The position numbers and the translations under genes were made by a program. The notes under the pieces are model-generated. The model did not search any database and was not told the DNA's origin. It saw only the letters and a program-made list of their open reading frames with translations. Source: an uncultured delta proteobacterium (lineage in GTDB: Bacteria; Myxococcota; Myxococcia; Myxococcales; Myxococcaceae). From it: 64,000 nucleotides of DNA. This document shows, piece by piece, positions 1 through 64,000 of this stretch (the first letter of the stretch is position 1; every line of letters begins with the position of its first letter). The DNA lies in NCBI GenBank assembly GCA_963771175.1, contig CAVYSY010000033.1, forward strand, positions 416,001 through 480,000, read 5' to 3'.

Positions 1-725
1 TGCAGGCGCTGGAGCTCGCCCCCGAGGCCCACCCCGGCGAGGGCGACATGGTCTTCATCCTCCTGCCGGCCGGCGGGGGCATGCTGGGGCTGCTGGAGAC
101 CCGGGTCCAGGCCGTGCAGGTGCTCGACGAGTCCCTCACCTTCCTCGAGCTGGAGGCCGCGCTGCCCGAGGACGCCTCGGGAGGTCCGGTGCTGGATGCC
201 TCGGGCGCGCTGGTGGGCGTGGCCACCTGCGCCTTCGCGGACGGCCGGCCCGTCACCATCGTCATCCCCTCGCGCTACGTGCAGCCGCTGCTCGAACAGC
301 CCGGGACGAAGCCGCTCTCCGCGCTCGCCCTCGCCAGGCCCTCGGCCTCCCGCCAGCGGCAGGTGCCCACGCATCCGCTCTCGCTGCTGGAGGGATGCGC
401 CACGGACGCCGTCGAGGAGGTCGCCCTGGCCATCATGCAGGCCATCCAGGTGGGAGCGCCCACCTACAACCGGGGAGACCCCGCGGGCTGCTACCGCCTC
501 TACGCGCGCGCGGCCGAGCGGCTCATCCAGGAGCACTCGGACTGCCCCGGTGCACAATCCGCCCTGCGCGAGGGACTCCAGCGGTGCGCGACACTCACCG
601 ACGCGGATGAGCGGGCCTGGGCCCTGCGCGACACCTTCGACGGTCTGCTCCACGTCATTGATCGCTGGCTGCAGGCCCAGGCGGCCTTCGCGCGCATGGC
701 GGCCCCCAAGTCATACATGCAGTGA
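1..725 (+). CDS. Trypsin-like (S1) serine protease with C-terminal helical domain, 5'-truncated by window edge
   Basis: Frame is open from position 3. Contains DASGGPVLDASGALVGV (S1 active-site SGGP-type motif). C-terminal AIQVGAPTYNRGDPAGCYRLY domain. Confidence 0.7.
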   Translation, partial: QALELAPEAHPGEGDMVFILLPAGGGMLGLLETRVQAVQVLDESLTFLELEAALPEDASGGPVLDASGALVGVATCAFADGRPVTIVIPSRYVQPLLEQPGTKPLSALALARPSASRQRQVPTHPLSLLEGCATDAVEEVALAIMQAIQVGAPTYNRGDPAGCYRLYARAAERLIQEHSDCPGAQSALREGLQRCATLTDADERAWALRDTFDGLLHVIDRWLQAQAAFARMAAPKSYMQ

Positions 726-916
726 AGTGTCCCGGACCCCGCGCCCTCCCAGAAGCTGGCTCTTCAAGGAATTCGTTCATTCCAGGACATCCCGGGCAAC
801 CAGGGAGGCAAAATCCACGGGTGGCCACCCCGCGCCCCGTCGGAGGGGACGTCTGCCCATAGTAAGACGTCTGTTGCGCGAGGCGCGCGGCCGACCCGGA
901 TCCTCACGAGGAAGAC

Positions 917-2860
917 ATGCGGGCACTGCTCGTTCCATCCGGGACCTTCGATCTCTCGCCCGTGGAAACCCTGCTCCGGCAGCTCGGAGTCAGCCCGACG
1001 CACGCCGGTGACGACGAGGCGGCCATCGCGGCCTTCCGTCAGTCTCCCTTTCCGCTGGTGCTGCTGGGGATGGACGACGCGGGAGACCGGATCGTCCTCG
1101 TGCGTGCGCTGCGGACCTGTCCGCGCGGGGCACGGACCGCCATCCTGCTGGTGGCGCGGCCCGAGCAGCAGGCGAAGCTCCACCCGCTGCTGGATGCCGG
1201 GGTGGACGACTTCCTGCTGCTGCCGCTGGACGAGGCCTCGGTCGCGCTCCGATTGCGGCTCGCCCTTCGCCGCGCGGCCGAGCGACCGGAGCCACTGCCG
1301 GAGGACTTCGAGCTGGACGGGCTGTGCGCGGTGCTGCTGCGGGAGAGCCCGGTGCCTACCTGCATCATCACGCGCGAGGGCAATGCCTTCGTCGACCTCA
1401 ACGACGCCTGCCTGCGGGTGTTCGGCTACACGCGAGAGGAGATGCTCTGGCGCACCGCGAAGGAGCTGAACCTCTGGGAGTCGCCCCTCGAGAGCAATCG
1501 GCTGGCGGCGCTCTTCCGGGAGCAGGGCGCGCTGAGGGGAGTAGAGTCGCGCGTGCGCACGAAGAGCGGGGAGGTGCGCCACGTGCTCGTCTTCGCGGGC
1601 ATCGCCGAGTACGCGGGCACGCCGCACGTCGTCTGCATGTTCCCGGACATGACCGAGCGCAAGCAGATGCAGTCGCGGCTGCTGTTGTCGGACCGGATGG
1701 CCTCGGTGGGAACGCTGGCCGCCGGCGTGGCGCATGAAATCAACAACCCACTGGCCTACGTCACGGCCAACCTCGGCTACGTGCACGAGGAGATGGGGCG
1801 CCTGCTGGAGCGCTGGCCCAAGGAGGGGCCCCCCTGCCCCAGCCTGACCACCCTGGTGAAGTCGGCGTGCGTCGCGCTCGGCGAGGCGCTGCACGGCGCG
1901 GACCGGGTGCAGACCATCGTGGGAGACCTCAAGACGTTCTCCCGGGAGACGCGCGAGACACAGGAGGAGCCCATCCGGGCGGTGGACGTTCGGAAGGTGA
2001 TGGACAGCACCCTGAGCCTCGCGGCCGGGGAGATCCGCCACCGAGCACAGCTCGTGAAGGACTATGGGGAGGTGCCCCCGGTACACGGCAACGACTCGCG
2101 CCTGGGGCAGGTCTTCCTCAACCTGCTCGTCAACGCCGCCCAGGCCATTCCCGCCGACGGCGACGCGGACCAGCATGAGATCCGCGTCACCACGCGCCTG
2201 CTGCCCTCCGGGCAGGTGGCGGTGGAGGTATCGGACACCGGGGCGGGCATCGCGCCCGAGCTGATGGGCCGCATCTTCGATCCCTTCTTCACCACCAAGC
2301 CGCCGGGGGTGGGAACAGGGCTGGGCCTGTCCATCTGCCACAACCTCATCGCCACGATGGGCGGGGAGATCCACGTCCACAGCGACCTGGGTCGGGGCAC
2401 CACCTTCCAGGTGTTGCTGCAGGTGGCCACCACGCCGTTGGAGCAGCCCGCGCCGGTGGAGCCGCGACCCGAGCCCCCTCCCAGTCCCCGAGGCCGGGTG
2501 CTGGTCATCGACGACGAGCCCATGCTGTGCTCGGCGGTGGAGCGCATCCTCCGGCCCCACCATGACGTGGTGCTCACCACGCTGGCGGCCGAGGCCCTCC
2601 CGCGCCTGGAGGCGGGAGAGCGTTTCGATCTCATCCTGTGCGACCTGATGATGCCGCGGATGAACGGCATGGACTTCCACGCGGCGCTGCAGCGGCTGCG
2701 CCCGGAGCTGACCGGCCGCGTCATCTTCCTCACCGGCGGCGCCTTCACGCCGCAGGCGAAGTCCTTCCTGGCTCAAGTGCCCAACCGCCGGGTGGACAAG
2801 CCGTTCAACGCGCGCGCCCTGCTGGCGGTGACGCGCGAGGTGCTCGCCACCGTCGGTTGA
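917..2860 (+). CDS. Hybrid sensor histidine kinase (REC-like, PAS, HisKA, HATPase, REC)
   Basis: H-box AHEINNPL, N-box [31 protein letters not shown]-terminal VLVIDDE...CDLMMP receiver. Confidence 0.95.
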
Positions 2861-2863
2861 GGC

Positions 2864-4174
2864 TCAGCGGAAGAAGGCGCGCAGCGTGGAGATCATCGCC
2901 GCCACGTCCGCCGCGGCGGCCATCTCGCGGATGGAGTGCATGGACAGCATGGGGCTGCCCACGTCCACGGTGCGGATGCCCAGTTCCCCGGCGGTAATGG
3001 GGCCGATGGTGCTGCCACAGCCCAGGTCCGTCCGGGTGACGAAGACCTGCGGCGTCACTCCGGCCTCGCGGCAGTGGAGCGCGAACCAGGCCCAGCTCTC
3101 GCCGTCGGTGGCGTAGGACTGGTTGACGTTGGACTTGATGACCGGGCCGGCGCCCATCAGCGGCTGGTGCTTGGGCTCGTGCATGGAGGCGTAGTTGGGG
3201 TGCACCGCGTGCGCCATGTCCGCCGACACCAGGAACGAGTGGCGGATGGCCCGGTGGAAGGAGTCCCGCCGCCCGTCCGAGTGCGCCAGGGTGATGCGCT
3301 CCAGCAGATCCTTCAGGAAGGGCGAGGCGGCGCCCTGCGCGCTGCGGCTGCCGCACTCCTCATGGTCGTACAGCACGACCCCGCGGGTGGCCTCGCCGGG
3401 CCCGCTCAGGGCCAGCAGCGCGGACAGCGCCGAGTGGCTGCTGGCGAGGTTGTCCAGGCGTGCCGCGTGGAGGAACTCGCCAAAGGCGCCGGAGCGGCTG
3501 GAGGGCTGCGTGTCGTAGAGGCAGAGATCGAAGCCGAGGATGTCGCCCGTCTCCACGAGGGCGCCGCCCCGGGCCAGCTCCTCGACGAGCATCGCCTTGA
3601 GGTCCACCGCACCCGAGCGCTCCAGGGCGAGCACCGGCACCAGATGGTCCTGGGCGTTGAGCTTGAGGCCCTCGGAGTTGACGGTGCGGTTGAGGTGGAT
3701 GGCGAGGTTGGGGATGCGCAGCAGCGGGCGGCGGAAGTCCACCAGATGGTGCGTCAGGCGGCCGTCCTTCGCGACGACCACGCGGCCGGCGAGCGACAGG
3801 TCGCGGTCCAACCAGGTGCTGAAGAGGACACCGCCGTACACCTCCACGCCGAGCTGGTGGTAGCTGGAGCGCAGCACATGGGGGTTGGGCTTGATGCGCA
3901 GGTTGGGCGAGTCCGTGTGGGCGCCCACCAGCTTGAAGCCAGCGCGGTCCACCGGGGCGGTGCCGAGGTGGAAGGCGGCGATGCTGGTGTCCCCGCGGGT
4001 GACGTACACCTTGTCCCCGGGCTTCAAATCCCAGGACTCGCGCTCGTCGAGGGCGCGATAGCCCTGGGCGGACAGGCGGCGGATCGTCTCGCGCACCACG
4101 TGGTACGGGGTGGGCGAGGCATCGATATAGGCCAGCAGGTCGTTGGCGGCGGCGTCGGTATCGGAGGGAATCAT
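2864..4174 (-). CDS. M18 family (aspartyl) aminopeptidase
   Basis: SPTPYH, GAHTDSP, RLDNL, DHEECGS, SADMAHAVHPNY, MLSMHSIRE motifs. Start placed at MIPSD. Confidence 0.93.
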   Translation of the reverse strand: MIPSDTDAAANDLLAYIDASPTPYHVVRETIRRLSAQGYRALDERESWDLKPGDKVYVTRGDTSIAAFHLGTAPVDRAGFKLVGAHTDSPNLRIKPNPHVLRSSYHQLGVEVYGGVLFSTWLDRDLSLAGRVVVAKDGRLTHHLVDFRRPLLRIPNLAIHLNRTVNSEGLKLNAQDHLVPVLALERSGAVDLKAMLVEELARGGALVETGDILGFDLCLYDTQPSSRSGAFGEFLHAARLDNLASSHSALSALLALSGPGEATRGVVLYDHEECGSRSAQGAASPFLKDLLERITLAHSDGRRDSFHRAIRHSFLVSADMAHAVHPNYASMHEPKHQPLMGAGPVIKSNVNQSYATDGESWAWFALHCREAGVTPQVFVTRTDLGCGSTIGPITAGELGIRTVDVGSPMLSMHSIREMAAAADVAAMISTLRAFFR

Positions 4175-4240
4175 CCCCTCCAGGCTAGCGCCACCGCCGC
4201 GCCACGCCACGGGAAACGTGGCGACTCCGCCAGGAAGAGA

Positions 4241-5647
4241 TCAGCGCTGGGGCTCGGCTGCCTGGGCGTCACCCGCGGGCTCCACCCCCTGGTATACCGC
4301 CGGCAGCGAGGCCGACACGGCGCCCACGTAGAAGATGCCGTGGTAGCCCTGCTTGTTGCGGCCGTCGAACAGGTGGACGAAGTAGCGCGCCCCGTTGTCC
4401 TGGCCCTTGGCGGGCTTCACGCCACAGTCCAGCTTCTGCTCCCCGCTCACGGCGCAGATCCACGCCGTGCCGCTGTCGTAGGCGATGTCCAGCGAGTACA
4501 CGTTCGGGAACACGTCCGCGACGCGCCTGCCCATGGGGCGGTAGTCAGGATTCCAGGGCAGCCCCTTCACCTGCCGGGGGTGGAGATTGCCGCTCACCAC
4601 CAGCACCGCCCGATTCCGGGACTTGCCGACCACCTCCAGCACCGAGCTCGCCATGGCCTCCTCACGCGCGTCACCCTCGAGCGGCGGGCGATCGAAGGCG
4701 AAGACCTCCACGTCCAGCCCCTGGCTGCGCAGCTTGCGCAGGGACTCGAGGAGGTAGGCCACGGCATCGCTGTTGCGGCCGTCCGGGTACGGGCTGCGCC
4801 AGAAGGGGCTCTCCATCAGCTTCGCCCAGTCCTGCGCCTTGCCCTTGCTGGCCATGAATTCCTGGAGCCGCTCCTGGTTCACATCGGGAATCTCCAGGCC
4901 CACCGTCACCGGGATGCCCTGCACGGCCGCCTGGCACACGCTCTGGGCGATGAAGTGCGGCACCTGCTGCGTGCCGTGCAGCTCCCCCAGCATCACCACG
5001 TTGCCGGGACGCGCCACCTTGCCCAGCCCCAGGATGGGCACGCCGCACTCGATGTCATCGTTCCGCGTCACCACCACCTCGGGGGTGTCGCTGGACTTCT
5101 GTGCGCTCCGCGCGAGCACCGGGGCGATCTGTCGGAACAGCTTCCACTCCATCACCGTGTCGCGAGCGGCCTGCCGGGACTCGACCCTGACATTGGCGTC
5201 GCCCCCCCCCATCTGCATCATCGATGTCTCGAGGGACGCCAGACTGCCGAGGCCCGTGGGGCTGTCCTCGGTGCGCGCGTCACCGCTCCAGACGAGCTCG
5301 CTGCCCGGCGCCTTCAACGCCTTGTTGGCGCTGCGGGTCTCGCGGGTGATGACCAGCTTGCAGCGGTGGGGCCCCTCGGGCTTGGCGATGACCAGGTAGC
5401 GATGCCAGTAGGCGGCAATCCTCGAGCCGGCGAACTCCTCGCGCCACTCGGTCTCCAGCGCGGCCGTTCCCGGGGTCTCGCGGAAGACGAAGCCCTTCGT
5501 CGAGAAGTACGTGCGGACCTGCGGCCAGACCTCGTCGATCGGCTGCTCGTAGATGGCCTCCTCGTCCGGGGCGAAGTCCACGAAGCGCGAGGAACACCCC
5601 GACAGCACGGCCAGCAACGACAGGCAAACGAAGGCCATCCTTCTCAT
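4241..5647 (-). CDS. Lipoprotein: N-terminal BamC/NlpB-like domain plus C-terminal EreA/ChaN/TIKI-like domain (paralog 1)
   Basis: Lipobox LSGC; GELHGTQQVP, GLE, GNLH motifs; strong similarity to the neighbouring ORF. Confidence 0.7.
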   Translation of the reverse strand: MRRMAFVCLSLLAVLSGCSSRFVDFAPDEEAIYEQPIDEVWPQVRTYFSTKGFVFRETPGTAALETEWREEFAGSRIAAYWHRYLVIAKPEGPHRCKLVITRETRSANKALKAPGSELVWSGDARTEDSPTGLGSLASLETSMMQMGGGDANVRVESRQAARDTVMEWKLFRQIAPVLARSAQKSSDTPEVVVTRNDDIECGVPILGLGKVARPGNVVMLGELHGTQQVPHFIAQSVCQAAVQGIPVTVGLEIPDVNQERLQEFMASKGKAQDWAKLMESPFWRSPYPDGRNSDAVAYLLESLRKLRSQGLDVEVFAFDRPPLEGDAREEAMASSVLEVVGKSRNRAVLVVSGNLHPRQVKGLPWNPDYRPMGRRVADVFPNVYSLDIAYDSGTAWICAVSGEQKLDCGVKPAKGQDNGARYFVHLFDGRNKQGYHGIFYVGAVSASLPAVYQGVEPAGDAQAAEPQR

Positions 5648-5705
5648 TCAACGTCCTCCAGGTTCTCTCTAGGAATGGCCGCGGCGAGAACCGCGACCGC
5701 CGGGT

Positions 5706-7193
5706 TCACATCGGGTCGGGACGGGTGGTGCGCTGCTCGTCGGAGCCGGACTTCGAGCCGCCGGGACGCACCGCGGGCGGAGAGGCAGACACCGGGCCCA
5801 CGTAGAAGACACCGTGGTAGCCGGACTCGGTCGGCTGCTCGAAGAAGGACACGAAGTACCGGTCCCCGTTGTCCTTGCCCTTCGTGGGCCGCTCGCCACA
5901 CTCGAGCGTCTGCTCCACGGAGCAGATCCACGCCGTGCCGCTGTCGAAGGCCACGTCCAGCGACAGCAGGGAGGGCAGCTTCTGGGCGAGCATGTAACCC
6001 ATGGGGCGGTAACCCAGGTCCCACGGCACTCCCGGGTTGGTGCGCGGGTGGATGTTGCCGGTGACGACGAGGAAGAAGCGTCGAGGGCCCTGCTCCACCT
6101 GGGAGAGGATCGTCCGGGCCATGGCCCCCTCGCGGCTCTCGCCCTGCAGCTCCGGGTGGTCGAAGACGAAGACGTTCACGTCCAACCCCTGGGCACGCAG
6201 CCAGCGGAGCTGCTCCAGCAACTGGGCCACCGCCTCGCTGCTGCGTCCGTCCGGGTAGGGGCTGCGCCAGAAGGGGCTCTCCATCAGCAGCGCATGGTCT
6301 TCCTCGGTGCCCGCGCTGGCGATGAAGCGCCGCACACGCTCCTGGTTCTCCACCGGCATCTCCAGGCCCACCGTCACCGGCGTGCCGCGCGTGGCCACCT
6401 GGCAGGCACCCAGTGCCACGAAGCGGGGCACCTCCCGCGTGCCGTGCAGCTCGCCCAGCAGCAGCACCGTGCCCGGCTGGCTCTTCCCGGCGAGCCCGAT
6501 GATGGGCATGCCGCACTCGATGGACGCGCCGCCCGGCTCCTGCTTCGTCGCCGCCAGCGCCGGCCCCTCCACGCCCTTCTTGCGCACATCCAGCACCGGC
6601 ACGACGCCCTGCCTCAGCGACCACTCCATCGCCGAGTCCCGAGCGCCCTGCACGGACTCCCCCATCGTGCCGAGCGCGTCCATGGGGACGAGGAAGCTGC
6701 TCACGGACTCGTCGGGGACGAAGCGCAGCTTCTCCTCGCTGGAGGGCACGCGCACGTCGTACTCCTCCATGCGGATGCCCCCACCCGGCAGGCCGTCATT
6801 GGGGGAGCCCGGGAAGCGGCTCCCCGACCAGTCCGGTTGCTTCGCATCGTTGACGGGAGCCCCATCGGGGCTGCGGCTGGAGCGGATGACCCACACCTTG
6901 CTGCGCGCCGGGGCCTCCCGCTTGCCGATGACGGTGTAGCGGTGCCAGTAGCCGGCGACCTTCGAACCGGCGAACTCCTCGCGCCACTCCGTCTGCAACA
7001 CGAAGTGGGGCGCGTCCTCCCGGTATTTGTACCCGCCGTCCCGGAACCAGGCCTCCACCACGGGCCAGACCTCTTCCAGGGGGTGCTCGTAGACAGCCTC
7101 CTCCTGCTTCTCCAGCCGGAGGATGCCCTGTCGCGAGGCGCACCCCACCAGCCCCCCCAGCAGGAGAACCGGGATGAAGATGGCCGCTCGCAT
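5706..7193 (-). CDS. Lipoprotein, paralog of 4241..5647
   Basis: Lipobox LVGC; shares EWREEFAGS..AGYWHRY, GELHGT, LMESPFWRSPYPDGR, DSGTAWIC, GYHGVFYVG with the downstream paralog. Confidence 0.75.
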   Translation of the reverse strand: MRAAIFIPVLLLGGLVGCASRQGILRLEKQEEAVYEHPLEEVWPVVEAWFRDGGYKYREDAPHFVLQTEWREEFAGSKVAGYWHRYTVIGKREAPARSKVWVIRSSRSPDGAPVNDAKQPDWSGSRFPGSPNDGLPGGGIRMEEYDVRVPSSEEKLRFVPDESVSSFLVPMDALGTMGESVQGARDSAMEWSLRQGVVPVLDVRKKGVEGPALAATKQEPGGASIECGMPIIGLAGKSQPGTVLLLGELHGTREVPRFVALGACQVATRGTPVTVGLEMPVENQERVRRFIASAGTEEDHALLMESPFWRSPYPDGRSSEAVAQLLEQLRWLRAQGLDVNVFVFDHPELQGESREGAMARTILSQVEQGPRRFFLVVTGNIHPRTNPGVPWDLGYRPMGYMLAQKLPSLLSLDVAFDSGTAWICSVEQTLECGERPTKGKDNGDRYFVSFFEQPTESGYHGVFYVGPVSASPPAVRPGGSKSGSDEQRTTRPDPM

Positions 7194-7289
7194 CCAAAAC
7201 CTCCCTGGGCGTGACGCCCGCAAACGTCTTAACGACTCCGACGCGCGGACATACTGCCTGGAAATGAGCGGATTTTCGCGGGGGCTATC

Positions 7290-9350
7290 CTACCCGCCCC
7301 CACCCTGCCCCAACTCCTCCAGCAACCGGCGGGCGTCGTAGACCTTCCGGAGCCCCTCCAGGATGCCCTGGCTGTGGACGGAGACGCTGCGGTTGGCGGA
7401 CTCGTCGAAGCCGTACTCGCCCCCCAGGGACTGGATGTTGCCGTCGAAGACGATGCCGACAATCTCCGCGTCCTTGTTGAAGATGGGAGACCCCGAGTTG
7501 CCGCCGATGATGTCGTTGGAGCTCACGAAGTTGAACGACGTCTGGAGCTCCAGGCGGGGCTTCGCCTTCAACCAGCTCGGCGGCAGGCGGAAGGGGTCCT
7601 CGCCGGTGGCGCGCTCGTAGAGGCCGGAGATGAGGGTGAAGGGCTCCACCGTCCTGCCCTCCTCCGAGTAACCCTTCACCTGACCGAAGGACAGACGGAG
7701 CGTGAAGGTGGCATCCGGGTAGATGCTGGTGCCGTAGGCCTCGAAGCGGGCGCGGGCGATGAGCTCGCCGTTCTTGTCGACGACGGACTCCACCTCCTCC
7801 TCGTAGCGCTTGCGGATGGCGCGCGCCTCGTCCTCGAAGGAGCGGATGAACTCCAGCATCGGGTCCTTCGAGCCGCGGATGGCGGCCGGACCGCCCTGGT
7901 AGAGCTGGCGGCGGACCTTTGGGCTGGCCAGCTTCGTACCGGCCACCAGCTTGCGCGCGATCGCCCGCGGGGACTGCTTGCCCAGCACCTTCTTCACCAC
8001 CGGATCATCCGGCCCGAGCTGCTCGCGCAACTTCGTCAGGTAGAAGGTGAGCAGCGCCTGCTCCAGTTGGGGGTAGACGGGCGCCGGGCTGAAGAGCTGC
8101 TGCTCCAGCTCCGGCTTGCGCGCCTCGGCGTACTCCTCCAACCGCAGCTCGTTGGGCTTGGGCAGCTCCTCCGCCGAGCGGACGAGCAGGCGCGCATAAC
8201 CAAAGAGGTCCGAGCCCGCCCCGGAGCTCTGCTCCAGCAGCCGCAGCCGGATGCGCATGTCCCGCAGCGTGTCCGTGGACTTCGCGATGTTGTCCCACGC
8301 CTGACCGAAGCGCTTCTGGCGCGCGGGGTCCGCCTTCACCCAATCGCGCAGCTTCTGCTCCTCGGCCACCTTCTTGGCGAAGAAGTCCCGGTCCACCAGC
8401 GCCTCGCGCCGGCCCACCAGCGCCTTGTAGGAGTTCTCCACGCCGAACTTGAGGTTGTTGGAGATGCGGGTGAGCTCGGGGCCACGCTGCTGGAACTCGT
8501 CGAGCAGCCCGCGGAGCTGCGCCAGTTGGAAGAGGCGCTCGGGCAGCGCATAGTCGCGCTGGTAGAGGAGCTGGGCCTGCGTCAGCAGGCGCGAGGTGCC
8601 GCCCGGGTGCCCGGAGACGAAGGTGAGCTCACCCGCCTGCGCGCCCCTGGCCGACCAGCGGAAATAGTCGTCCACCTTCGCCGGCTTGCCTTCCTGGTAC
8701 ACGCGCACGAAGGCCACGTCGTAGTCGTAGCGGGGGAACTCGAAGTTGTCCGGGTCGCCTCCGAAGAAGGCGATGGCCTCCTCGGGAGCGAACACCAGCC
8801 GCACGTCCTGGAAGCGCTGGTACTTGTACAGGTTGTACATGCCGCCCTGGTACAGCGACACCACGTCACAGCGGGTGTCGGGCGCGGTGGCGCAGCCCTT
8901 CTCCAACCGGGCGATCTCCGCCCGCTGCGCATCCCGGAAGGCCGCGCCCTCCTTGCCCTGCGTGGCCTTCGTCACCTGCTCGGTGACGTCGGAGATCTCC
9001 ACCAGCCTGTTGACCTCCATCGCCGGGCACTGCCGCTCCTGCTGCGCGGTGGCCGCGATGAAGCCCTTCACGATGTAATCGTTCTGCGGAGTGGAGAGTT
9101 GCTGCGCGCACTCGCGCACGCAGTGGTGGTTGGTCATCACCAGCCCAGTGGGGGACACGAAGCTGGCCGAGCAGCCGCCGGCGATCCGGGCCGAGGAGAG
9201 CCGGACCTTCCGCAGCCATTCCGAGTCAGGTGCGAAGCCGTACCGGGCCTTCACCAGGTCAGAGGGAAAGTTGTTGAAGGTCCACATCCCCTCATCGGCA
9301 CGGGCGAGCCCGGCGGCGAGCAGGACGAGGACGGGGAGCAACCGTGTCAT
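7290..9350 (-). CDS. S46 family dipeptidyl peptidase (DPP7/DAP BII-like)
   Basis: Signal peptide followed by ADEGMW; GGCSASFVS..GLVMTNHHC; DIIGGNSGSP; FDGN. Confidence 0.95.
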   Translation of the reverse strand: MTRLLPVLVLLAAGLARADEGMWTFNNFPSDLVKARYGFAPDSEWLRKVRLSSARIAGGCSASFVSPTGLVMTNHHCVRECAQQLSTPQNDYIVKGFIAATAQQERQCPAMEVNRLVEISDVTEQVTKATQGKEGAAFRDAQRAEIARLEKGCATAPDTRCDVVSLYQGGMYNLYKYQRFQDVRLVFAPEEAIAFFGGDPDNFEFPRYDYDVAFVRVYQEGKPAKVDDYFRWSARGAQAGELTFVSGHPGGTSRLLTQAQLLYQRDYALPERLFQLAQLRGLLDEFQQRGPELTRISNNLKFGVENSYKALVGRREALVDRDFFAKKVAEEQKLRDWVKADPARQKRFGQAWDNIAKSTDTLRDMRIRLRLLEQSSGAGSDLFGYARLLVRSAEELPKPNELRLEEYAEARKPELEQQLFSPAPVYPQLEQALLTFYLTKLREQLGPDDPVVKKVLGKQSPRAIARKLVAGTKLASPKVRRQLYQGGPAAIRGSKDPMLEFIRSFEDEARAIRKRYEEEVESVVDKNGELIARARFEAYGTSIYPDATFTLRLSFGQVKGYSEEGRTVEPFTLISGLYERATGEDPFRLPPSWLKAKPRLELQTSFNFVSSNDIIGGNSGSPIFNKDAEIVGIVFDGNIQSLGGEYGFDESANRSVSVHSQGILEGLRKVYDARRLLEELGQGGGG

Positions 9351-9544
9351 GCGGGATCTCCTTTGCGTACACCTCGCGCTGGATTGGTCCCCACCGGAGG
9401 AGTCGGGTCAAAGCCTTGTGAGGACGAGTCGTCCGCATCCGTCCGCCCGGACACGCTCGCACCGGGAAGGGTGCCATCCACTGGACGGAGCCCGACCCAC
9501 GCGAGCCCGTGCCGGGCATGCCGCAGGCCGTCACCTGGGGACAA

Positions 9545-10060
9545 CTATGACTCCCCCGTGAGTTCCTCGAAGGAAGGAATGGGGGGAGCGGGAATCAAGA
9601 ACCACATCTCCCTGCGCTGACGAACAACGACATATGGGCTGCCCGCGACCTCCACACGGGTGCCAAAACGCGGATCCGGCTCCGCGTGTAACCAGTTGAG
9701 GGCCTCCGTCATGTTGGCAAAGGAGTGCGCGACGCGTCCCAAGCGTTCCGCCGCCTTTTCGATATCCAGGAGATAGTCCTGGAAGTCGCGCAGCTTGCCA
9801 TGCATGTGATGGGAGCCAGAATCAGCAAGCCCCCGGCCACGGAAACGACGATAGAGGCCAATTGAGCGCAGTCGCGTTGGGGCCGACGGGATGCGAGCAC
9901 GACGCCGCTTTCGAGCCAGGTGCTGGTTCTCACGTCATAAGACGTCGGCCAATCGAAATCTGTATTGCGCAGCTGATGTGGCACAGCCCACGAGGAAAAC
10001 CCAAGCGCAAAGCGCGACGGCCCCATGGGCGCCCAACTCATGCTTGGAAATGTCCACGTG
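9545..10060 (-). pseudogene. Decayed lipoprotein/putative-immunity cassette remnant
   Basis: Three fragments: lipobox signal (VALCAWVFLVGC); hydrophobic C-terminus VVSVAGGLLILAPI, like IAILGGALVLAPL at 18896; and an N-terminally truncated ORF 9545..9805 (HSFANMTEALNWL..RVEVAG) resembling 18477..18871. Confidence 0.5.
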
Positions 10061-10079
10061 TACTCCCCGGGTCGTCGAG

Positions 10080-10688
10080 TCAAAAGTCGAACGTAATGAG
10101 GTAGTCCGACTCGAACACCTCTCCATCGAAGGTGGGGAGCTTGTAGCGAAAGGAGGAGACGGCCGAGAGGACCCGCTCCCGCCGGCTCGCGTCCATCACG
10201 GGCACCACCACCTGGCAGTTACGCGGCACCCCGGGCTCCACCAACCGGCAGTGGAGCTTGATGACGTCCTGCTTCTCGAAAGGCACGGGCTTCGTGGCGC
10301 CGGTGCGAGGGGGACGGGAGACGAGGCGCTCGGGCTTCTTCAGCCGCAGGGCCAGTGTCTCGCAGGCCTCCCTGACGTGTCCGTTGCACGCTTTCGAGAG
10401 CAGCGACACGGCCCGGATGGAATCCTTCTGGACGCCCTCGCCGGATGCGAAGGCCAGGCCCCGCTCGTAGCACTGGCGTGCCGTCGCGACGGTACACACC
10501 TCGGTCTCGGGAGGAGGAACACGCTCCGTCTCGCCCGAGCCAAATGAGCCCAGGGCCGCGGGCCGTATCTTGTCGACGAGCGGGCGCTGGGGATTCTCCC
10601 TCCGAAGCAGCGCGCACCCGCCCAGCGCGAGCATCCAGGCACATCCCAGCCCCGCCACGACCCACCGCCTCATGAGGAGTCCAGACAT
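10080..10688 (-). CDS. Lipoprotein with a Sel1-like repeat and TonB C-terminal-like domain
   Basis: Lipobox LGGC; CYERGLAFASGEGVQKDSIRAVSLLSKACNG (Sel1); C-terminal C.L...G..C...RY.LPTFDG...DYLITFDF. Confidence 0.65.
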   Translation of the reverse strand: MSGLLMRRWVVAGLGCAWMLALGGCALLRRENPQRPLVDKIRPAALGSFGSGETERVPPPETEVCTVATARQCYERGLAFASGEGVQKDSIRAVSLLSKACNGHVREACETLALRLKKPERLVSRPPRTGATKPVPFEKQDVIKLHCRLVEPGVPRNCQVVVPVMDASRRERVLSAVSSFRYKLPTFDGEVFESDYLITFDF

Positions 10689-10852
10689 GGCCGGGATGCT
10701 ACCAGCCCGAGTTGGATTCAACGCGAGGGGTCGGCGATGATGGGCGCTCCCGCCTCAGCCAAGAGCCTCCGTTGTCCGCCCTCCCCGCTCCCGCCCAGAC
10801 GACCCCCACGCCCGACCCGATCGGGCTCCACCCCGTCCCCGCCCCCTCCGAG

Positions 10853-11833
10853 ATGCCCGAGGCCCTGAGCGGGGCCCGACGGGCCCTGGTGCTCTTCGTC
10901 GTTCAAGGCGTGCCGTTGCTCGGCTTCGGCGCCGGGGTGTGGCTCTTTCTGCGCGAGGGCCTGCGCGCGTTGGATGCCGGCCTGCTGGTGGGGATGTACC
11001 TGCTCACCATGACGGGCGTGGAGGTGGGCCTGCACCGCTACTTCGCGCACCGTACCTTCGAGACGACGCGCCCCCTGCGCGCCCTCCTCCTCATCCTCGG
11101 CTCGATGGCGGGACAGGGCTCCGCCCTTCTGTGGAGCGCCATCCACCGCGTGCACCACGCCCACACCGACCAGCCAGGAGACCCGCACTCGCCGGTGCTC
11201 GGCCGCAACGGCGCGTGGGACAAGTTCCGCGGGTGGTTCTGGGCCCAGTTCCTCTGGTACCTCGACGTGCCGGCCATCCCGCGCTTCGGCCGCCTCCTGG
11301 ACCGACACCTCGATTCACCAGCGGACCTCCTGTCCTCGAAGGAGGAGGAGCAGGCGCACCGCTTCGCGCGCACCCTCCCCGATCTCCTGCGGGATGAGCC
11401 GCTCGTGCGCCTCAACCAGCGCTATGGCACCTGGGTGCTGCTCGGCTTCGCGCTGCCGACCCTGGTGGGCGGCCTCGCCACGCTGTCGTGGGAGGGCGCG
11501 CTGCGCGGGCTCGTGTGGGGCGGCTTCGTCCGCTACTACCTCGTCCAGCAGATCACCTTCGCCATCAACTCGGTGGGGCACACCATCGGCGTGCGCTCCC
11601 TGAGCAGCCGGGATTACAGCCGCAACAACGTGGTGATGGCGGTGCTGACGCTCGGCGCTGGCTGGCACAACAACCACCATGCCTTCCCCGGCTCGGCTCG
11701 CATCGACTTCCGCTGGTGGCAGGTGGACCCGGCCGGCCTCCTCATCCGACTGCTGGCGCGGCTCGGGCTCGCCTGGGATGTCCGCCAACCCTCTCCCGAG
11801 GCCCTCTCGGCGCGAGTCTCGTCCCCCATGTGA
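10853..11833 (+). CDS. Acyl-CoA (delta-9-type) fatty acid desaturase
   Basis: His boxes HRYFAH, HRVHH, HNNHH; INSVGH. Start uncertain (frame is open from 10712). Confidence 0.9.
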   Translation: MPEALSGARRALVLFVVQGVPLLGFGAGVWLFLREGLRALDAGLLVGMYLLTMTGVEVGLHRYFAHRTFETTRPLRALLLILGSMAGQGSALLWSAIHRVHHAHTDQPGDPHSPVLGRNGAWDKFRGWFWAQFLWYLDVPAIPRFGRLLDRHLDSPADLLSSKEEEQAHRFARTLPDLLRDEPLVRLNQRYGTWVLLGFALPTLVGGLATLSWEGALRGLVWGGFVRYYLVQQITFAINSVGHTIGVRSLSSRDYSRNNVVMAVLTLGAGWHNNHHAFPGSARIDFRWWQVDPAGLLIRLLARLGLAWDVRQPSPEALSARVSSPM

Positions 11834-12140
11834 CACGGCCTTCCGTGAGCAGGACTCCAACGCTCACAGCTCGCGTCCGCCTGCTCGCTCTGCGCCCTGG
11901 CTCGGGCACCTACGTTGAGCACAAAACAATTTTCACGGATGCTCGGGGCCCATCTGGCAACGGCTGAAGCGCGTTGTCATTGAGCAGGAGTTCACGAGTC
12001 CCACGAAAGCCTGACCTCTCCGCGCGCCGGGGCGATGAGCCCTGATTGGCGCAACGACGGCTGGGTCATGGCATGGCCCGCAGCCTCCAGGACGTGCTCT
12101 AGCCCGCTGGACGTCCTTCACGGGACGTCCCCGCGATAGG

Positions 12141-12698
12141 ATGTCCCGCATGCGAAACCCGGGTCGGCCCCTGGAAACCCTGAGGAATGCCTGGACGCGG
12201 GCGCGCTCCCGTTGGTGGGTGCGCCATGCCCTGGACCTGGCCCTGGTGGCGCTCGTCTTCGTGGCGGTGACGGCCTGGCAGACGCGTCACCTCCCGAAGG
12301 GAGCGCCCGCTCCGGACTTCACCTTGCGCACCCTCTCCGGGGAGCAGGTGCGGCTGTCCGAGCTGCGGGGCAAGCCCGTGGTGCTCGCCTTCTGGGCCCC
12401 CTGGTGCGGGGTGTGCAAGGTCGAGTCCTCCACCCTCTCGGCGCTCCGGCGCACGGTGGGCGGGTCGGCGCACGTGCTCTCCGTGGCGGTGGCCTATGAG
12501 GACGAGGCGGACGTGCGCCGCTTCGCCCAGGAGCACGAGGTGGATTACCCCGTGCTCCTGGGGGGCTCGGGAACCATGGAAGCCTTCAACGTCGAGCAGT
12601 TCCCCACCACGTTCTTCATCTCCCCGGAGGGCCGCATCGAGCGGGCCTCCGTCGGCTACACCACCCGCCTCGGGCTGCTCTGGCGCATGTGGCTGTAG
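12141..12698 (+). CDS. TlpA/ResA-like thioredoxin-fold redoxin with N-terminal TM helix
   Basis: APDFTL, FWAPWCGVC (CxxC), FPTT cis-Pro motif. Confidence 0.9.
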   Translation: MSRMRNPGRPLETLRNAWTRARSRWWVRHALDLALVALVFVAVTAWQTRHLPKGAPAPDFTLRTLSGEQVRLSELRGKPVVLAFWAPWCGVCKVESSTLSALRRTVGGSAHVLSVAVAYEDEADVRRFAQEHEVDYPVLLGGSGTMEAFNVEQFPTTFFISPEGRIERASVGYTTRLGLLWRMWL

Positions 12699-12719
12699 AG
12701 GAACACGACGCGACGGGCC

Positions 12720-13013
12720 TCAGAGCAGACGGTCCGCGACGTACCAGAGCAGGGCGGCCCCGAGGCTGAAGGGGACGACGAGGTTGCCCGTCTCCGCCGC
12801 CGCGGACGCCACCACCGCATCACCCGAGGGAATCAGCAGGGCGGCGAGCGCCACCCCCCAGGTGACAGCGAGGGAGAGCGCACGCAACCCGGGCCGCTCT
12901 CGCGGAGGGAGGCGCCGCTGGAGCCGCGCCTGGAAGTCGTCGTCGGAGAGCTCGGACGGGAGCCGCCGCTGGAGCAGCGTGTCGAGCCAGACCTCATCAT
13001 CGCGGCCGTTCAT
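12720..13013 (-). CDS. Small two-TM protein, probable anti-sigma factor
   Basis: Overlaps the ECF sigma stop codon (ATGA); DDDF..R..RRLP followed by two hydrophobic segments. Confidence 0.6.
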   Translation of the reverse strand: MNGRDDEVWLDTLLQRRLPSELSDDDFQARLQRRLPPRERPGLRALSLAVTWGVALAALLIPSGDAVVASAAAETGNLVVPFSLGAALLWYVADRLL

Positions 13014-13558
13014 GGGACCTCCTCGAGCTGTCGGCGCAGCTTCTCCTTCGCGCGCGCGACGTGGGTCTTGAGCGTCCCCAGGGGGCAGTCGAGGATGACC
13101 GCCGCCTCCTCGTGGGTCAGCTCGTTGGCGTAGGTGAGGACGAGCGCGGCCCGCTCGCGTGGCTTCAGGGCGGCCAGGGCCCGCTCCAGGTCGTACCGCT
13201 CCAAGAGCGCGTCCGGCAGGTCCACCTCGGAGACACCGACCTCCAGCGCGGGCGGCTCCGGCGGGGCGAGGCGGCTGCCCCGATCGTGGCTGAAGAAGGC
13301 GTTGCAGGCGATCCGGTAGAGCCAGGAGGAGAACTTCGCTCCGCCCCGATAGCCGCGCAATCCCCGGTAGGCACGGAGGAAGGTCTCCTGCGCCAGGTCA
13401 TCCGCCTGCGCCACATCTCCCCCGGTCAGCCGGCGCAGCAGGCCGCGCACGGCGGACTGGTGCCGTGCCACCAGCTCGCCGAACGCGCGCCGGTCGTCCC
13501 GCACGAGCACCCGGGTGATGAGCTCGGCGTCCGAGGGAGCTTCAGGAGGGGAGGACAT
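13010..13558 (-). CDS. ECF-type RNA polymerase sigma factor
   Basis: ADDLAQETFLRAY, FSSWLYRIA, region 4 EEAAVILDCPLGTLKTHVARA. Confidence 0.95.
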   Translation of the reverse strand: MSSPPEAPSDAELITRVLVRDDRRAFGELVARHQSAVRGLLRRLTGGDVAQADDLAQETFLRAYRGLRGYRGGAKFSSWLYRIACNAFFSHDRGSRLAPPEPPALEVGVSEVDLPDALLERYDLERALAALKPRERAALVLTYANELTHEEAAVILDCPLGTLKTHVARAKEKLRRQLEEVP

Positions 13559-13570
13559 GGGACGGAAGGG

Positions 13571-14278
13571 TTACGGCTGGGGCTCCGAGGCGAGCGCGGA
13601 CGACCACGAGCCCTTCCCTCCCTGCAGGCGCCAGACGAGCAGGTGCCCCACGCCGATGAGGAGGAGCGTCACCCCCGCCCCCCAGGTCCCAGGTGCGTCG
13701 GGAAGCACCGCCAGGAAGATCGCCAGCCCCAGCCCCGCCGTGGACAGGATGATGCCCCGCCGCAGGTCGGACGGCTTGCGCGGCGCCGGCGCGAGCAGCC
13801 CGGTGGGGATCTCCGCCCCCTTCTCCACCATCAGGCGCACCGTCTCGTGGATCTGACGCTGCCTGCGGTAGCTCGCGAACAACCAGGCCAGGAAGCCCGT
13901 CAGCAGACTACTGAAGAGAGCCACCGAGATGACGATGGGAGAGGGATCGAACCGGACATCGTCGGCCCTCAGCCGCTCGCGCTCCTGGAGCAGCGTGAAG
14001 AGCTGGTCGGGGTTGAGCCGCCCTTCCGGATCGAGCAGCCGAGCCTCGGACTCCAACTGCTGGATGTCCGCCTCCAGCTCACGCTGCTGGGCCGCGAGGG
14101 CCTCCCGGTGCGCCTCCAGCCTCTGGCGCTGTGCGTCGAGCGACCGGGGCAGCGGCACCTCGGGGGGTGTAGGCGGGGGGGATGGGGCAACGGGGGCCTC
14201 GGAGGGAGGCGGGGACTCGGCACGAGCCCCCATGGCGAGGGTGCCCAGGAGGCACGCGGCAACGAACTGGACCTTCAT
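13571..14278 (-). CDS. Membrane protein with coiled coil (DUF6249-like)
   Basis: Signal peptide, Pro-rich linker, coiled coil, TM, HETVRLMVEKG.EIP, SDLRRGII, two more TMs; co-oriented with the ECF sigma. Confidence 0.65.
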   Translation of the reverse strand: MKVQFVAACLLGTLAMGARAESPPPSEAPVAPSPPPTPPEVPLPRSLDAQRQRLEAHREALAAQQRELEADIQQLESEARLLDPEGRLNPDQLFTLLQERERLRADDVRFDPSPIVISVALFSSLLTGFLAWLFASYRRQRQIHETVRLMVEKGAEIPTGLLAPAPRKPSDLRRGIILSTAGLGLAIFLAVLPDAPGTWGAGVTLLLIGVGHLLVWRLQGGKGSWSSALASEPQP

Positions 14279-14388
14279 GAAGGACTCCTTCCAGCGGTTT
14301 TCGCGCGTTGAGACTCCCGGACCCGGCATTCTGGATTCACCCCCGATTTTTTTCTCCAAAGGCCGGGTCCACGCCGCGTGAGCCGGGG

Positions 14389-15759
14389 TCAGTCCTCCTG
14401 TCGCCTGACCTCCCCGCGTCGTCCCTGGAGGATCTCGAGGAACGAGCGGGTCCGCAGCTCGTCCAGCGTGAGGCCGGCGGCGCGAGCCTCTTCCTCGGTG
14501 AGGGCCCCGCAGGCGATGCCGCGCAGGAAGAAGTTGAGCAGCCCCTGGCCGGTGGCGGCGTCATCGAAGACATCACCCAGGCGTGTGGCCTGGGCGGCCT
14601 TGTCCATGAAGGCCCGCAACCGGCGCGAGGCCGCGTCCAGCCCCTCCAGGAAGAAGGAGTACACCGCGGCGTAGCGCACCGGAATCTGCGCCGGGTGCAG
14701 GTCCCACCCCTGGTAGAAGCCGTTCGTCAGCGCCTGGCGCACGTTGTCCGCGTGGAGGCGCCACGCGCGGTGGACGGCGGCGCGGTTCTCCTCCCGCTGA
14801 GCTGGAGTGAGGGCACCTCCCTTGGGAGCCTTGTGCGGCCCCACGGGCATGGCGGTGGTGGCGCCGTCGGAGAGGTGGACGTCCGTGCCCGCCAGGGACA
14901 CCTGCATCACCTGCCGGGCGAAGTCGCACGAGGGATGGAGCAGGTGCTGGCAGGACGCGGTGATGTCGCACGAGGCGGTGTAGTCGTACGCGCCGAAGTG
15001 CGCTCCGGTGCAGCGGCCGTTGGCAGCGGCCACCAGTTGGGGCAGGGCCAACGTCCCCTTCAGGTCGAAGAGGGACTGCGGCGTCTCCACCATCAGCTCC
15101 ACCTTCACCTCGCCCCGCTTCAGACCCAGGCCGGTCTCCAACTGGCCCAGCACGGAGTCGAGCGCGGCCACCTGCTCGCGCAGCGTCACCTTGGGCAGGG
15201 TGACCACGAAGTGGGGCGGCAGGCGCCCGCCCGTCTTCTCCACCAACGCGGAGAGAAAGAGGTCCAGGGTGCGGACGGCTCGGGAGAAGAGCTCCTCGCT
15301 GAAGGACTTGGTGCGGATGCCGACGAAGGGGGGAAGCGAGCCGCGCTCCAGGCCCCGAGCCATCTCCTCCGCCGCGGCCACCGCGTGCCCGTCCTCCTCC
15401 GCGTCCGGCCGGTGGCCGTAGCCGTCCTCGAAGTCGATGCGGTAGTCCTCCACCGCCTCGCGCCGCAGCTTGGCCCCCACGCGAGCGTGGACGCTCTCCG
15501 CCAGGGTGCCCTCCTCCGACAAGCCCAGCGCTCGGGCCAGGGTGCGCGCATCCGGCGCGTATTCCTCCAGGGAGCGAAGCGCTACCTCGGCCAGCTTCGA
15601 AGCCGTGTCGGCCTTGAAGAGGTGCGCCCCTCCATAGACGACATGGACGGGCTGCCGGCGGGAGGACGCCCCCGGGTAGAGACGGTTGAGGGCGGCATTC
15701 GCCTCCCGCAGGGAGGCTCGAGTGTCCGAGAGGCTCTGGGCGGTCAGGGTCGTCTTCAT
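14389..15759 (-). CDS. HpcH/HpaI aldolase/citrate-lyase-like protein (DUF6986-type)
   Basis: RQPVHVVYGGAHLF, DYRIDFEDGYG, ELMVETPQS, HFGAYDYTA, SDGAT, YQGWDLHPAQ. Confidence 0.8.
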   Translation of the reverse strand: MKTTLTAQSLSDTRASLREANAALNRLYPGASSRRQPVHVVYGGAHLFKADTASKLAEVALRSLEEYAPDARTLARALGLSEEGTLAESVHARVGAKLRREAVEDYRIDFEDGYGHRPDAEEDGHAVAAAEEMARGLERGSLPPFVGIRTKSFSEELFSRAVRTLDLFLSALVEKTGGRLPPHFVVTLPKVTLREQVAALDSVLGQLETGLGLKRGEVKVELMVETPQSLFDLKGTLALPQLVAAANGRCTGAHFGAYDYTASCDITASCQHLLHPSCDFARQVMQVSLAGTDVHLSDGATTAMPVGPHKAPKGGALTPAQREENRAAVHRAWRLHADNVRQALTNGFYQGWDLHPAQIPVRYAAVYSFFLEGLDAASRRLRAFMDKAAQATRLGDVFDDAATGQGLLNFFLRGIACGALTEEEARAAGLTLDELRTRSFLEILQGRRGEVRRQED

Positions 15760-15873
15760 GGGGCTTCGGGAGACTCGCACCGGCCCGCGCCGCATTCCAA
15801 CGCAACTTGTTCGGGAGAGCCCCGATAATCCATGCTGCTCCCGACCCCCCCGGGTCAATTCGAGAGACACTCC

Positions 15874-16578
15874 ATGGACCCGATTGGCCGTCGCCCCGTT
15901 GCCGTCAAGCTGCCCCCCCAGCCCTCCCGGGCCCAGGCCACTCCGGCCGCGGTCACGACGAACACCGCCCAGGCGGTGGGTCACACGCTCAAGAGCGGCT
16001 TCGAGACACCGGGAGTGAAGGCCGCCCAGGCCCCCCAGGCCGCTCAAGGCACCTGGCGGGGCTCGGCGGACTCGGAGGTGGGCAAGGCGATCAACGTCAT
16101 GCTGGAGCGCCTCAAGCAGTGTGACGTCAAGATCAAGGGTGACACGCCGGAGAGCCTCTTCCGCCGGGCCATCCTGGACAACAAGCACGTCACCAACGAG
16201 CAGCTCCTGGCCATGACCCAGGTGAAGCTGGAGCAGCTCGACTCCGGCCCGGAGACGCGGCAGCAGGTGCTGAAGAAGATCCCCAACGCCCGGGAGCTGC
16301 CGGTCCACAAGTTCACCGTGGCCCTGATGTCGGCGGCGACGGGCATCGACGCCCAGAAGCTGTCCGAGGCCTGCCCGGACCTGGGGATGACCGGCGCGCC
16401 GGGCACCCCGCTGCTCTACGCGGCGAAGACCGAGCGCATGCAGCGCTCCACGGCCCTGCACGACTTCACCGACTACCTACGGGGTGCCGGCATCAAGGGG
16501 CTCAACAAGGCGGTCTGGGGCGTGGAAAACCGGATTCTCTCGGCGGCCGTCAGTGCGTTGGGCGGCGGCCGCTACTAG
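15874..16578 (+). CDS. Hypothetical protein
   Basis: Clean ORF with strong GC3 bias; low-complexity N-terminus; no motif recognised. Confidence 0.7.
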   Translation: MDPIGRRPVAVKLPPQPSRAQATPAAVTTNTAQAVGHTLKSGFETPGVKAAQAPQAAQGTWRGSADSEVGKAINVMLERLKQCDVKIKGDTPESLFRRAILDNKHVTNEQLLAMTQVKLEQLDSGPETRQQVLKKIPNARELPVHKFTVALMSAATGIDAQKLSEACPDLGMTGAPGTPLLYAAKTERMQRSTALHDFTDYLRGAGIKGLNKAVWGVENRILSAAVSALGGGRY

Positions 16579-16598
16579 CGGTTAACTTCAAGCCGCCC

Positions 16599-17444
16599 AT
16601 GGACGAACCCAACGGTCGGCTCATACAGACCCTCATCGAGGCCCGCCAGCACCACTGCTTCCCGCCGGACGTACGCGCCGCGGCGCCGGAGCTCATCCAG
16701 AAGGTGCTGGCCCTCCTCTTCCCCCATTTCTCCGAGCGGATGGACTGTAGCGCCGTCGGTGTCCGCTCCGAGGTGGCGGTGGTGGAGGCGGTGCTGACCC
16801 GAGCGCTGGTGACGCTCGGGTCGCGCTACCCCGGCCTGTCGCCGGAGCTGCCCCGCCGCTTCATGGATCAGCTCCCGGATCTCTACGACTGGCTGCGCCA
16901 GGACGCCGACGCCATCTTCGAGGCGGATCCGGCGGCGCGCAGCGTGGACGAGGTCATCCTCACCTACCCGGGCTTCTACGCCATCGCCATCTACCGGATG
17001 GCCCATGCCCTGCACGAGCTGGGCTTCCCCTTGCTTCCCCGGCTCCTCACCGAGCTGGCGCACCAGCGCACGGGCGTCGATATCCACCCCGGGGCGACCA
17101 TCGGGCGGCGCTTCGTCATCGACCACGGTACGGGCGTGGTGATTGGCGAGACCACCGTCATTGGCAACGGGGTGAAAATCTACCAGGGCGTCACCCTGGG
17201 CGCCCTGCAGGTGCAGAAGGATCTCGCGGACAAGAAACGCCACCCGACCATCGAGGACGACGTGGTGGTGTACGCCAACGCCACCATCCTCGGGGGCACC
17301 ACGGTCGTGGGCCGCGGCAGCATCATCGCGGGCAACGCCTTCATCACCCACAACATCCCACCCGAGTCCATGGTCACCCGCCGCAGCGAGGTCCGTCCGC
17401 GACATGGGGGTGAGGAATTCGACGAACTCGAGTATCACATCTGA
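16599..17444 (+). CDS. cysE: Serine O-acetyltransferase (CysE/EpsC type)
   Basis: [43 protein letters not shown]; lies next to cysK. Confidence 0.93.
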
Positions 17445-17499
17445 TATAACAGATATCCATCTGTCCTGGCAGACAGTTCCCCTACGAGGCCCGATACCC

Positions 17500-18420
17500 A
17501 TGAAGGTGAACAACATCCTGGAGACGATCGGCAACACGCCGCACGTCCGTATCAACCGGCTCTTCCCCTCGCGCGTCGAGGTGTACATGAAGCTCGAGCG
17601 GGCCAACCCGGGCGGGAGCATCAAGGACCGCATCGGGCTGGCGATGATCGAGGATGCCGAGAAGCGGGGCGTGCTGAAGAAGGACAGCGTCATCATCGAG
17701 CCCACGTCGGGCAACACGGGCATCGGCCTGGCGATGGCGTCGGCGGTGAAGGGCTACAAGCTCATCCTGGTGATGCCCGAGTCGATGAGCATCGAGCGGC
17801 GCCGGCTGATGGCGGCGTACGGGGCGACCTTCGAGCTGACGCCGCGAGCGCAGGGCATGAAGGGCGCGATTGCCCGGGCGCAGGAGCTGGTGGCGCAGAA
17901 CCCGAACGCGTGGATGCCGCAGCAGTTCGAGAACGAGTCGAACATCGAGATCCACAAGCGCACGACGGCGCAGGAGATCCTCAAGGACTTCCCCGAGGGT
18001 CTGGACTACCTCATCACGGGCGTGGGCACGGGTGGCCACATCACGGCGTGCGCCGAGGTGCTGAAGCAGCACTGGCCGAAGCTGAAGGTGCTCGCGGTGG
18101 AGCCGGCGAAGTCGCCAGTCATCAGCGGCGGGCAGCCGGGGCCGCATCCGATCCAGGGCATCGGCGCGGGCTTCATCCCGAAGAACCTGCACAAGGACGC
18201 GCTGGACGGCACCATCCAGGTGACCGAGGAGGAGGCCTTCGACTTCACCCGTCGCTCGGCGCGTGAGGAGGGCATCTTCGTGGGCATCTCCTCGGGAGCG
18301 GCGCTGGCGGCGGTGGCCAAGAAGCTGCCGGAAGTCGCCGACAACAGCCGGGTGCTCTGCTTCTGCTACGACACGGGCGAGCGCTACCTGTCCATCGAGT
18401 CGCTCTTCCCGGCGCAGTAA
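17500..18420 (+). CDS. cysK: Cysteine synthase A
   Basis: [19 protein letters not shown] (PLP Lys), [32 protein letters not shown]. Confidence 0.96.
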
Positions 18421-18444
18421 TCCCCTCACCCCAGGCGTCAACGA

Positions 18445-18482
18445 CCGTAAGCCCTTGGGGGGACTCCCTCCAGGGCTTACGG
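18445..18482. terminator. Long hairpin between convergent genes (probable bidirectional terminator)
   Basis: CCGTAAGCCCT (18445-18455) pairs with AGGGCTTACGG (18472-18482), with additional inner G/C pairing; sits just after the cysK stop. Confidence 0.6.
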
Positions 18483-18871
18483 CTCGGAATCGTCCTTCCA
18501 TTCATCCGTCTCCAATTCTTCTGGAAGCGGTCTATCGATCAATGTCAGCCTCCCTGGCAATTGAACGACCAGGAAACCCTTGCCAGCGATTTTGATGTGC
18601 TCGGTATGCTGGGCCTGTCCGCTGGCAAGCCACTTGTCCGCCTCCTCACGCGTCGCGAACTCATGAGAAACCTCGACCGTGAATGACGGGTTGGAAAGCC
18701 TTTTGTAATACCTGGCGAAGTCGTCCTCCTTCTTGCTGTCGCGGATATAGAGCAACGCAGCTCGAGCAAGTTTGAAGGCCTCCCTCTCTTTCGAGCCCTC
18801 CGCATGATTCTCGATAAAGGGCTCAGAACGAGCAGCATGTCTTCCAAGTCGAACTCTGGAGTATATGTCAT
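18477..18871 (-). CDS. Putative immunity protein (myxobacterial family), frameshift near 18820
   Basis: MTYTPEFDLEDML.. joins, with a +1 correction, FIENHAEGSKEREAFKLARAALLYIRD..HEFATREEADKWL. Directly downstream of the lipoprotein gene; A/T-richer than flanks. Confidence 0.6.
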
Positions 18872-18895
18872 ATCAATACCGAACCCGCTCCCTGC

Positions 18896-19406
18896 CTACA
18901 GAGGAGCCAAAACCAGTGCACCACCCAGTATGGCAATGACGTAAGGAGCGGCAACTACGCCCCCCACAATGACGACGGCTCCAAGCGCCACCTCGGTTTT
19001 GTGCTCCCTGAGCCAGTCGAGTGCAGCGTCCATGGTTGGGAAATGAAGCTCCTTCTTCTGGGACTCCTGCCGCTCCAGCTCCTCCTGTTCCTTGACGCAT
19101 CGCATGAACACTTTGAGACATTTCTCGCTGCAGTACTTGTAATGATCTCCCAGAGTGCTTCTCGATACTCGGAAGTTCGGGCTTCCGCCTCCAGCACTGT
19201 TTGAAACACTGTTTTTGTATTTCGTTGCAGTAGGCCTCGGCGCCCGCGCCACCCGTTCCGCTCTCGACGTTGGAGCCAACTCCGCTCGCGTCCTCGGAAA
19301 TGATGTAGACTTTTCGCTCTGGCTGCTGCGTGTGGGCGCAGCCGACACTGGCCGTTGTCACAGCCATTATCAGAGCCACCCATCTCGTCAACGCGACTGG
19401 GCTCAT
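18896..19406 (-). CDS. Cys-rich lipoprotein with C-terminal hydrophobic hairpin (putative toxin), frameshift near 19150
   Basis: Lipobox SVGC; YCNEIQKQCFKQCW...HYKYCSEKCLKVFMRC; ends EVALGAVVIVGGVVAAPYVIAILGGALVLAPL. Frames join by removing one G in a GGG run. Confidence 0.65.
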
Positions 19407-19474
19407 TGCTCTTATCCCCCTCGTGGTGCGCGGCCTCGCGGATTGCTCCGACTCCCAATCCCTCCCCCCCTGCC

Positions 19475-20620
19475 TCACTTCCCCGAGAACCCTCGCACCA
19501 TCTCGACGAGCCGGTCAATCTCCTCGGGCTGGTTGTAGAAGTGGGGCGAAATACGAATACGCCCACGGCGGAGCGAGAAGCTGACGTTGCGCTCGGAGAG
19601 ATACGAGGCGAGAGCCTTCACCTCGCCACTGGGCGGCAGGAAGGTGAGGATGCCGGCGCGGTGCTCGGGAGTGGGCCCGGTCTCGCACCCGATGGCACGC
19701 AGTTCCCGGTCCGCATGGGAGAGCAGCTCGCGGATGCGCGCCGCGACGTTCTCCATGCCCACCTCCAGCAGCAGCCCGAGGGCGGCGCCAAGGGCGTAGG
19801 TGCCGGCGTAGTTATGACTGCCCTCCTCGAACTTCGTGGCGTCCGGGCGCAGTTCGAAGTGGGAGCGGTTGAAGTTCCAGGCATCCGTGGTGGAGCGCCA
19901 GCCCACGAGCACGGGCCGCACACGCGGCAGCACGTTCCGGTCCACATAGAGGAAGCCGATACCGGAAACGCCCATCATCCACTTGTGGCTGTCGGCGCTG
20001 AGGAAGTGGACGCGGCTCTTCTTCACGTCCACGGGAATGCAGCCCACGCTCTGGATGCCATCCACGCAGAAGAGGACACCCGAGCGCTCACAGAGCGCGC
20101 CAATCGCATCCAGGTCCGTACGGTAGCCGGAGGCGAACTGGACGGAGCTGAGGGCGACGAGCCGGGTGCGCGGGGTGAGCGCGGCGGCGACGGCCTCCGG
20201 GGTGACACCACCATCGCGAGGCTCAATCTCCCGAACCACGACCCCCCGGTCACGCAGGTGCAACCAGGGGTAGACATTGGAGGGGTACTCGATGGACGAG
20301 GCGACCGCGACCTCGTCCCCGGGCTTCCAGTCGAGCCCCTCGGCCACGAGCCCGAGGCCGTGGCTGGTGTTGCGCACCAGGGCGATCTCCTCCGGGGCCG
20401 CGCCAATCATCTGGGCGGCGAGCCGGCGGGTGTTCTCGGTGCGCGCCTCCCAGCCACGCTCGTAACGGACGCCGTGCTGCACGAGGTCATCCATCCACTC
20501 GCGCACGGCGGTGGCGACGCGCAGACTCGTGGGCGCGACCCCGGCGTGGTTGAAGTAGAGCTGCTCCTTCACGACGGGGAATTCGGCGCGGTACTTGTCG
20601 AGGTCGAGGGGCGAGGTCAT
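19475..20620 (-). CDS. Aminotransferase class V / cysteine desulfurase-like PLP enzyme
   Basis: YFNHAGVAP, NTSHG, EYPSN, VDGIQSVG, DSHKW, RISPHFYN. Confidence 0.92.
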   Translation of the reverse strand: MTSPLDLDKYRAEFPVVKEQLYFNHAGVAPTSLRVATAVREWMDDLVQHGVRYERGWEARTENTRRLAAQMIGAAPEEIALVRNTSHGLGLVAEGLDWKPGDEVAVASSIEYPSNVYPWLHLRDRGVVVREIEPRDGGVTPEAVAAALTPRTRLVALSSVQFASGYRTDLDAIGALCERSGVLFCVDGIQSVGCIPVDVKKSRVHFLSADSHKWMMGVSGIGFLYVDRNVLPRVRPVLVGWRSTTDAWNFNRSHFELRPDATKFEEGSHNYAGTYALGAALGLLLEVGMENVAARIRELLSHADRELRAIGCETGPTPEHRAGILTFLPPSGEVKALASYLSERNVSFSLRRGRIRISPHFYNQPEEIDRLVEMVRGFSGK

Positions 20621-20719
20621 GGACGCGCGCATTATGCAAGAGCGCGCGTCCACCACCACGGCCTCAGAGGAGCGCCTCGCCGGCCCAGGTCCTCCCGAGG
20701 GAGGAGCCGTCGGACAACG

Positions 20720-22811
<2,092 letters not shown>

Positions 22812-23019
22812 AGGGTCCTCCGTGCGAGTCAACCGCTCACCCCCCGCGAACGGCCGGGGAGCGAGGAGGCTGGGACGGTGCCCGTTTCAACCGTGGCTGT
22901 CCACCGTTCATGCCCGAGCGCCCCACCAGCCATACCCGCGGTCAAAACCCCCCTCATCGAGGGGATGGGAACGGGGTGAGGGCCACTCGCTCCACGGGTT
23001 CAATCCGTGAAGCGGTGCG

Positions 23020-23700
23020 TCAGCCGCGAGCCGCGCGCTTGCCGCCCCGGGTCTTCGAGCCCCGCCCGGACTTCGCCGGAGACTTGCTGGACTTCGCCGG
23101 AGACTTGCCGAACTTCGCCGGGGACTTGCGCTCGCGAGCCGCCGACTCCTTGGGCTTCGACTTGCGCTTGGTCCGAGCCGGCTTCGCCTTCTTCTCCTCT
23201 TCCTGCTTCAGGGGAACGAGGATGGTGCCACGGCATTTGGCGGTGCCACAGCGGCAGACGTAGAGCGCCTCCTCCTCCGGACCCATGCCCTCGGTGCGGT
23301 CGTAGGAGTAGTCGTAGTTGAGCTCCTCGCCCACGGCGATGTCGCGCAGGGAGTAGATGTAGATGCGGTCCCCCTCCATGAAGGCCTGGCAGTTGGGGTC
23401 GCACGCGTGGTTGATGAAGCGCGCGTCGTTGCCCTCATGAGCCGCGTCGATGACCGTGTCCTCGTCCACGTTGAAGAGGAAGGTGTGGTGACGCGACATG
23501 GAGGTGTCGTCGTAGCGTTCGTCCGCCGTGGCCTGGGAGATGCGCTCGCCGACGTACTCGATGATGCGCGCACCCTTGCGGATGGCACGCGTGGCGAAGG
23601 CGCCGAGCCCCTGGATGGACGAGGGCCGCAGCTCGAAGGGCTGGGGCGTGAGGGTGGGCATCTTGCGGGAGGAGGGCTTCTTGGTGGTGGGAGCTGGCAT
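23020..23700 (-). CDS. SET-domain lysine methyltransferase with post-SET motif and basic KSPAK tail
   Basis: GLGAFA, IIEYVGE, ARFINHACDPN, EELNYDY, post-SET CRCGTAKCRG. Confidence 0.93.
   Translation of the reverse strand: MPAPTTKKPSSRKMPTLTPQPFELRPSSIQGLGAFATRAIRKGARIIEYVGERISQATADERYDDTSMSRHHTFLFNVDEDTVIDAAHEGNDARFINHACDPNCQAFMEGDRIYIYSLRDIAVGEELNYDYSYDRTEGMGPEEEALYVCRCGTAKCRGTILVPLKQEEEKKAKPARTKRKSKPKESAARERKSPAKFGKSPAKSSKSPAKSGRGSKTRGGKRAARG
23068..23130 (-). repeat. 3 x 21-bp in-frame tandem repeat encoding KSPAK-containing heptads
   Basis: ggacttcgccggagacttgct / ggacttcgccggagacttgcc / gaacttcgccggggacttgcg on the + strand. Confidence 0.9.
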
Positions 23701-23780
23701 CGGAAGTAGAGACGCGCCGGGAAAGGCGCGGTAGGTTGCCGCCGTCGGACCTCTCCCTGGATGAAGAAAGGTGCTCGGCG

Positions 23781-24152
23781 ATGCGGCTGTGGCTCATTCT
23801 CGGCGCGGCAAGCGCGTTTCTGTCTGTTGCGGCGGGAGCATTTGGCGCGCACGCCCTGCGGGCAAGGCTCGCCCCGGACCTCCTGACCATCTTCGAAACG
23901 GGCGCGCGCTACCACATGTATCACTCGTTGGGGCTGATCGCGATTGGACTGCTATCGCAGTTCCGCCCCAGCCCCCTGTTGAACGGAGCGGGCTGGGCGA
24001 TGAGCGCGGGCATCCTCCTCTTCTCGGGCAGCCTGTACGTGCTGGCGCTCTCCGGCGTGCGCGCGCTGGGCGCCATCACCCCGTTCGGGGGGCTCGGCTT
24101 CCTCGCCGGCTGGCTGCTGTTCGCCATCGCCGCCTGGCGGCAGACGGGTTGA
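23781..24152 (+). CDS. DUF423 (YgdD/TMEM256) membrane protein
   Basis: GAFGAHAL, FETGARYHMYH, LFSGSLY, GAITPFGG. Confidence 0.9.
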   Translation: MRLWLILGAASAFLSVAAGAFGAHALRARLAPDLLTIFETGARYHMYHSLGLIAIGLLSQFRPSPLLNGAGWAMSAGILLFSGSLYVLALSGVRALGAITPFGGLGFLAGWLLFAIAAWRQTG

Positions 24153-24282
24153 GCCGGAGGAGAGCACGAATCAGGTTTGCATCCAGGGGAGCGCCCCGTA
24201 AGGTAGGGTGACCCGACAGGGAGGGAGCATCGACCGCGACAGGTCGGAGCACCCGCCCTGCTCTTTCGCCTACGTGCCCCTC

Positions 24283-24651
24283 ATGGACGAGACGTTGCAA
24301 CCCAGGCTTGGCGTGGAGCTCCGCAGGGCCCGGGTGCGCCTGGATCTCACCCAGGAGCAGGTGGCCAGGGCGGTGGGTTTCGTCCCGGTGGTCTATGGGC
24401 GCATCGAGCGCGGAGACATGCTGCCCAGCGTCCCCAAGCTGAGGGACTTGTGCACCACCCTGGGCCTCTCGGCCGATGTGCTCCTCTCGTTGCGCTCCCC
24501 GGAGGGCACGCCCCAGGAACAGCCTCCGACGTCCGCGCCAGACCAGTCCCCGGAGTTCCGGCGACTCACCATGCTCGTGCGCGAGCTGCCACCCGACAGG
24601 CTCGACCTGTTCCGCATCGTGCTCGAGTCGCTCATCTCCAAAGAGGAGTGA
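24283..24651 (+). CDS. XRE-family HTH transcriptional regulator
   Basis: LRRAR..LDLTQEQVARAVG...YGRIERG..LPSVPKL. Confidence 0.88.
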   Translation: MDETLQPRLGVELRRARVRLDLTQEQVARAVGFVPVVYGRIERGDMLPSVPKLRDLCTTLGLSADVLLSLRSPEGTPQEQPPTSAPDQSPEFRRLTMLVRELPPDRLDLFRIVLESLISKEE

Positions 24652-24755
24652 GGCGGGGAACGCACGGAGGGATGTTGGGTGGATGCACTTCCCCGTGCAT
24701 GCGCGAGGCGCCCGTGGGTGGGTCATGTTAGTCTACACCACCTTGGAGGTGGTGC

Positions 24756-26791
24756 ATGAGGGAGGCCGAGGAGAGGGGCCAGGACACCGGGGCGAGAAAG
24801 CCGTCGCGGCGCCGACTGCCGCGGGAGGCAGCCAGAACACCGGTGGAGGAGCAACTGCCGCCCCTGGGCACGGAGGTGGGGGGATTCCGGCTGGAGGCGA
24901 AGCTGGGAGAGGGAGGCTTCGGCACCGTGTACCTGGCCTGGCGCGGCGGCAGGCCGTACGCCGTCAAGTTCCTCTACCTGCCGGCGGTCGAGCCCTGGGC
25001 ATGGCGCGAGCTGGAGGTGATGCTGCAACTGCGACGAGCGGGGTGGGTGGTGGTGGAGGGCCATGGCCGCTGGCCGGACAGGGCCCCGCGCTTCCTCTTC
25101 CTGGTCATGCCGTACGTGCGCGGTACGCCCCTGTTCGACTGGGCCCGGGAGAAGAATCCCAACGCGCGGCAGGTGGTCGAGGTGGCGGTGCCGCTGGCCG
25201 GCAGCTCGGGGCGGTGCACCGGGCGGGCGTGGTGCACCGGGACGTGAAGGGCGCCAACGTGCTGGTGCGAGAGAAGGATGGGCAGCCCGTGCTGGTGGAC
25301 TTCGGCGTGGGCACCTACCCGGGGGCGCCGGAAGTCACCCTCCCCTTCATGCCTCCGGGCACCGCGCTCTACCGCAGCCCCGAGGTGATTCGCTTCCGGC
25401 GGCGGACGCTGGGGGACGAGCGCTACCCGTCCACGCCCGGGGACGACTTGTGGGCCCTGGGTGTCCTGCTCTACTGGCTGCTCACGGGCGACTACCCCTT
25501 CCAGGGCCGTGACGCGGGCGACCTGGCCGAAGCCATCCTCCGCTCCGCCCCCGTTCCGCCGCACGAGCGCAACCCACGCGTGCCCCGGGCGCTGAGCGAG
25601 GTGTGCCTGCGCATGCTGGAGAAGGCCCGCGAGGCACGCTACCCGGACGCCGAGGCCGTGGCCGTGGCCCTGGAGGCGGCACTGGCGGGGGCGGACGCGA
25701 GCTGGGAGGTGCCACTGGGCGAGGCGTGGGGCCCGGACAACGCCACCACCCCGGTGGAGGTGAGCCTGGGCATCCACGAGGGGCTGGCGCGCATGCACCG
25801 GGTGGAGGAATACGAGCGGCAACACCTCCGGCGCGGCATGCCCGCCCCCAGGGTGGAGGCCACCACCCTGCTGCCGCCTACCGTGGGCGCGCCATCCACG
25901 GGAGAAGGCACGGACGAGGAGGAGGAGCCCCCTGCCCCCGAGCCGCGGACACGGGCCTTCCCCTGGCGAGCATTCGGAGGGGCCGTGCTGGCGCTGCTGC
26001 TGGCCTGCATGGCCGGGCTCGCCGTCTGGCATTTCCGAGTCGGCACGGAGCCAACGCCGCCCGTGACGACTTTTCCGGTGACCCCCGCATCCACCACGCC
26101 GGAGGTCAGAAAAGTGGCGCCCGCGAGCAAGCCGCTGGAAGGTAGTGCGGACGCAGCGCCCTCGCGGGCTCCCACCCCTGCGCCCGTCGCCAGCGCGACG
26201 CTCCCCAAGGAAGACACGCGCGTGAAGACTTCACGGAAGGCTCCCACCCCGGAGAAGAAGCAGCAGAAGATGAAGGACACGTGCTCCATGGCCATGAAGG
26301 CCGGTGCGCTCGCCACCGGCACCGTCCTCTCGGCCTGTGCTGGCCCCACTCACGTCCCCCTCGCGCGCCCCATGCCTCCGCCCACCGAGTGCCCGCGCGG
26401 TGCCGTGGAGACCATGAAGGAGCTGGGCTTGCGAATTGGAGCGAGGCAGGACGCCGAGCTCCTCGGTGGGTATCTTTCCGAAGAGCTCCGTTACCAGCCC
26501 GTGCGTGAGGGCCCGGGCTCCGTGATGCTCCTCGATGAGACCGATACGAAGTTGCCAGATGGCACCCTTATCGTCGGAGAGTTCTTCTTTGGGAGGGACC
26601 GCGTCTACGGTCGCTTCACCCAGGCCCAAACACCCGGCGGTGTGACGTACCCAGTCTGCATGGAGCTCATCGGCAGGACGGACGTCGCCGGCATCGGCGT
26701 CAGCATCGACGAGCTGATACCAGGCGACGGTCCGGGCACCGCCAAGCTCTTTTTCTCCCAGGGCGCGAGAGCCGTGGAGCGTTTCGAGTAG
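24756..26791 (+). CDS. Ser/Thr protein kinase with TM and extracytoplasmic domain, frameshift near 25200
   Basis: LGEGGFGTVY, AVK in 24756..25247; HRDVKGAN, DFG, YRSPE, DLWALG in the second frame. Confidence 0.88.
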
Positions 26792-26886
26792 GACCGAGCG
26801 GCGGAAGGCCGAATCAGGGCAGACGACGTGGGAGTCAACGTCAGAGGTCCCTGCTAATGTAGGTCACTCCGGAGGTCACCCTGCCC

Positions 26887-27816
26887 ATGCCCGCCCTGTC
26901 CGCCACTCCCCTGTTATTCGCGATCCTCACCGGTACGCCCGGCCCCGCCCAGCCCGCCTCCGAAGTCTGGGAGGCGGTGGGCGCGCACCATGTGGGAGTG
27001 AGGGCGGACACCGCCGGGCAGGAGCAGGAGGTGGTCATCAGCCCCCTTCTCTCCACCACCTTCTTCTTCAACTCGCCCCTGCTGCGAGGCGGGGTCGTGG
27101 TGCAACAGCGCGAGCTCTTCCAACTGGTGACGGTGGACGAGACCAACAGCGTGGTCACCCTCCTGCCCTCCAGCAGGTTGCCACTGGGAAGCAAGTTGCT
27201 GCTGACGGTGCGCTTCGCGGATGGTGCGGTGCCCGAGAGCACCTCCTTCCGGTTGGTGGCACACCCCACCCGGGCAGAGCCCCAGGTCAATGTGTACCGC
27301 CAGCCCCGCTCCGGCGAGTCCTACCAATTGGAAGCGCGGCAGGAACGTGAGCGGGCCGAGCGATGCGGGGCGGAGTTGGCACGGACCCAAGCGGAGCAGC
27401 AGCACCCCGGGGGCCTCGTGGGCCTGCTCGTGGAGAGGCTGATGACTAACGGGGAGGGCATCAAAGGGCAGGATATTTCCACGACCTCCATCCAGCGTCC
27501 TGACGAAGCCCTTCGGGCGAGGTCCGTCTTCAGCTACCGCGCCCAGGGTCGGGTGGCGATGGATCTGTCGGTGAACAACCTGAGCACCCAGTCCTGGAGG
27601 GTGGACGGGGACGGGGTGCGACTGGTGAGCAGGGAGGGCGTGCGGCTGCGGGTGCTGCAGGTGTGGCCGCTGGAGTCCATCCCCTTGAGCGGGCAGGGCC
27701 GAGTGAGGGTGGAGGCAGAGGCCACCGAGGAGCAGGCCCGGGGCACCTACGTGCTCAAGCTGGGGGAAGCGAACGGCTCACGCACCATCACCCTGCGCGG
27801 TGTGACGTTCCCCTGA
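26887..27816 (+). CDS. DUF2381 family myxobacterial protein
   Basis: LTVRFADGAVP..F.LVAHPTRAEPQVNVYRQPR; ends ITLRGVTFP; typical position after a Ser/Thr kinase. Confidence 0.85.
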   Translation: MPALSATPLLFAILTGTPGPAQPASEVWEAVGAHHVGVRADTAGQEQEVVISPLLSTTFFFNSPLLRGGVVVQQRELFQLVTVDETNSVVTLLPSSRLPLGSKLLLTVRFADGAVPESTSFRLVAHPTRAEPQVNVYRQPRSGESYQLEARQERERAERCGAELARTQAEQQHPGGLVGLLVERLMTNGEGIKGQDISTTSIQRPDEALRARSVFSYRAQGRVAMDLSVNNLSTQSWRVDGDGVRLVSREGVRLRVLQVWPLESIPLSGQGRVRVEAEATEEQARGTYVLKLGEANGSRTITLRGVTFP

Positions 27817-27851
27817 AGCGAGGCCCGAACTTGTCGAAGCTCCCCGGGCCC

Positions 27852-28160
27852 CTATTCCACGGAAGCAGGAAGGCGGTAGAGCTCGTAGATGTCGCCGTGG
27901 TGCCGCAGGCCCATGGCCTCGCGCTGGACGATGAGGTACCAGCGCTGCTTCTCCGCCTCCGCGCGCAGTACCCGGTGCCGCTCCATGAACCGGGTCCGCG
28001 TCGAGCCACTCAGTCCGTGCAGGGCCCGCTCGGTCTGCTCCAGCTCCGCCAGCAGCGACTCCAGCCGCTGGGCCACCCGCCGCATCGCGGAGGCCTTCTC
28101 CGACTGAATCTCCACCTCGATGGAGAGCACACTGTCCGGGGACTTGGGGCGCGAGGACAT
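27852..28160 (-). CDS. Hypothetical coiled-coil protein
   Basis: ORF with GGAGG RBS; WYLIVQREAMGL..H motif. Confidence 0.65.
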   Translation of the reverse strand: MSSRPKSPDSVLSIEVEIQSEKASAMRRVAQRLESLLAELEQTERALHGLSGSTRTRFMERHRVLRAEAEKQRWYLIVQREAMGLRHHGDIYELYRLPASVE

Positions 28161-28209
28161 GGAAATGACCTAATCCCCACCTCCTGGGACGGCAACCGGC
28201 GCGGGCGCG

Positions 28210-28656
28210 TCAGTGCGGCGCCGGCGGTGTCGGCTCTTCTTCCGGCAGGGATACCTCCTGCGCCACCTTCTGGCGCACGAGGCGCCGGGTGGCGGTCTCC
28301 TCCTCCTCCGTCCGCTGGCGCCGCCGCACCAGCCCCTGCGACTCGTCCACGAACCAGAAGAGGACCCGGTAGAAGGCCGCGATGACGGTGAGGAGGATGG
28401 ACGACAGGAACCAGCTCAGCACGCTCCCCAGCCAGCCGCCCACCACCACCCGAATGGGATAGATGCCCGTGAGCGGCACCAGCACGAAGGCCACGTAGTG
28501 CGAGACACAGTAGGGACAGGACACCAGGTAACCCAACCAGGTCTCCTTGCCGCCGAGCTTCTCGCGCAAGGGCTCGAAGATGCGCTCCTTGGTAAGGGTC
28601 TGGGACAGGCCCATCACCACCGCGGCCACCGCGAAGAGCTGGAAGAGGTCCGTCAT
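28210..28656 (-). CDS. Hypothetical membrane protein (DUF1360-like)
   Basis: TKERIFEPLR...LGYLVSCPYCVS followed by TM helices. Confidence 0.65.
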   Translation of the reverse strand: MTDLFQLFAVAAVVMGLSQTLTKERIFEPLREKLGGKETWLGYLVSCPYCVSHYVAFVLVPLTGIYPIRVVVGGWLGSVLSWFLSSILLTVIAAFYRVLFWFVDESQGLVRRRQRTEEEETATRRLVRQKVAQEVSLPEEEPTPPAPH

Positions 28657-28713
28657 CTCACCCAAGGTGGTGACGGACCCCACGGGGAAGGAGGCAGCCC
28701 GGGCGGCAGGCGC

Positions 28714-30636
28714 TCAGCGGGTGCGCCGCTCGGGCCGCTCGCGCGCCTCGGTCTGCTTGCGGCGCGAGGCCTCGGCGGCGGTCTCCGGAGGCACCAGCGC
28801 CCGCGGGCCCCGGCCGATGAGGTCCTCCCGGCCGGCCTGCACCAGCGCCTCGCGCGCCAGCGGCCAGTGCTCGGGGTTCCAGTAGAGCAGCAGCGCCTTC
28901 TGCAGCCGCTTCTCGCGCAGCCCCTTGGCCGTGTAGACGGGCTCCATCTTCATCGGGTCATAGCCCGAGTAGTACATGGCCGTGGCCATCGCCATGGGCG
29001 TGGGGATGAAGTCCTGCACCTGGCGCGGGCGCTTGCCGTTCTGCTTCAGCCACAGCGCCAGCTCCACCATGTCCTCCAGCGTCGAGCCCGGGTGGCCGCT
29101 GATGAAGTAGGGAATGTCGTACTGCTCCTTGCCCGCCTCCTCGCTCGCGCAGGCGAACATGTTCTGGAAGCGCTCGAAGCTCTCGATTCCGGGCTTCTTC
29201 ATCTTCTCCAGCACCCGGGGCGACACGTGCTCGGGCGCCACCGAGAGCTGGCCGCCCACGTGGTGCGCGGCGAGCTCCTTCACGTACTCGGGCGAGCGCT
29301 CGGCCAGGTCGTAGCGCACCCCGCTGGCGATGAAGACGTGCTTCACGCCCGGCTCCTCGCGCACCTCGCGCATCAGGTCGATGAGCGGCCCGTGGTCCGT
29401 CTGCAGGTTCTCGCAGACGCCCGGGTGCACGCACGAGAGCTTGCGGCACTTGCGCTCGATGTCCGGGCTCTTGCACTTGAGCTTGTACATGTTGGCCGTG
29501 GGGCCACCGAGGTCGGTGATCGTGCCGCGGAAGTCCCCCATGCGCCGCAGCGCCCGCACCTCGCGCAGCACGCTCTCCGCGCTGCGGCTCTGGATGACGC
29601 GCCCCTCGTGCTCGGTGATGGAGCAGAAGGTGCAGCCGCCGAAGCAGCCGCGCATCAGCACGATGGAGTGCTTCACCGTCTCGTAGGCGGGGATGCGCTC
29701 CCTGTACATGGGGTGCGGGACGCGGTTGAAGGGCAGGTCGTAGAGCTCGTCCATCGCCACCGGTCGCTCCGGGCCTCCCCGTCCTCCAGCGGCAGCGCCG
29801 GCGGGTTCAAGTAGATGGCGCGGTTGCCGTGGCGCTGCGCGAGCGGCCGCGCGTTGCCCGGGTTGGTCTCCAGCTGGAAGTCGCGCGACATGAGCGCGAA
29901 GGCCCGCTTGTCCGCGATGACCTCCTCGTACGAGGGCAGCACCACCGTCTTGCGATCCGCGGCCCGCTTCGCCGGATCCGCCTCGTGCGCCTTCATCTCC
30001 GCGTCGTTGATGAGGTACGCGGTGCCGCGCACGTCGCGGATGTCTTCAACCTTCTCGCCCCGACGCAGGCGGTCGGCCACCTCCCAGACGGGGCGCTCGC
30101 CCATGCCGAAGACGAGCAGGTCCGCCTTGGCGTCGAGGAGGATGGAGCGGCGCACCTTGTCGCTCCAGTAGTCGTAGTGGGCGATGCGGCGCAGCGAGGC
30201 CTCGATGCCGCCGAGGACGATGGGCACGTCCGGGTACGCCTCGCGGCAGCGCTGGGCGTAGACGATGGTGGCCCGGTCCGGCCGGCAGTCGGTGGCGCCC
30301 GCCCGGGCTGTACTGGTCCTCGGAGCGGTTCTTCTTCTGCGCGGTCAGCCGGTTGAGCATCGAGTCGAGGTTGCCGGCGGCCACGCCGAAGAAGAGCCGC
30401 GGCTTGCCGAGCGCCTTGAAGGGCTCGGCCGAGTGCCAGTCCGGCTGGGGGATGATGCCCACCTTGAACCCGCGCCCTTCGAGGAAGCGGGCGATGAGGA
30501 CCGGGCCGAACGCGGGATGGTCCACGTACGCGTCCCCGGTGACGATGATGATGTCGAGCTGGTCCCAGCCCCGCGCCTGCATGTCGGCTCGGGTGACGGG
30601 AAGGAAGGGATGCGCGTAGCGAATCTGTGTGGCCAT
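28714..30636 (-). CDS. ygiQ: YgiQ (UPF0313) family radical SAM protein, frameshifts near 30300 and 29765
   Basis: [62 protein letters not shown] spread across three frames. Confidence 0.9.
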
Positions 30637-30655
30637 GGGGGTACCCAACCCTCCC

Positions 30656-31885
30656 CTAACCGCTGATACGGGCAAGACGCAAATGCCCGCTGCCCGAAAA
30701 AGCGTCCGCCCCGCCTCCAGCCAGCTTGGAGAGCTTCAGCCTCCGGCTTGCATCTGCTCGTGGAGAGGCCTCGCGACGCCGCAACACGGAGAGTGCAAGC
30801 CCCCCGAGTGTGCTCACGCCCATGCCCGCGCAGACCGAGAGCGCCGGCAGGACGAGCAGAAGATACTGGGCCCACTTGGTGGGCCAGAGCACCAGGAACA
30901 CCAGCCCCACGCCGGCCCACATGGCCCACACGGGACGCTGGCGCCACGTGGCCCGCGCTCCGAGGGCGGCCAGAGGCAGCAGCACCCACGTCGTGGCCCC
31001 GGTGGCGAAGACGCCCTCGTGCCACTGCGTGGGAGTCGCATGCGTCAGGTGGTAGAGCGGCTGATACCAGGGCAGTGCCGAGCGCACCACGTGCTCGCCG
31101 TGCGAGTAGCGCCAGTGGAACGTGAGGGACTCCCACAACAGCCCCACCGGGTCCGGCCAGAGGGCCGGGTGCGCGAGCAGGAACATCCCCGCCGCCGGGA
31201 GCACGAGCGCGGCCCAGACCCGGCCCCAGGCGCGCCCGTACCACACCAGGAACGGCAGGAAGGCCAGCCCGGCCACCATGGCGTAGGGGTACTTGCCCGC
31301 GGCCGCGAGACCCAGCAGCCCTCCAGAGAGCGCCAGCCACCCGAGCTGGAATGGAGCCCCCTGCCCCGAGGCGGTCCGGCGGGAGCGCTCGAACGCCAGC
31401 ACGGCGAGAATCGCGAAGAGGCCCGGAACTCCCTCCAGGTAGGCCTGGGAGGTGTACTTCGCGTGGTACGAGTCCAGGGCGAGCAGCAGCGCCCCCACTG
31501 GATTCGCCAGTCCCGTGAGCCCCACCTGGAGGATGCCCGTCACCGCGGACAACCAGCGGGTCAGCCGAAAGGCCGGCGCGGCGGGCTCGGGGATGGGGCG
31601 GCCCACGCGCACCGTCTTCCACTCGGGCTCGGGGGTGCCGGTCGCCAGCAATTCCGCGGCGAACAGGAGCTTCACCATCGGTGGGTGCTCGAAGTTCTCC
31701 CGGTAGGACGCCACCTCGCTCCACCGGCCTCCGGCCACCCTCTCCGCGTAGCGGTACGCTACCGGGAGGTAGACGAGCTCGTCGAAGTCCGGCGGGAGCC
31801 GCTCCACCGCCCGAGCGCGCTGCCAGACGGCCGCGAGGAGAGCGAGGAGCAGGGTCGCGAGGGCCAGGAGGCGTTTCGACGACAT
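30656..31885 (-). CDS. Membrane glycosyltransferase-like protein (PMT/ArnT GT-C fold)
   Basis: [22 protein letters not shown], many TM helices. Confidence 0.65.
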
Positions 31886-31952
31886 GGCCGCCACAGATAG
31901 CACAGTTCCCCCCGGACCCCCTCTGGAGTGATAGAGGCCCGGGCACCTCCCC

Positions 31953-32600
31953 ATGACGCACCCGCCCAAGACGATCGTCTTCGACCTCGACGGCACGCTG
32001 GTGGACTCGCTGCCGGACATCATCGCCAGCTTCCAGTACGCCTTCGCGAGCCTGGGACTGCCAACGCCCGAGGACGCGGCGGTGCGCGCGCTCATCGGCC
32101 AGCCCCTCGAGGCCATGTACGAGAGCTTCGCTCCCGCGCACGTGCCCCAACTGTGCGTCGTCTACCGCGAGCACTACGCGCGCAACTTCGTCAACCGCTC
32201 GCGCCCCTTCCCCGGCGTCGTCGAGTTGCTGCGCACCCTGCGGGAGCGGGGCTACACGCTGGCCATCGCCACCACCAAGCGCACCGACATGGCGCGGCGC
32301 TTCGTCGAGGCGCTCGGGCTCATGCCCGCCGTGGACTACGTGCAGGGCACCGACGGCTTCCCGCACAAGCCCGCGCCGGACGTCATCCACCGGGCCCTGG
32401 GCGCGCTGGGCACCCAGGGACTGTGGATGGTGGGAGACACCACCGCCGACATCCTCGCCGGGCGGGCGGCGGGGCTGCGCACCTACGGCGTCACCTGGGG
32501 CAACCACGACGCCGGGTTGCTCGCCACCGCCACGCCCGACGAGCTCCAGCCCGACCTGCGCCGCCTGATGGAGCACCTGCCCCCGCTCCCAAGAGTCTGA
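31953..32600 (+). CDS. HAD-superfamily hydrolase (phosphoglycolate phosphatase-like)
   Basis: FDLDGTLVDS, KPAP, MVGDT..D motifs. Confidence 0.92.
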   Translation: MTHPPKTIVFDLDGTLVDSLPDIIASFQYAFASLGLPTPEDAAVRALIGQPLEAMYESFAPAHVPQLCVVYREHYARNFVNRSRPFPGVVELLRTLRERGYTLAIATTKRTDMARRFVEALGLMPAVDYVQGTDGFPHKPAPDVIHRALGALGTQGLWMVGDTTADILAGRAAGLRTYGVTWGNHDAGLLATATPDELQPDLRRLMEHLPPLPRV

Positions 32601-32639
32601 GCCCCATCAGCGGGCGAGCTGGAAGAACGTGTCCGGCGC

Positions 32640-33092
32640 TCATGCCGGCCCGGCCGCTGGCGAGTCGCCCTCGTGGACGTGCGCCTTCTGCTCCCGGTAG
32701 TCAGTGATGTGCTCGTAGACGCTCTCCGGGAACTGGAGGTCCTTGTAGACGTTGCAGGCGTCCGGGTCCTCCGCATTGGGGCAGATGGGAAACTCCTGCT
32801 GCGCCTGGAATTGGAGCACCTTCTCGCGCCGGGGCGGGCTGTAGTCCTTCGCCTTCACCTGCTCGATGAGCGCGAGCGCCTGCCGCTCATCACAGGCCGG
32901 ATCCCGCAAGAGCGTGTCCCGCAACTCCTCCTCGTCGAGGAAGTAGCGCGCCACCATCGCGAAGACGAGCCGGCCGAAGTGGCCGATGTCCTGGCCCTCG
33001 TCGAGCGAGTCCAGCAGGTGCGCCATCATCCCGTTCTTCCGGAGCGTCTCGCGCCCGCTGCTGCTCCGGTTCTCCTTGCGTATACGTGCCAT
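32640..33092 (-). CDS. Hypothetical protein, PriL C-terminal/PriX-like helical domain
   Basis: GQDIGHFGRLVF...DYSPPRREK...PICP pattern. Confidence 0.6.
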   Translation of the reverse strand: MARIRKENRSSSGRETLRKNGMMAHLLDSLDEGQDIGHFGRLVFAMVARYFLDEEELRDTLLRDPACDERQALALIEQVKAKDYSPPRREKVLQFQAQQEFPICPNAEDPDACNVYKDLQFPESVYEHITDYREQKAHVHEGDSPAAGPA

Positions 33093-33319
33093 GGCTCGAG
33101 TCCTCTCGTGGAAGCAGTCGAACCGCGCCTTCTGAAAACGCGTTCAGTCCTTCACAGGAAGCTAGGCACCACGTGCAGCGCGTCCAGGGGTCCGTCACGG
33201 CTGTCTGGAGGTCAGCCACCCGGGCACGGAGAATACGGGCACCAGCGCTCCATGGAGGCGAACACTCGAGGCGGACACTCCGCCCCGGGAGGGCATGGGA
33301 GTGCTATGTCCCCGGAGCC

Positions 33320-33829
33320 ATGCTCACGCTCTCCAGCCTGACCGAGTCCCTGTCCCGCCTCGCCTCGTCCGAGACCCTGCGCCGCGCGTGGGGCGTGCTG
33401 CGCCACGCTCCCGGCGGTGGGGTCCTGATGGGGCAGCTCCTCGGCAACCTCGCGCCCTATACCGGCACCATCCACCCGGAAGTGCTCTCCCTGGAGGAGG
33501 GCTACGCCCGCGTGCGGATGCGCGACCGGCGAAGCGTCCGCAACCACCTGCGCTCGGTGCACGCCATCGCGCTGATGAACCTGGGCGAGGTGGCCACCGG
33601 GGTCGCGATGATGTCCGCCCTGCCCGGGGACATGCGGGGCATCATCACTCACCTGGAGATGGACTACCTGAAGAAGGCACGCGGTTCCATCACCGCCGAG
33701 TGCCGCGCCCCCACCGCCGTGGCCGGCGAGCGGCGCGAGTACGAAGTCCAGGCGGACCTGAGCGATGAGTCCGGCCAGGTGGTGGCCCGGGCCCGTGCGC
33801 GCTGGCTCATCGGCCCCGCCACGCACTGA
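33320..33829 (+). CDS. Hotdog-fold thioesterase-like protein (DUF4442)
   Basis: APYTGTI, VRNHLRSVHAIAL.NLGE, YLKKARG. Confidence 0.85.
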   Translation: MLTLSSLTESLSRLASSETLRRAWGVLRHAPGGGVLMGQLLGNLAPYTGTIHPEVLSLEEGYARVRMRDRRSVRNHLRSVHAIALMNLGEVATGVAMMSALPGDMRGIITHLEMDYLKKARGSITAECRAPTAVAGERREYEVQADLSDESGQVVARARARWLIGPATH

Positions 33830-33852
33830 CCCGGGCCCCCGGGGGTCCGCGG

Positions 33853-34212
33853 TCAGTGCCCCGCGTCCGTCCCGGCGTCCGCGGGCTGCGTGCCCGCATC
33901 ACCGTTGACCGTGCCGTCGCAGGAGGACGGCGCCGTGCCACCATCCGACAGGGTCGTGACGCAGGGCTCGACGTCGTAGCAGTGGTACGGATCCGTGCCG
34001 CCATCCGGAGCGGGCGTGTCGCAGGGAGGCATGCCGTAACAGGCCATCAGGGTGATGGCCGCCACCCCCGCGCCGGCCAGGCAGAACAGCCCCTTCAGCA
34101 TCACGCCCCCGCGCGGCGCCGACTCCATCATCGGCGCGCCGCAGTGCACGCACTCGGCGCTCGCGGGCGGGACGAAACCACGACACTTCTGACAGGAAGA
34201 GAGCGAGGACAT
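33853..34212 (-). CDS. Small zinc-ribbon / lipobox-CYG protein, candidate radical SAM substrate
   Basis: CQKC..CVHC, hydrophobic segment ending TLMAC-YG, acidic D(G/A)GT repeats; AGGAG RBS; divergent from the rSAM gene. Confidence 0.65.
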   Translation of the reverse strand: MSSLSSCQKCRGFVPPASAECVHCGAPMMESAPRGGVMLKGLFCLAGAGVAAITLMACYGMPPCDTPAPDGGTDPYHCYDVEPCVTTLSDGGTAPSSCDGTVNGDAGTQPADAGTDAGH

Positions 34213-34266
34213 CGGGACTCCTGGGTGCCACGGCCGCCGGAATGGCGGCCGACCGGGCGGGCCTTC

Positions 34267-34282
34267 AGCGAAGAGCGTGCCG
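34267..34282 (-). promoter_or_regulatory. Candidate sigma-54 (-24/-12) promoter
   Basis: Minus strand CGGCACGCTCTTCGCT (GG-N10-GC), about 55 bp upstream of the 34212 start. Confidence 0.4.
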
Positions 34283-34381
34283 CACGGAAGAGGCTGGAAT
34301 GACTGGGTTTCCGCGCTCAACCCCTCTGACAGGCATGTCAGGGGGAGGGGGTTGCGCCCGCTTCTTGCTCCAGCCGAACGT

Positions 34382-35637
34382 ATGTCCATGTTGCGCCGAC
34401 TCGACGTCACCCAGCCCGACCACCACCCCGCCTACGTGGTCTGGGAGCTGACCCTCCGCTGCGACCAGCCCTGCACCCACTGCGGCTCGCGCGCGGGCAC
34501 GCACCGCGCCCGACGAGCTCTCCACCGAGGAGGCGCTCGACGTGGTCCGGCAGCTCCGCGGCGATGCGCGCCCGTGAGGTGGTGCTCATCGGCGGCGAGG
34601 CCTACCTGCACCCGGGCTTCCTCGACATCGTCCGCGCGCTGAAGGCCGCGGGCATCCGCCCGAGGCTGACCACCGGTGGGCGCGGCATCACCGAGGCCCT
34701 CGCCCGACAGATGGCCGAGGCCGGGCTGTACGCGGCCTCCGTCAGCATCGACGGGCTGGAGCCGACGCATGACCTGATGCGCGCCGCCCCGGCAGCTTCG
34801 CCTCGGCCACCGGGGCGCTCCGTTCGCTGGGCGCGGCCGGCGTGCTCGATGGCCGCCAACACCAACCTCAACCGGCTCAACCAGGCGGACCTGGAGCCGC
34901 TCTACGAGCACCTCGCGGGCCTGGGCATCCGCGCCGTGGCAGGTTCAGATCACCGCGCCCGCTCGGGCGCGCGGCCGACCGCCCGGCGATGCTGCTCCAA
35001 CCGTGGGACCTGATGGACGTGCGTCCCACGCATCGCGGCCCTGAAGACGCGCGCCTTCGAGGACGGCATCACCCTCATGCCCGGCAACAACCTCGGGTAC
35101 TTCGGGCCCGAGGAGGGACTGCTGCGCTCCCTCCGCCCCGATGGCCGGGGACCACTGGCGGGGCTGCCAGGCGGGCCGGTACGTCATGGGCATCGAGTCC
35201 GATGGAGCGGTGAAGGGATGCCCCTCGCTCCAGACGGCGCACTACGTCGGCGGCAACCTGCGCCAGCAGCCCCTGCGCGACATCTGGGAGCGGCTCGCGG
35301 GAGCTCGCCTTCACGCGCACGCGCACCGTCGACGACCTCTGGGGCTTCTGCCGCACCTGCCCCTTCGCCGCGACGTGCATGGCCGGCTGCAGCTTCACCG
35401 CCCACGCCCTGTTCGGCAGGCCGGGCAACAACCCCTACTGCCACTACCGCGCGCGGACGCTGGCGAAGCAGGGCCTCCGCGAGCGCCTCGTCCCCGAAGG
35501 CCCCCGCCCCCGGCCAACCCTTCGACAACGGCCTGTTCGAGCTGGTGCTCGAGCCGCTCGACGCACCGGACCCGCGCCCGCCCACGCCGCGAGAGTTGGT
35601 GAAGAAACGAAAGTGGCGGGAAGTTGGTACGCCGTGA
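34382..35637 (+). CDS. Radical SAM/SPASM domain protein, multiple frameshifts
   Basis: VVWELTLRCDQPCTHCGSRAG (CxxxCxxC), IGGEAYL, SVSIDG, GNNLGYFGP, CQAG..GIESDGAVKGCPSL, CRTCPFAATCMAGC..NPYC recovered from alternating frames. Confidence 0.85.
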
Positions 35638-35686
35638 GGCATCCGGGGCATGCTGGCGCATCTCGCGGCCGGCTCCGGAGGCTTCC

Positions 35687-37408
35687 ATGGCATCCCCCGT
35701 GTTTGGATTCGCCGATCTGCACTGCCACACGATGGCGCACCTGGGCTTTGGCGGGCACCTGCTCGCCGGACGCCCGGATGGAGACATCGCGCAGGCGCTC
35801 GCCCGCTGTGACATCCATCTCCACGGCAAGTGGGGCATCGGCAACTTCGGGAAGGATTGGCCGCTGGTGCAGGCCTTCATCGAGGGCGGCCTGGGTCACG
35901 GCCCCTGTGGCCACGACACCTACGCCGACTGGCCCCACTTCAACACCATGGTCCACCAGCAGGTCTTCGTGGACTGGCTCAAGCGGGCTCACGATGGAGG
36001 GCTGCGGCTGCTGTGCAGCGTGGCCGTCAACAACGAACTCCTCGCGGAGGAGAGCCACCATCCCGACAGCGACCAGAGCTCCATCGAGAAGCAGATGGCC
36101 GAACTGCGCCGCTTCACCGAGCGGCACGCGGACTGGATGGGCCTGGCCCTGAGCGCCTCGCAGGCCCGCCAGCTCATCGCGTCCGGCAAGCTGGCCGTGG
36201 TGGCCAGCGTGGAGGTGGACTCGCTGGACAGCCTCCTGGGCAACCGCAAGGCGCTCGGCGAGAAGCCCCTCACCCTGGAGCAGCTTCCCCGCATCCTCCA
36301 ATGGCTCCGGGACCAGGGCTTCCGGATGATGACGCCGCTGCACCTGAGCAACAACAGCTTCGGCGGCGCCGCCGTCTACGACGACAAGTTCAACCTGCTG
36401 AACCACTTCCTGCGCGGGCACTTCTTCGACGTGCGGGGCAACCCCAGCGTGGGTTTCCGGCTCGGGCAGGACATGAACACCCAGACCAAGCTGTCCGTCT
36501 CCGTCTACGAGCTCACTCGCCGGGCGCACTACCCCCGGGGCTACAAGGACAACGCACCGGGGCAGGGCCACATCAACGCGCTCGGGCTCACCCCCACGGG
36601 CGAGGTCTTCCTGCGCGAGGCCATGCGTCAGGGCTTCATCCTCGACCTGGAACACATGTCCGAGCTCTGCACCGACGCCGTCATTGCCCTGGCCGAGCGG
36701 CACCACTACCCCCTCGTCTCCTCGCACTGCGCCTTCCGCGAGCAGGGCCTGGAGCCCCAGGAGACGAGCTTCAAGTCCAAGCGCGCCAACGAGTACATGA
36801 AGACGCGCGAGCAGGCGTGGCGCATCCTCGCGCTGGGCGGGATGCTGGCGCCCATCACCAACCAGCACGAGCTGAAGGACTTCCCCGGCAGCACGGTGGA
36901 GAACGACTGCGCGCGCTCGTCCAAGACGTGGGCGCAGTCCTACCAGTACGCCCTCTCCTTGCTGCGCGAGGTGGGCTCCGGCGGCGTGGCCATGGGCACC
37001 GACTTCAACGGCCTCAATCAGCAGCCGGGGCCCCGGTATGGGCCCAACGCCGCCTGCGGGCTGAAGGGGGACAAGCTGCGCGAGAAGCAGCTCCCCATCC
37101 AGCAGATGCTCCAGCGCAACAAGCCGCCACTGCCCTACTCCGGCACCATGCACCGGACGAACGTGCCCTTCGTGCGCTCGCGCGCCGGCACCCGCGAGTT
37201 CGACTTCAACACCGACGGGCTGGCCCACATCGGCCTGCTGCCGGACCTCATCCGCGACCTCCTCCACGTGGGCATGACGGACGCGCAGCTCGACCCGCTC
37301 TTCTCCTCGGCCGAGGCCTTCCTCCGCATGTGGGAGACCTGTGAGACCCGCTCCGCCGCCAATCTCGCCGGCGAGCTGGTGGATGCGGCGATTCCCCGGC
37401 TCACGTAG
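35687..37408 (+). CDS. M19 membrane/renal dipeptidase family amidohydrolase
   Basis: FADLHCH, EVDS, DLEHMS, VSSH, MGTDFNG, GLAHIGLLPD. Confidence 0.8.
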   Translation: MASPVFGFADLHCHTMAHLGFGGHLLAGRPDGDIAQALARCDIHLHGKWGIGNFGKDWPLVQAFIEGGLGHGPCGHDTYADWPHFNTMVHQQVFVDWLKRAHDGGLRLLCSVAVNNELLAEESHHPDSDQSSIEKQMAELRRFTERHADWMGLALSASQARQLIASGKLAVVASVEVDSLDSLLGNRKALGEKPLTLEQLPRILQWLRDQGFRMMTPLHLSNNSFGGAAVYDDKFNLLNHFLRGHFFDVRGNPSVGFRLGQDMNTQTKLSVSVYELTRRAHYPRGYKDNAPGQGHINALGLTPTGEVFLREAMRQGFILDLEHMSELCTDAVIALAERHHYPLVSSHCAFREQGLEPQETSFKSKRANEYMKTREQAWRILALGGMLAPITNQHELKDFPGSTVENDCARSSKTWAQSYQYALSLLREVGSGGVAMGTDFNGLNQQPGPRYGPNAACGLKGDKLREKQLPIQQMLQRNKPPLPYSGTMHRTNVPFVRSRAGTREFDFNTDGLAHIGLLPDLIRDLLHVGMTDAQLDPLFSSAEAFLRMWETCETRSAANLAGELVDAAIPRLT

Positions 37409-37561
37409 GTGTCCAGCCCATCACCCTCATGGCCTGACCCACGGAGCCCACACGTCGGGAATACGAAAAATCATCCGGTGTCTTGGAGGCCCACCAGGGA
37501 ACCGGGCCCTTCGTGGCTCGCTCACCCTCTCCCCCTGGTTGATCGCCCTTCGAGCCCCATC

Positions 37562-38734
37562 ATGACCACTTCCCGACGGCAGTTCCTCCAGTTCTCCCTG
37601 GCCACGGCCTCGCTGGTGGCATGCGCCCCGAGCATGCGGGCCCTGTCCGGTGAAGAGCGCTCCTCCACCCCCTCGAAGAAGAAGATTCTCGTCCTCGGAG
37701 GGACGGGCTTCCTCGGCCCGGCCTTCGTCACCGCGGCGCAGGCGCGCGGGCACGAGCTGACGCTCTTCAACCGCGGCAAGACCCGGCCGGAGCTCTTCCC
37801 CAACGTGGAGAAGCTGCACGGAGACCGAGACCCGAACAAGGATGAGGGCCTGAAGGCGCTCGAGGGCCGGAAGTTCGACGCGGTTCTCGACACCTCGGGC
37901 TACTACCCGCGCATGGTGCGCGCCTCCGCCGAGCTGCTGGCGCCCAACGTCGGGCAGTACGTCTACATCTCCAGCGTCTCGGCCTACGCGAAGAACGACA
38001 CGCCCCACGCGGACGAGAGCGCCGAGACCGCCACGCTCGCCGACCCCACCGTCGAGACGATGGGCAAGAACTTCGAGAACTATGGCGGGCTGAAGCGCGC
38101 GTGCGAGGAGGCCGCCGAGAAGGCGATGCCGGGCCGCGTCGCCAATGTCCGCCCCGGCTACATCGTCGGGCCCGAGGATCGCTCGGACCGCTTCACGTAC
38201 TTCCCCCTGCGCTTCGAGAAGGGCGGCGAGATGCTCGCGCCGGGCAACCCCTCGGACCCGCTGCAGCTCATCGACGTGCGCGACCTGGCCGAGTGGCTCG
38301 TGGTGCTCATCGAGAACAACACGACGGGCATCTTCAACGCCGTGGGGCCGGAGAAGCCCTGGTCCATGGGAGAGCTGTTCGCGGCCTGCCAGGAGGTGAC
38401 GGGCGCGGACACGAAGCTCACCTGGGTGCCCGGGGAGTTCCTCCTGAAGAACGGCGAGGACGGCGAGGGCGCCATCCCCATCTGGGCGCCGGCCTTCGGG
38501 GCCTACGCGGGCATGCACCTGCGCAGCAACGCCAAGGCGGTGCGGGCCGGGCTGAAGTTCCGCTCGCCAGTCATCACCACCCGGGACACGCTCGCGTGGT
38601 TCAAGAGCCTGCCCGAGGAGCGCCGCAACAAGCCGCACGCCGGGCTCTCCCCGGAGCGCGAGGCGGAACTGCTCTCGCTGTGGGCGCGGGCCCAAGGCAC
38701 GCCGGGCCAGCCGACGACGGCTCAGGGTGGATAG
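37562..38734 (+). CDS. NAD-dependent epimerase/dehydratase family protein with Tat signal
   Basis: SRRQFL twin-arginine motif; LGGTGFLG; YxxxK (YGGLK); RPGYIVGP. Confidence 0.88.
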   Translation: MTTSRRQFLQFSLATASLVACAPSMRALSGEERSSTPSKKKILVLGGTGFLGPAFVTAAQARGHELTLFNRGKTRPELFPNVEKLHGDRDPNKDEGLKALEGRKFDAVLDTSGYYPRMVRASAELLAPNVGQYVYISSVSAYAKNDTPHADESAETATLADPTVETMGKNFENYGGLKRACEEAAEKAMPGRVANVRPGYIVGPEDRSDRFTYFPLRFEKGGEMLAPGNPSDPLQLIDVRDLAEWLVVLIENNTTGIFNAVGPEKPWSMGELFAACQEVTGADTKLTWVPGEFLLKNGEDGEGAIPIWAPAFGAYAGMHLRSNAKAVRAGLKFRSPVITTRDTLAWFKSLPEERRNKPHAGLSPEREAELLSLWARAQGTPGQPTTAQGG

Positions 38735-38906
38735 TCGTCCAGGGCTCACACCGCGGGGCGTGGTCCCCGGCCCCCTTGCGTCCCGCCTGGCAAGCAAGCG
38801 ACCCCCCTTCCCCCGTCTTGGAGCGGGGTAAGGCGGAGGAGCGCCCGTTGCCGCTCCGCGAGGGAGCATCACCTTTGCGCGAGCCAATCCACGCAGGGGG
38901 AAAGCC

Positions 38907-39338
38907 ATGGCGAACACCGACGTCGAGACACTGAACTCCTTCCTTCGCGGTGAAATCTCCGCGGTGGAGACCTACCGTCAGGCCATCGGCCACGTGTCGG
39001 ATGGACTCATTCGCGGCACGCTCGAGGACTGCCTGCACGACCACGAGCACCGTGTGGAGGCCATCCGCGAGCGCATCGAGAAACTCGGGGGCACGCCCGT
39101 CGAAAGCTCCGGCATCTGGGGCACCTTCGCGAAGCTGGTGCAGACGGGCGCCGATGTCCTGGGTGAGAAGACGGCCATCCAGGCTCTCGAGGAGGGCGAG
39201 GACCATGGGCTCTCGGACTACCAGCGCGACCTGGACAAGACCCATGGCGAGGCCCGCCGCTTCGTCCGCATGGAGCTGCTGCCCTCGCAGAAGCGCACCC
39301 ACGAGAGGATGAGCCGCATCAAGAAGACCATCCACTGA
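38907..39338 (+). CDS. Ferritin-like DUF2383 protein
   Basis: LNSFLRGEISAVETY..A, DHEH, LEEGEDHGL..Y. Confidence 0.85.
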   Translation: MANTDVETLNSFLRGEISAVETYRQAIGHVSDGLIRGTLEDCLHDHEHRVEAIRERIEKLGGTPVESSGIWGTFAKLVQTGADVLGEKTAIQALEEGEDHGLSDYQRDLDKTHGEARRFVRMELLPSQKRTHERMSRIKKTIH

Positions 39339-39483
39339 CGGAAGACAGCGTGGGCGTGACAGCACCGCCCAGGCCATGAGCAGCACGGTGAGCACCGGGA
39401 GGAGCGCCGCCGGACGCGCTCCTCCCGAGGGCCGGCTCGACAGGCTCTCGGTGGGCTCGGGACGGCCGTGTACACTCCTCCCA

Positions 39484-40464
39484 ATGGAGAGCCCCCTGCC
39501 CAAGGCGTGCCCCCGTTGTGGTGAGCCTCGCATCCTCGCGCCGGAGTGTCCGAGCTGCGGCGTCCTCTACGCCAAGGCGGAGGCCCGTGCGGCACGGCTC
39601 GCCACGCAGCCCGCTCCCGTCTCCTACGCCGAACCCGAGCGCCCTCCGCACCTCCCACCGGAAGGGCTCGCCTGGGGCGGAGACCTCGAGGACGCACGGC
39701 TCGAGCTGCGGATGCGCCAGTTCGCCCTTCCCGTGGCGCTCGGCATGGCCTGGCTGCTCGTGAATGCTCCGATGGGCGGCAGCCTCGTTCGCGTCTTCCT
39801 CTCCATGTGGGTCCACGAGTTGGGCCACGCCGTCACTGCCTGGTTCTGCGGCTTCCCCGCCATCCCCGGGCCCTGGGTCACCCGCATCTCGGAGACCCGC
39901 TCCACCCTCCTCTTCCTGCTCCTGGCCGCCTCGCTCGGAGGGCTCATCCTCCGCGGGTGGTTCACCCAGCGCCGCTCCCTGATGATCGCGGGCGCCACGG
40001 GGCTCGTCCTCCAGTTCGTGGGCACCGGGGTGCTGTCTCCCACGAAGGGCATACAGCTCTTCACCTTCGGGGGCGATGCCGGGTGCCTCGTCATTGGCAG
40101 CCTCCTGATGGCGACCGTCTACGCGCCCAGGGAGTCCTCCCTCCGGCGCGGCTGGCTGCACTGGGGCTACCTGGTCATCGGCGCCACGTCCTTCATGGAC
40201 GTCTTCTCCGAGTGGTGGGCCGCCCGGAGTGATTTCGAGCGAATCGCCTTCGGTGAGAACGAGGGCGTCGGGCTGAGCGATCCCTCCAAGCTCGTCGACG
40301 TCTACGGCTGGACCGAGACCGAGCTGGTCCGGCGCTACACCTGGCTGGGACTGGCCTGCCTGGCCGCGCTCGCCGTCCTCTACACGGTGGGACTGCTCCG
40401 CGCCCGCGCCGAGCTGCGCGCGCTGGAGCACGTCACCGGGGAAGCGGGCCCGCGGGCCCGCTAG
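39484..40464 (+). CDS. Membrane protein with N-terminal zinc ribbon and HExxH (M50-like metalloprotease)
   Basis: CPRC..CPSC; VHELGH; multiple TM helices; LSD motif. Confidence 0.7.
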   Translation: MESPLPKACPRCGEPRILAPECPSCGVLYAKAEARAARLATQPAPVSYAEPERPPHLPPEGLAWGGDLEDARLELRMRQFALPVALGMAWLLVNAPMGGSLVRVFLSMWVHELGHAVTAWFCGFPAIPGPWVTRISETRSTLLFLLLAASLGGLILRGWFTQRRSLMIAGATGLVLQFVGTGVLSPTKGIQLFTFGGDAGCLVIGSLLMATVYAPRESSLRRGWLHWGYLVIGATSFMDVFSEWWAARSDFERIAFGENEGVGLSDPSKLVDVYGWTETELVRRYTWLGLACLAALAVLYTVGLLRARAELRALEHVTGEAGPRAR

Positions 40465-40488
40465 CTCGACCCGAGGAGAGGGCGGGCC

Positions 40489-41688
40489 TCAGCGCGTCTT
40501 CCTGCCCTCCGAGGCGGAGGCGCCGGACGCCGACTGCGCCAGCGTCTGGATGGACTGGATACGCCGCTCCGCCTCCTGCGCGTCGAGGAAGATGTGCAGC
40601 ATGTCGCGGATGCTCGGCAGCGCCTTCGCCAGTGTCACGGGGTTGAGGAGCTGCGGCTCCACCCCGGCCTTGCGGCACGCGCGCGTCATGGTGGAGGGGG
40701 CGATGACGGGCGACAGGCCACAGCGCGCCACCAGCTCGTCGAAGAGGGAGCCGTGAAGCGCCTTGGAGGACGGCGCGGGCGCGGCCGGCGCCACCGTGGG
40801 CGCGGAGACCACCGGGGCTACCGGAGCGACGGGGTGAGCGTGAGCGTGGGCATGGGTATGGGCGGAGACGGGGGCGGGGGCCGGCGCGGCCGAAGCGGAC
40901 GCCTCGGACTCCGCCCGGCGCCGCAGCTCGGTGCGCACCTGGGCACGCAGCACCTCGATGTCCTCCGTCTTGGAACAGAAGGCATCCACCTTCACCGCCA
41001 GCGCCTCGGAGATGAGCTTCGAGTCGAAGCCGGCCGTCAGCCCCACCACGGCCACGTGGGCCGTCCCGGGCAGGGCCCTCACGGCGCGCACCCACTCCGG
41101 CCCATCCAGCCTCGGCATCTCCAGGTCCAGCAGGATGCAATCCACCGGCTGGGCTTCCAGGAGCTGCATGGCGTCCTCACCCGTCTCGGCGATGATGACG
41201 TCGTGGCCGTCCTTGCGCAGCGCATCCGAGGCGCGGAGCCGGAAGTCGATGCGGCCGTCCACCACCAGCACCCGCCGACGCCGGCCAGCGGACACCAACC
41301 GGGGCGTGCCGTCCGACTCGGGCACCTGCGTCAGCTCGTGGGCGCGCCGCACCACGTACGCCGAGTCGTAGGGCTTGCCCACGTAGTCGTTGGCGCCGTG
41401 CGACAGGCCCTTGAGCCGCTGCAGCACCGCCGCCTCGGTGGACAGCATCAACACCGGCAGGTGCGCGGTGCGAGGCACTCGGCGCAGCTCCTCCAGCAGG
41501 TCCACGCCCTCGCCATCCGGCAACAGCATGTCCAGGATGACCAGGTCGAAGTCCCCCTCACTCAGCGCCTTGCGGGCGACCGCGAGGCTCTCGCACAACG
41601 TGGTGCCAAAGCCGGCGGCGCTCAACACCCCGCGCATGTCCGCTCGCACCGTCGCGCTGTCGTCCACGATGAGCACACGTGCCTTCAT
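40489..41688 (-). CDS. Double-receiver response regulator with unknown C-terminal domain
   Basis: VLIVDDS..LDMLLPD..GANDYVGKP; second REC with LDLEMP; last gene of the che operon. Confidence 0.9.
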   Translation of the reverse strand: MKARVLIVDDSATVRADMRGVLSAAGFGTTLCESLAVARKALSEGDFDLVILDMLLPDGEGVDLLEELRRVPRTAHLPVLMLSTEAAVLQRLKGLSHGANDYVGKPYDSAYVVRRAHELTQVPESDGTPRLVSAGRRRRVLVVDGRIDFRLRASDALRKDGHDVIIAETGEDAMQLLEAQPVDCILLDLEMPRLDGPEWVRAVRALPGTAHVAVVGLTAGFDSKLISEALAVKVDAFCSKTEDIEVLRAQVRTELRRRAESEASASAAPAPAPVSAHTHAHAHAHPVAPVAPVVSAPTVAPAAPAPSSKALHGSLFDELVARCGLSPVIAPSTMTRACRKAGVEPQLLNPVTLAKALPSIRDMLHIFLDAQEAERRIQSIQTLAQSASGASASEGRKTR

Positions 41689-42743
41689 GACAATCCTTCC
41701 CTGGCGCTCGAGCGAGCAAGCGCCGTCAGCAAGGGTGGGATGTCCGGCAACCCCACCACATGCTGCGCAGCCCCGAGCCGAATGGCCTCACGAGGCATGC
41801 CGAATACCACGCAGGTTGATTCATCCTCCACCACCGTGGCGGCCCCCGCGCGTTTCAGCGCCGCCAGTCCCTCCGCCCCATCCCGTCCCATTCCCGTCAG
41901 CAAGCATCCAATGGCGGCCCCCCCCAGCTCGCGCGCCACGGACTCGAAGAGCTCGTCCACCGAGGGCCGGCACGAGTGCCGCTCCGGCCCCTCCACCACC
42001 CTCAGCCGCCCCCCCTTCACCACCAGGTGGCGGTTGCCGGGCGCCATCCGCACACTCACCCGGCCCGGCATGGGCAGCGGCTCGCCGTCCACCGCGTTGC
42101 GCACCTTCAAGCCGCTCTGCGCCTCCAGCCACTCGACCATGGCGGTGTCGAAGTTCTCGGTGATGTGCAGCACCAGTAACACCGGCAGCGGGAAGTCCGC
42201 TGGCAGCGAGCGGAGGATGTAGCGCACGGCCGCCGGGCCGCCCGTGGAGGCCCCCATCGCCAGCAACCGCGGCGGCACGGCCAGCGGGGCCACCCGGGGC
42301 GGCGCATTCACGTCCAAGTGCAACCGGGCCCGGACGTGGGTGATGACGCGCACGCGCGCCGCCACCCGGACCCGCGACACCAGCGTCTCCATCCACTTCG
42401 CGTCCAGCAGGCCGGAGGGCTTGTCCACCGCGTCCACCGCCCCCGCGGCCAGCGCATCCAGCGTCCGCAGGCCCTCCGTGCGGTTCTCCGCCGCCGAGAG
42501 CACGACGATGGGCGTGGGGCAGTGGGCCATGATGAGCTCGGTGGCGCGCAGCCCGTCCACCTTCGGCATCATCAGGTCCATCGTCACCACGTCCGGACGC
42601 AGGCGCTGGCACTGCTCGAAGGCCTGCTGACCATCCATGGCCTCGCCCACCACCTCGCACGTAGGCTCGAAGGCGAAGGCATCCGCCAGCCGGCGGCGCA
42701 CCGTCAGTGAGTCATCGACGATGAGGACTCGCAGGCGACTCAT
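41685..42743 (-). CDS. cheB: Chemotaxis methylesterase CheB (REC + methylesterase)
   Basis: GASTGGP, RPSVD, LTGMGRDGA, VVFGMP. Confidence 0.95.
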   Translation of the reverse strand: MSRLRVLIVDDSLTVRRRLADAFAFEPTCEVVGEAMDGQQAFEQCQRLRPDVVTMDLMMPKVDGLRATELIMAHCPTPIVVLSAAENRTEGLRTLDALAAGAVDAVDKPSGLLDAKWMETLVSRVRVAARVRVITHVRARLHLDVNAPPRVAPLAVPPRLLAMGASTGGPAAVRYILRSLPADFPLPVLLVLHITENFDTAMVEWLEAQSGLKVRNAVDGEPLPMPGRVSVRMAPGNRHLVVKGGRLRVVEGPERHSCRPSVDELFESVARELGGAAIGCLLTGMGRDGAEGLAALKRAGAATVVEDESTCVVFGMPREAIRLGAAQHVVGLPDIPPLLTALARSSAREGLS

Positions 42744-44861
42744 GCCTGACTCCGTCCCGCGGCCGTCAGCCGGGCCACCGTGTCCAGGAAGCCGTGCTGC
42801 TGGAACTCACCCTTGACGATGTAGGCAGACACCCCCGCCTCGCGACCGCGCCGCTTGTCCTCGTCCGTGGCCAGCGAGGACACCATGAGGATGGGCAGGG
42901 ACTGCAGGGAGGGCGTGGCGCGCAGGCGCCGGGTGACATCCAACCCGGACATGCCCGGCATCTCCACGTCGACGATGAGCAGGGAGTGGCCGCCGCGCAG
43001 GGCCTTCTCGACGCCCTCCTCGCCGGAGGCGGCCAGCTCCACCTGGTAGCCGGCGGCCTCGAGGATGCTCTTCTCCAGCATGCGGGTGGTGACGGAGTCG
43101 TCCACCACGAGGATGAGGTGCTTGCGCGAGGGGCGTACCTGCGGAGGCCCTCCGGAAGAGCCCGCCTGCACCAGCCGCACCAGGCCCGCCGTGTCCAGCA
43201 GCAGCAGGGGAACGCCCTGCTCGTCGAAGCTGGCCCCGGCCACCAGCGGCATGTGCGGCACGGAGGCGGGCAGCGGCCGGCTCACCCGGCGCGAGATGCC
43301 CAGCAGCCGCTCCGCGCCCACTGCGGCACGGCCCGCCGAGCCCGCGTCGAGCACCAGCACGGACCAGGAACGCGGCCGCTGCGCACTGGCGGCGCCGCCC
43401 ATGGCGTCCGCCAGGGGAAGGAAGGGCAGCACCTCGCCGGAGTAGGAGAGAGAGGCCCGCGCCCCCGTCCAGGTGACGGCCTCGGCGGGCATGTGGACGG
43501 CACCACTGAGCGCCTCCAGCGGCAGCAGCAGTCGCTGCCCACCGGCCTCCACCGCCAGCATCTCCAGCGAGGCCAGGGTGAGGGGCACCTCCAGCGTGAT
43601 GCAGGTGCCCTGTCCCAGCCGGGAGGTGATGTACACATCTCCCTTGAGCCGGCGCACCGTGTCCCACACCACGTCCAGCCCCACGCCGCGGCCGGACACC
43701 TCGGTGATGGCACGGGCCGTGCTGAAACCGGGCCGGAAGAGAAGCTGCAGCAGCCCCTGCTCGTCCAGGGCGTCCACCTCGGGGGCAGTGGCCACGCCAC
43801 GCTCCACCGCCACCTGGCGCACCCGCCCCAGGTCCACCCCGCGCCCGTCGTCCTCGCACCGGAAGGAGACACGCCCGCCACGCCGCAGCACCTTCAGCGA
43901 GAAGCGGCCCGTGGGCGACTTGCCCACCGCCCTGCGCTCGTCGGGCGTCTCCAGCCCATGGTCCACCGCGTTGCGCACCACGTGCACCAGCGCCTGGCGC
44001 ACCGCCGCCAACACGTGCCCGTCAATCTGGATGTCCCCGCCCTCGGCGGACATCTCCACCTGACGGCCCAGCGATGGCGGCCGCGTCGCGCGCGGCCAGC
44101 TCCAGCGGCCCGAAGAGCGTCTGCGCCGGGACGAGCCGCAGGGTGTGGGCCCCGTCCCGCAGGCGCGCCAGCTCCGACTCCACCTGCCCCAGCCCGCCGC
44201 CGAACTGCCGCCCCGCCTTCACCAGCGAGGAGCGCAGCCCCTCGGTCACGGACAGCACGCGCGACAGCCACCGGGCGCGCTCCACGGGAGAGCCACTGGA
44301 GGCGACCGGCGCGGTGAGCTGCTCGATGAGGCTGCTGGCGCCGTGCTGCGCCTGCGCCAGCGACTCCACCGCGCCCCGCAACCCGCCAAGCTGCACCACC
44401 GCCTCGGACAGGCCCTCCAGCAGCGTGTCCAGGCGCTCCAGCTCCACGCGCACCACCTCGGACGAGGGGCCCTCGGGGGCTGTCACCACCACCGGAGTCC
44501 CCGCCTCGGGTCGGTCCGCCTCGGGGGTGGGGGCCAGAGCCGGAGCATCCAGCGCGTCCAGCGCGTCCGCCATCTGCCCCACGAGGCGCAGAAACTCGTG
44601 CACGCTGTCGACGGGCACCGCCGCGCCGCTGTTGCGGTAGGGCGACAGCGCGTCCTCCACCGAGTGCGCCATCTCCGCCAGGCGTACCTGCCCCACCACG
44701 CGCGCGGCCCCCTTCAGGGTGTGCGCATAGCGGAAGAGCTCAGGCACCGCCTGTGCGCCGCCGTCGCCCTCGTCCAACGAGAGCAGTCCCTGGGTGAGCT
44801 GCTCGAGCAGCTCCCGGGCCTCGATGCGGAAATAGTAGAGGGGATCGCTTTCCAGGCTCAT
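42740..44861 (-). CDS. cheA: Hybrid CheA (Hpt, kinase, CheW, REC), frameshift near 44065
   Basis: AHTLKGAA Hpt; [26 protein letters not shown]-terminal receiver. Confidence 0.92.
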
Positions 44862-46334
44862 TCGGCGACACGCGAGTCGATGATGGCGTTGAGCTGCTTG
44901 GAGAGCTGGATGAGCTGATTGGCCGTCTGCAGCGTCTGCGAGGAGGTGGACTCGGCCTGACGGGCCGTCTGCGCCACCTCGAGGATGGCGGTGTTCACCT
45001 GCTCCACCGCTGTCGTCTGCTGCTGGGTACTCAGCTCGATCTCCCGCGCCACGTCCAGATTGGCACGCACCAGCTCCGCGATGCGCCGGAAACTGCCGGC
45101 CACGTCGACAAACTGTTGAGCACTGCTCTGCACCGCCTTGGAGCCGTCCTCGGTGGCCATGATGGTGGTATTGGAGGCGGCGCGAATTTCGTCGATGAGC
45201 ACGCGGATGTCCTTGGTGGAGCTGCCCACCCGGTCCGCCAGCTTGCGGATCTCCTCGGCCACCACGGCGAAGCGCTTGCCGTGCTCCCCCGCCCCGGCGC
45301 TCTCGATGGTGGCGTTGATGGCGAGGATGTTCGTCTGCTCGGCCAGATCGTTGATGATGTCGACGATGCCGCCAATCTCCTGCGAGCGCTTGCCCAGCGC
45401 CAGCATGTGGTTGACGATGGCCTCCACCTGACGGCGCACCGCGTCAATGGCCTCCTGGGCGTGCTGCACCGTCTCGTTGCCGGTGCGGGCCGCGCCGGCC
45501 GTCTCGTCCGCCACGCGCGCCACCTGCTGCGCGCTGCCGGCGATCTGCCGCGACGTGGACAGCAGTTCCTTGACGGTGGTGGAGATCTCCGTGGTGGCCG
45601 AGGCCTGCTCCCGCGCGCCCGTGGCCTGCTGCGAGGCCGAGGTCTGGAGCTCGGCCGACGAGCCCTGCACCTGCGAGATGGCCGTGGAGATCTTCTTCTG
45701 CAGGCCCGTGACGATGGCGACGGCGGCCAGCAGGACGAGGAAGAAGGCCATGACGCCACCGCCACCGAACACCCAGTCGAAGGCGCGCGCGCGCCGCTGC
45801 AAATGGGCATCGCGGCTCGCGAGCAGCTCCAGCTCCATCCGGCGCATCTCCTGCACCGCGCTCCGGATGCCGTCCATCAACTCCCGGCCCTCGCCGGTGC
45901 GGATGACGGCCTGGGCGGCCTCGAAGCCCCGGGTGCGGCGGAGCTCCACATTGTCGCGCAGGCTGGCCAGCGTCCGGGAGAGGAGGGGCCGCAGGAGCCT
46001 CCAGCCGCCGGACCTGCTCGGGGTTGTCGGAGACCAGCGTACCCAGCTGCGAGAGCTCCTGCTCGATGTCCGCCTGGGCCTGAGTGTAGGGCTCCAGGTA
46101 CACCTCGTCCCCGGTGAGGACATAGCCCCGCTGGCTCGACTCCGCGGCCCTGACGCTGGAGAGGAGTCGCTCCAGGCCGGTGATGACCTGATGGGAGTGC
46201 TCCACGGTGGCGGCGGCCCCCGTGAACTCATGGGTGCTCCTGAGGGCCAGGAAGACGAAGGAGGCGAGCAGCCCCGTCACCAGGATGAACCCGGCCACGA
46301 ATTGCTGGGTGAGCGACCATTTGGACATCGTCAT
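44858..46334 (-). CDS. Methyl-accepting chemotaxis protein with CHASE3 sensor, frameshift near 46000
   Basis: [24 protein letters not shown] (CHASE3); [34 protein letters not shown]. Confidence 0.92.
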
Positions 46335-46335
46335 G

Positions 46336-46872
46336 TCATCTCCCCTCCTGGGGAGCGGCGGCCTCCTCCAGCAGTTTCCTCACGAGAGCGTCGACGTCGA
46401 GCACCGGCAGCGGGGAGGCGCCCGGAAGCAGGACGCTAGCGCTCAACAGGGCATGGGTGGTGGAGGAACCACCCGGCCTGAGCTGCTCACTGGTGGCACG
46501 CAGCTGGCCCTCGAAGCCAGACGCGGCCAGCCCCACGCGCCGGGCGCCGCCCGCGAGCAGCAGCCAGCGGGCGGGCTCTCCCGTCTGCAGGCCCAGGAGC
46601 GCCGCCAGGTCGTGCACGGCGATGAGCTGGCCGCGCAGCCCCGCCACGCCCAGCAGCGAGGCCGGGCTGTTCGGCAGGCGCACCACACGGGGCATGAGGT
46701 GGAGGCCGGACAGGTGGCCCAGGCGCACGGCCAGGGGGGCACCGCCCACGCGCAGCCGCAGCAGCGCCTCGCCGGGCTCCTGCTGTGGCGGGGGCGGACG
46801 GGAGAAAGAGGAATCGAAGCTGTCGCGCAGCTCGTCCAACCGCAGCGCCATCCGGGTGCGAGGCAGACTCAT
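46336..46872 (-). CDS. cheW: CheW-like coupling protein
   Basis: LLGVAGLRGQLIAVHDL; position in operon. Confidence 0.85.
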   Translation of the reverse strand: MSLPRTRMALRLDELRDSFDSSFSRPPPPQQEPGEALLRLRVGGAPLAVRLGHLSGLHLMPRVVRLPNSPASLLGVAGLRGQLIAVHDLAALLGLQTGEPARWLLLAGGARRVGLAASGFEGQLRATSEQLRPGGSSTTHALLSASVLLPGASPLPVLDVDALVRKLLEEAAAPQEGR

Positions 46873-48281
46873 GAGACCTCCGTACAGGCCTGGAGCTCCT
46901 GCAGGCCCACCTGCATGAGCCCATGACGGCCAAAGCCCGCTCCGAAGAGGGACAGGTGCAGGGGCTGCTCCTGGGGCAACAGCGAGAGGGCCATGCGCAG
47001 GGCCACCCGGGCCGCGCCCACGTCACCGGCCCGGCGCGCCAGCGTCCCCGCGCGCAGGTGACCCAGGGCGAAGGTGGGATCCGAGCGCACGGCCGCATTG
47101 TACCGGTTGCGGGCGCCAACCTCGTCCCCGGCCTGCTCCAGACACAGCCCCAGCAGGTAATGAGCCGCGGCCTCGGAGGTGCCCGCCGTGGTGAGCTGCC
47201 GGCCCATCCGCTCGGCCTCGTCCAGACGCCCGGCGTGCAGGTGCAGCACCGCGCGCAGCAGCATGCCCCGGGGCTGCGAGGCCTGGGGCAGCGACTCCAG
47301 GAGCGTCCACGCCTCGGTGTAGCGCTCCCCCTCGAGAAGACGCAGCACCTCCTCCAACCCGTCCGGCGGCGCGGCCTGCTTCGGAGGGGCCACGGGAGGC
47401 AGGGCCGAGGAAGACGGAGGAGAAGAGCGCAGCACGGTGGACGGTGGAGACAGCACCACGGAGGCGGGCAGCGCCGGCTGCCGCAGGCGATAGTAGAAGG
47501 CGTCCCCGCTCCGCAGCAGCTCGAATTCGTCGGAGATGCCTCGCAGCGTCTCGCTGGGGCCCAGGAAGAGGTAGCCGCCGGGCACCAGGGACTGGGCCAT
47601 GCGGGCGATGATCGTCCGCATCACCTCCGGCGGGAAATAGAGGACCACGTTGCGGAAGAGGATGGCGTGGAAGGAGCCCGGAGCCCAGAAGGCGGGGGCC
47701 TCCTCCAGGAGGTTGCGCTCCTCGAAGATGACCTGGTCACGCACCTTGGGCTGGAGGGCGAAGCCCGCGGGGGAGCGCTGGAACCAGTGGTCGCGCAGGG
47801 AGAGCGGCACGGCGCGCAGGGACCAGGGGGAGTACACGGCGCGACGGGCCTGGGCGATGGCGCGCGGGTTGACGTCGATGCCGAGAATGCGGAGGCGGGA
47901 GGCATCCACCCGGACACTCTGCCGGGCCAGGAGGGCCACCGAGTAGGGCTCCTCTCCAGTGGAGCAGCCGGCGCACAGCACGCGCACCTGGGACGTCTGG
48001 CGCTGGAAGGAGGGCAGCACCTGCTCCACCAGCGTCTCCAGCTGGGTGGGGTGGCGCAGGAAGTACGTCTCTCCCACGGTGAGCCGCTCGGCCAGCGTCC
48101 TCCACTCCTCCTGCCAGGAGGAGCCCAGGCGCTCCAGGTAGCGCTCCACACCGTCGGCGGCCCGCTCCACGAGAAGGGACTCCAGCTCTCCCCACTGGGC
48201 CTGTTCGTAGTGCAGGCCCAGGCGTTGCTCCACGAGCGCGGCGAAGCGGGCGACTGGAGTGCGGGCAGGCGCGGCGATCAC
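46869..48281 (-). CDS. cheR: CheR methyltransferase with C-terminal TPR
   Basis: TVGETYFLR, AGCSTGEEPYS, FRNVVLYF, GYLFLGPSE; TPR tail. GTG start. Confidence 0.93.
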   Translation of the reverse strand: MIAAPARTPVARFAALVEQRLGLHYEQAQWGELESLLVERAADGVERYLERLGSSWQEEWRTLAERLTVGETYFLRHPTQLETLVEQVLPSFQRQTSQVRVLCAGCSTGEEPYSVALLARQSVRVDASRLRILGIDVNPRAIAQARRAVYSPWSLRAVPLSLRDHWFQRSPAGFALQPKVRDQVIFEERNLLEEAPAFWAPGSFHAILFRNVVLYFPPEVMRTIIARMAQSLVPGGYLFLGPSETLRGISDEFELLRSGDAFYYRLRQPALPASVVLSPPSTVLRSSPPSSSALPPVAPPKQAAPPDGLEEVLRLLEGERYTEAWTLLESLPQASQPRGMLLRAVLHLHAGRLDEAERMGRQLTTAGTSEAAAHYLLGLCLEQAGDEVGARNRYNAAVRSDPTFALGHLRAGTLARRAGDVGAARVALRMALSLLPQEQPLHLSLFGAGFGRHGLMQVGLQELQACTEVS

Positions 48282-48760
48282 GCGCCCCCCGCATTAGAGG
48301 AGGGATTCTCCAGGCGGCGCCAGAGGTCCTCGGGCAGCAGATGGGCCGAGCCCAGCACTGCCAGCAAGCCCCCATCGAGCGAGCCCACGTGCTGGAGGCG
48401 CCCACTGGCGAGGGAGCGCAGCAGCGGAGGCACGGACTCCAGCGTGTCCTCCTCCATCCAGCGCAGGCCGCGCACCTCATCCACCTCGAGCGCCAGGCGC
48501 CCCTCGGGCACGCGCAACGAGATGAAGCGCTGGCCAGGGCTGGCCTGGGTGGAGGGGGCTCCCCCCAGCAGCGCCGCCAGGCTCACCACGGGTGAGGGCG
48601 TGCCGCGCACCAGGCTCACCCCCCGCACGAAGACAGGAGCCGCCGACACCGGGGCGACCGGCAGCGGCCTCATCGTCTCCTCCACTTCTTCGAGCGGCAG
48701 CGCGCACATCCACTCCTGCGCCCTCACTACGAGGAAGCAGCGCGACCCCTGCCTGGGCAT
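48278..48760 (-). CDS. cheW: CheW-like coupling protein
   Basis: ETMRPLP..P.FVRGVSLVRG..PVVSL, LEVDEV. Confidence 0.85.
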   Translation of the reverse strand: MPRQGSRCFLVVRAQEWMCALPLEEVEETMRPLPVAPVSAAPVFVRGVSLVRGTPSPVVSLAALLGGAPSTQASPGQRFISLRVPEGRLALEVDEVRGLRWMEEDTLESVPPLLRSLASGRLQHVGSLDGGLLAVLGSAHLLPEDLWRRLENPSSNAGGA

Positions 48761-49327
48761 GACTCCCCCTTCGGGTTCGAACAGGACGCAAATCATGCAC
48801 CGTCAACGTAGGTCAAGGCGAGCCCCGTCTGCGGCCGCCGGTCGCCTGGACGGCGCCGGGAGCGGGCAGGCGCCGCACATACCCGAGCCCACCCACGTCC
48901 ACACGCGCGCCCGAATCGCCAAATCCTCGCAAATTTTCCGTCACGCGAAACACCCGCCCTCCGCCCCACTTTGAATTCAAGACGGAAAATTGGTGCCTGC
49001 GCACAAGGCGTTTCGCGAACAGTGAAGTCTGTGAATCTTCACGCGAAGAAACCGTGTCCCCCTCCTAGAATGCCTCGACATATCCGGCGCCCTCCTGGTA
49101 ATTGGGAATTACCGCGTAGGCGCGGGCAGACAAAGACTCACACCCGCCTGCCAGAAAACCAGCAAGTGTTTGAGATGTGCTCGTTTGATCTGGCGTAGGT
49201 CTTTATGCTGACCGCGGGCAGGAACAACACGCGGGGTCGCACCTTGCCGTAACAGCCAGTGATTGCCACCAGACCTGCCCACGAGCGCAGGCCGCCGAGT
49301 CGGACGACGGGAACGGAGCTGACGAGC

Positions 49328-50620
49328 ATGATTCGGATCGGGCGAAGGAAGTTCACAGCCGGGTTGGGGGCCTCTCTGCTGGCAACCCCCCTGCTCCAAT
49401 TCCTCAGTGGAGAGGCGCGGGCCGCGGCCCCCCTCGCCCGGCGACTCATCGTCTTCTTCAGCCCCAACGGGACGGTGCACCGCCTGTGGCGCCCCACCGG
49501 CACGGAGACGTCCTTCTCGTTCCCGGCCGGCGGCATGATGGAGCCGCTCAACCGCCACCTCGCCAACCTCCTCGTCTGCGAGGGCATCGACTTCCTCGAG
49601 GTGGACAACCACGAGGCGGGCATGGCCAACATGCTCACCGGTGGAGGCACGGCGCAGAGCACCTCCGGGGGCCTGTCCGTCGACCAGTTCCTCGCGAGCA
49701 AGATTGGCCAGAGCTCGCGCTTCCAATCGCTGGAGTTCGGCGTACAGACGAGTCTCTGGGGCGCCACGCGCTCCACGCGCATGTCGTACACGGCGCCGGG
49801 CGTCTTCGCCTCGCCCGAGGACAACCCGCGCAACGCCTTCCAGCGCCTCTTCGGCGCCCTCGGGGGCGATGCCACCGCCGCCGACAAGCAGCTTCGTCGG
49901 CGCAAGAGCATGCTGGACCTGGTGCGCGGGGAGCTGAATGACCTGTCCCAGCGGGTGGGCGCGGAGGAGAAGCGCAAGCTCGAGCAGCACCTCGAGGCGC
50001 TGCGCCAGACGGAGCGCGGGCTGACCGAGCCCGTGGCGCTCCCCGGGTGCACCTCCGCCACGGCGCCCGTCGCCATGGATGCCATGGCGAACGCGAACTT
50101 CCCCGCCGTGGGCCGAGCCCAGACGGACCTGATGGTGAGCGCGCTCGCCTGCGGCATGACGCGCGTGGCCTCCCTCCAGTGGTCGCACACCGTGGCGCCC
50201 CAGGTCTTCACCTGGACGGGCGTCAGCGAGGCCCACCACGAGCTGTCCCACAAGGACGACTCCAACACGGCGGGGCTCGCGGACTTCGTCAAGAGCGAGC
50301 GCTGGTTCGCCGAGCAGTTCGCCTACCTGCTGGACTCCCTCAAGTCCCGCCCCGACCTGGAGGGCGGCGGCTCGATGCTCGACACCACCCTGGTGCTCTG
50401 GGCCAAGGAGCTCGGCGACAGCCGCCTGCACAACTGCCGCTCCGTCCCCTTCATCCTCGCCGGCGGCTCGAGCAGCTACTTCCGCTTCGGGCGCTACCTC
50501 CGCTACAGCGGCGCCGCGCACCAGAAGCTCCTCACCTCGGTCTGCCACGCCCTGGGCGTCACCCTCGACACCTTCGGTGATGCGTCCAGGTCCAGCGGCC
50601 CTCTCGACGGGCTCGTCTGA
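49328..50620 (+). CDS. DUF1552 family protein with Tat signal
   Basis: GRRKF signal; RRLIVFFSPNG; SVDQ; RKSMLD; ALACGMTRVASL; HHELSH; LDTTLV. Confidence 0.85.
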   Translation: MIRIGRRKFTAGLGASLLATPLLQFLSGEARAAAPLARRLIVFFSPNGTVHRLWRPTGTETSFSFPAGGMMEPLNRHLANLLVCEGIDFLEVDNHEAGMANMLTGGGTAQSTSGGLSVDQFLASKIGQSSRFQSLEFGVQTSLWGATRSTRMSYTAPGVFASPEDNPRNAFQRLFGALGGDATAADKQLRRRKSMLDLVRGELNDLSQRVGAEEKRKLEQHLEALRQTERGLTEPVALPGCTSATAPVAMDAMANANFPAVGRAQTDLMVSALACGMTRVASLQWSHTVAPQVFTWTGVSEAHHELSHKDDSNTAGLADFVKSERWFAEQFAYLLDSLKSRPDLEGGGSMLDTTLVLWAKELGDSRLHNCRSVPFILAGGSSSYFRFGRYLRYSGAAHQKLLTSVCHALGVTLDTFGDASRSSGPLDGLV

Positions 50621-50667
50621 GCTCCTCCTCCACTTTCGTCCTCCCTCGCGATTCAGGAGGCAGAACC

Positions 50668-52984
50668 GTGCGCTCTTCCCGGCACCTCGTTGCCCTTGGC
50701 ACCCTTTTTCTTTCCGTGGCCATCCTCTCCGGCTGCACGTCCGAGAGCGGCTGCCCTGATGACCTGGAGTTCTTCCGCACCCGGATGTGGGAGCCGGTGA
50801 TGGCCGTGCAGTGCATGGCCTGCCACAAGTCAGATGGGCTCGCGGCCGGCACGCGACTGGTGCTGCTGCCCCCGGACGCACCGGGCGCACTGGAGCGCAA
50901 CTTCATGACGGTGCGGGCGCTCGCGCGCGAGAAGGTCGACGGCACGCCCCTGCTGCTGCTCAAGCCCTCGGGCCTGCACCCACAGGGTCACGGCGGCGGC
51001 ACGCTCGTGGCCCAGGACAGCACGCGCTACCGAGGACTTCCGAGCCTTCACGGACCGCATCAACGGCGCCCCCGGCGTCTGCGAGGCCTCCGCCCTGAAG
51101 GCCTGCGGCCCGGGCTCCCCCGACACCACCGCGAAGCGTCGGCTCCGCCTGCTCACCCGCTTCGAGTACGACAACACCCTGCGTGACCTCCTCTACGTGG
51201 ACTCCACGTGGGGCCAGTCCTTCCCCGCCGAGGAGGTGGCCAATGGCTTCGACAACGACGCGGACGCGCGCGCGGTGAGCCCGCTGCACGCCGACAAGCT
51301 CCTCACCGCCGCCGAGCAAGCTGCCGAGGCCGCCATGGTGAACCTGTCCCGGCACGTCTCCTGCCCGGCCGGGGGACGACTGCGCGAAGCAGTTCATCCA
51401 GAAGTTCGGCGAGCGCGCCTTCCGCCGCCCACTCACGGACGCGGAGCAGACCCGCTACCGGTCGCTCTACACCTCCGTGTCCCTGGAGGACGGGTACTCC
51501 GAGGGCCTCGAGGCCGTCATCGCCGCCATGCTCCAGTCCCCCCACTTCCTCTATCGCTCGGAGCTGGGACAGCACCTCGGCAATGGGCAGTACGCGTTGA
51601 CGGACTACGAGGTGGCCTCGGAGCTGTCCTACCTCTACTGGGGCTCGATGCCGGATGAGACGCTCTTCGCCAAGGCACGCGCGGGGGCCCTGCACACGCC
51701 GGAGCAGCTCTCCCTGGAGGCGCGGCGGATGCTGGCGTCCCCCCGGAGCCGCCCGATGCTCGACCACTTCGTGAGCCAATGGCTGGAGCTGGAGCGGATC
51801 GACCAGGCGCAGAAGGACATGACCGCCTTCGCGGACTTCACCCCCGCCATCCGCAAGGAGATGAAGGCCGAGACGATGGAGTTCTTCGACTACGTCGTCC
51901 GCACCAGCAGCGGCCAGTTCCCCGAACTCTTCTCCGCGAACTACACCTTCGTCTCGGACGGGCTGGCGTCGTTCTACGGCCTCTCGGGGACGGTGGGCCC
52001 CACGTCGACGACCAGCAATGGCCTGCGGCAGTGGAACCTGGGAGGCACGGGTCGCGGCGGCATCCTCACCCACGGGAGCATCCTGGCCAGCCAGGCCACG
52101 CCGCAGACGTCCTCGCCCGTGCGCCGAGGCAAGCTCGTCCGCGAGCGCCTGCTGTGCCAGCCGCTCCCCCCTCCGCCCCCGGGCCTCAACGTGCAGCTCC
52201 CCCCGGTGGACCCGCAGGCGTCCAACCGCGTGCGCTTCCAGGACCACTCGCGCGACCCGGCCTGCTCGTCCTGCCACAAGCTGATGGACCCCATCGGCTT
52301 CGGCTTCGAGCAGTTCGACGGCGTCGGCCGCTACCAGCCCACACACGGCGGGCAGCCCGTGAACGCCAGCGGAGAGGTGCTGTCCGCGCCCTCGCCCGCC
52401 ACCGAGGGCACCTTCACCGGAGTGGACGGGCTCCAGCGCAAGCTGGCCGACAGCCCGGACGTCCAAGCCTGTTTCTCGCTGCAGTGGCTGCGCTTCGCCT
52501 ACGGCATCTCCGGAGATGACGCCACCTGCGTGGCCCAGCAGGTGACCGACAGCTTCCAGAAGGAACACCTGAGCATCCCCGAGCTGCTCGTCTCGCTGAC
52601 CCAGCTCACGCGCTTCACCCAGCGCGTGGGAGATGCAACCGGCACGGTCGAACCGGGCCAGGGAGATGGTGGAACCGGGGCTCGCCGACATCACCCACCT
52701 CGCCGACGTCGCCGACCTCGCCGCCGGCCAGTGGCAACGCGCAGGTCACCGTGTCGACCCAGGATGACTGGCGCACCGGCTACTGCAACACCGTCAAGGT
52801 GACCAACAACGGCACGGCCCCGCTCACCTGGCGCGTCAGCATCTCCGTGGAGGGGACCATCAACAACGCCTGGAATGCCACGTACACCCTCTCGGGGAGT
52901 CAGGTCTCCTTCGTCGGTGACGACTGGAACGCCCAGCTCGCCCCCGGCGCCAGCACCAGCTTCGGCTACTGCGCGGGCCGCTAG
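50668..52984 (+). CDS. DUF1592/DUF1588/DUF1595-type lipoprotein with CxxCH motifs and C-terminal CBM2; frameshifts near 51032, 51373, 52680
   Basis: Lipobox LSGC; CMACH; LRLLTRFEYDNTLRDL; LQSPHFLYR; TSSPVRRG; CSSCH..DPIGFGFE; C-terminal DDWRTGYC..VTNNG...WNA...N..LAPGASTSFGYCA (CBM2). Confidence 0.82.
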
Positions 52985-53073
52985 CCTGGGCCCGCGAAGC
53001 AGAGGGGCAGGTACCGCCTCTCGTGGCTCTTGAACCTCGCGCCCCCTGCCGATAGGGAGGCGCGAGCCCCCCT

Positions 53074-54987
53074 ATGTCGCCGCCGCGCCGTCCCTCCAAG
53101 CGAGTCCTTCCCACCCTCCTGGTTCTCGCCCTGCTGCTCGCCATCGGTGGGTGGGCCGGGCATGCCTGGCTCCAGGGAGACGCGGTGCGGGCACGGGTGC
53201 TCGCCCGGGTGCGACCGGCCCTGGAGTCCCGACTGGGCCCGGTGCACCTCGGCGACGACTTCCACGTCGGGTGGACCGGGAAGGTGACGCTGGGGCCGGT
53301 GGAGCTTCCGGGCACGCGACCCGAGGACCCTCCCGTGGTGCGCATCTCGCGCGTCACCGTCCGCCTCCGGAGGCTCGCCCTTCTCTCGGGCCGCGTCGAA
53401 GCGAGTCAGGTGGAGCTCGCGGACGTACGGGTGGAGGCCGGGCCGCGAGGGCAGGAGCTGCGAGCCCTCCTCGAGCGGGTGCGCGAGGCACACCAGGCCC
53501 GGCGTCCGGCCCCATCGGCGGACGGGGGCACCGCTCGCGCACTGCCCGAGCTGGTGCTGAAGGACGTACACCTGGCCTTCGAGCGCCACGGCCGCGTGGA
53601 GTGGGGCCCGCTCGCGGCCCGGGTACGGGTGGAGGGCACGGGGGAGGCACCGCGGTTGGAAGCCACGGCCGAGCTGCCCGGTGGTGGAAGCGCGGAGCTG
53701 TCGCTCCAGCGCACGGAGTCGGGTCCCTCTGGGACACTCCGGGCGCGCAATGTCCCGGTGGGCCCGTTGCTGTCGCTCGCGCAACCCCCGTGGCGCCTGG
53801 AGGGTGGCACGCTGGAGGGAGAGCTGCGGGCGGATGCCTCGGGAGCCACCTTCTCCTGGGCGATGACAGGTCTCTCCGTGGCCACCCCACAGCTCGCCCC
53901 CGAGCCGGTGGGCCCCCTCGCCTTCTCGGCCAAGGGCCAGGTGAGTTGGGACCTGGAACGCCGGCACCTGGCGCTCGAGTCCCTGAGTCTGACGGTAGGT
54001 GAGCGCCGCGAGGCGCGCGTCGAGGTTCATGGCGAGGCCACCTGGAGCGAGGCACCCCACTTCTCGCTTCAAGCGGAGCTGCAACCCCTCTCGTTCGAGC
54101 AGGCGATGGCGGCACTCCCCGCCGCCCTGGTGCCCGGCACCGAGCTGGCGCGGCTGGAGGGCCATTTCCAGGCCTCGCTGTCGCTCTCCGGTCCGGTCCA
54201 CCGGCGCCGGGACTGGGAGGTGAAGGCGAAGCTGGATCTGGGCGAGCTGAAGCGCTCGGCCCGAGCAGGGCCCCTGGCCTGGCTGCGCGAGCCTTTCGAC
54301 TACCGGCCGCTGACGACCGAGGGCCGCGGGCGGGAGCTGCGCATCGGTCCGAGCAACTCCTCCTACGTGCCATTGGCCGAGCTCCCTCACCCGCTGGTCC
54401 GCGCGGTGCTGCGCAGCGAGGACGCGGCGTTCTGGATTCACCGGGGCTTCGACTTCGACTCGCTGCGGGGCATCCTGCTGGCGCCCGAGGACGACAAGGT
54501 GCGCGGGGGCTCCACCCTCACCCAGCAGCTCGCGAAGAACCTCTTCTTGTCTCGGGAGAAGACGTACGCGCGCAAGGTGAAGGAGGCCCTCCTCACACTG
54601 GGGCTGGAGGCCTCGGTGCCGAAGGAGCGGCTGCTCGAGGTGTACTTCAACATCATCGAGTGGGGCCCCGACCTCTACGGCATCGGCGAGGCGGCGCGGC
54701 ACTACTTCGACAAGGATGCGCGCGAGCTGAGCATCCAGGAGTCTGCCTTCCTCGCCACCATCATCCCCAACCCGGTGCGCTACCACGTGTACTGCAACCG
54801 GGGGGTGCTCTCCGATATCTGGAAGAAGAACATGGATGGCCTGCTGGCGGTGCTGTACGCGGGAGGCGACATCACCGAGACGGAGTACCAGGAGGCACTC
54901 ACCGCGCCGCTCGCCTTCGCCGGCCACCACGGCTCGCAGCAGCCCTCCGATGAGGCGTCGCTGAGCGATCATTCCGAGAGCAACTGA
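53074..54987 (+). CDS. Monofunctional peptidoglycan transglycosylase (GT51) with large N-terminal beta domain
   Basis: SEDAAF..H.G, GGSTLTQQLAKNLFL, RKVKE, LEVYFN; no transpeptidase domain seen. Confidence 0.88.
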   Translation: MSPPRRPSKRVLPTLLVLALLLAIGGWAGHAWLQGDAVRARVLARVRPALESRLGPVHLGDDFHVGWTGKVTLGPVELPGTRPEDPPVVRISRVTVRLRRLALLSGRVEASQVELADVRVEAGPRGQELRALLERVREAHQARRPAPSADGGTARALPELVLKDVHLAFERHGRVEWGPLAARVRVEGTGEAPRLEATAELPGGGSAELSLQRTESGPSGTLRARNVPVGPLLSLAQPPWRLEGGTLEGELRADASGATFSWAMTGLSVATPQLAPEPVGPLAFSAKGQVSWDLERRHLALESLSLTVGERREARVEVHGEATWSEAPHFSLQAELQPLSFEQAMAALPAALVPGTELARLEGHFQASLSLSGPVHRRRDWEVKAKLDLGELKRSARAGPLAWLREPFDYRPLTTEGRGRELRIGPSNSSYVPLAELPHPLVRAVLRSEDAAFWIHRGFDFDSLRGILLAPEDDKVRGGSTLTQQLAKNLFLSREKTYARKVKEALLTLGLEASVPKERLLEVYFNIIEWGPDLYGIGEAARHYFDKDARELSIQESAFLATIIPNPVRYHVYCNRGVLSDIWKKNMDGLLAVLYAGGDITETEYQEALTAPLAFAGHHGSQQPSDEASLSDHSESN

Positions 54988-55002
54988 CCGGGCGCGACCC
55001 GG

Positions 55003-55204
55003 GTGCATTCCACTCCTCATCGATGAGCAGCGGAATGTCCCCCTCCCGTTTCACTCCTCATCGATGAGCAGCGGAATGTCCCCCTCCCGTTTCACTCCTC
55101 ATCGATGAGCAGCGGAATGTCCCCCTCCCGTTTCACTCCTCATCGATGAGCAGCGGAATGTCCCCCTCCCGTTTCACTCCTCATCGATGAGCAGTGGAAT
55201 GCAC
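55003..55204. repeat. 41-bp tandem repeat (4 full + 1 partial copy) with palindromic core, bounded by a 12-bp inverted repeat
   Basis: Unit CACTCCTCATCGATGAGCAGCGGAATGTCCCCCTCCCGTTT starts at 55011, 55052, 55093, 55134 and partially at 55175. Core CTCATCGATGAG is a perfect palindrome. Ends are GTGCATTCCACT (55003-55014) and AGTGGAATGCAC (55193-55204). Confidence 0.97.
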
Positions 55205-55298
55205 GCAGTGTCTCCCGCCGCGGACGGTCCCTCCGAGCAGTGAGATTCCTTTTCGTCCCTCCCAATACGTAAGTGAGCGAATCCACATGATTGCCCCT

Positions 55299-55314
55299 TG
55301 GCCCTCGAATTGCT
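55299..55314 (+). promoter_or_regulatory. Candidate sigma-54 (-24/-12) promoter
   Basis: TGGCCCTCGAATTGCT versus consensus TGGCAC-N5-TTGCW; about 50 bp upstream of the 55366 ATG, which has an AGGGGG RBS. Confidence 0.6.
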
Positions 55315-55365
55315 TGACGCCGGCCAGCCGCAATCCGCGGCTCCACCTCAACAGGGGGGCAAATC

Positions 55366-56046
55366 ATGGAAGAGACGAACGGAAGCACCACCACGCCCAC
55401 GCTGACGCTCCAGCAGGCACTGGACTCCATCCTCGAATACCTGGAGCAGGGCAACGCCGGTCACTACAAGATCGGGTTGCGCTACAACTACATCGTGGAC
55501 AACGAGCTGGCGGACAAGAACGGGTATGAGAGCGCCCAGCAGTTCTTCAGTCAGCACGTCAAGGCACTCTCGCAGGCGACGCTGACCCGGTATGGCGCCG
55601 TGGCCCGGGACTTCACCGAGGAGGCGTGCACGAAGTACGGGGTGACAAACCTGAGCGCCCTGCGCGCCTACGCGGCCGTGGCCGACCTCCAGCCCGAGAG
55701 CGGTGACCCGGGCCCCACGCCCATCGACGTGCCCCAGAAAAATGGAGGCCTCGTGGTGCGGAAGCTCTTCTCCGAGTGCAGCGTGGAGGAGCTGAAGCTG
55801 GCCGTGAAGAACAAGCGCCAGCCTTCCCGAGCCACCATGCCCACGCCGGACGCGGCCCGCATCGCGCTCATGCGTGAAAGCCTCTTGCGCTACTTCGCCA
55901 AGGGCACCCGCGTGCAACTCAAGACGAGCGTCCAGCGCGGCAACACCCTCGTCACGATTCAGGGCGTGCCCCTGAAGGACATGGAGCGCCTCATGGAGGC
56001 CCTCATGGATGGCCTCATGCCCCCGCCCGTGCGCGCGGTGGGATGA
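55366..56046 (+). CDS. Hypothetical myxobacterial protein, possible N-terminal HTH DNA-binding domain
   Basis: HYKIGLRYNYIVDNELA..GYESAQQFF....LSQATLTRYGAVA pattern; good RBS and codon bias. Confidence 0.7.
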   Translation: MEETNGSTTTPTLTLQQALDSILEYLEQGNAGHYKIGLRYNYIVDNELADKNGYESAQQFFSQHVKALSQATLTRYGAVARDFTEEACTKYGVTNLSALRAYAAVADLQPESGDPGPTPIDVPQKNGGLVVRKLFSECSVEELKLAVKNKRQPSRATMPTPDAARIALMRESLLRYFAKGTRVQLKTSVQRGNTLVTIQGVPLKDMERLMEALMDGLMPPPVRAVG

Positions 56047-56064
56047 GCCCCGAGGGCTCGGGGC
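56047..56064. terminator. GC hairpin between convergent genes
   Basis: GCCCCGA-GGGC-TCGGGGC immediately after the 56046 stop. Confidence 0.45.
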
Positions 56065-56073
56065 ACGGGCTGC

Positions 56074-57297
56074 TCACCCCTCCGCGCGTAGCGTGAGGAT
56101 GGACACCTCGGCCGGCACGCCGAGCCGGAACGGCAGCCAGTGCCCCGTGCCTCCCGACACGTAAAGCTGGCTCTCTCCATGCCGGTAGCGGCCCAGCATG
56201 TAGTCGAAGGCGAACCGGAACAACGGTATGCCGAGGAACGCCACCTGCCCGCCGTGCGTGTGGCCGGCGAGCGTGAGCCTCGCGCCCCGCTCCACCGCGA
56301 GCGGGAAGAAGTCCGGGTGGTGCGACAGGCAGAGCACCACCTCTTCCGGAGACGTCTCCCGAAAGGCGACCTCCGCGGAGCGCCGCATGCGCTCCCCCTT
56401 CACCTTCATGCTCCGCCCGCTCATGGGGTAGTCCACGCCCACCACACGCACCCGCTGCCCGGCGTGCTCCAGCACATGCGCCTCGTCCACCAGCAGGCGG
56501 ACCGGACTCCCTCGACGCGCGCTCGCCGAGTACGCATCCAGAATCGGCGGCAGGCCGCGCCAGTGCTCGTGGTTGCCCAGGATGGCGAGCATCCCGTGCG
56601 GCGCCTGGCACTTCTCCAGTGCGGCCATCGTTCCGTCGAGTTGCTCGAGATCGTCGATCAGATCCCCCGTCATCACCTGGAGGTCCACCCGCGCCTTGTT
56701 CATCGCCTCCACCGAGGCGCGCACGTATTCGGTGTCGATGAACGTGCCGACATGGATGTCCGTGATCTGACCGATCCGGAAGCCATCGAGCGCCCGTGGC
56801 AGGCCACGCAGCCGCACCTCCACCTCGCGCACCTCGAAGCCGGAGGAACCGGCCACGATGCCCGCGGAGCTCGTCCCCGCCGCCAGCACCGGCAACGCAC
56901 GGCCCACACCGACGAGCAGATTCCGTCGTTCCATGTTGACTCCTGGCGCCGCCACGAGGGACGGGCCGCCCTTGTCCACCTGGACCGCCGGGAGCAGACC
57001 CGACCGGGCCCGCTCGCCGCGCCCGCGTAGAAGCGCGAGGGGCCACCCGAGGAGCATCACCAGCCCCATCGCGATGAGCCAGCCCGAGCCGAACAGCTTC
57101 AGGGGCATGCCCACCATCGGCAGCACGCCGTGGTTGCCGAGCCCGAGCGCCAGCGGGAGGGCGAAGGCCACCACCGAGAGCCCCGACATTCCGAGAAACG
57201 CATGGCGGCGCCACCCTTCACGGAGGCTGGGCCACAACCGACGCAGGACGAAGTACGCGCCCACGTTCACGAGGGCCAAGAAGAAGAGTCTTCCCAT
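56074..57297 (-). CDS. Membrane-anchored metallophosphoesterase (YkuE/YaeI-like)
   Basis: TDIH, TGDLID, GNHEH, LSHHP, AGHTHGGQ; N-terminal TM helices. Confidence 0.92.
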   Translation of the reverse strand: MGRLFFLALVNVGAYFVLRRLWPSLREGWRRHAFLGMSGLSVVAFALPLALGLGNHGVLPMVGMPLKLFGSGWLIAMGLVMLLGWPLALLRGRGERARSGLLPAVQVDKGGPSLVAAPGVNMERRNLLVGVGRALPVLAAGTSSAGIVAGSSGFEVREVEVRLRGLPRALDGFRIGQITDIHVGTFIDTEYVRASVEAMNKARVDLQVMTGDLIDDLEQLDGTMAALEKCQAPHGMLAILGNHEHWRGLPPILDAYSASARRGSPVRLLVDEAHVLEHAGQRVRVVGVDYPMSGRSMKVKGERMRRSAEVAFRETSPEEVVLCLSHHPDFFPLAVERGARLTLAGHTHGGQVAFLGIPLFRFAFDYMLGRYRHGESQLYVSGGTGHWLPFRLGVPAEVSILTLRAEG

Positions 57298-57438
57298 TCC
57301 GGCCACTGCATAACAAAGCGGACACCTGGATGCCGGCTGAACGCAAGCCCGTCCTCCAGGCGGGCCTTCGCTCGAGGGAGAGCCCTCCGCTCCTGGGGAG
57401 CCTTGGACCGTCTCCCCACGTGTGTAACGGTGGGACAC

Positions 57439-58020
57439 ATGAGCCAGCAGGACGAGAGCGGGGCCCGGGCCCTGCGCGAGCGGTACCGGGAGCTGACCGC
57501 CAAGGTGGATGCCTTCTTCACCCGCGTGCAATCCCGCTACGGGAGCGCCATGCAGTGCAAGGCGGGTTGTACCGCCTGCTGCCATGTGCGGCTGTCCGTC
57601 ACCGCGCTCGAGGCCAGCATCATCCGCGACGGCCTCGCCGGGCTCTCGGCCGAGGAGCGGACTCGGCTGGCCCACCGGGCGAAGCACGGAGCTCCGGGAG
57701 CCTGCCCGGCGCTCGAGGCGGATGGGCGTTGCGCCATCTACGCCTGGCGCCCCCTGGTGTGTCGCTCGCACGGGGTGCCCATCCGACACCGGGAGCCGGA
57801 TGGCGCGGCGGCCGTCTCCGCGTGCGAGAAGAACTTCGAGGGCGGAGCCGCGCTGCCCGAGGTGTCCCCGGACTGTGTGCTCGATCAGGTCACCCTGTCC
57901 ACGATGCTGGGGGCGCTGGACGCGGCCTACGCGGACACGCAAGGGACGCAGCGCGGCAGGCGTTTCCAGCTCGATGACCTGCTCGCGGAGCCTCTCCAGT
58001 CTCCTGGGCAGGCCCAATAG
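57439..58020 (+). CDS. YkgJ-family cysteine-cluster (CxxxCxxCC) protein
   Basis: CKAGCTACC, CPAL..GRCAIYAWRPLVCRSHG. Confidence 0.85.
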   Translation: MSQQDESGARALRERYRELTAKVDAFFTRVQSRYGSAMQCKAGCTACCHVRLSVTALEASIIRDGLAGLSAEERTRLAHRAKHGAPGACPALEADGRCAIYAWRPLVCRSHGVPIRHREPDGAAAVSACEKNFEGGAALPEVSPDCVLDQVTLSTMLGALDAAYADTQGTQRGRRFQLDDLLAEPLQSPGQAQ

Positions 58021-58035
58021 CGGTATCCTGGGGGC

Positions 58036-58353
58036 ATGCCGAACAGCCTGCTCGTCGTCCACGTCCACGTCCACGTCAAGCCCGAGTCGGTCGAGGCCTT
58101 CCGCGAGGCCACCCTGGCCAACGCCCGCGAGAGCGTGAAGGAGCCGGGCATCGCTCGCTTCGACGTCATCCAGGACACCGAGGACCCGACGCGCTTCGTG
58201 CTGGTCGAGGTCTACCGGACGCCCCAGGCGCCGGCCGCCCACAAGGAGACGGCGCACTACCTGACGTGGCGCGACACGGTGGCGCCGATGATGGCCGAGC
58301 CGCGCACCAGCCGGAAGTACGTCAACCGCTTCCCCGACGACGCGGGCTGGTGA
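58036..58353 (+). CDS. Antibiotic biosynthesis monooxygenase-fold protein (LsrG-like)
   Basis: [33 protein letters not shown]. Confidence 0.88.
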
Positions 58354-58354
58354 C

Positions 58355-59519
58355 ATGGGTGTGAGTGGCTTCGAGTTCGCCACCGCCACGCGCATCGTCT
58401 TCGGGGCGGGCCGCCTGGCCGAGGCCCCCGAGGCGGTGCGGGCCCTGGGCGGCCGCAGGTGCTCCTCGTCACCGGCCGCGACCCCGACGCGCGCCGAGCC
58501 GCTGCGCGAGGGACTCGCCCGGCTGGGGCTCCCCAGCGTCACCTTCGCGGTGGAGGGCGAGCCCACCGTGGAGCTGGCACGGGAGGGCACCGCCGCCGCC
58601 GTTGCCGACGCTGCGACGCGGTGGTGGCCTTCGGCGGCGGCAGCGCGCTCGACGCGGGCAAGGCCATCGCCGCGCTGGCCGCCAACGGCGGCGACCCGCT
58701 CGACTACCTGGAGGTGGTCGGCCGGGGCAGGCGCTGACGAAGCCCTCGCTGCCGTTCGTGGCCATTCCCACCACCGCGGGCACCGGCTCCGAGGTGACGC
58801 GCAACGCGGTGCTGGCGTCGCAGGACGCCCAGGTCAAGGCGAGCCTGCGCAGCCCGCTCATGCTGCCGCGGCTGGCCCTCGTCGATCCCGACCTGCTGAC
58901 GGGCGCGCCTCCCGCGGTGCTGGCCTCCAGCGGGCTGGACGCGCTCTCGCAGCTCATCGAGCCCTTCCTCTCGGCCCGCGCCAACCCGCTCACCGACGCG
59001 CTGGCCCGCGAGGGACTGGGCCGCTCGGCACGCTCGCTGCGCCGCGCGGTGCTGGAGGGGCCCGACGCGGCGGCGCGCGAGGACCTGGCGCTCGCGAGCC
59101 TCTTCGGCGGCCTGTGTCTGGCCAACGCGGGCCTGGGCGCGGTGCACGGCTTCGCGGCGCCGGTGGGCGGCATGTTCGACGCGCCCCATGGCGCGGTCTG
59201 CGCGGCGCTGCTCCCCGCCACACTGGAGGTGAACCTGCGCGCACTGCGGGCCCGGGCGCCAGCGCACCCCGCGCTGCCCCGCTTCCAGGAGGTGGCGGCG
59301 CTGCTCACCGGGCGCGCGGAGGCGCGGGCCGAGGACGGCATCGCCTGGGTGAAGGAGCTCTGCCAGTCGCTGGCCGTGCCGGGCCTGGGGCGCTACGGAT
59401 TGACGGAGGCGGACGTGCCACGGCTCGTGGCTCGGGCGAAAGCAGCCAGCAGCATGAAGGGCAACCCCTTGGCGCTCACGGACGAGGAGCTCACGGAGAT
59501 CGCTGTCCGCTCGCGGTGA
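58355..59519 (+). CDS. Iron-containing alcohol dehydrogenase, several frameshifts in 58450-58730
   Basis: [51 protein letters not shown]. Confidence 0.9.
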
Positions 59520-59530
59520 GGGAAAACGGT

Positions 59531-59755
59531 ATGGCCAACAGGATCAGTCGGATCACCTCCTTCGTCGAAAAGCGCCGGCTCGGCTTCGGTGTCGCGCGGC
59601 TCATCATGATGAGCGGCGTGAATGTCCGCAGCTTCGGGCCGAATGATCCGGACCCACCCGACGCCCTGAAGCGTCTGGAGCAGGTGCTTCCCCAAATCCT
59701 CTCGGCACCGGAGCTGAGGGAGCTCGCCAACCTTCTTTCGGAGGCAGGAACATGA
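59531..59755 (+). CDS. Small hypothetical protein (74 aa), translationally coupled to the FIST gene
   Basis: GAGGG RBS; ATGA overlap with the next gene. Confidence 0.6.
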   Translation: MANRISRITSFVEKRRLGFGVARLIMMSGVNVRSFGPNDPDPPDALKRLEQVLPQILSAPELRELANLLSEAGT

Positions 59756-60940
59756 CCGTCGCGATTGGAGTCGGGTACGGAGATGCCGCGGATGCGGTGA
59801 AGGCCGTCCAGGCAGCGGTGGAGCAGGCGCGGGCGCAACTCGGAGGAGTCCCCGCCCAGGCGGCCTACATCACCTCCACGGTGGACCACGAGGCCACGCG
59901 TGTCCACGCCGCCTTCCAGGAGGCGCTGGCCGGGGTGCCTCTGCACGGGGTGACCACGTCGCTGGGCGTCCTCACGCCGGACGGAGTGCGCAACGAGGGC
60001 CATGGCGCGGTGGCGGTGATGCTGGTGGGCGGCGCACCGGGGACGGCCTTCGTGGCCTCCTCCCTGGAGGCGGAAGGGCGCCGGGCTGGTGAGGCCGCGG
60101 CGCGGGAGCTGGTGCGGAAGGCCGGCGGGAAGATGCCGCGGATGATCCTCTTCAACGCCTCGCCCGGCGAGGAGGAGGCGATGCTGACGGGCATCGCGAG
60201 CGTGTGCCCGGAGGTGCCGTGCCAGGGGGGCAGCGCCGCGGACCATGCCATCGCCGGTCAGTGGAGCGTCTTCACACAGGAGGGCCCGGTACCCACGGGC
60301 GTGTCGCTGCTGGGCATCTTCGGCGAGGGGCGGGTGGGGACGGCGCTGTCCACGCCCTACAGCCCCACGGGCGAGCGCGCCCGAGCCACGGGGACACAGG
60401 GTCGCACCCTGCTGACTCTGAATGGCCAGCCCGCCGCGCAGGTGCTGGGGCGCTGGCTGGAGGGAGCCATCGATCACCAGGTGCACTCGGGCGGCAACAT
60501 CCTGGCGCAGACGGCACTGCGGCCCATCGCCGTGCGCCGTGACGTGGGCAGCCGGACCCACTACGTGACAGTGCACCCGGCCCAGGTCCACGCGGAGCTG
60601 GGAGCGGTGGACATCTTCGCCCGCATCGAGCCGGATGACGAGGTGTGCCTGATGACCGGCACCGCCGAGGGTCTCGTGGCCGAGGTGGCTCACCTCATCG
60701 ACATGGCGCTGGCGCACGGCAACCTGACGACTCGGGATGTGAAGGGCGCGACGCTCATCTTCTGCGCAGGGTGCGCGGGCGCGTTGGGGCCTCGCATCGA
60801 CGAGGGCCTGCGAACCTTCTCCGCGACTGCTGCCGGGCGTGCCCGTGCTGGGACTGTGTACCTTCGGCGAGCAGGGCCACATCCCGGGCCTGGGCAACGT
60901 CCACCAGGACCTGTCGCTCAGCCTCACGCTGTTCGCCTGA
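59752..60940 (+). CDS. FIST-domain protein, frameshift near 60825
   Basis: GGSAAD, LNGQPAA, FCAGC; the C-terminal GLCTFGEQG...SLTLFA lies in another frame ending at TGA 60938-60940. Confidence 0.85.
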
Positions 60941-61138
60941 CCGACCCCACGGTCCGTCCGAGCCGGGCAGGGCCTGGGCTGACCACGAGTCAAGCCCTCC
61001 GCCCATGCGGTGGAAGCACCCGAATTCGAAGAGTCCGTAAATCTCCGCCTCGGGTGCCGCACGGCCCGTCATATGGGTGCACCGCGCGTTGCACACCCAA
61101 CCCCGCGGGGGCCATCCGCGCTATATCTCCCTGCGTCC

Positions 61139-61969
61139 ATGGCCCGTTGGTCTCCCGTGTCCTTCCTCCCCGCGCTGGTGGCGCTCACCACGAGCGCCTG
61201 CGCGTGGATTCCCCCCGCGGAGCCCGACATGCTCCCGGCTCCGACGGAGGAGGCGCCCGCCCCCCCGGAGCCCTCGGCGTGTCTGACGGCCCCCATCGTG
61301 ACGAATGGAAGCCGGCACCGGATGCGGCTCGCGCTCACCTTCGACGCCTGCTCCACGCGCCATAACGAGTACGACGAGCGTGTCATCCGCACGCTGCTGG
61401 AGACCTCGACGCCGGCCACGCTCTTCCTCGGCGGCGGCTGGTCCCTGGCCAACCCGGATCGCGTCCAGGAGCTCGCGCAGTACCCGGACTTCGAGTTCGG
61501 CAACCACACCTTCTCGCATCCGCACATGCCCCAGGTGAAGGACGACCGGAGGGTGGTGGAGGAGCTGCAGCGCACCCAGCGTGTCGTGTACGACCTGACG
61601 GGCCGCATCCCCAGGTACTTCCGCCCGCCCTTCGGCGAGGTGGACAGGCGCGTCGCCTGGCTCGCGTCCCAGGCGGCCCTCACCACCATCAACTACGACC
61701 TGCCCTCGGGCGACCCGGACGAGACCATCACGCCGAAGCGGCTGGTGGACTGGGTGCTGAAGAAGGCGAGCCCCGGCGGCATCGTGGTGATGCACATGAA
61801 CCACAAGCGCTTCCCCACCGCCGCGGCCCTGCCGGACGTCATCAAGGGGCTACGCAAGCGCGGCTTCGAGCTCGTCACGGTGGGCACGCTGCTCGAGGAC
61901 ACGAGCTGGCCCACGTGCCAGCCCACCCTGGAGCCCGAGCGTCCCGTGGTGGCGGAAGTCATCCCCTGA
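61139..61969 (+). CDS. Polysaccharide deacetylase (NodB domain) lipoprotein
   Basis: Lipobox TSAC; LTFDA, ATLF, NHTFSH, FRPPFG, VVMH. Confidence 0.9.
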   Translation: MARWSPVSFLPALVALTTSACAWIPPAEPDMLPAPTEEAPAPPEPSACLTAPIVTNGSRHRMRLALTFDACSTRHNEYDERVIRTLLETSTPATLFLGGGWSLANPDRVQELAQYPDFEFGNHTFSHPHMPQVKDDRRVVEELQRTQRVVYDLTGRIPRYFRPPFGEVDRRVAWLASQAALTTINYDLPSGDPDETITPKRLVDWVLKKASPGGIVVMHMNHKRFPTAAALPDVIKGLRKRGFELVTVGTLLEDTSWPTCQPTLEPERPVVAEVIP

Positions 61970-62429
61970 CGCGCGGCTTCCAGAAGACGAGCTCCGCGAC
62001 ACCCGGGACGGCGAATCCCGGGAGCTGGCCCACCTGCCGGTACCCGTGCCGCTGGTAGAAGCGCTGCGCGCCCTCGTTGAAGTCCGAGGTGAGCAGGAAG
62101 AAGCCTCCGGGCGGGTCTCCACACCCGGCCTCGTAGGCAGCGAGGAGCTGGGCTCCCAGGCCCGAGCCGTGACGATCCTCCCGGATGGCGAGCGTGCGCA
62201 GGTAGGCGCCCGTGCCGAAGGTGCCCCGGGTGAGGAACCAGCACACGCCCACCGGACCGCTCTCGTCGGTGGCCATGAGCAGCCCCTCCCCTCGCTCGAG
62301 CGCGCCGCGGAAGCGGGCCGCCAGGGCCGTGGCGTCCAGGCCATAGGCCTTGAAGAGAGGGAGCGGCGCCAGCGCGGTGGCCAGCGCCGGCAGGTCCTCG
62401 GGGGTGGCGGGGCGGATGACGGCGGGCAT
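61959..62429 (-). CDS. GNAT family N-acetyltransferase
   Basis: HGSGLGAQLL; N..AQRFY.RHGY. Confidence 0.88.
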   Translation of the reverse strand: MPAVIRPATPEDLPALATALAPLPLFKAYGLDATALAARFRGALERGEGLLMATDESGPVGVCWFLTRGTFGTGAYLRTLAIREDRHGSGLGAQLLAAYEAGCGDPPGGFFLLTSDFNEGAQRFYQRHGYRQVGQLPGFAVPGVAELVFWKPRVRG

Positions 62430-62494
62430 GAAATCCTCTCGAAGCGCTGGGGCTCCGGGAGATTGGACCGGAGCGCCGCGCCACACAACCCAAC

Positions 62495-63358
62495 TCAGCC
62501 GGTGGAGAGCGCCGCCGCGAGCCGGGGGAGCACCTCACCCGCACGAGCCTCCACACGCACGTCCACCAACTCCACGCCGCGGCACTCGCCGATGTTGACG
62601 ACGCCGATGGGCATGTGGCGGTCCACGGCCCGCTGGAGGAAGCGGAAGCCCGAGTAGATGGCCAGGGACGAGCCCACCACCAGCAGCGCGTCTCCCTGCT
62701 CCAGCAACGAGAACGCCGCCTCCACGGTGGGGGGCGGAACGTTGTCGCCGAAGAACACCACGTCCGGCTTCAGCGTCCCGCCGCAACGGGTGCAGCCGGC
62801 GACCTGGAAGGCCCGCACCGCCTCGAGCGGCAGCTCGGCATCACCATCGGGCCGCGGCTCGGCGCTCCGCTCCGCGAAGCCGGGGTTGAGCGCGAGCAGA
62901 CGCTCCTGCAGCTCCGTCCGGGGCTCGACGGCCTCGCAGTCCAGACAGCGCACCCGGGCGAGTGCTCCGTGCAGCTCGATGACGCGTTGGCTGCCGGCGG
63001 CGTGGTGCAGGCGGTCCACGTTCTGGGTGATGAGGCCGAGCACGCGCCCCTCGCGCTCCATGGCCGCGAGAGCGTCGTGCGCCGCGTTCGGTCGGGCCGA
63101 CGAGAAGCGGGGCCAGCCGAGCAGACTTCGTGCCCAGTAGCGTGCACGCACCTCGGGCCTGGTGAGGAACTCACGGTGCTGGATGGGGTTGCGGGCCCGG
63201 GCGCGCGTGCCAGGCCCCCGGTAGTCCGGGATGCCCGACTCGGTGCTGCACCCGGCCCCCGTGAGCACCACGAGGCGGCGGTCCCGCAGCAGCGAGGCCA
63301 GGGCGTCCACGGCCTCGGTCGCGGTGGAGGAAAGCGGTGGTTCCAGGGGGGCGTTCAT
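62495..63358 (-). CDS. NAD-dependent protein deacylase (Sir2 family, class II/SIRT4-like)
   Basis: TGAGCSTESGIPDYR, RYWARS..GW, TQNVDRLH, ELHG, KPDVVFFG, GSSL. Confidence 0.93.
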   Translation of the reverse strand: MNAPLEPPLSSTATEAVDALASLLRDRRLVVLTGAGCSTESGIPDYRGPGTRARARNPIQHREFLTRPEVRARYWARSLLGWPRFSSARPNAAHDALAAMEREGRVLGLITQNVDRLHHAAGSQRVIELHGALARVRCLDCEAVEPRTELQERLLALNPGFAERSAEPRPDGDAELPLEAVRAFQVAGCTRCGGTLKPDVVFFGDNVPPPTVEAAFSLLEQGDALLVVGSSLAIYSGFRFLQRAVDRHMPIGVVNIGECRGVELVDVRVEARAGEVLPRLAAALSTG

Positions 63359-63427
63359 TCGGGGAAAATCTATAACGAGCCCCTCTCCGGGTGCGCCGGC
63401 TCCAGGCCTGGAAACCAGGCGACCTGT

Positions 63428-64000
63428 CTAGGGTCGCTCCGGCGCCTCCTCCAACACCACGTGCTTCGGCCGATGGAGGACGTACAGCAGGGCGATGCCC
63501 GCGAGGAGGCCGCCCGCGATGAGGGGCGCGCGCGCATCCGCCTCGGGGCCGAGCACCCTGCCGACAATCATCACCAGGCAGACCAGCGCACCGGCGGCCG
63601 GGACGACCACCGGCACCTCGAAGGCCCCCCGCGGCTCTCCCGGGCGGAGCTTCAGGACGAGGAGCGCCCCGTTCACCACCACGAACGCGCCCAGCAGCAG
63701 CAGCGACGTAGCATCGGCGAGCTGGCGGATGTCCCCCGCCAGCGCCAGGGTCAGCACGAGCACCAGCAGCACGAGGATGGCGACATGCGGCGTGCGGCGA
63801 ACGGGGTGGACCCGGCCCAGCCGTGCCGGGAGGAGCCCCTGCCGGGACATGCCGTACAGCAACCGGGAGCCCATGACGTAGTTGAGCAGGGCCGTGTTGG
63901 CGACCGCGAAGATGCTGATGGCCGTGAAGAGGAGGGGGGGGAAGGCGGGAGCGGCCTTGCGCACCACGTCCACCAGCGCGGCCTTGGACTGGCTCAGCTC
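63428..64000 (-). CDS. APC family amino acid permease, 5'-truncated by window edge
   Basis: SRLLYGMSRQGLLP..LGRVHP.RRTP; multiple TM helices. Confidence 0.88.
   Translation of the reverse strand, partial: ELSQSKAALVDVVRKAAPAFPPLLFTAISIFAVANTALLNYVMGSRLLYGMSRQGLLPARLGRVHPVRRTPHVAILVLLVLVLTLALAGDIRQLADATSLLLLGAFVVVNGALLVLKLRPGEPRGAFEVPVVVPAAGALVCLVMIVGRVLGPEADARAPLIAGGLLAGIALLYVLHRPKHVVLEEAPERP

Follow-up and report, generated by a model that had tools for sequence, protein, structure and literature searches.

A radical SAM/SPASM enzyme and a small zinc-ribbon protein with a lipobox-like C-Y-G motif form a conserved two-gene module of Myxococcota, a candidate tyramine splicease system

The DNA analysed here (the window, 64,000 nt from an uncultured member of the Myxococcaceae) carries a small gene for a protein of 119 amino acids on the minus strand (33853..34212) and, head-to-head with it on the plus strand, a gene that was assigned by ortholog alignment to a radical SAM (rSAM)/SPASM maturase of a splicease-like clade (34382..35637). 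An earlier reading of the letters alone (the sequence-only reading) had described both genes and both descriptions hold: the small reading frame is intact and encodes CQKC...CVHC, a hydrophobic stretch, TLMAC followed by YG and a tail rich in D, G, A and T, and the facing gene has the CxxxCxxC motif and the SPASM cysteines, with Pfam matches to Radical_SAM and SPASM in the window fragments as well as in an intact ortholog. Judged by its homologs the small gene is a real gene: 47 of them were found at E ≤ 0.01 (58 candidates scored), and a profile of the N-terminal module matched 1357 cluster representatives at E ≤ 1e-3. No family of Pfam or NCBIfam was reached at threshold by the small protein, and neither collection yielded a model specific to either member of the pair; a weak match to BufA2 (E 0.013, 15.7 bits vs 60) was dismissed.

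The small protein, hereafter called the precursor, comprises a zinc ribbon, a basic linker, a short hydrophobic region, the TLMAC-YG motif and an acidic, Cys-containing tail, in this order. The zinc-ribbon cysteines C7, C10, C21 and C24 (two CxxC knuckles, CQKC...CVHC; codons in 34141..34194, minus strand) were invariant in 60 sequences, and CxxC..CxxC was present in 124 of 125 short profile matches; the other 20 of the 145 new matches, long proteins with several ribbons, were not counted. The knuckles lie within the 9-13 residues of one another taken to define a zinc ribbon; in Pfam the window precursor gave no zinc-ribbon match and its ortholog from locus L001 only DZR_2 (14.6 bits vs cut-off 27). 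The ribbon was modelled as short strands (pLDDT 71-77). The following hydrophobic region, ending in L-M-A-C (34039..34101, minus strand), is signal-peptide-like in the composition of 168 family members: the h-region spans ~16-17 residues and is preceded by R/K, with R/K at -18 and at -21 to -24 relative to the lipobox Cys, and, with ACYG-containing sequences only being counted, L occupies -3 in 96%, M occupies -2 in 98%, and A at -1 and C reach 100% each. In the L001 ortholog this region was modelled as a helix (residues 36-57). Lipoprotein precursors have a basic n-region, a short h-region and a lipobox L-x-[GAS]-C. By composition the precursor family agrees with this rule, and the lipobox-like stretch of the sequence-only reading does look like a lipoprotein signal. 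By its median position of 57 (range 30-141) the lipobox Cys falls beyond the first ~35 residues of the protein, a late placement due to the N-terminal zinc ribbon.

The codons for T-L-M-A-C-Y-G, the proposed X-Y-G splice site in which X is the lipobox Cys, occupy 34033..34053 on the minus strand (reverse complement ACC CTG ATG GCC TGT TAC GGC). T54, L55, Y59 and G60 were invariant in precursor alignment A1 (34 sequences; 14 of the 47 homologs, short or partial, were omitted), and an index-free profile search had 125 short matches in its top 150, all of them with ACYG; C-Y-G and the zinc ribbon, whose conservation the sequence-only reading had proposed as a check, are retained in the family. 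Within the loci fetched by the genome scan the invariance of the motif is a matter of ascertainment, because TLMACYG[MA] served as the seed of that scan. In Polyangia, conservation does not extend to the second Cys of CYGMPPC. The putatively exported tail (33856..34032, minus strand) carries MPPC, DGGT/DAGT repeats and four Cys; tails of the family are rich in D, G, A and P and vary widely in length and content. The number of tail Cys is even in 164/168 proteins, so the motif Cys would be left unpaired, which suggests a distinct fate for it, lipidation for instance, and the precursor is probably lipid-anchored after export.

The rSAM gene starts with the ATG at 34382, not at 34385, and its stop codon is at 35635-35637. 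The SAM-binding cluster motif CxxxCxxC (34460..34483, plus strand) corresponds to C27, C31 and C34, and the SPASM region (~35165..35441, plus strand), split across three frames in the window copy, contains seven Cys (C260, C278, C321, C324, C330, C334 and C351 of the ortholog); all of them are invariant in 59 orthologs. The intact ortholog used for scoring is L001:6584-7831 (415 aa). Alignment of the window gene (1256 bp) with four intact orthologous genes revealed nine 1-bp insertions and one 1-bp deletion, at roughly 34508, 34562, 34790/1 (the deletion), 34849, 34936, 34957, 35023, 35143, 35291 and 35496. When these ten indels, which the sequence-only reading had taken for frameshifts to be corrected, were removed, an open frame without internal stops was restored, identical to the Vitiosangium ortholog in 380/416 residues and with every Cys motif intact.

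Ten indels in so short a gene could also mean that the module is dead in the source genome, with the rSAM gene a true pseudogene and the precursor made unmodified. Such a reading draws on the intactness of three neighbouring genes (M19-like, DUF4442 and the small gene), each of which matches its orthologs in a single HSP without indels, and on a dN/dS of 0.12-0.16 for the window rSAM, slightly above the 0.085-0.118 among intact orthologs. Gene decay is expected to be deletion-biased. The indels here do not follow that pattern, 9/10 being insertions, all of 1 bp and two of them sharing one sequence context, and the read-through product retains its length, its Cys motifs and its high identity to the ortholog. 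At least three unrelated genes of the window (a kinase, an iron alcohol dehydrogenase-like and a FIST-like gene) also carry frameshifts, for which reason the rSAM indels look like sequence errors, and a second fragmented rSAM copy was found in assembly L006. The indels are therefore probably errors of the sequence, while true decay keeps a minor but real share of the probability.

The intergenic region contains a sigma-54-type -24/-12 element (GGCACGCTCTTCGC, 34268..34281, minus strand, of the form GGCA..N..T.GC) upstream of the small gene, which had been proposed in the sequence-only reading as the gene's own promoter. Taken alone in the window the element is at chance level (2 matches vs 1.0 expected); what stands of the proposal is its conservation in the alignment of 10 loci, together with the occurrence of a site of this type ≤300 nt upstream of the small gene in 18/77 loci, where the background rate is 0.015 per 300 nt. 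The same alignment of 10 intergenic regions revealed a conserved palindrome with a CTGACA-N4-TGTCAG core (34321..34346), which may be a candidate binding site for a regulator or an enhancer-binding protein. No sigma-70 promoters were found by a scan of 33700-35800.

To what extent the two genes belong together was assessed in 78 loci fetched via the small protein, not via the rSAM (L037, a near-duplicate of L036, was omitted from alignments A3 and A4, and L033, with a stop inside its reference, from A4). An rSAM ortholog of 62-92% identity is present in 66/78 loci and lies ≤1.2 kb from the small gene in 63/78, where the two are arranged divergently (29 loci), with the small gene first (26), with the rSAM first (4) or convergently (4), and this proximity is retained across several myxobacterial orders. 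In 3/78 loci the rSAM is 3.7-4.2 kb away and in 12/78 it is missing, nine of the latter having ≥2.5 kb of sequence on both sides. Two precursor copies accompany one rSAM in 8 loci; an apparent fusion of both genes in L042 was rejected, being caused by a stretch of N in that contig. Clustering of neighbours within ~6 kb disclosed no candidate for a third gene, no cluster being present in more than 9/78 loci, and conservation of the M19-like and DUF4442 neighbours is confined to the window and L001-L004. On the evidence of sequence and synteny, the small gene and the rSAM gene are a conserved two-gene module of Myxococcota, probably one of protein maturation, which upholds the functional pair of the sequence-only reading. 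Its description as a RiPP-like system has to be modified: a short precursor with a dedicated protease, transporter or RRE gene was not found across the 78 loci, and this is not a typical small RiPP since the partner proteins have 80-450 aa, the exported tails are variable and no protease or transporter gene is associated.

The enzyme belongs to a very large family (7063 proteins at E ≤ 1e-30, 8000 scored) and lies closest to two NCBIfam models, both below threshold. The intact L001 ortholog scored 469.2 bits with TIGR04103 (cut-off 725), with a full-length alignment (residues 17-410 against positions 5-401 of the 412 in the profile), and 400.9 bits with TIGR03913 (cut-off 591.75); the window fragments sum to well under the cut-off of TIGR04103. 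Each of the 59 orthologs is matched by both models, with best E-values of 8e-144 for TIGR04103 and 3.8e-128 for TIGR03913; the next family follows only at ~1e-47. The relation to TIGR03913 named by the sequence-only reading thus proved to be one of the two nearest. The other relation it had named, to TIGR04133/TIGR04134, resembles the pair in concept, a SPASM rSAM gene next to that of a putative lipoprotein, but was rejected as kinship (rSAM 143.4 bits vs 425; no TIGR04134 match of the precursor at E ≤ 0.1). Sequence comparison with solved structures returned distant matches only (SkfB, BlsE, PqqE), and in the ESM Atlas only Myxococcota clusters without names were matched.

TIGR04103 ('nif11-class peptide radical SAM maturase 3') is a family which we take to be that of the tyramine splicease PlpX and to be the same as IPR026482. 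Aligned over 90% of its length, the rSAM shares 48.5% identity with a Nostoc protein that carries the annotation nif11-class maturase 3, and the core of the adjacent Nostoc Nif11 precursor reads ..AL-YG-LPP.. where the window has ..AC-YG-MPP... PlpX (IPR026482; Nif11/NHLP precursors) is described as excising tyramine at X-Y-G (PMC11002830), and binary splicease systems without a Y protein are described as widespread (PMC11414181; further splicease literature: PMC9811515, PMC10533398, PMC11626197, PMC10849128). The tyramine spliceases (PlpX/PlpA with PlpY in cyanobacteria; the binary RhaX/RhaA), likened to our module through the family HMM and the annotated member, are the closest known system. 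As in TIGR04103, the enzyme combines CxxxCxxC with a complete 7-Cys SPASM domain and lacks an N-terminal RRE, and an X-Y-G-bearing precursor is encoded beside it (63/78 loci); as in the binary types, there are two components and no Y protein, and the modelled Y-G lies in the active site, where AlphaFold models of known splicease pairs also place XYG (PMC11414181). The differences concern mainly the substrate side. Unlike TIGR04103 partners, the precursor shows no Nif11/NHLP leader (no Pfam/NCBIfam match) and carries in its place a zinc ribbon followed by a signal-like region. Its X is a lipobox-type Cys, of which no instance was seen in the splicease texts consulted, and where spliceotide precursors have short cores, the partners here are exported proteins whose domains vary. 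Unlike spliceases, the enzyme is strongly conserved across the phylum (62-92% identity).

The second family, TIGR03913 (GDL-motif peptide-associated rSAM/SPASM maturases, 46-47% identical to our enzyme), resembles the module in having a small, Tyr-conserving partner near the maturase gene, DUF1843-type partners in the TIGR03913 reference loci, but the precursor lacks the GDL motif and any DUF1843 match. We know of no chemistry established for this family. The conserved Tyr of DUF1843 proteins is followed by G, A or M, and one chemistry may therefore not span the whole clade. A more distant analogy is offered by anSME, a SPASM rSAM without RRE that modifies one residue of a short invariant motif in a protein, not in a RiPP; the sulfatase is modified in the cytoplasm first and exported afterwards. 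anSME is a structural neighbour (TMq ~0.6) of only 16-17% identity, and it differs in its motif (C/S-x-P/A-x-R) and its product, formylglycine.

The AF2 model of the enzyme (pLDDT 89.9) has SkfB, PqqE, SuiB, CteB and anSME as its nearest solved folds. The complex of enzyme and precursor was modelled with a score of 0.76 (runs 0.73, 0.86 and 0.76) against 0.01 for the best of 3 controls, a score which may partly reflect memory, as solved SPASM-peptide complexes exist. The mark set for the score is attained by 116/157 solved complexes and 2/215 mismatched pairs, in a calibration made without self-made alignments and without accompanying ligands; the runs showed contact agreement of at least 56% and a partner pLDDT of at least 59. 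The interface comprises precursor residues 49-65 and the zinc ribbon, whose residues 4-24 contact rSAM residues 239-258 on the enzyme surface; a cytoplasmic location and docking on the enzyme are predicted for the ribbon, in keeping with the role of an enzyme-recognition leader first proposed for it. In 3/3 runs T-L-M-A-C-Y-G is threaded through the barrel beside invariant active-site residues. The contacts of lowest error are those around Y58 and G59 inside the active-site barrel; they pair G59, Y58, A56 and L54 with rSAM residues 18, 20, 67, 69, 96, 119, 186, 266 and 278-280, among which Y18, V20, I69, T96, S119, Q186, V266 and C278-S280 are invariant in 59 orthologs. Invariance of the motif and its modelled position both favour C-Y-G as the likely target, as had been suspected from the sequence.

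Synteny, sequence conservation and the complex model together make it very probable that the small protein and the rSAM are substrate and enzyme. By analogy with the nearest family of known chemistry, we consider splicease chemistry, with excision of tyramine at the lipobox Cys of C-Y-G (-135.07 Da), to be the somewhat favoured reaction. The precursor would be of the lipoprotein type, its signal-peptide n-region bearing a cytoplasmic zinc ribbon. Before export the cytoplasmic SPASM rSAM would dock on the ribbon and the end of the h-region, and the C-Y-G segment would enter the barrel and be modified: all of the Tyr but its carbonyl carbon would be excised (C8H9NO), converting Cys-Tyr-Gly to alpha-keto-beta-Cys-Gly. 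Sec export would follow, possibly with lipidation and cleavage at the motif Cys. As the motif lies beyond the hydrophobic segment, the enzyme would have to act before membrane insertion. The broader proposal, that tyramine splicing is a conserved, phylum-wide protein modification and the zinc ribbon a disposable leader removed by signal peptidase II, is put forward tentatively, being in our view more doubtful than the reaction itself.

The same enzyme-substrate pair might carry out another chemistry, a crosslink or an oxidation at C-Y-G, such as a Cys-Tyr or Cys-to-backbone thioether, a three-residue Tyr cyclophane or an anSME-like Cys oxidation; the sequence-only reading had suggested a modification of the Tyr, for example a crosslink (-2 Da), which the family analogy, pointing to X-Y-G excision and -135 Da, makes less likely. 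The invariant Cys adjoins the Tyr, and a thiol beside the radical site could give a thioether instead. The solved enzymes with the nearest folds form thioether, C-C or formylglycine products, yet they are distant (E 1e-16 or worse, 15-21% identity). Although the enzyme stays under the TIGR04103 cut-off and the Tyr of the GDL sister family does not always precede Gly, identity to the annotated TIGR04103 member reaches 48.5%, and the A-x-Y-G-hydrophobic-P-P context recurs in that member's precursor. A crosslink within the motif is further disfavoured by the second Cys of CYGMPPC not being conserved, and by the even tail Cys counts, which suggest that the motif Cys is kept for a fate such as lipidation. 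Overall we regard these chemistries as unlikely.

A further alternative casts the small protein as a membrane tether or regulator which recruits the rSAM through its zinc ribbon, the true substrate being encoded elsewhere. The ribbon is invariant and was modelled on the enzyme surface, the rSAM (62-92% identity) is far more conserved than its partner and belongs to a very large family, and once the precursor is inserted the motif is across the membrane from the enzyme. It is, however, T-L-M-A-C-Y-G, not the ribbon alone, that forms the most conserved part of the partner and that all three complex runs thread through the barrel; both nearest enzyme families act on, or adjoin, Tyr-containing precursors, and no other conserved neighbour could serve as the substrate. 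A mere tether thus seems improbable. That the genes adjoin by chance or for the sake of co-regulation, without any direct biochemical connection, is very unlikely: the rSAM is missing from 12/78 loci and 3.7-4.2 kb away in 3, but proximity survives four gene orders and several myxobacterial orders, the complex scores 0.76 vs 0.01 for the best control and no other gene of the neighbourhood is conserved.

Searches of the literature by family id found nothing on TIGR03913 or TIGR04103, the motifs TLMACYG and LMACYG did not occur, and neither a SPASM rSAM combined with a lipobox nor a splicease with a lipoprotein was found, though Scott et al. (Chem 2022) may list a Myxococcota type; in an account of gene clusters conserved in Myxococcota (PMC12766979) the terms SPASM, radical SAM, rSAM, ranthipeptide, spliceotide and RiPP-like are all absent.

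Tyramine spliceases are already in use as protein-engineering tools. Their end products from native hosts were still called elusive in a 2022 review (PMC9811515). In the module described here the proposed substrate is an exported, probably lipid-anchored protein, and the predicted target site coincides with the lipobox Cys. If the splicease reading is true, the module would represent a new coupling of radical chemistry to lipoprotein sorting, in which the zinc ribbon would be a folded recognition domain within a signal-peptide n-region and a reactive ketoamide would join the repertoire of lipoprotein N-termini. It would also provide the first native, genetically tractable cellular role for spliceases, one that could be tested directly in tractable myxobacteria.

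The small gene (33853-34212, minus strand) is an intact open reading frame of 119 codons in a window of 64 kb and 69.6% G+C. The N-terminus of its product carries C7xxC10 and C21xxC24 followed by a basic linker and a hydrophobic stretch that terminates in T54-L-M-A-C58-Y59-G60 (codons 34033-34053, read directly); behind this motif come MPPC and a tail rich in D, G, A and T that has four further cysteines. A gap of 169 bp separates the gene from the start of the divergent radical SAM/SPASM gene (34382-35637, plus strand), the pieces of which are spread over all three frames and match Pfam Radical_SAM and SPASM, with TIGR04103 (nif11-class peptide radical SAM maturase 3) and TIGR03913 (GDL-motif peptide-associated maturases with DUF1843 partners) as the best NCBIfam matches. 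The sequence-only reading had described both genes correctly. The gene directly downstream of the rSAM (35624-37408, plus) encodes 594 aa and weakly matches Peptidase_M19 (membrane dipeptidase); it is kept at the rSAM 3′ side only in the four Archangium and Vitiosangium loci and therefore does not belong to the core module. A DUF4442/hotdog-fold gene (33086-33829, plus), syntenic in the same four loci, ends 24 bp from the small-gene stop and is adjoined by a 150-aa ORF (32640-33092, minus) with no family match. Also nearby, a 383-aa zinc-ribbon membrane protein with weak Zn_ribbon_3 and Peptidase_M50B-like matches is encoded at 39313-40461 (plus).

When aligned with four intact orthologs (from Vitiosangium, two Archangium species and one Archangium MAG), the rSAM gene of the window shows nine 1-bp insertions and one 1-bp deletion absent from all four. 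The inserted base is G in six of nine cases, and two insertions share local context. Frameshift correction, as proposed earlier, was carried out by removing the ten indel columns and gave an open reading without a stop, identical to the Vitiosangium protein at 380 of 416 residues. All Cys motifs are present, each in its local frame; dN/dS against the four orthologs is 0.12-0.16 (0.085-0.118 among the intact genes), and the M19-like, DUF4442 and small genes each align with their orthologs in one single HSP. Further genes of the window also change frame. A Ser/Thr kinase gene (24732-26791, plus) is apparently split near 25200, its N-terminal kinase part ending at 25247 and the HRDVKG part lying in the frame of a long 24443-26791 reading; an iron-containing alcohol dehydrogenase-like gene (58292-59519, plus) runs through three frames (from 58292, 58354-58737 and 58365-59519), and the FIST-like gene that follows it (59750-61000, plus) loses its frame near 60830. 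Since these genes change frame together with the rSAM, the indels are probably a sequence-quality problem and not the decay of one gene; true pseudogenisation in this strain, a question separate from the chemistry, is the less likely account. In Cystobacter fuscus strain NCWS the rSAM ortholog matches in three separate pieces (~6989-7832 of locus L006) and is intact in the other C. fuscus genome (L005), so that L006 may be another assembly with indel errors.

Conservation of the gene pair was analyzed by a genome scan seeded with the pattern TLMACYG[MA], which gave 119 matches, 110 confirmed relatives and 78 loci kept, from Archangium, Cystobacter, Corallococcus, Pyxidicoccus, Citreicoccus, Sorangium, Polyangium, Labilithrix, Kofleriaceae and a few MAGs labelled otherwise. 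An rSAM ortholog of 62-92% identity (tblastn with the Vitiosangium rSAM) was found in 66 of the 78 loci. It lies within 1.2 kb of the small gene in divergent (29 loci), tandem small-then-rSAM (26), tandem rSAM-then-small (4) or convergent (4) arrangement, and at 3.7-4.2 kb in three loci; three of the 12 loci lacking it have less than 600 bp of sequence on one side. Seven of the loci are on complete chromosomes (L003, L005, L007, L015, L017, L019, L025), and in each of them the pair is adjacent. Eight loci (L032, L046, L050, L051, L056, L058, L072, L074) contain two TLMACYG precursor genes beside a single rSAM; a zinc-ribbon pattern is missing from the ORF of one copy in L050 and in L058. Clustering of all ORFs within ~6 kb in the 78 loci revealed no other neighbour cluster in more than nine loci. 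The module consists of two genes, with no protease, transporter or RRE gene.

In the divergent arrangement a sigma-54-type -24/-12 element (34268-34281 in the window) precedes the small gene by ~60-70 nt. Comparison strengthens the sigma-54-like promoter assigned by the sequence-only reading: an alignment of 10 loci shows it conserved, and 18 of 77 loci have one (background 0.015 per 300 nt). Within the window alone, matches to the pattern do not exceed chance. Between the divergent genes lies a palindrome (~34321-34346, core CTGACA-N4-TGTCAG), with related half-sites conserved in the 10 aligned loci; it could bind a regulator or a sigma-54 activator.

A word-indexed search gave 47 homologs of the small protein; each belongs to Archangiaceae or Myxococcaceae or lies on an unnamed metagenome contig. 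Aligned with 33 of these, the window protein shows T54, L55, Y59 and G60 as invariant positions, and conservation reaches at least 90% at the four ribbon cysteines, M56, A57, C58, P62 and P63. A profile of the first 80 residues (60 sequences) was run over 1.84 billion representatives with no word index; 1357 matched at E≤1e-3, 413 of them at E≤1e-10. The top 150 matches included 145 new proteins: 20 are long, multi-ribbon proteins matching in the ribbon only, and the remaining 125 are short, all with A-C-Y-G (TLMACYG in 114, TMMACYG in 6, SLMACYG in 2, three other variants once each) and 124 with CxxC..CxxC. Among 168 members selected for ACYG, an h-region of ~16-17 residues is preceded by R/K, positions -4 to +3 are T, L, M, A, C, Y and G at 96-100%, Pro occurs at +5 in 85% and at +6 in 74%, and Cys at +7 in only 40%. 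D, G, A and P abound in their tails, and 164 of the 168 have an even number of cysteines behind the motif; this fits disulfide bonds between the cysteines of an exported tail, and a motif Cys that stays free for something else. Tail length varies from ~25 to 400 residues, many tails having Asp/Gly/Cys-rich repeats. The small protein looks like a lipoprotein-type precursor, the n-region of its signal peptide apparently extended by the zinc ribbon so that the motif Cys stands at median position 57.

The intact rSAM ortholog has 415 aa, with C27xxxC31xxC34, seven SPASM cysteines and a beta-rich C-terminal extension behind the SPASM domain; as the cluster motif begins at residue 27, there is no N-terminal RRE. 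All these cysteines are invariant in 59 orthologs (mean column identity 68%). Of 8000 proteins scored, 7063 match at E≤1e-30, so that the enzyme family is very large; the best 120 are all at least 69% identical, and every named one comes from Myxococcota. HMM classification, suggested earlier as a check, gave 469 bits against TIGR04103 in an end-to-end alignment (cut-off 725) and 401 bits against TIGR03913 (cut-off 592), followed by heme b synthase with 148 bits; all 59 orthologs are placed alike. Because both scores are below cut-off, the enzyme is a sister of both families by sequence and a member of neither. The nearest solved proteins (SkfB, PqqE, SuiB, CteB, anSME and ChlB; TMq ~0.6, 15-21% identity) are distant peptide- or protein-modifying SPASM enzymes.

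The Vitiosangium enzyme with three 4Fe-4S clusters and SAM was modelled with the first 80 residues of its partner. The complex scored 0.76 (runs 0.73, 0.86 and 0.76; best of three controls 0.01). In calibration, 116 of 157 solved complexes attained the mark, as did 2 of 215 mismatched pairs; because custom alignments and accompanying ligands were used here, these counts hold only roughly. Contacts agree between runs by at least 56%, with partner pLDDT of at least 59. In the confidently predicted interface, partner residues 49-65 (the h-region end and T53-L-M-A-C57-Y58-G59-M-P-P-C) would lie on the barrel, at the C-terminal ends of its strands (enzyme 17-22, 67-69, 94-96, 116-119, 155-159, 183-188), and on the first SPASM segment (261-268, 278-280), and ribbon residues 4-24 would pack against enzyme 239-258 and 3-10. 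G59 and Y58 are at the centre of the lowest-error pairs, and among contacting enzyme residues Y18, V20, I69, T96, S119, Q186, V266 and C278-S280 are invariant. Modelled alone, the N-terminal module forms a ribbon (pLDDT 71-77) and a helix (36-57). Since solved SPASM-peptide complexes exist, the overall mode of binding may in part reflect structures that the predictor had already learned; the model supports binding without showing it.

According to published work, PlpX, a SPASM rSAM (InterPro IPR026482), acts on precursors with Nif11 or nitrile-hydratase-like leaders, in which it cuts tyramine out of Xaa-Tyr-Gly so that an alpha-keto amide is left (PMC11002830). The net splicease reaction removes Tyr minus its C1 (C8H9NO, -135.08 Da) and joins C1 of Tyr to C1 of residue X by a new C-C bond (PMC9811515, PMC10533398, PMC11626197). 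Spliceases are reported from 189 genera with 27 confirmed pairs (PMC10849128, citing Scott et al. 2022). Hundreds more pathways, from diverse bacteria, are described as two-component, without a Y protein; in AlphaFold models of known pairs the XYG site lies in the active centre, and the enzyme has a defined site for a leader helix (PMC11414181).

A Nostoc 'nif11-class peptide radical SAM maturase 3' is 48.5% identical over 90% of the query (tblastn, plasmid records). The gene ahead of it encodes a Nif11-leader precursor, the core of which past the GG site reads I-A-L-Y-G-L-P-P, to be compared with L-M-A-C-Y-G-M-P-P in the myxobacterial motif. IPR026482 is presumably TIGR04103, in agreement with the NCBIfam name. 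A 72-aa ORF overlapping the end of the Nostoc maturase gene (5245-5460 of locus L079) could be the small Y/RRE-like protein that is described as a partner of cyanobacterial spliceases; neighbour clustering revealed no counterpart in the myxobacterial loci. The GDL-type maturases of Azospirillum and Aureibacter plasmids (42-47% identity) are preceded by DUF1843 proteins (L080 2293-2748 and L081 1701-2414) with a conserved N-terminal Tyr. The next residue is G, A or M (PYG, QPYG, LYAA, MYAA, MYM), hence there is no strict Y-G rule and this sister family may differ.

The pair is best explained as a binary module of maturase and substrate belonging to the splicease clade. The zinc ribbon and h-region end would be recognised by the enzyme in the cytoplasm, the invariant C-Y-G would be processed, most likely by tyramine excision to alpha-keto-beta-Cys-Gly, and the precursor would then be exported and probably lipidated and cleaved at the motif Cys. 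That the two proteins are substrate and enzyme we regard as very probable; splicease chemistry at C-Y-G has somewhat better than even chances. The main weaknesses are the family scores under threshold, the presumed TIGR04103-PlpX link, Cys as an unusual residue X at a splice site, the need for the enzyme to reach C-Y-G ahead of membrane insertion, and the ascertainment of loci through the motif seed. Another Tyr- or Cys-centred reaction of the rSAM is a distinctly weaker candidate. The small protein as a tether or regulator is improbable, and chance adjacency is scarcely credible.

Spliceases with XYG precursors are already known as a kind, and Scott et al. 2022 may already list the present variant. 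No specific family model for either protein was found in the Pfam and NCBIfam copies searched, and the searchable literature contained no paper with the strings TLMACYG or LMACYG, or on a splicease together with a lipoprotein. What sets the myxobacterial module apart from known spliceases is the zinc-ribbon-bearing signal region, the apparent coincidence of the proposed splice site with the lipobox Cys, and what would be phylum-wide conservation of a proposed protein-level modification.
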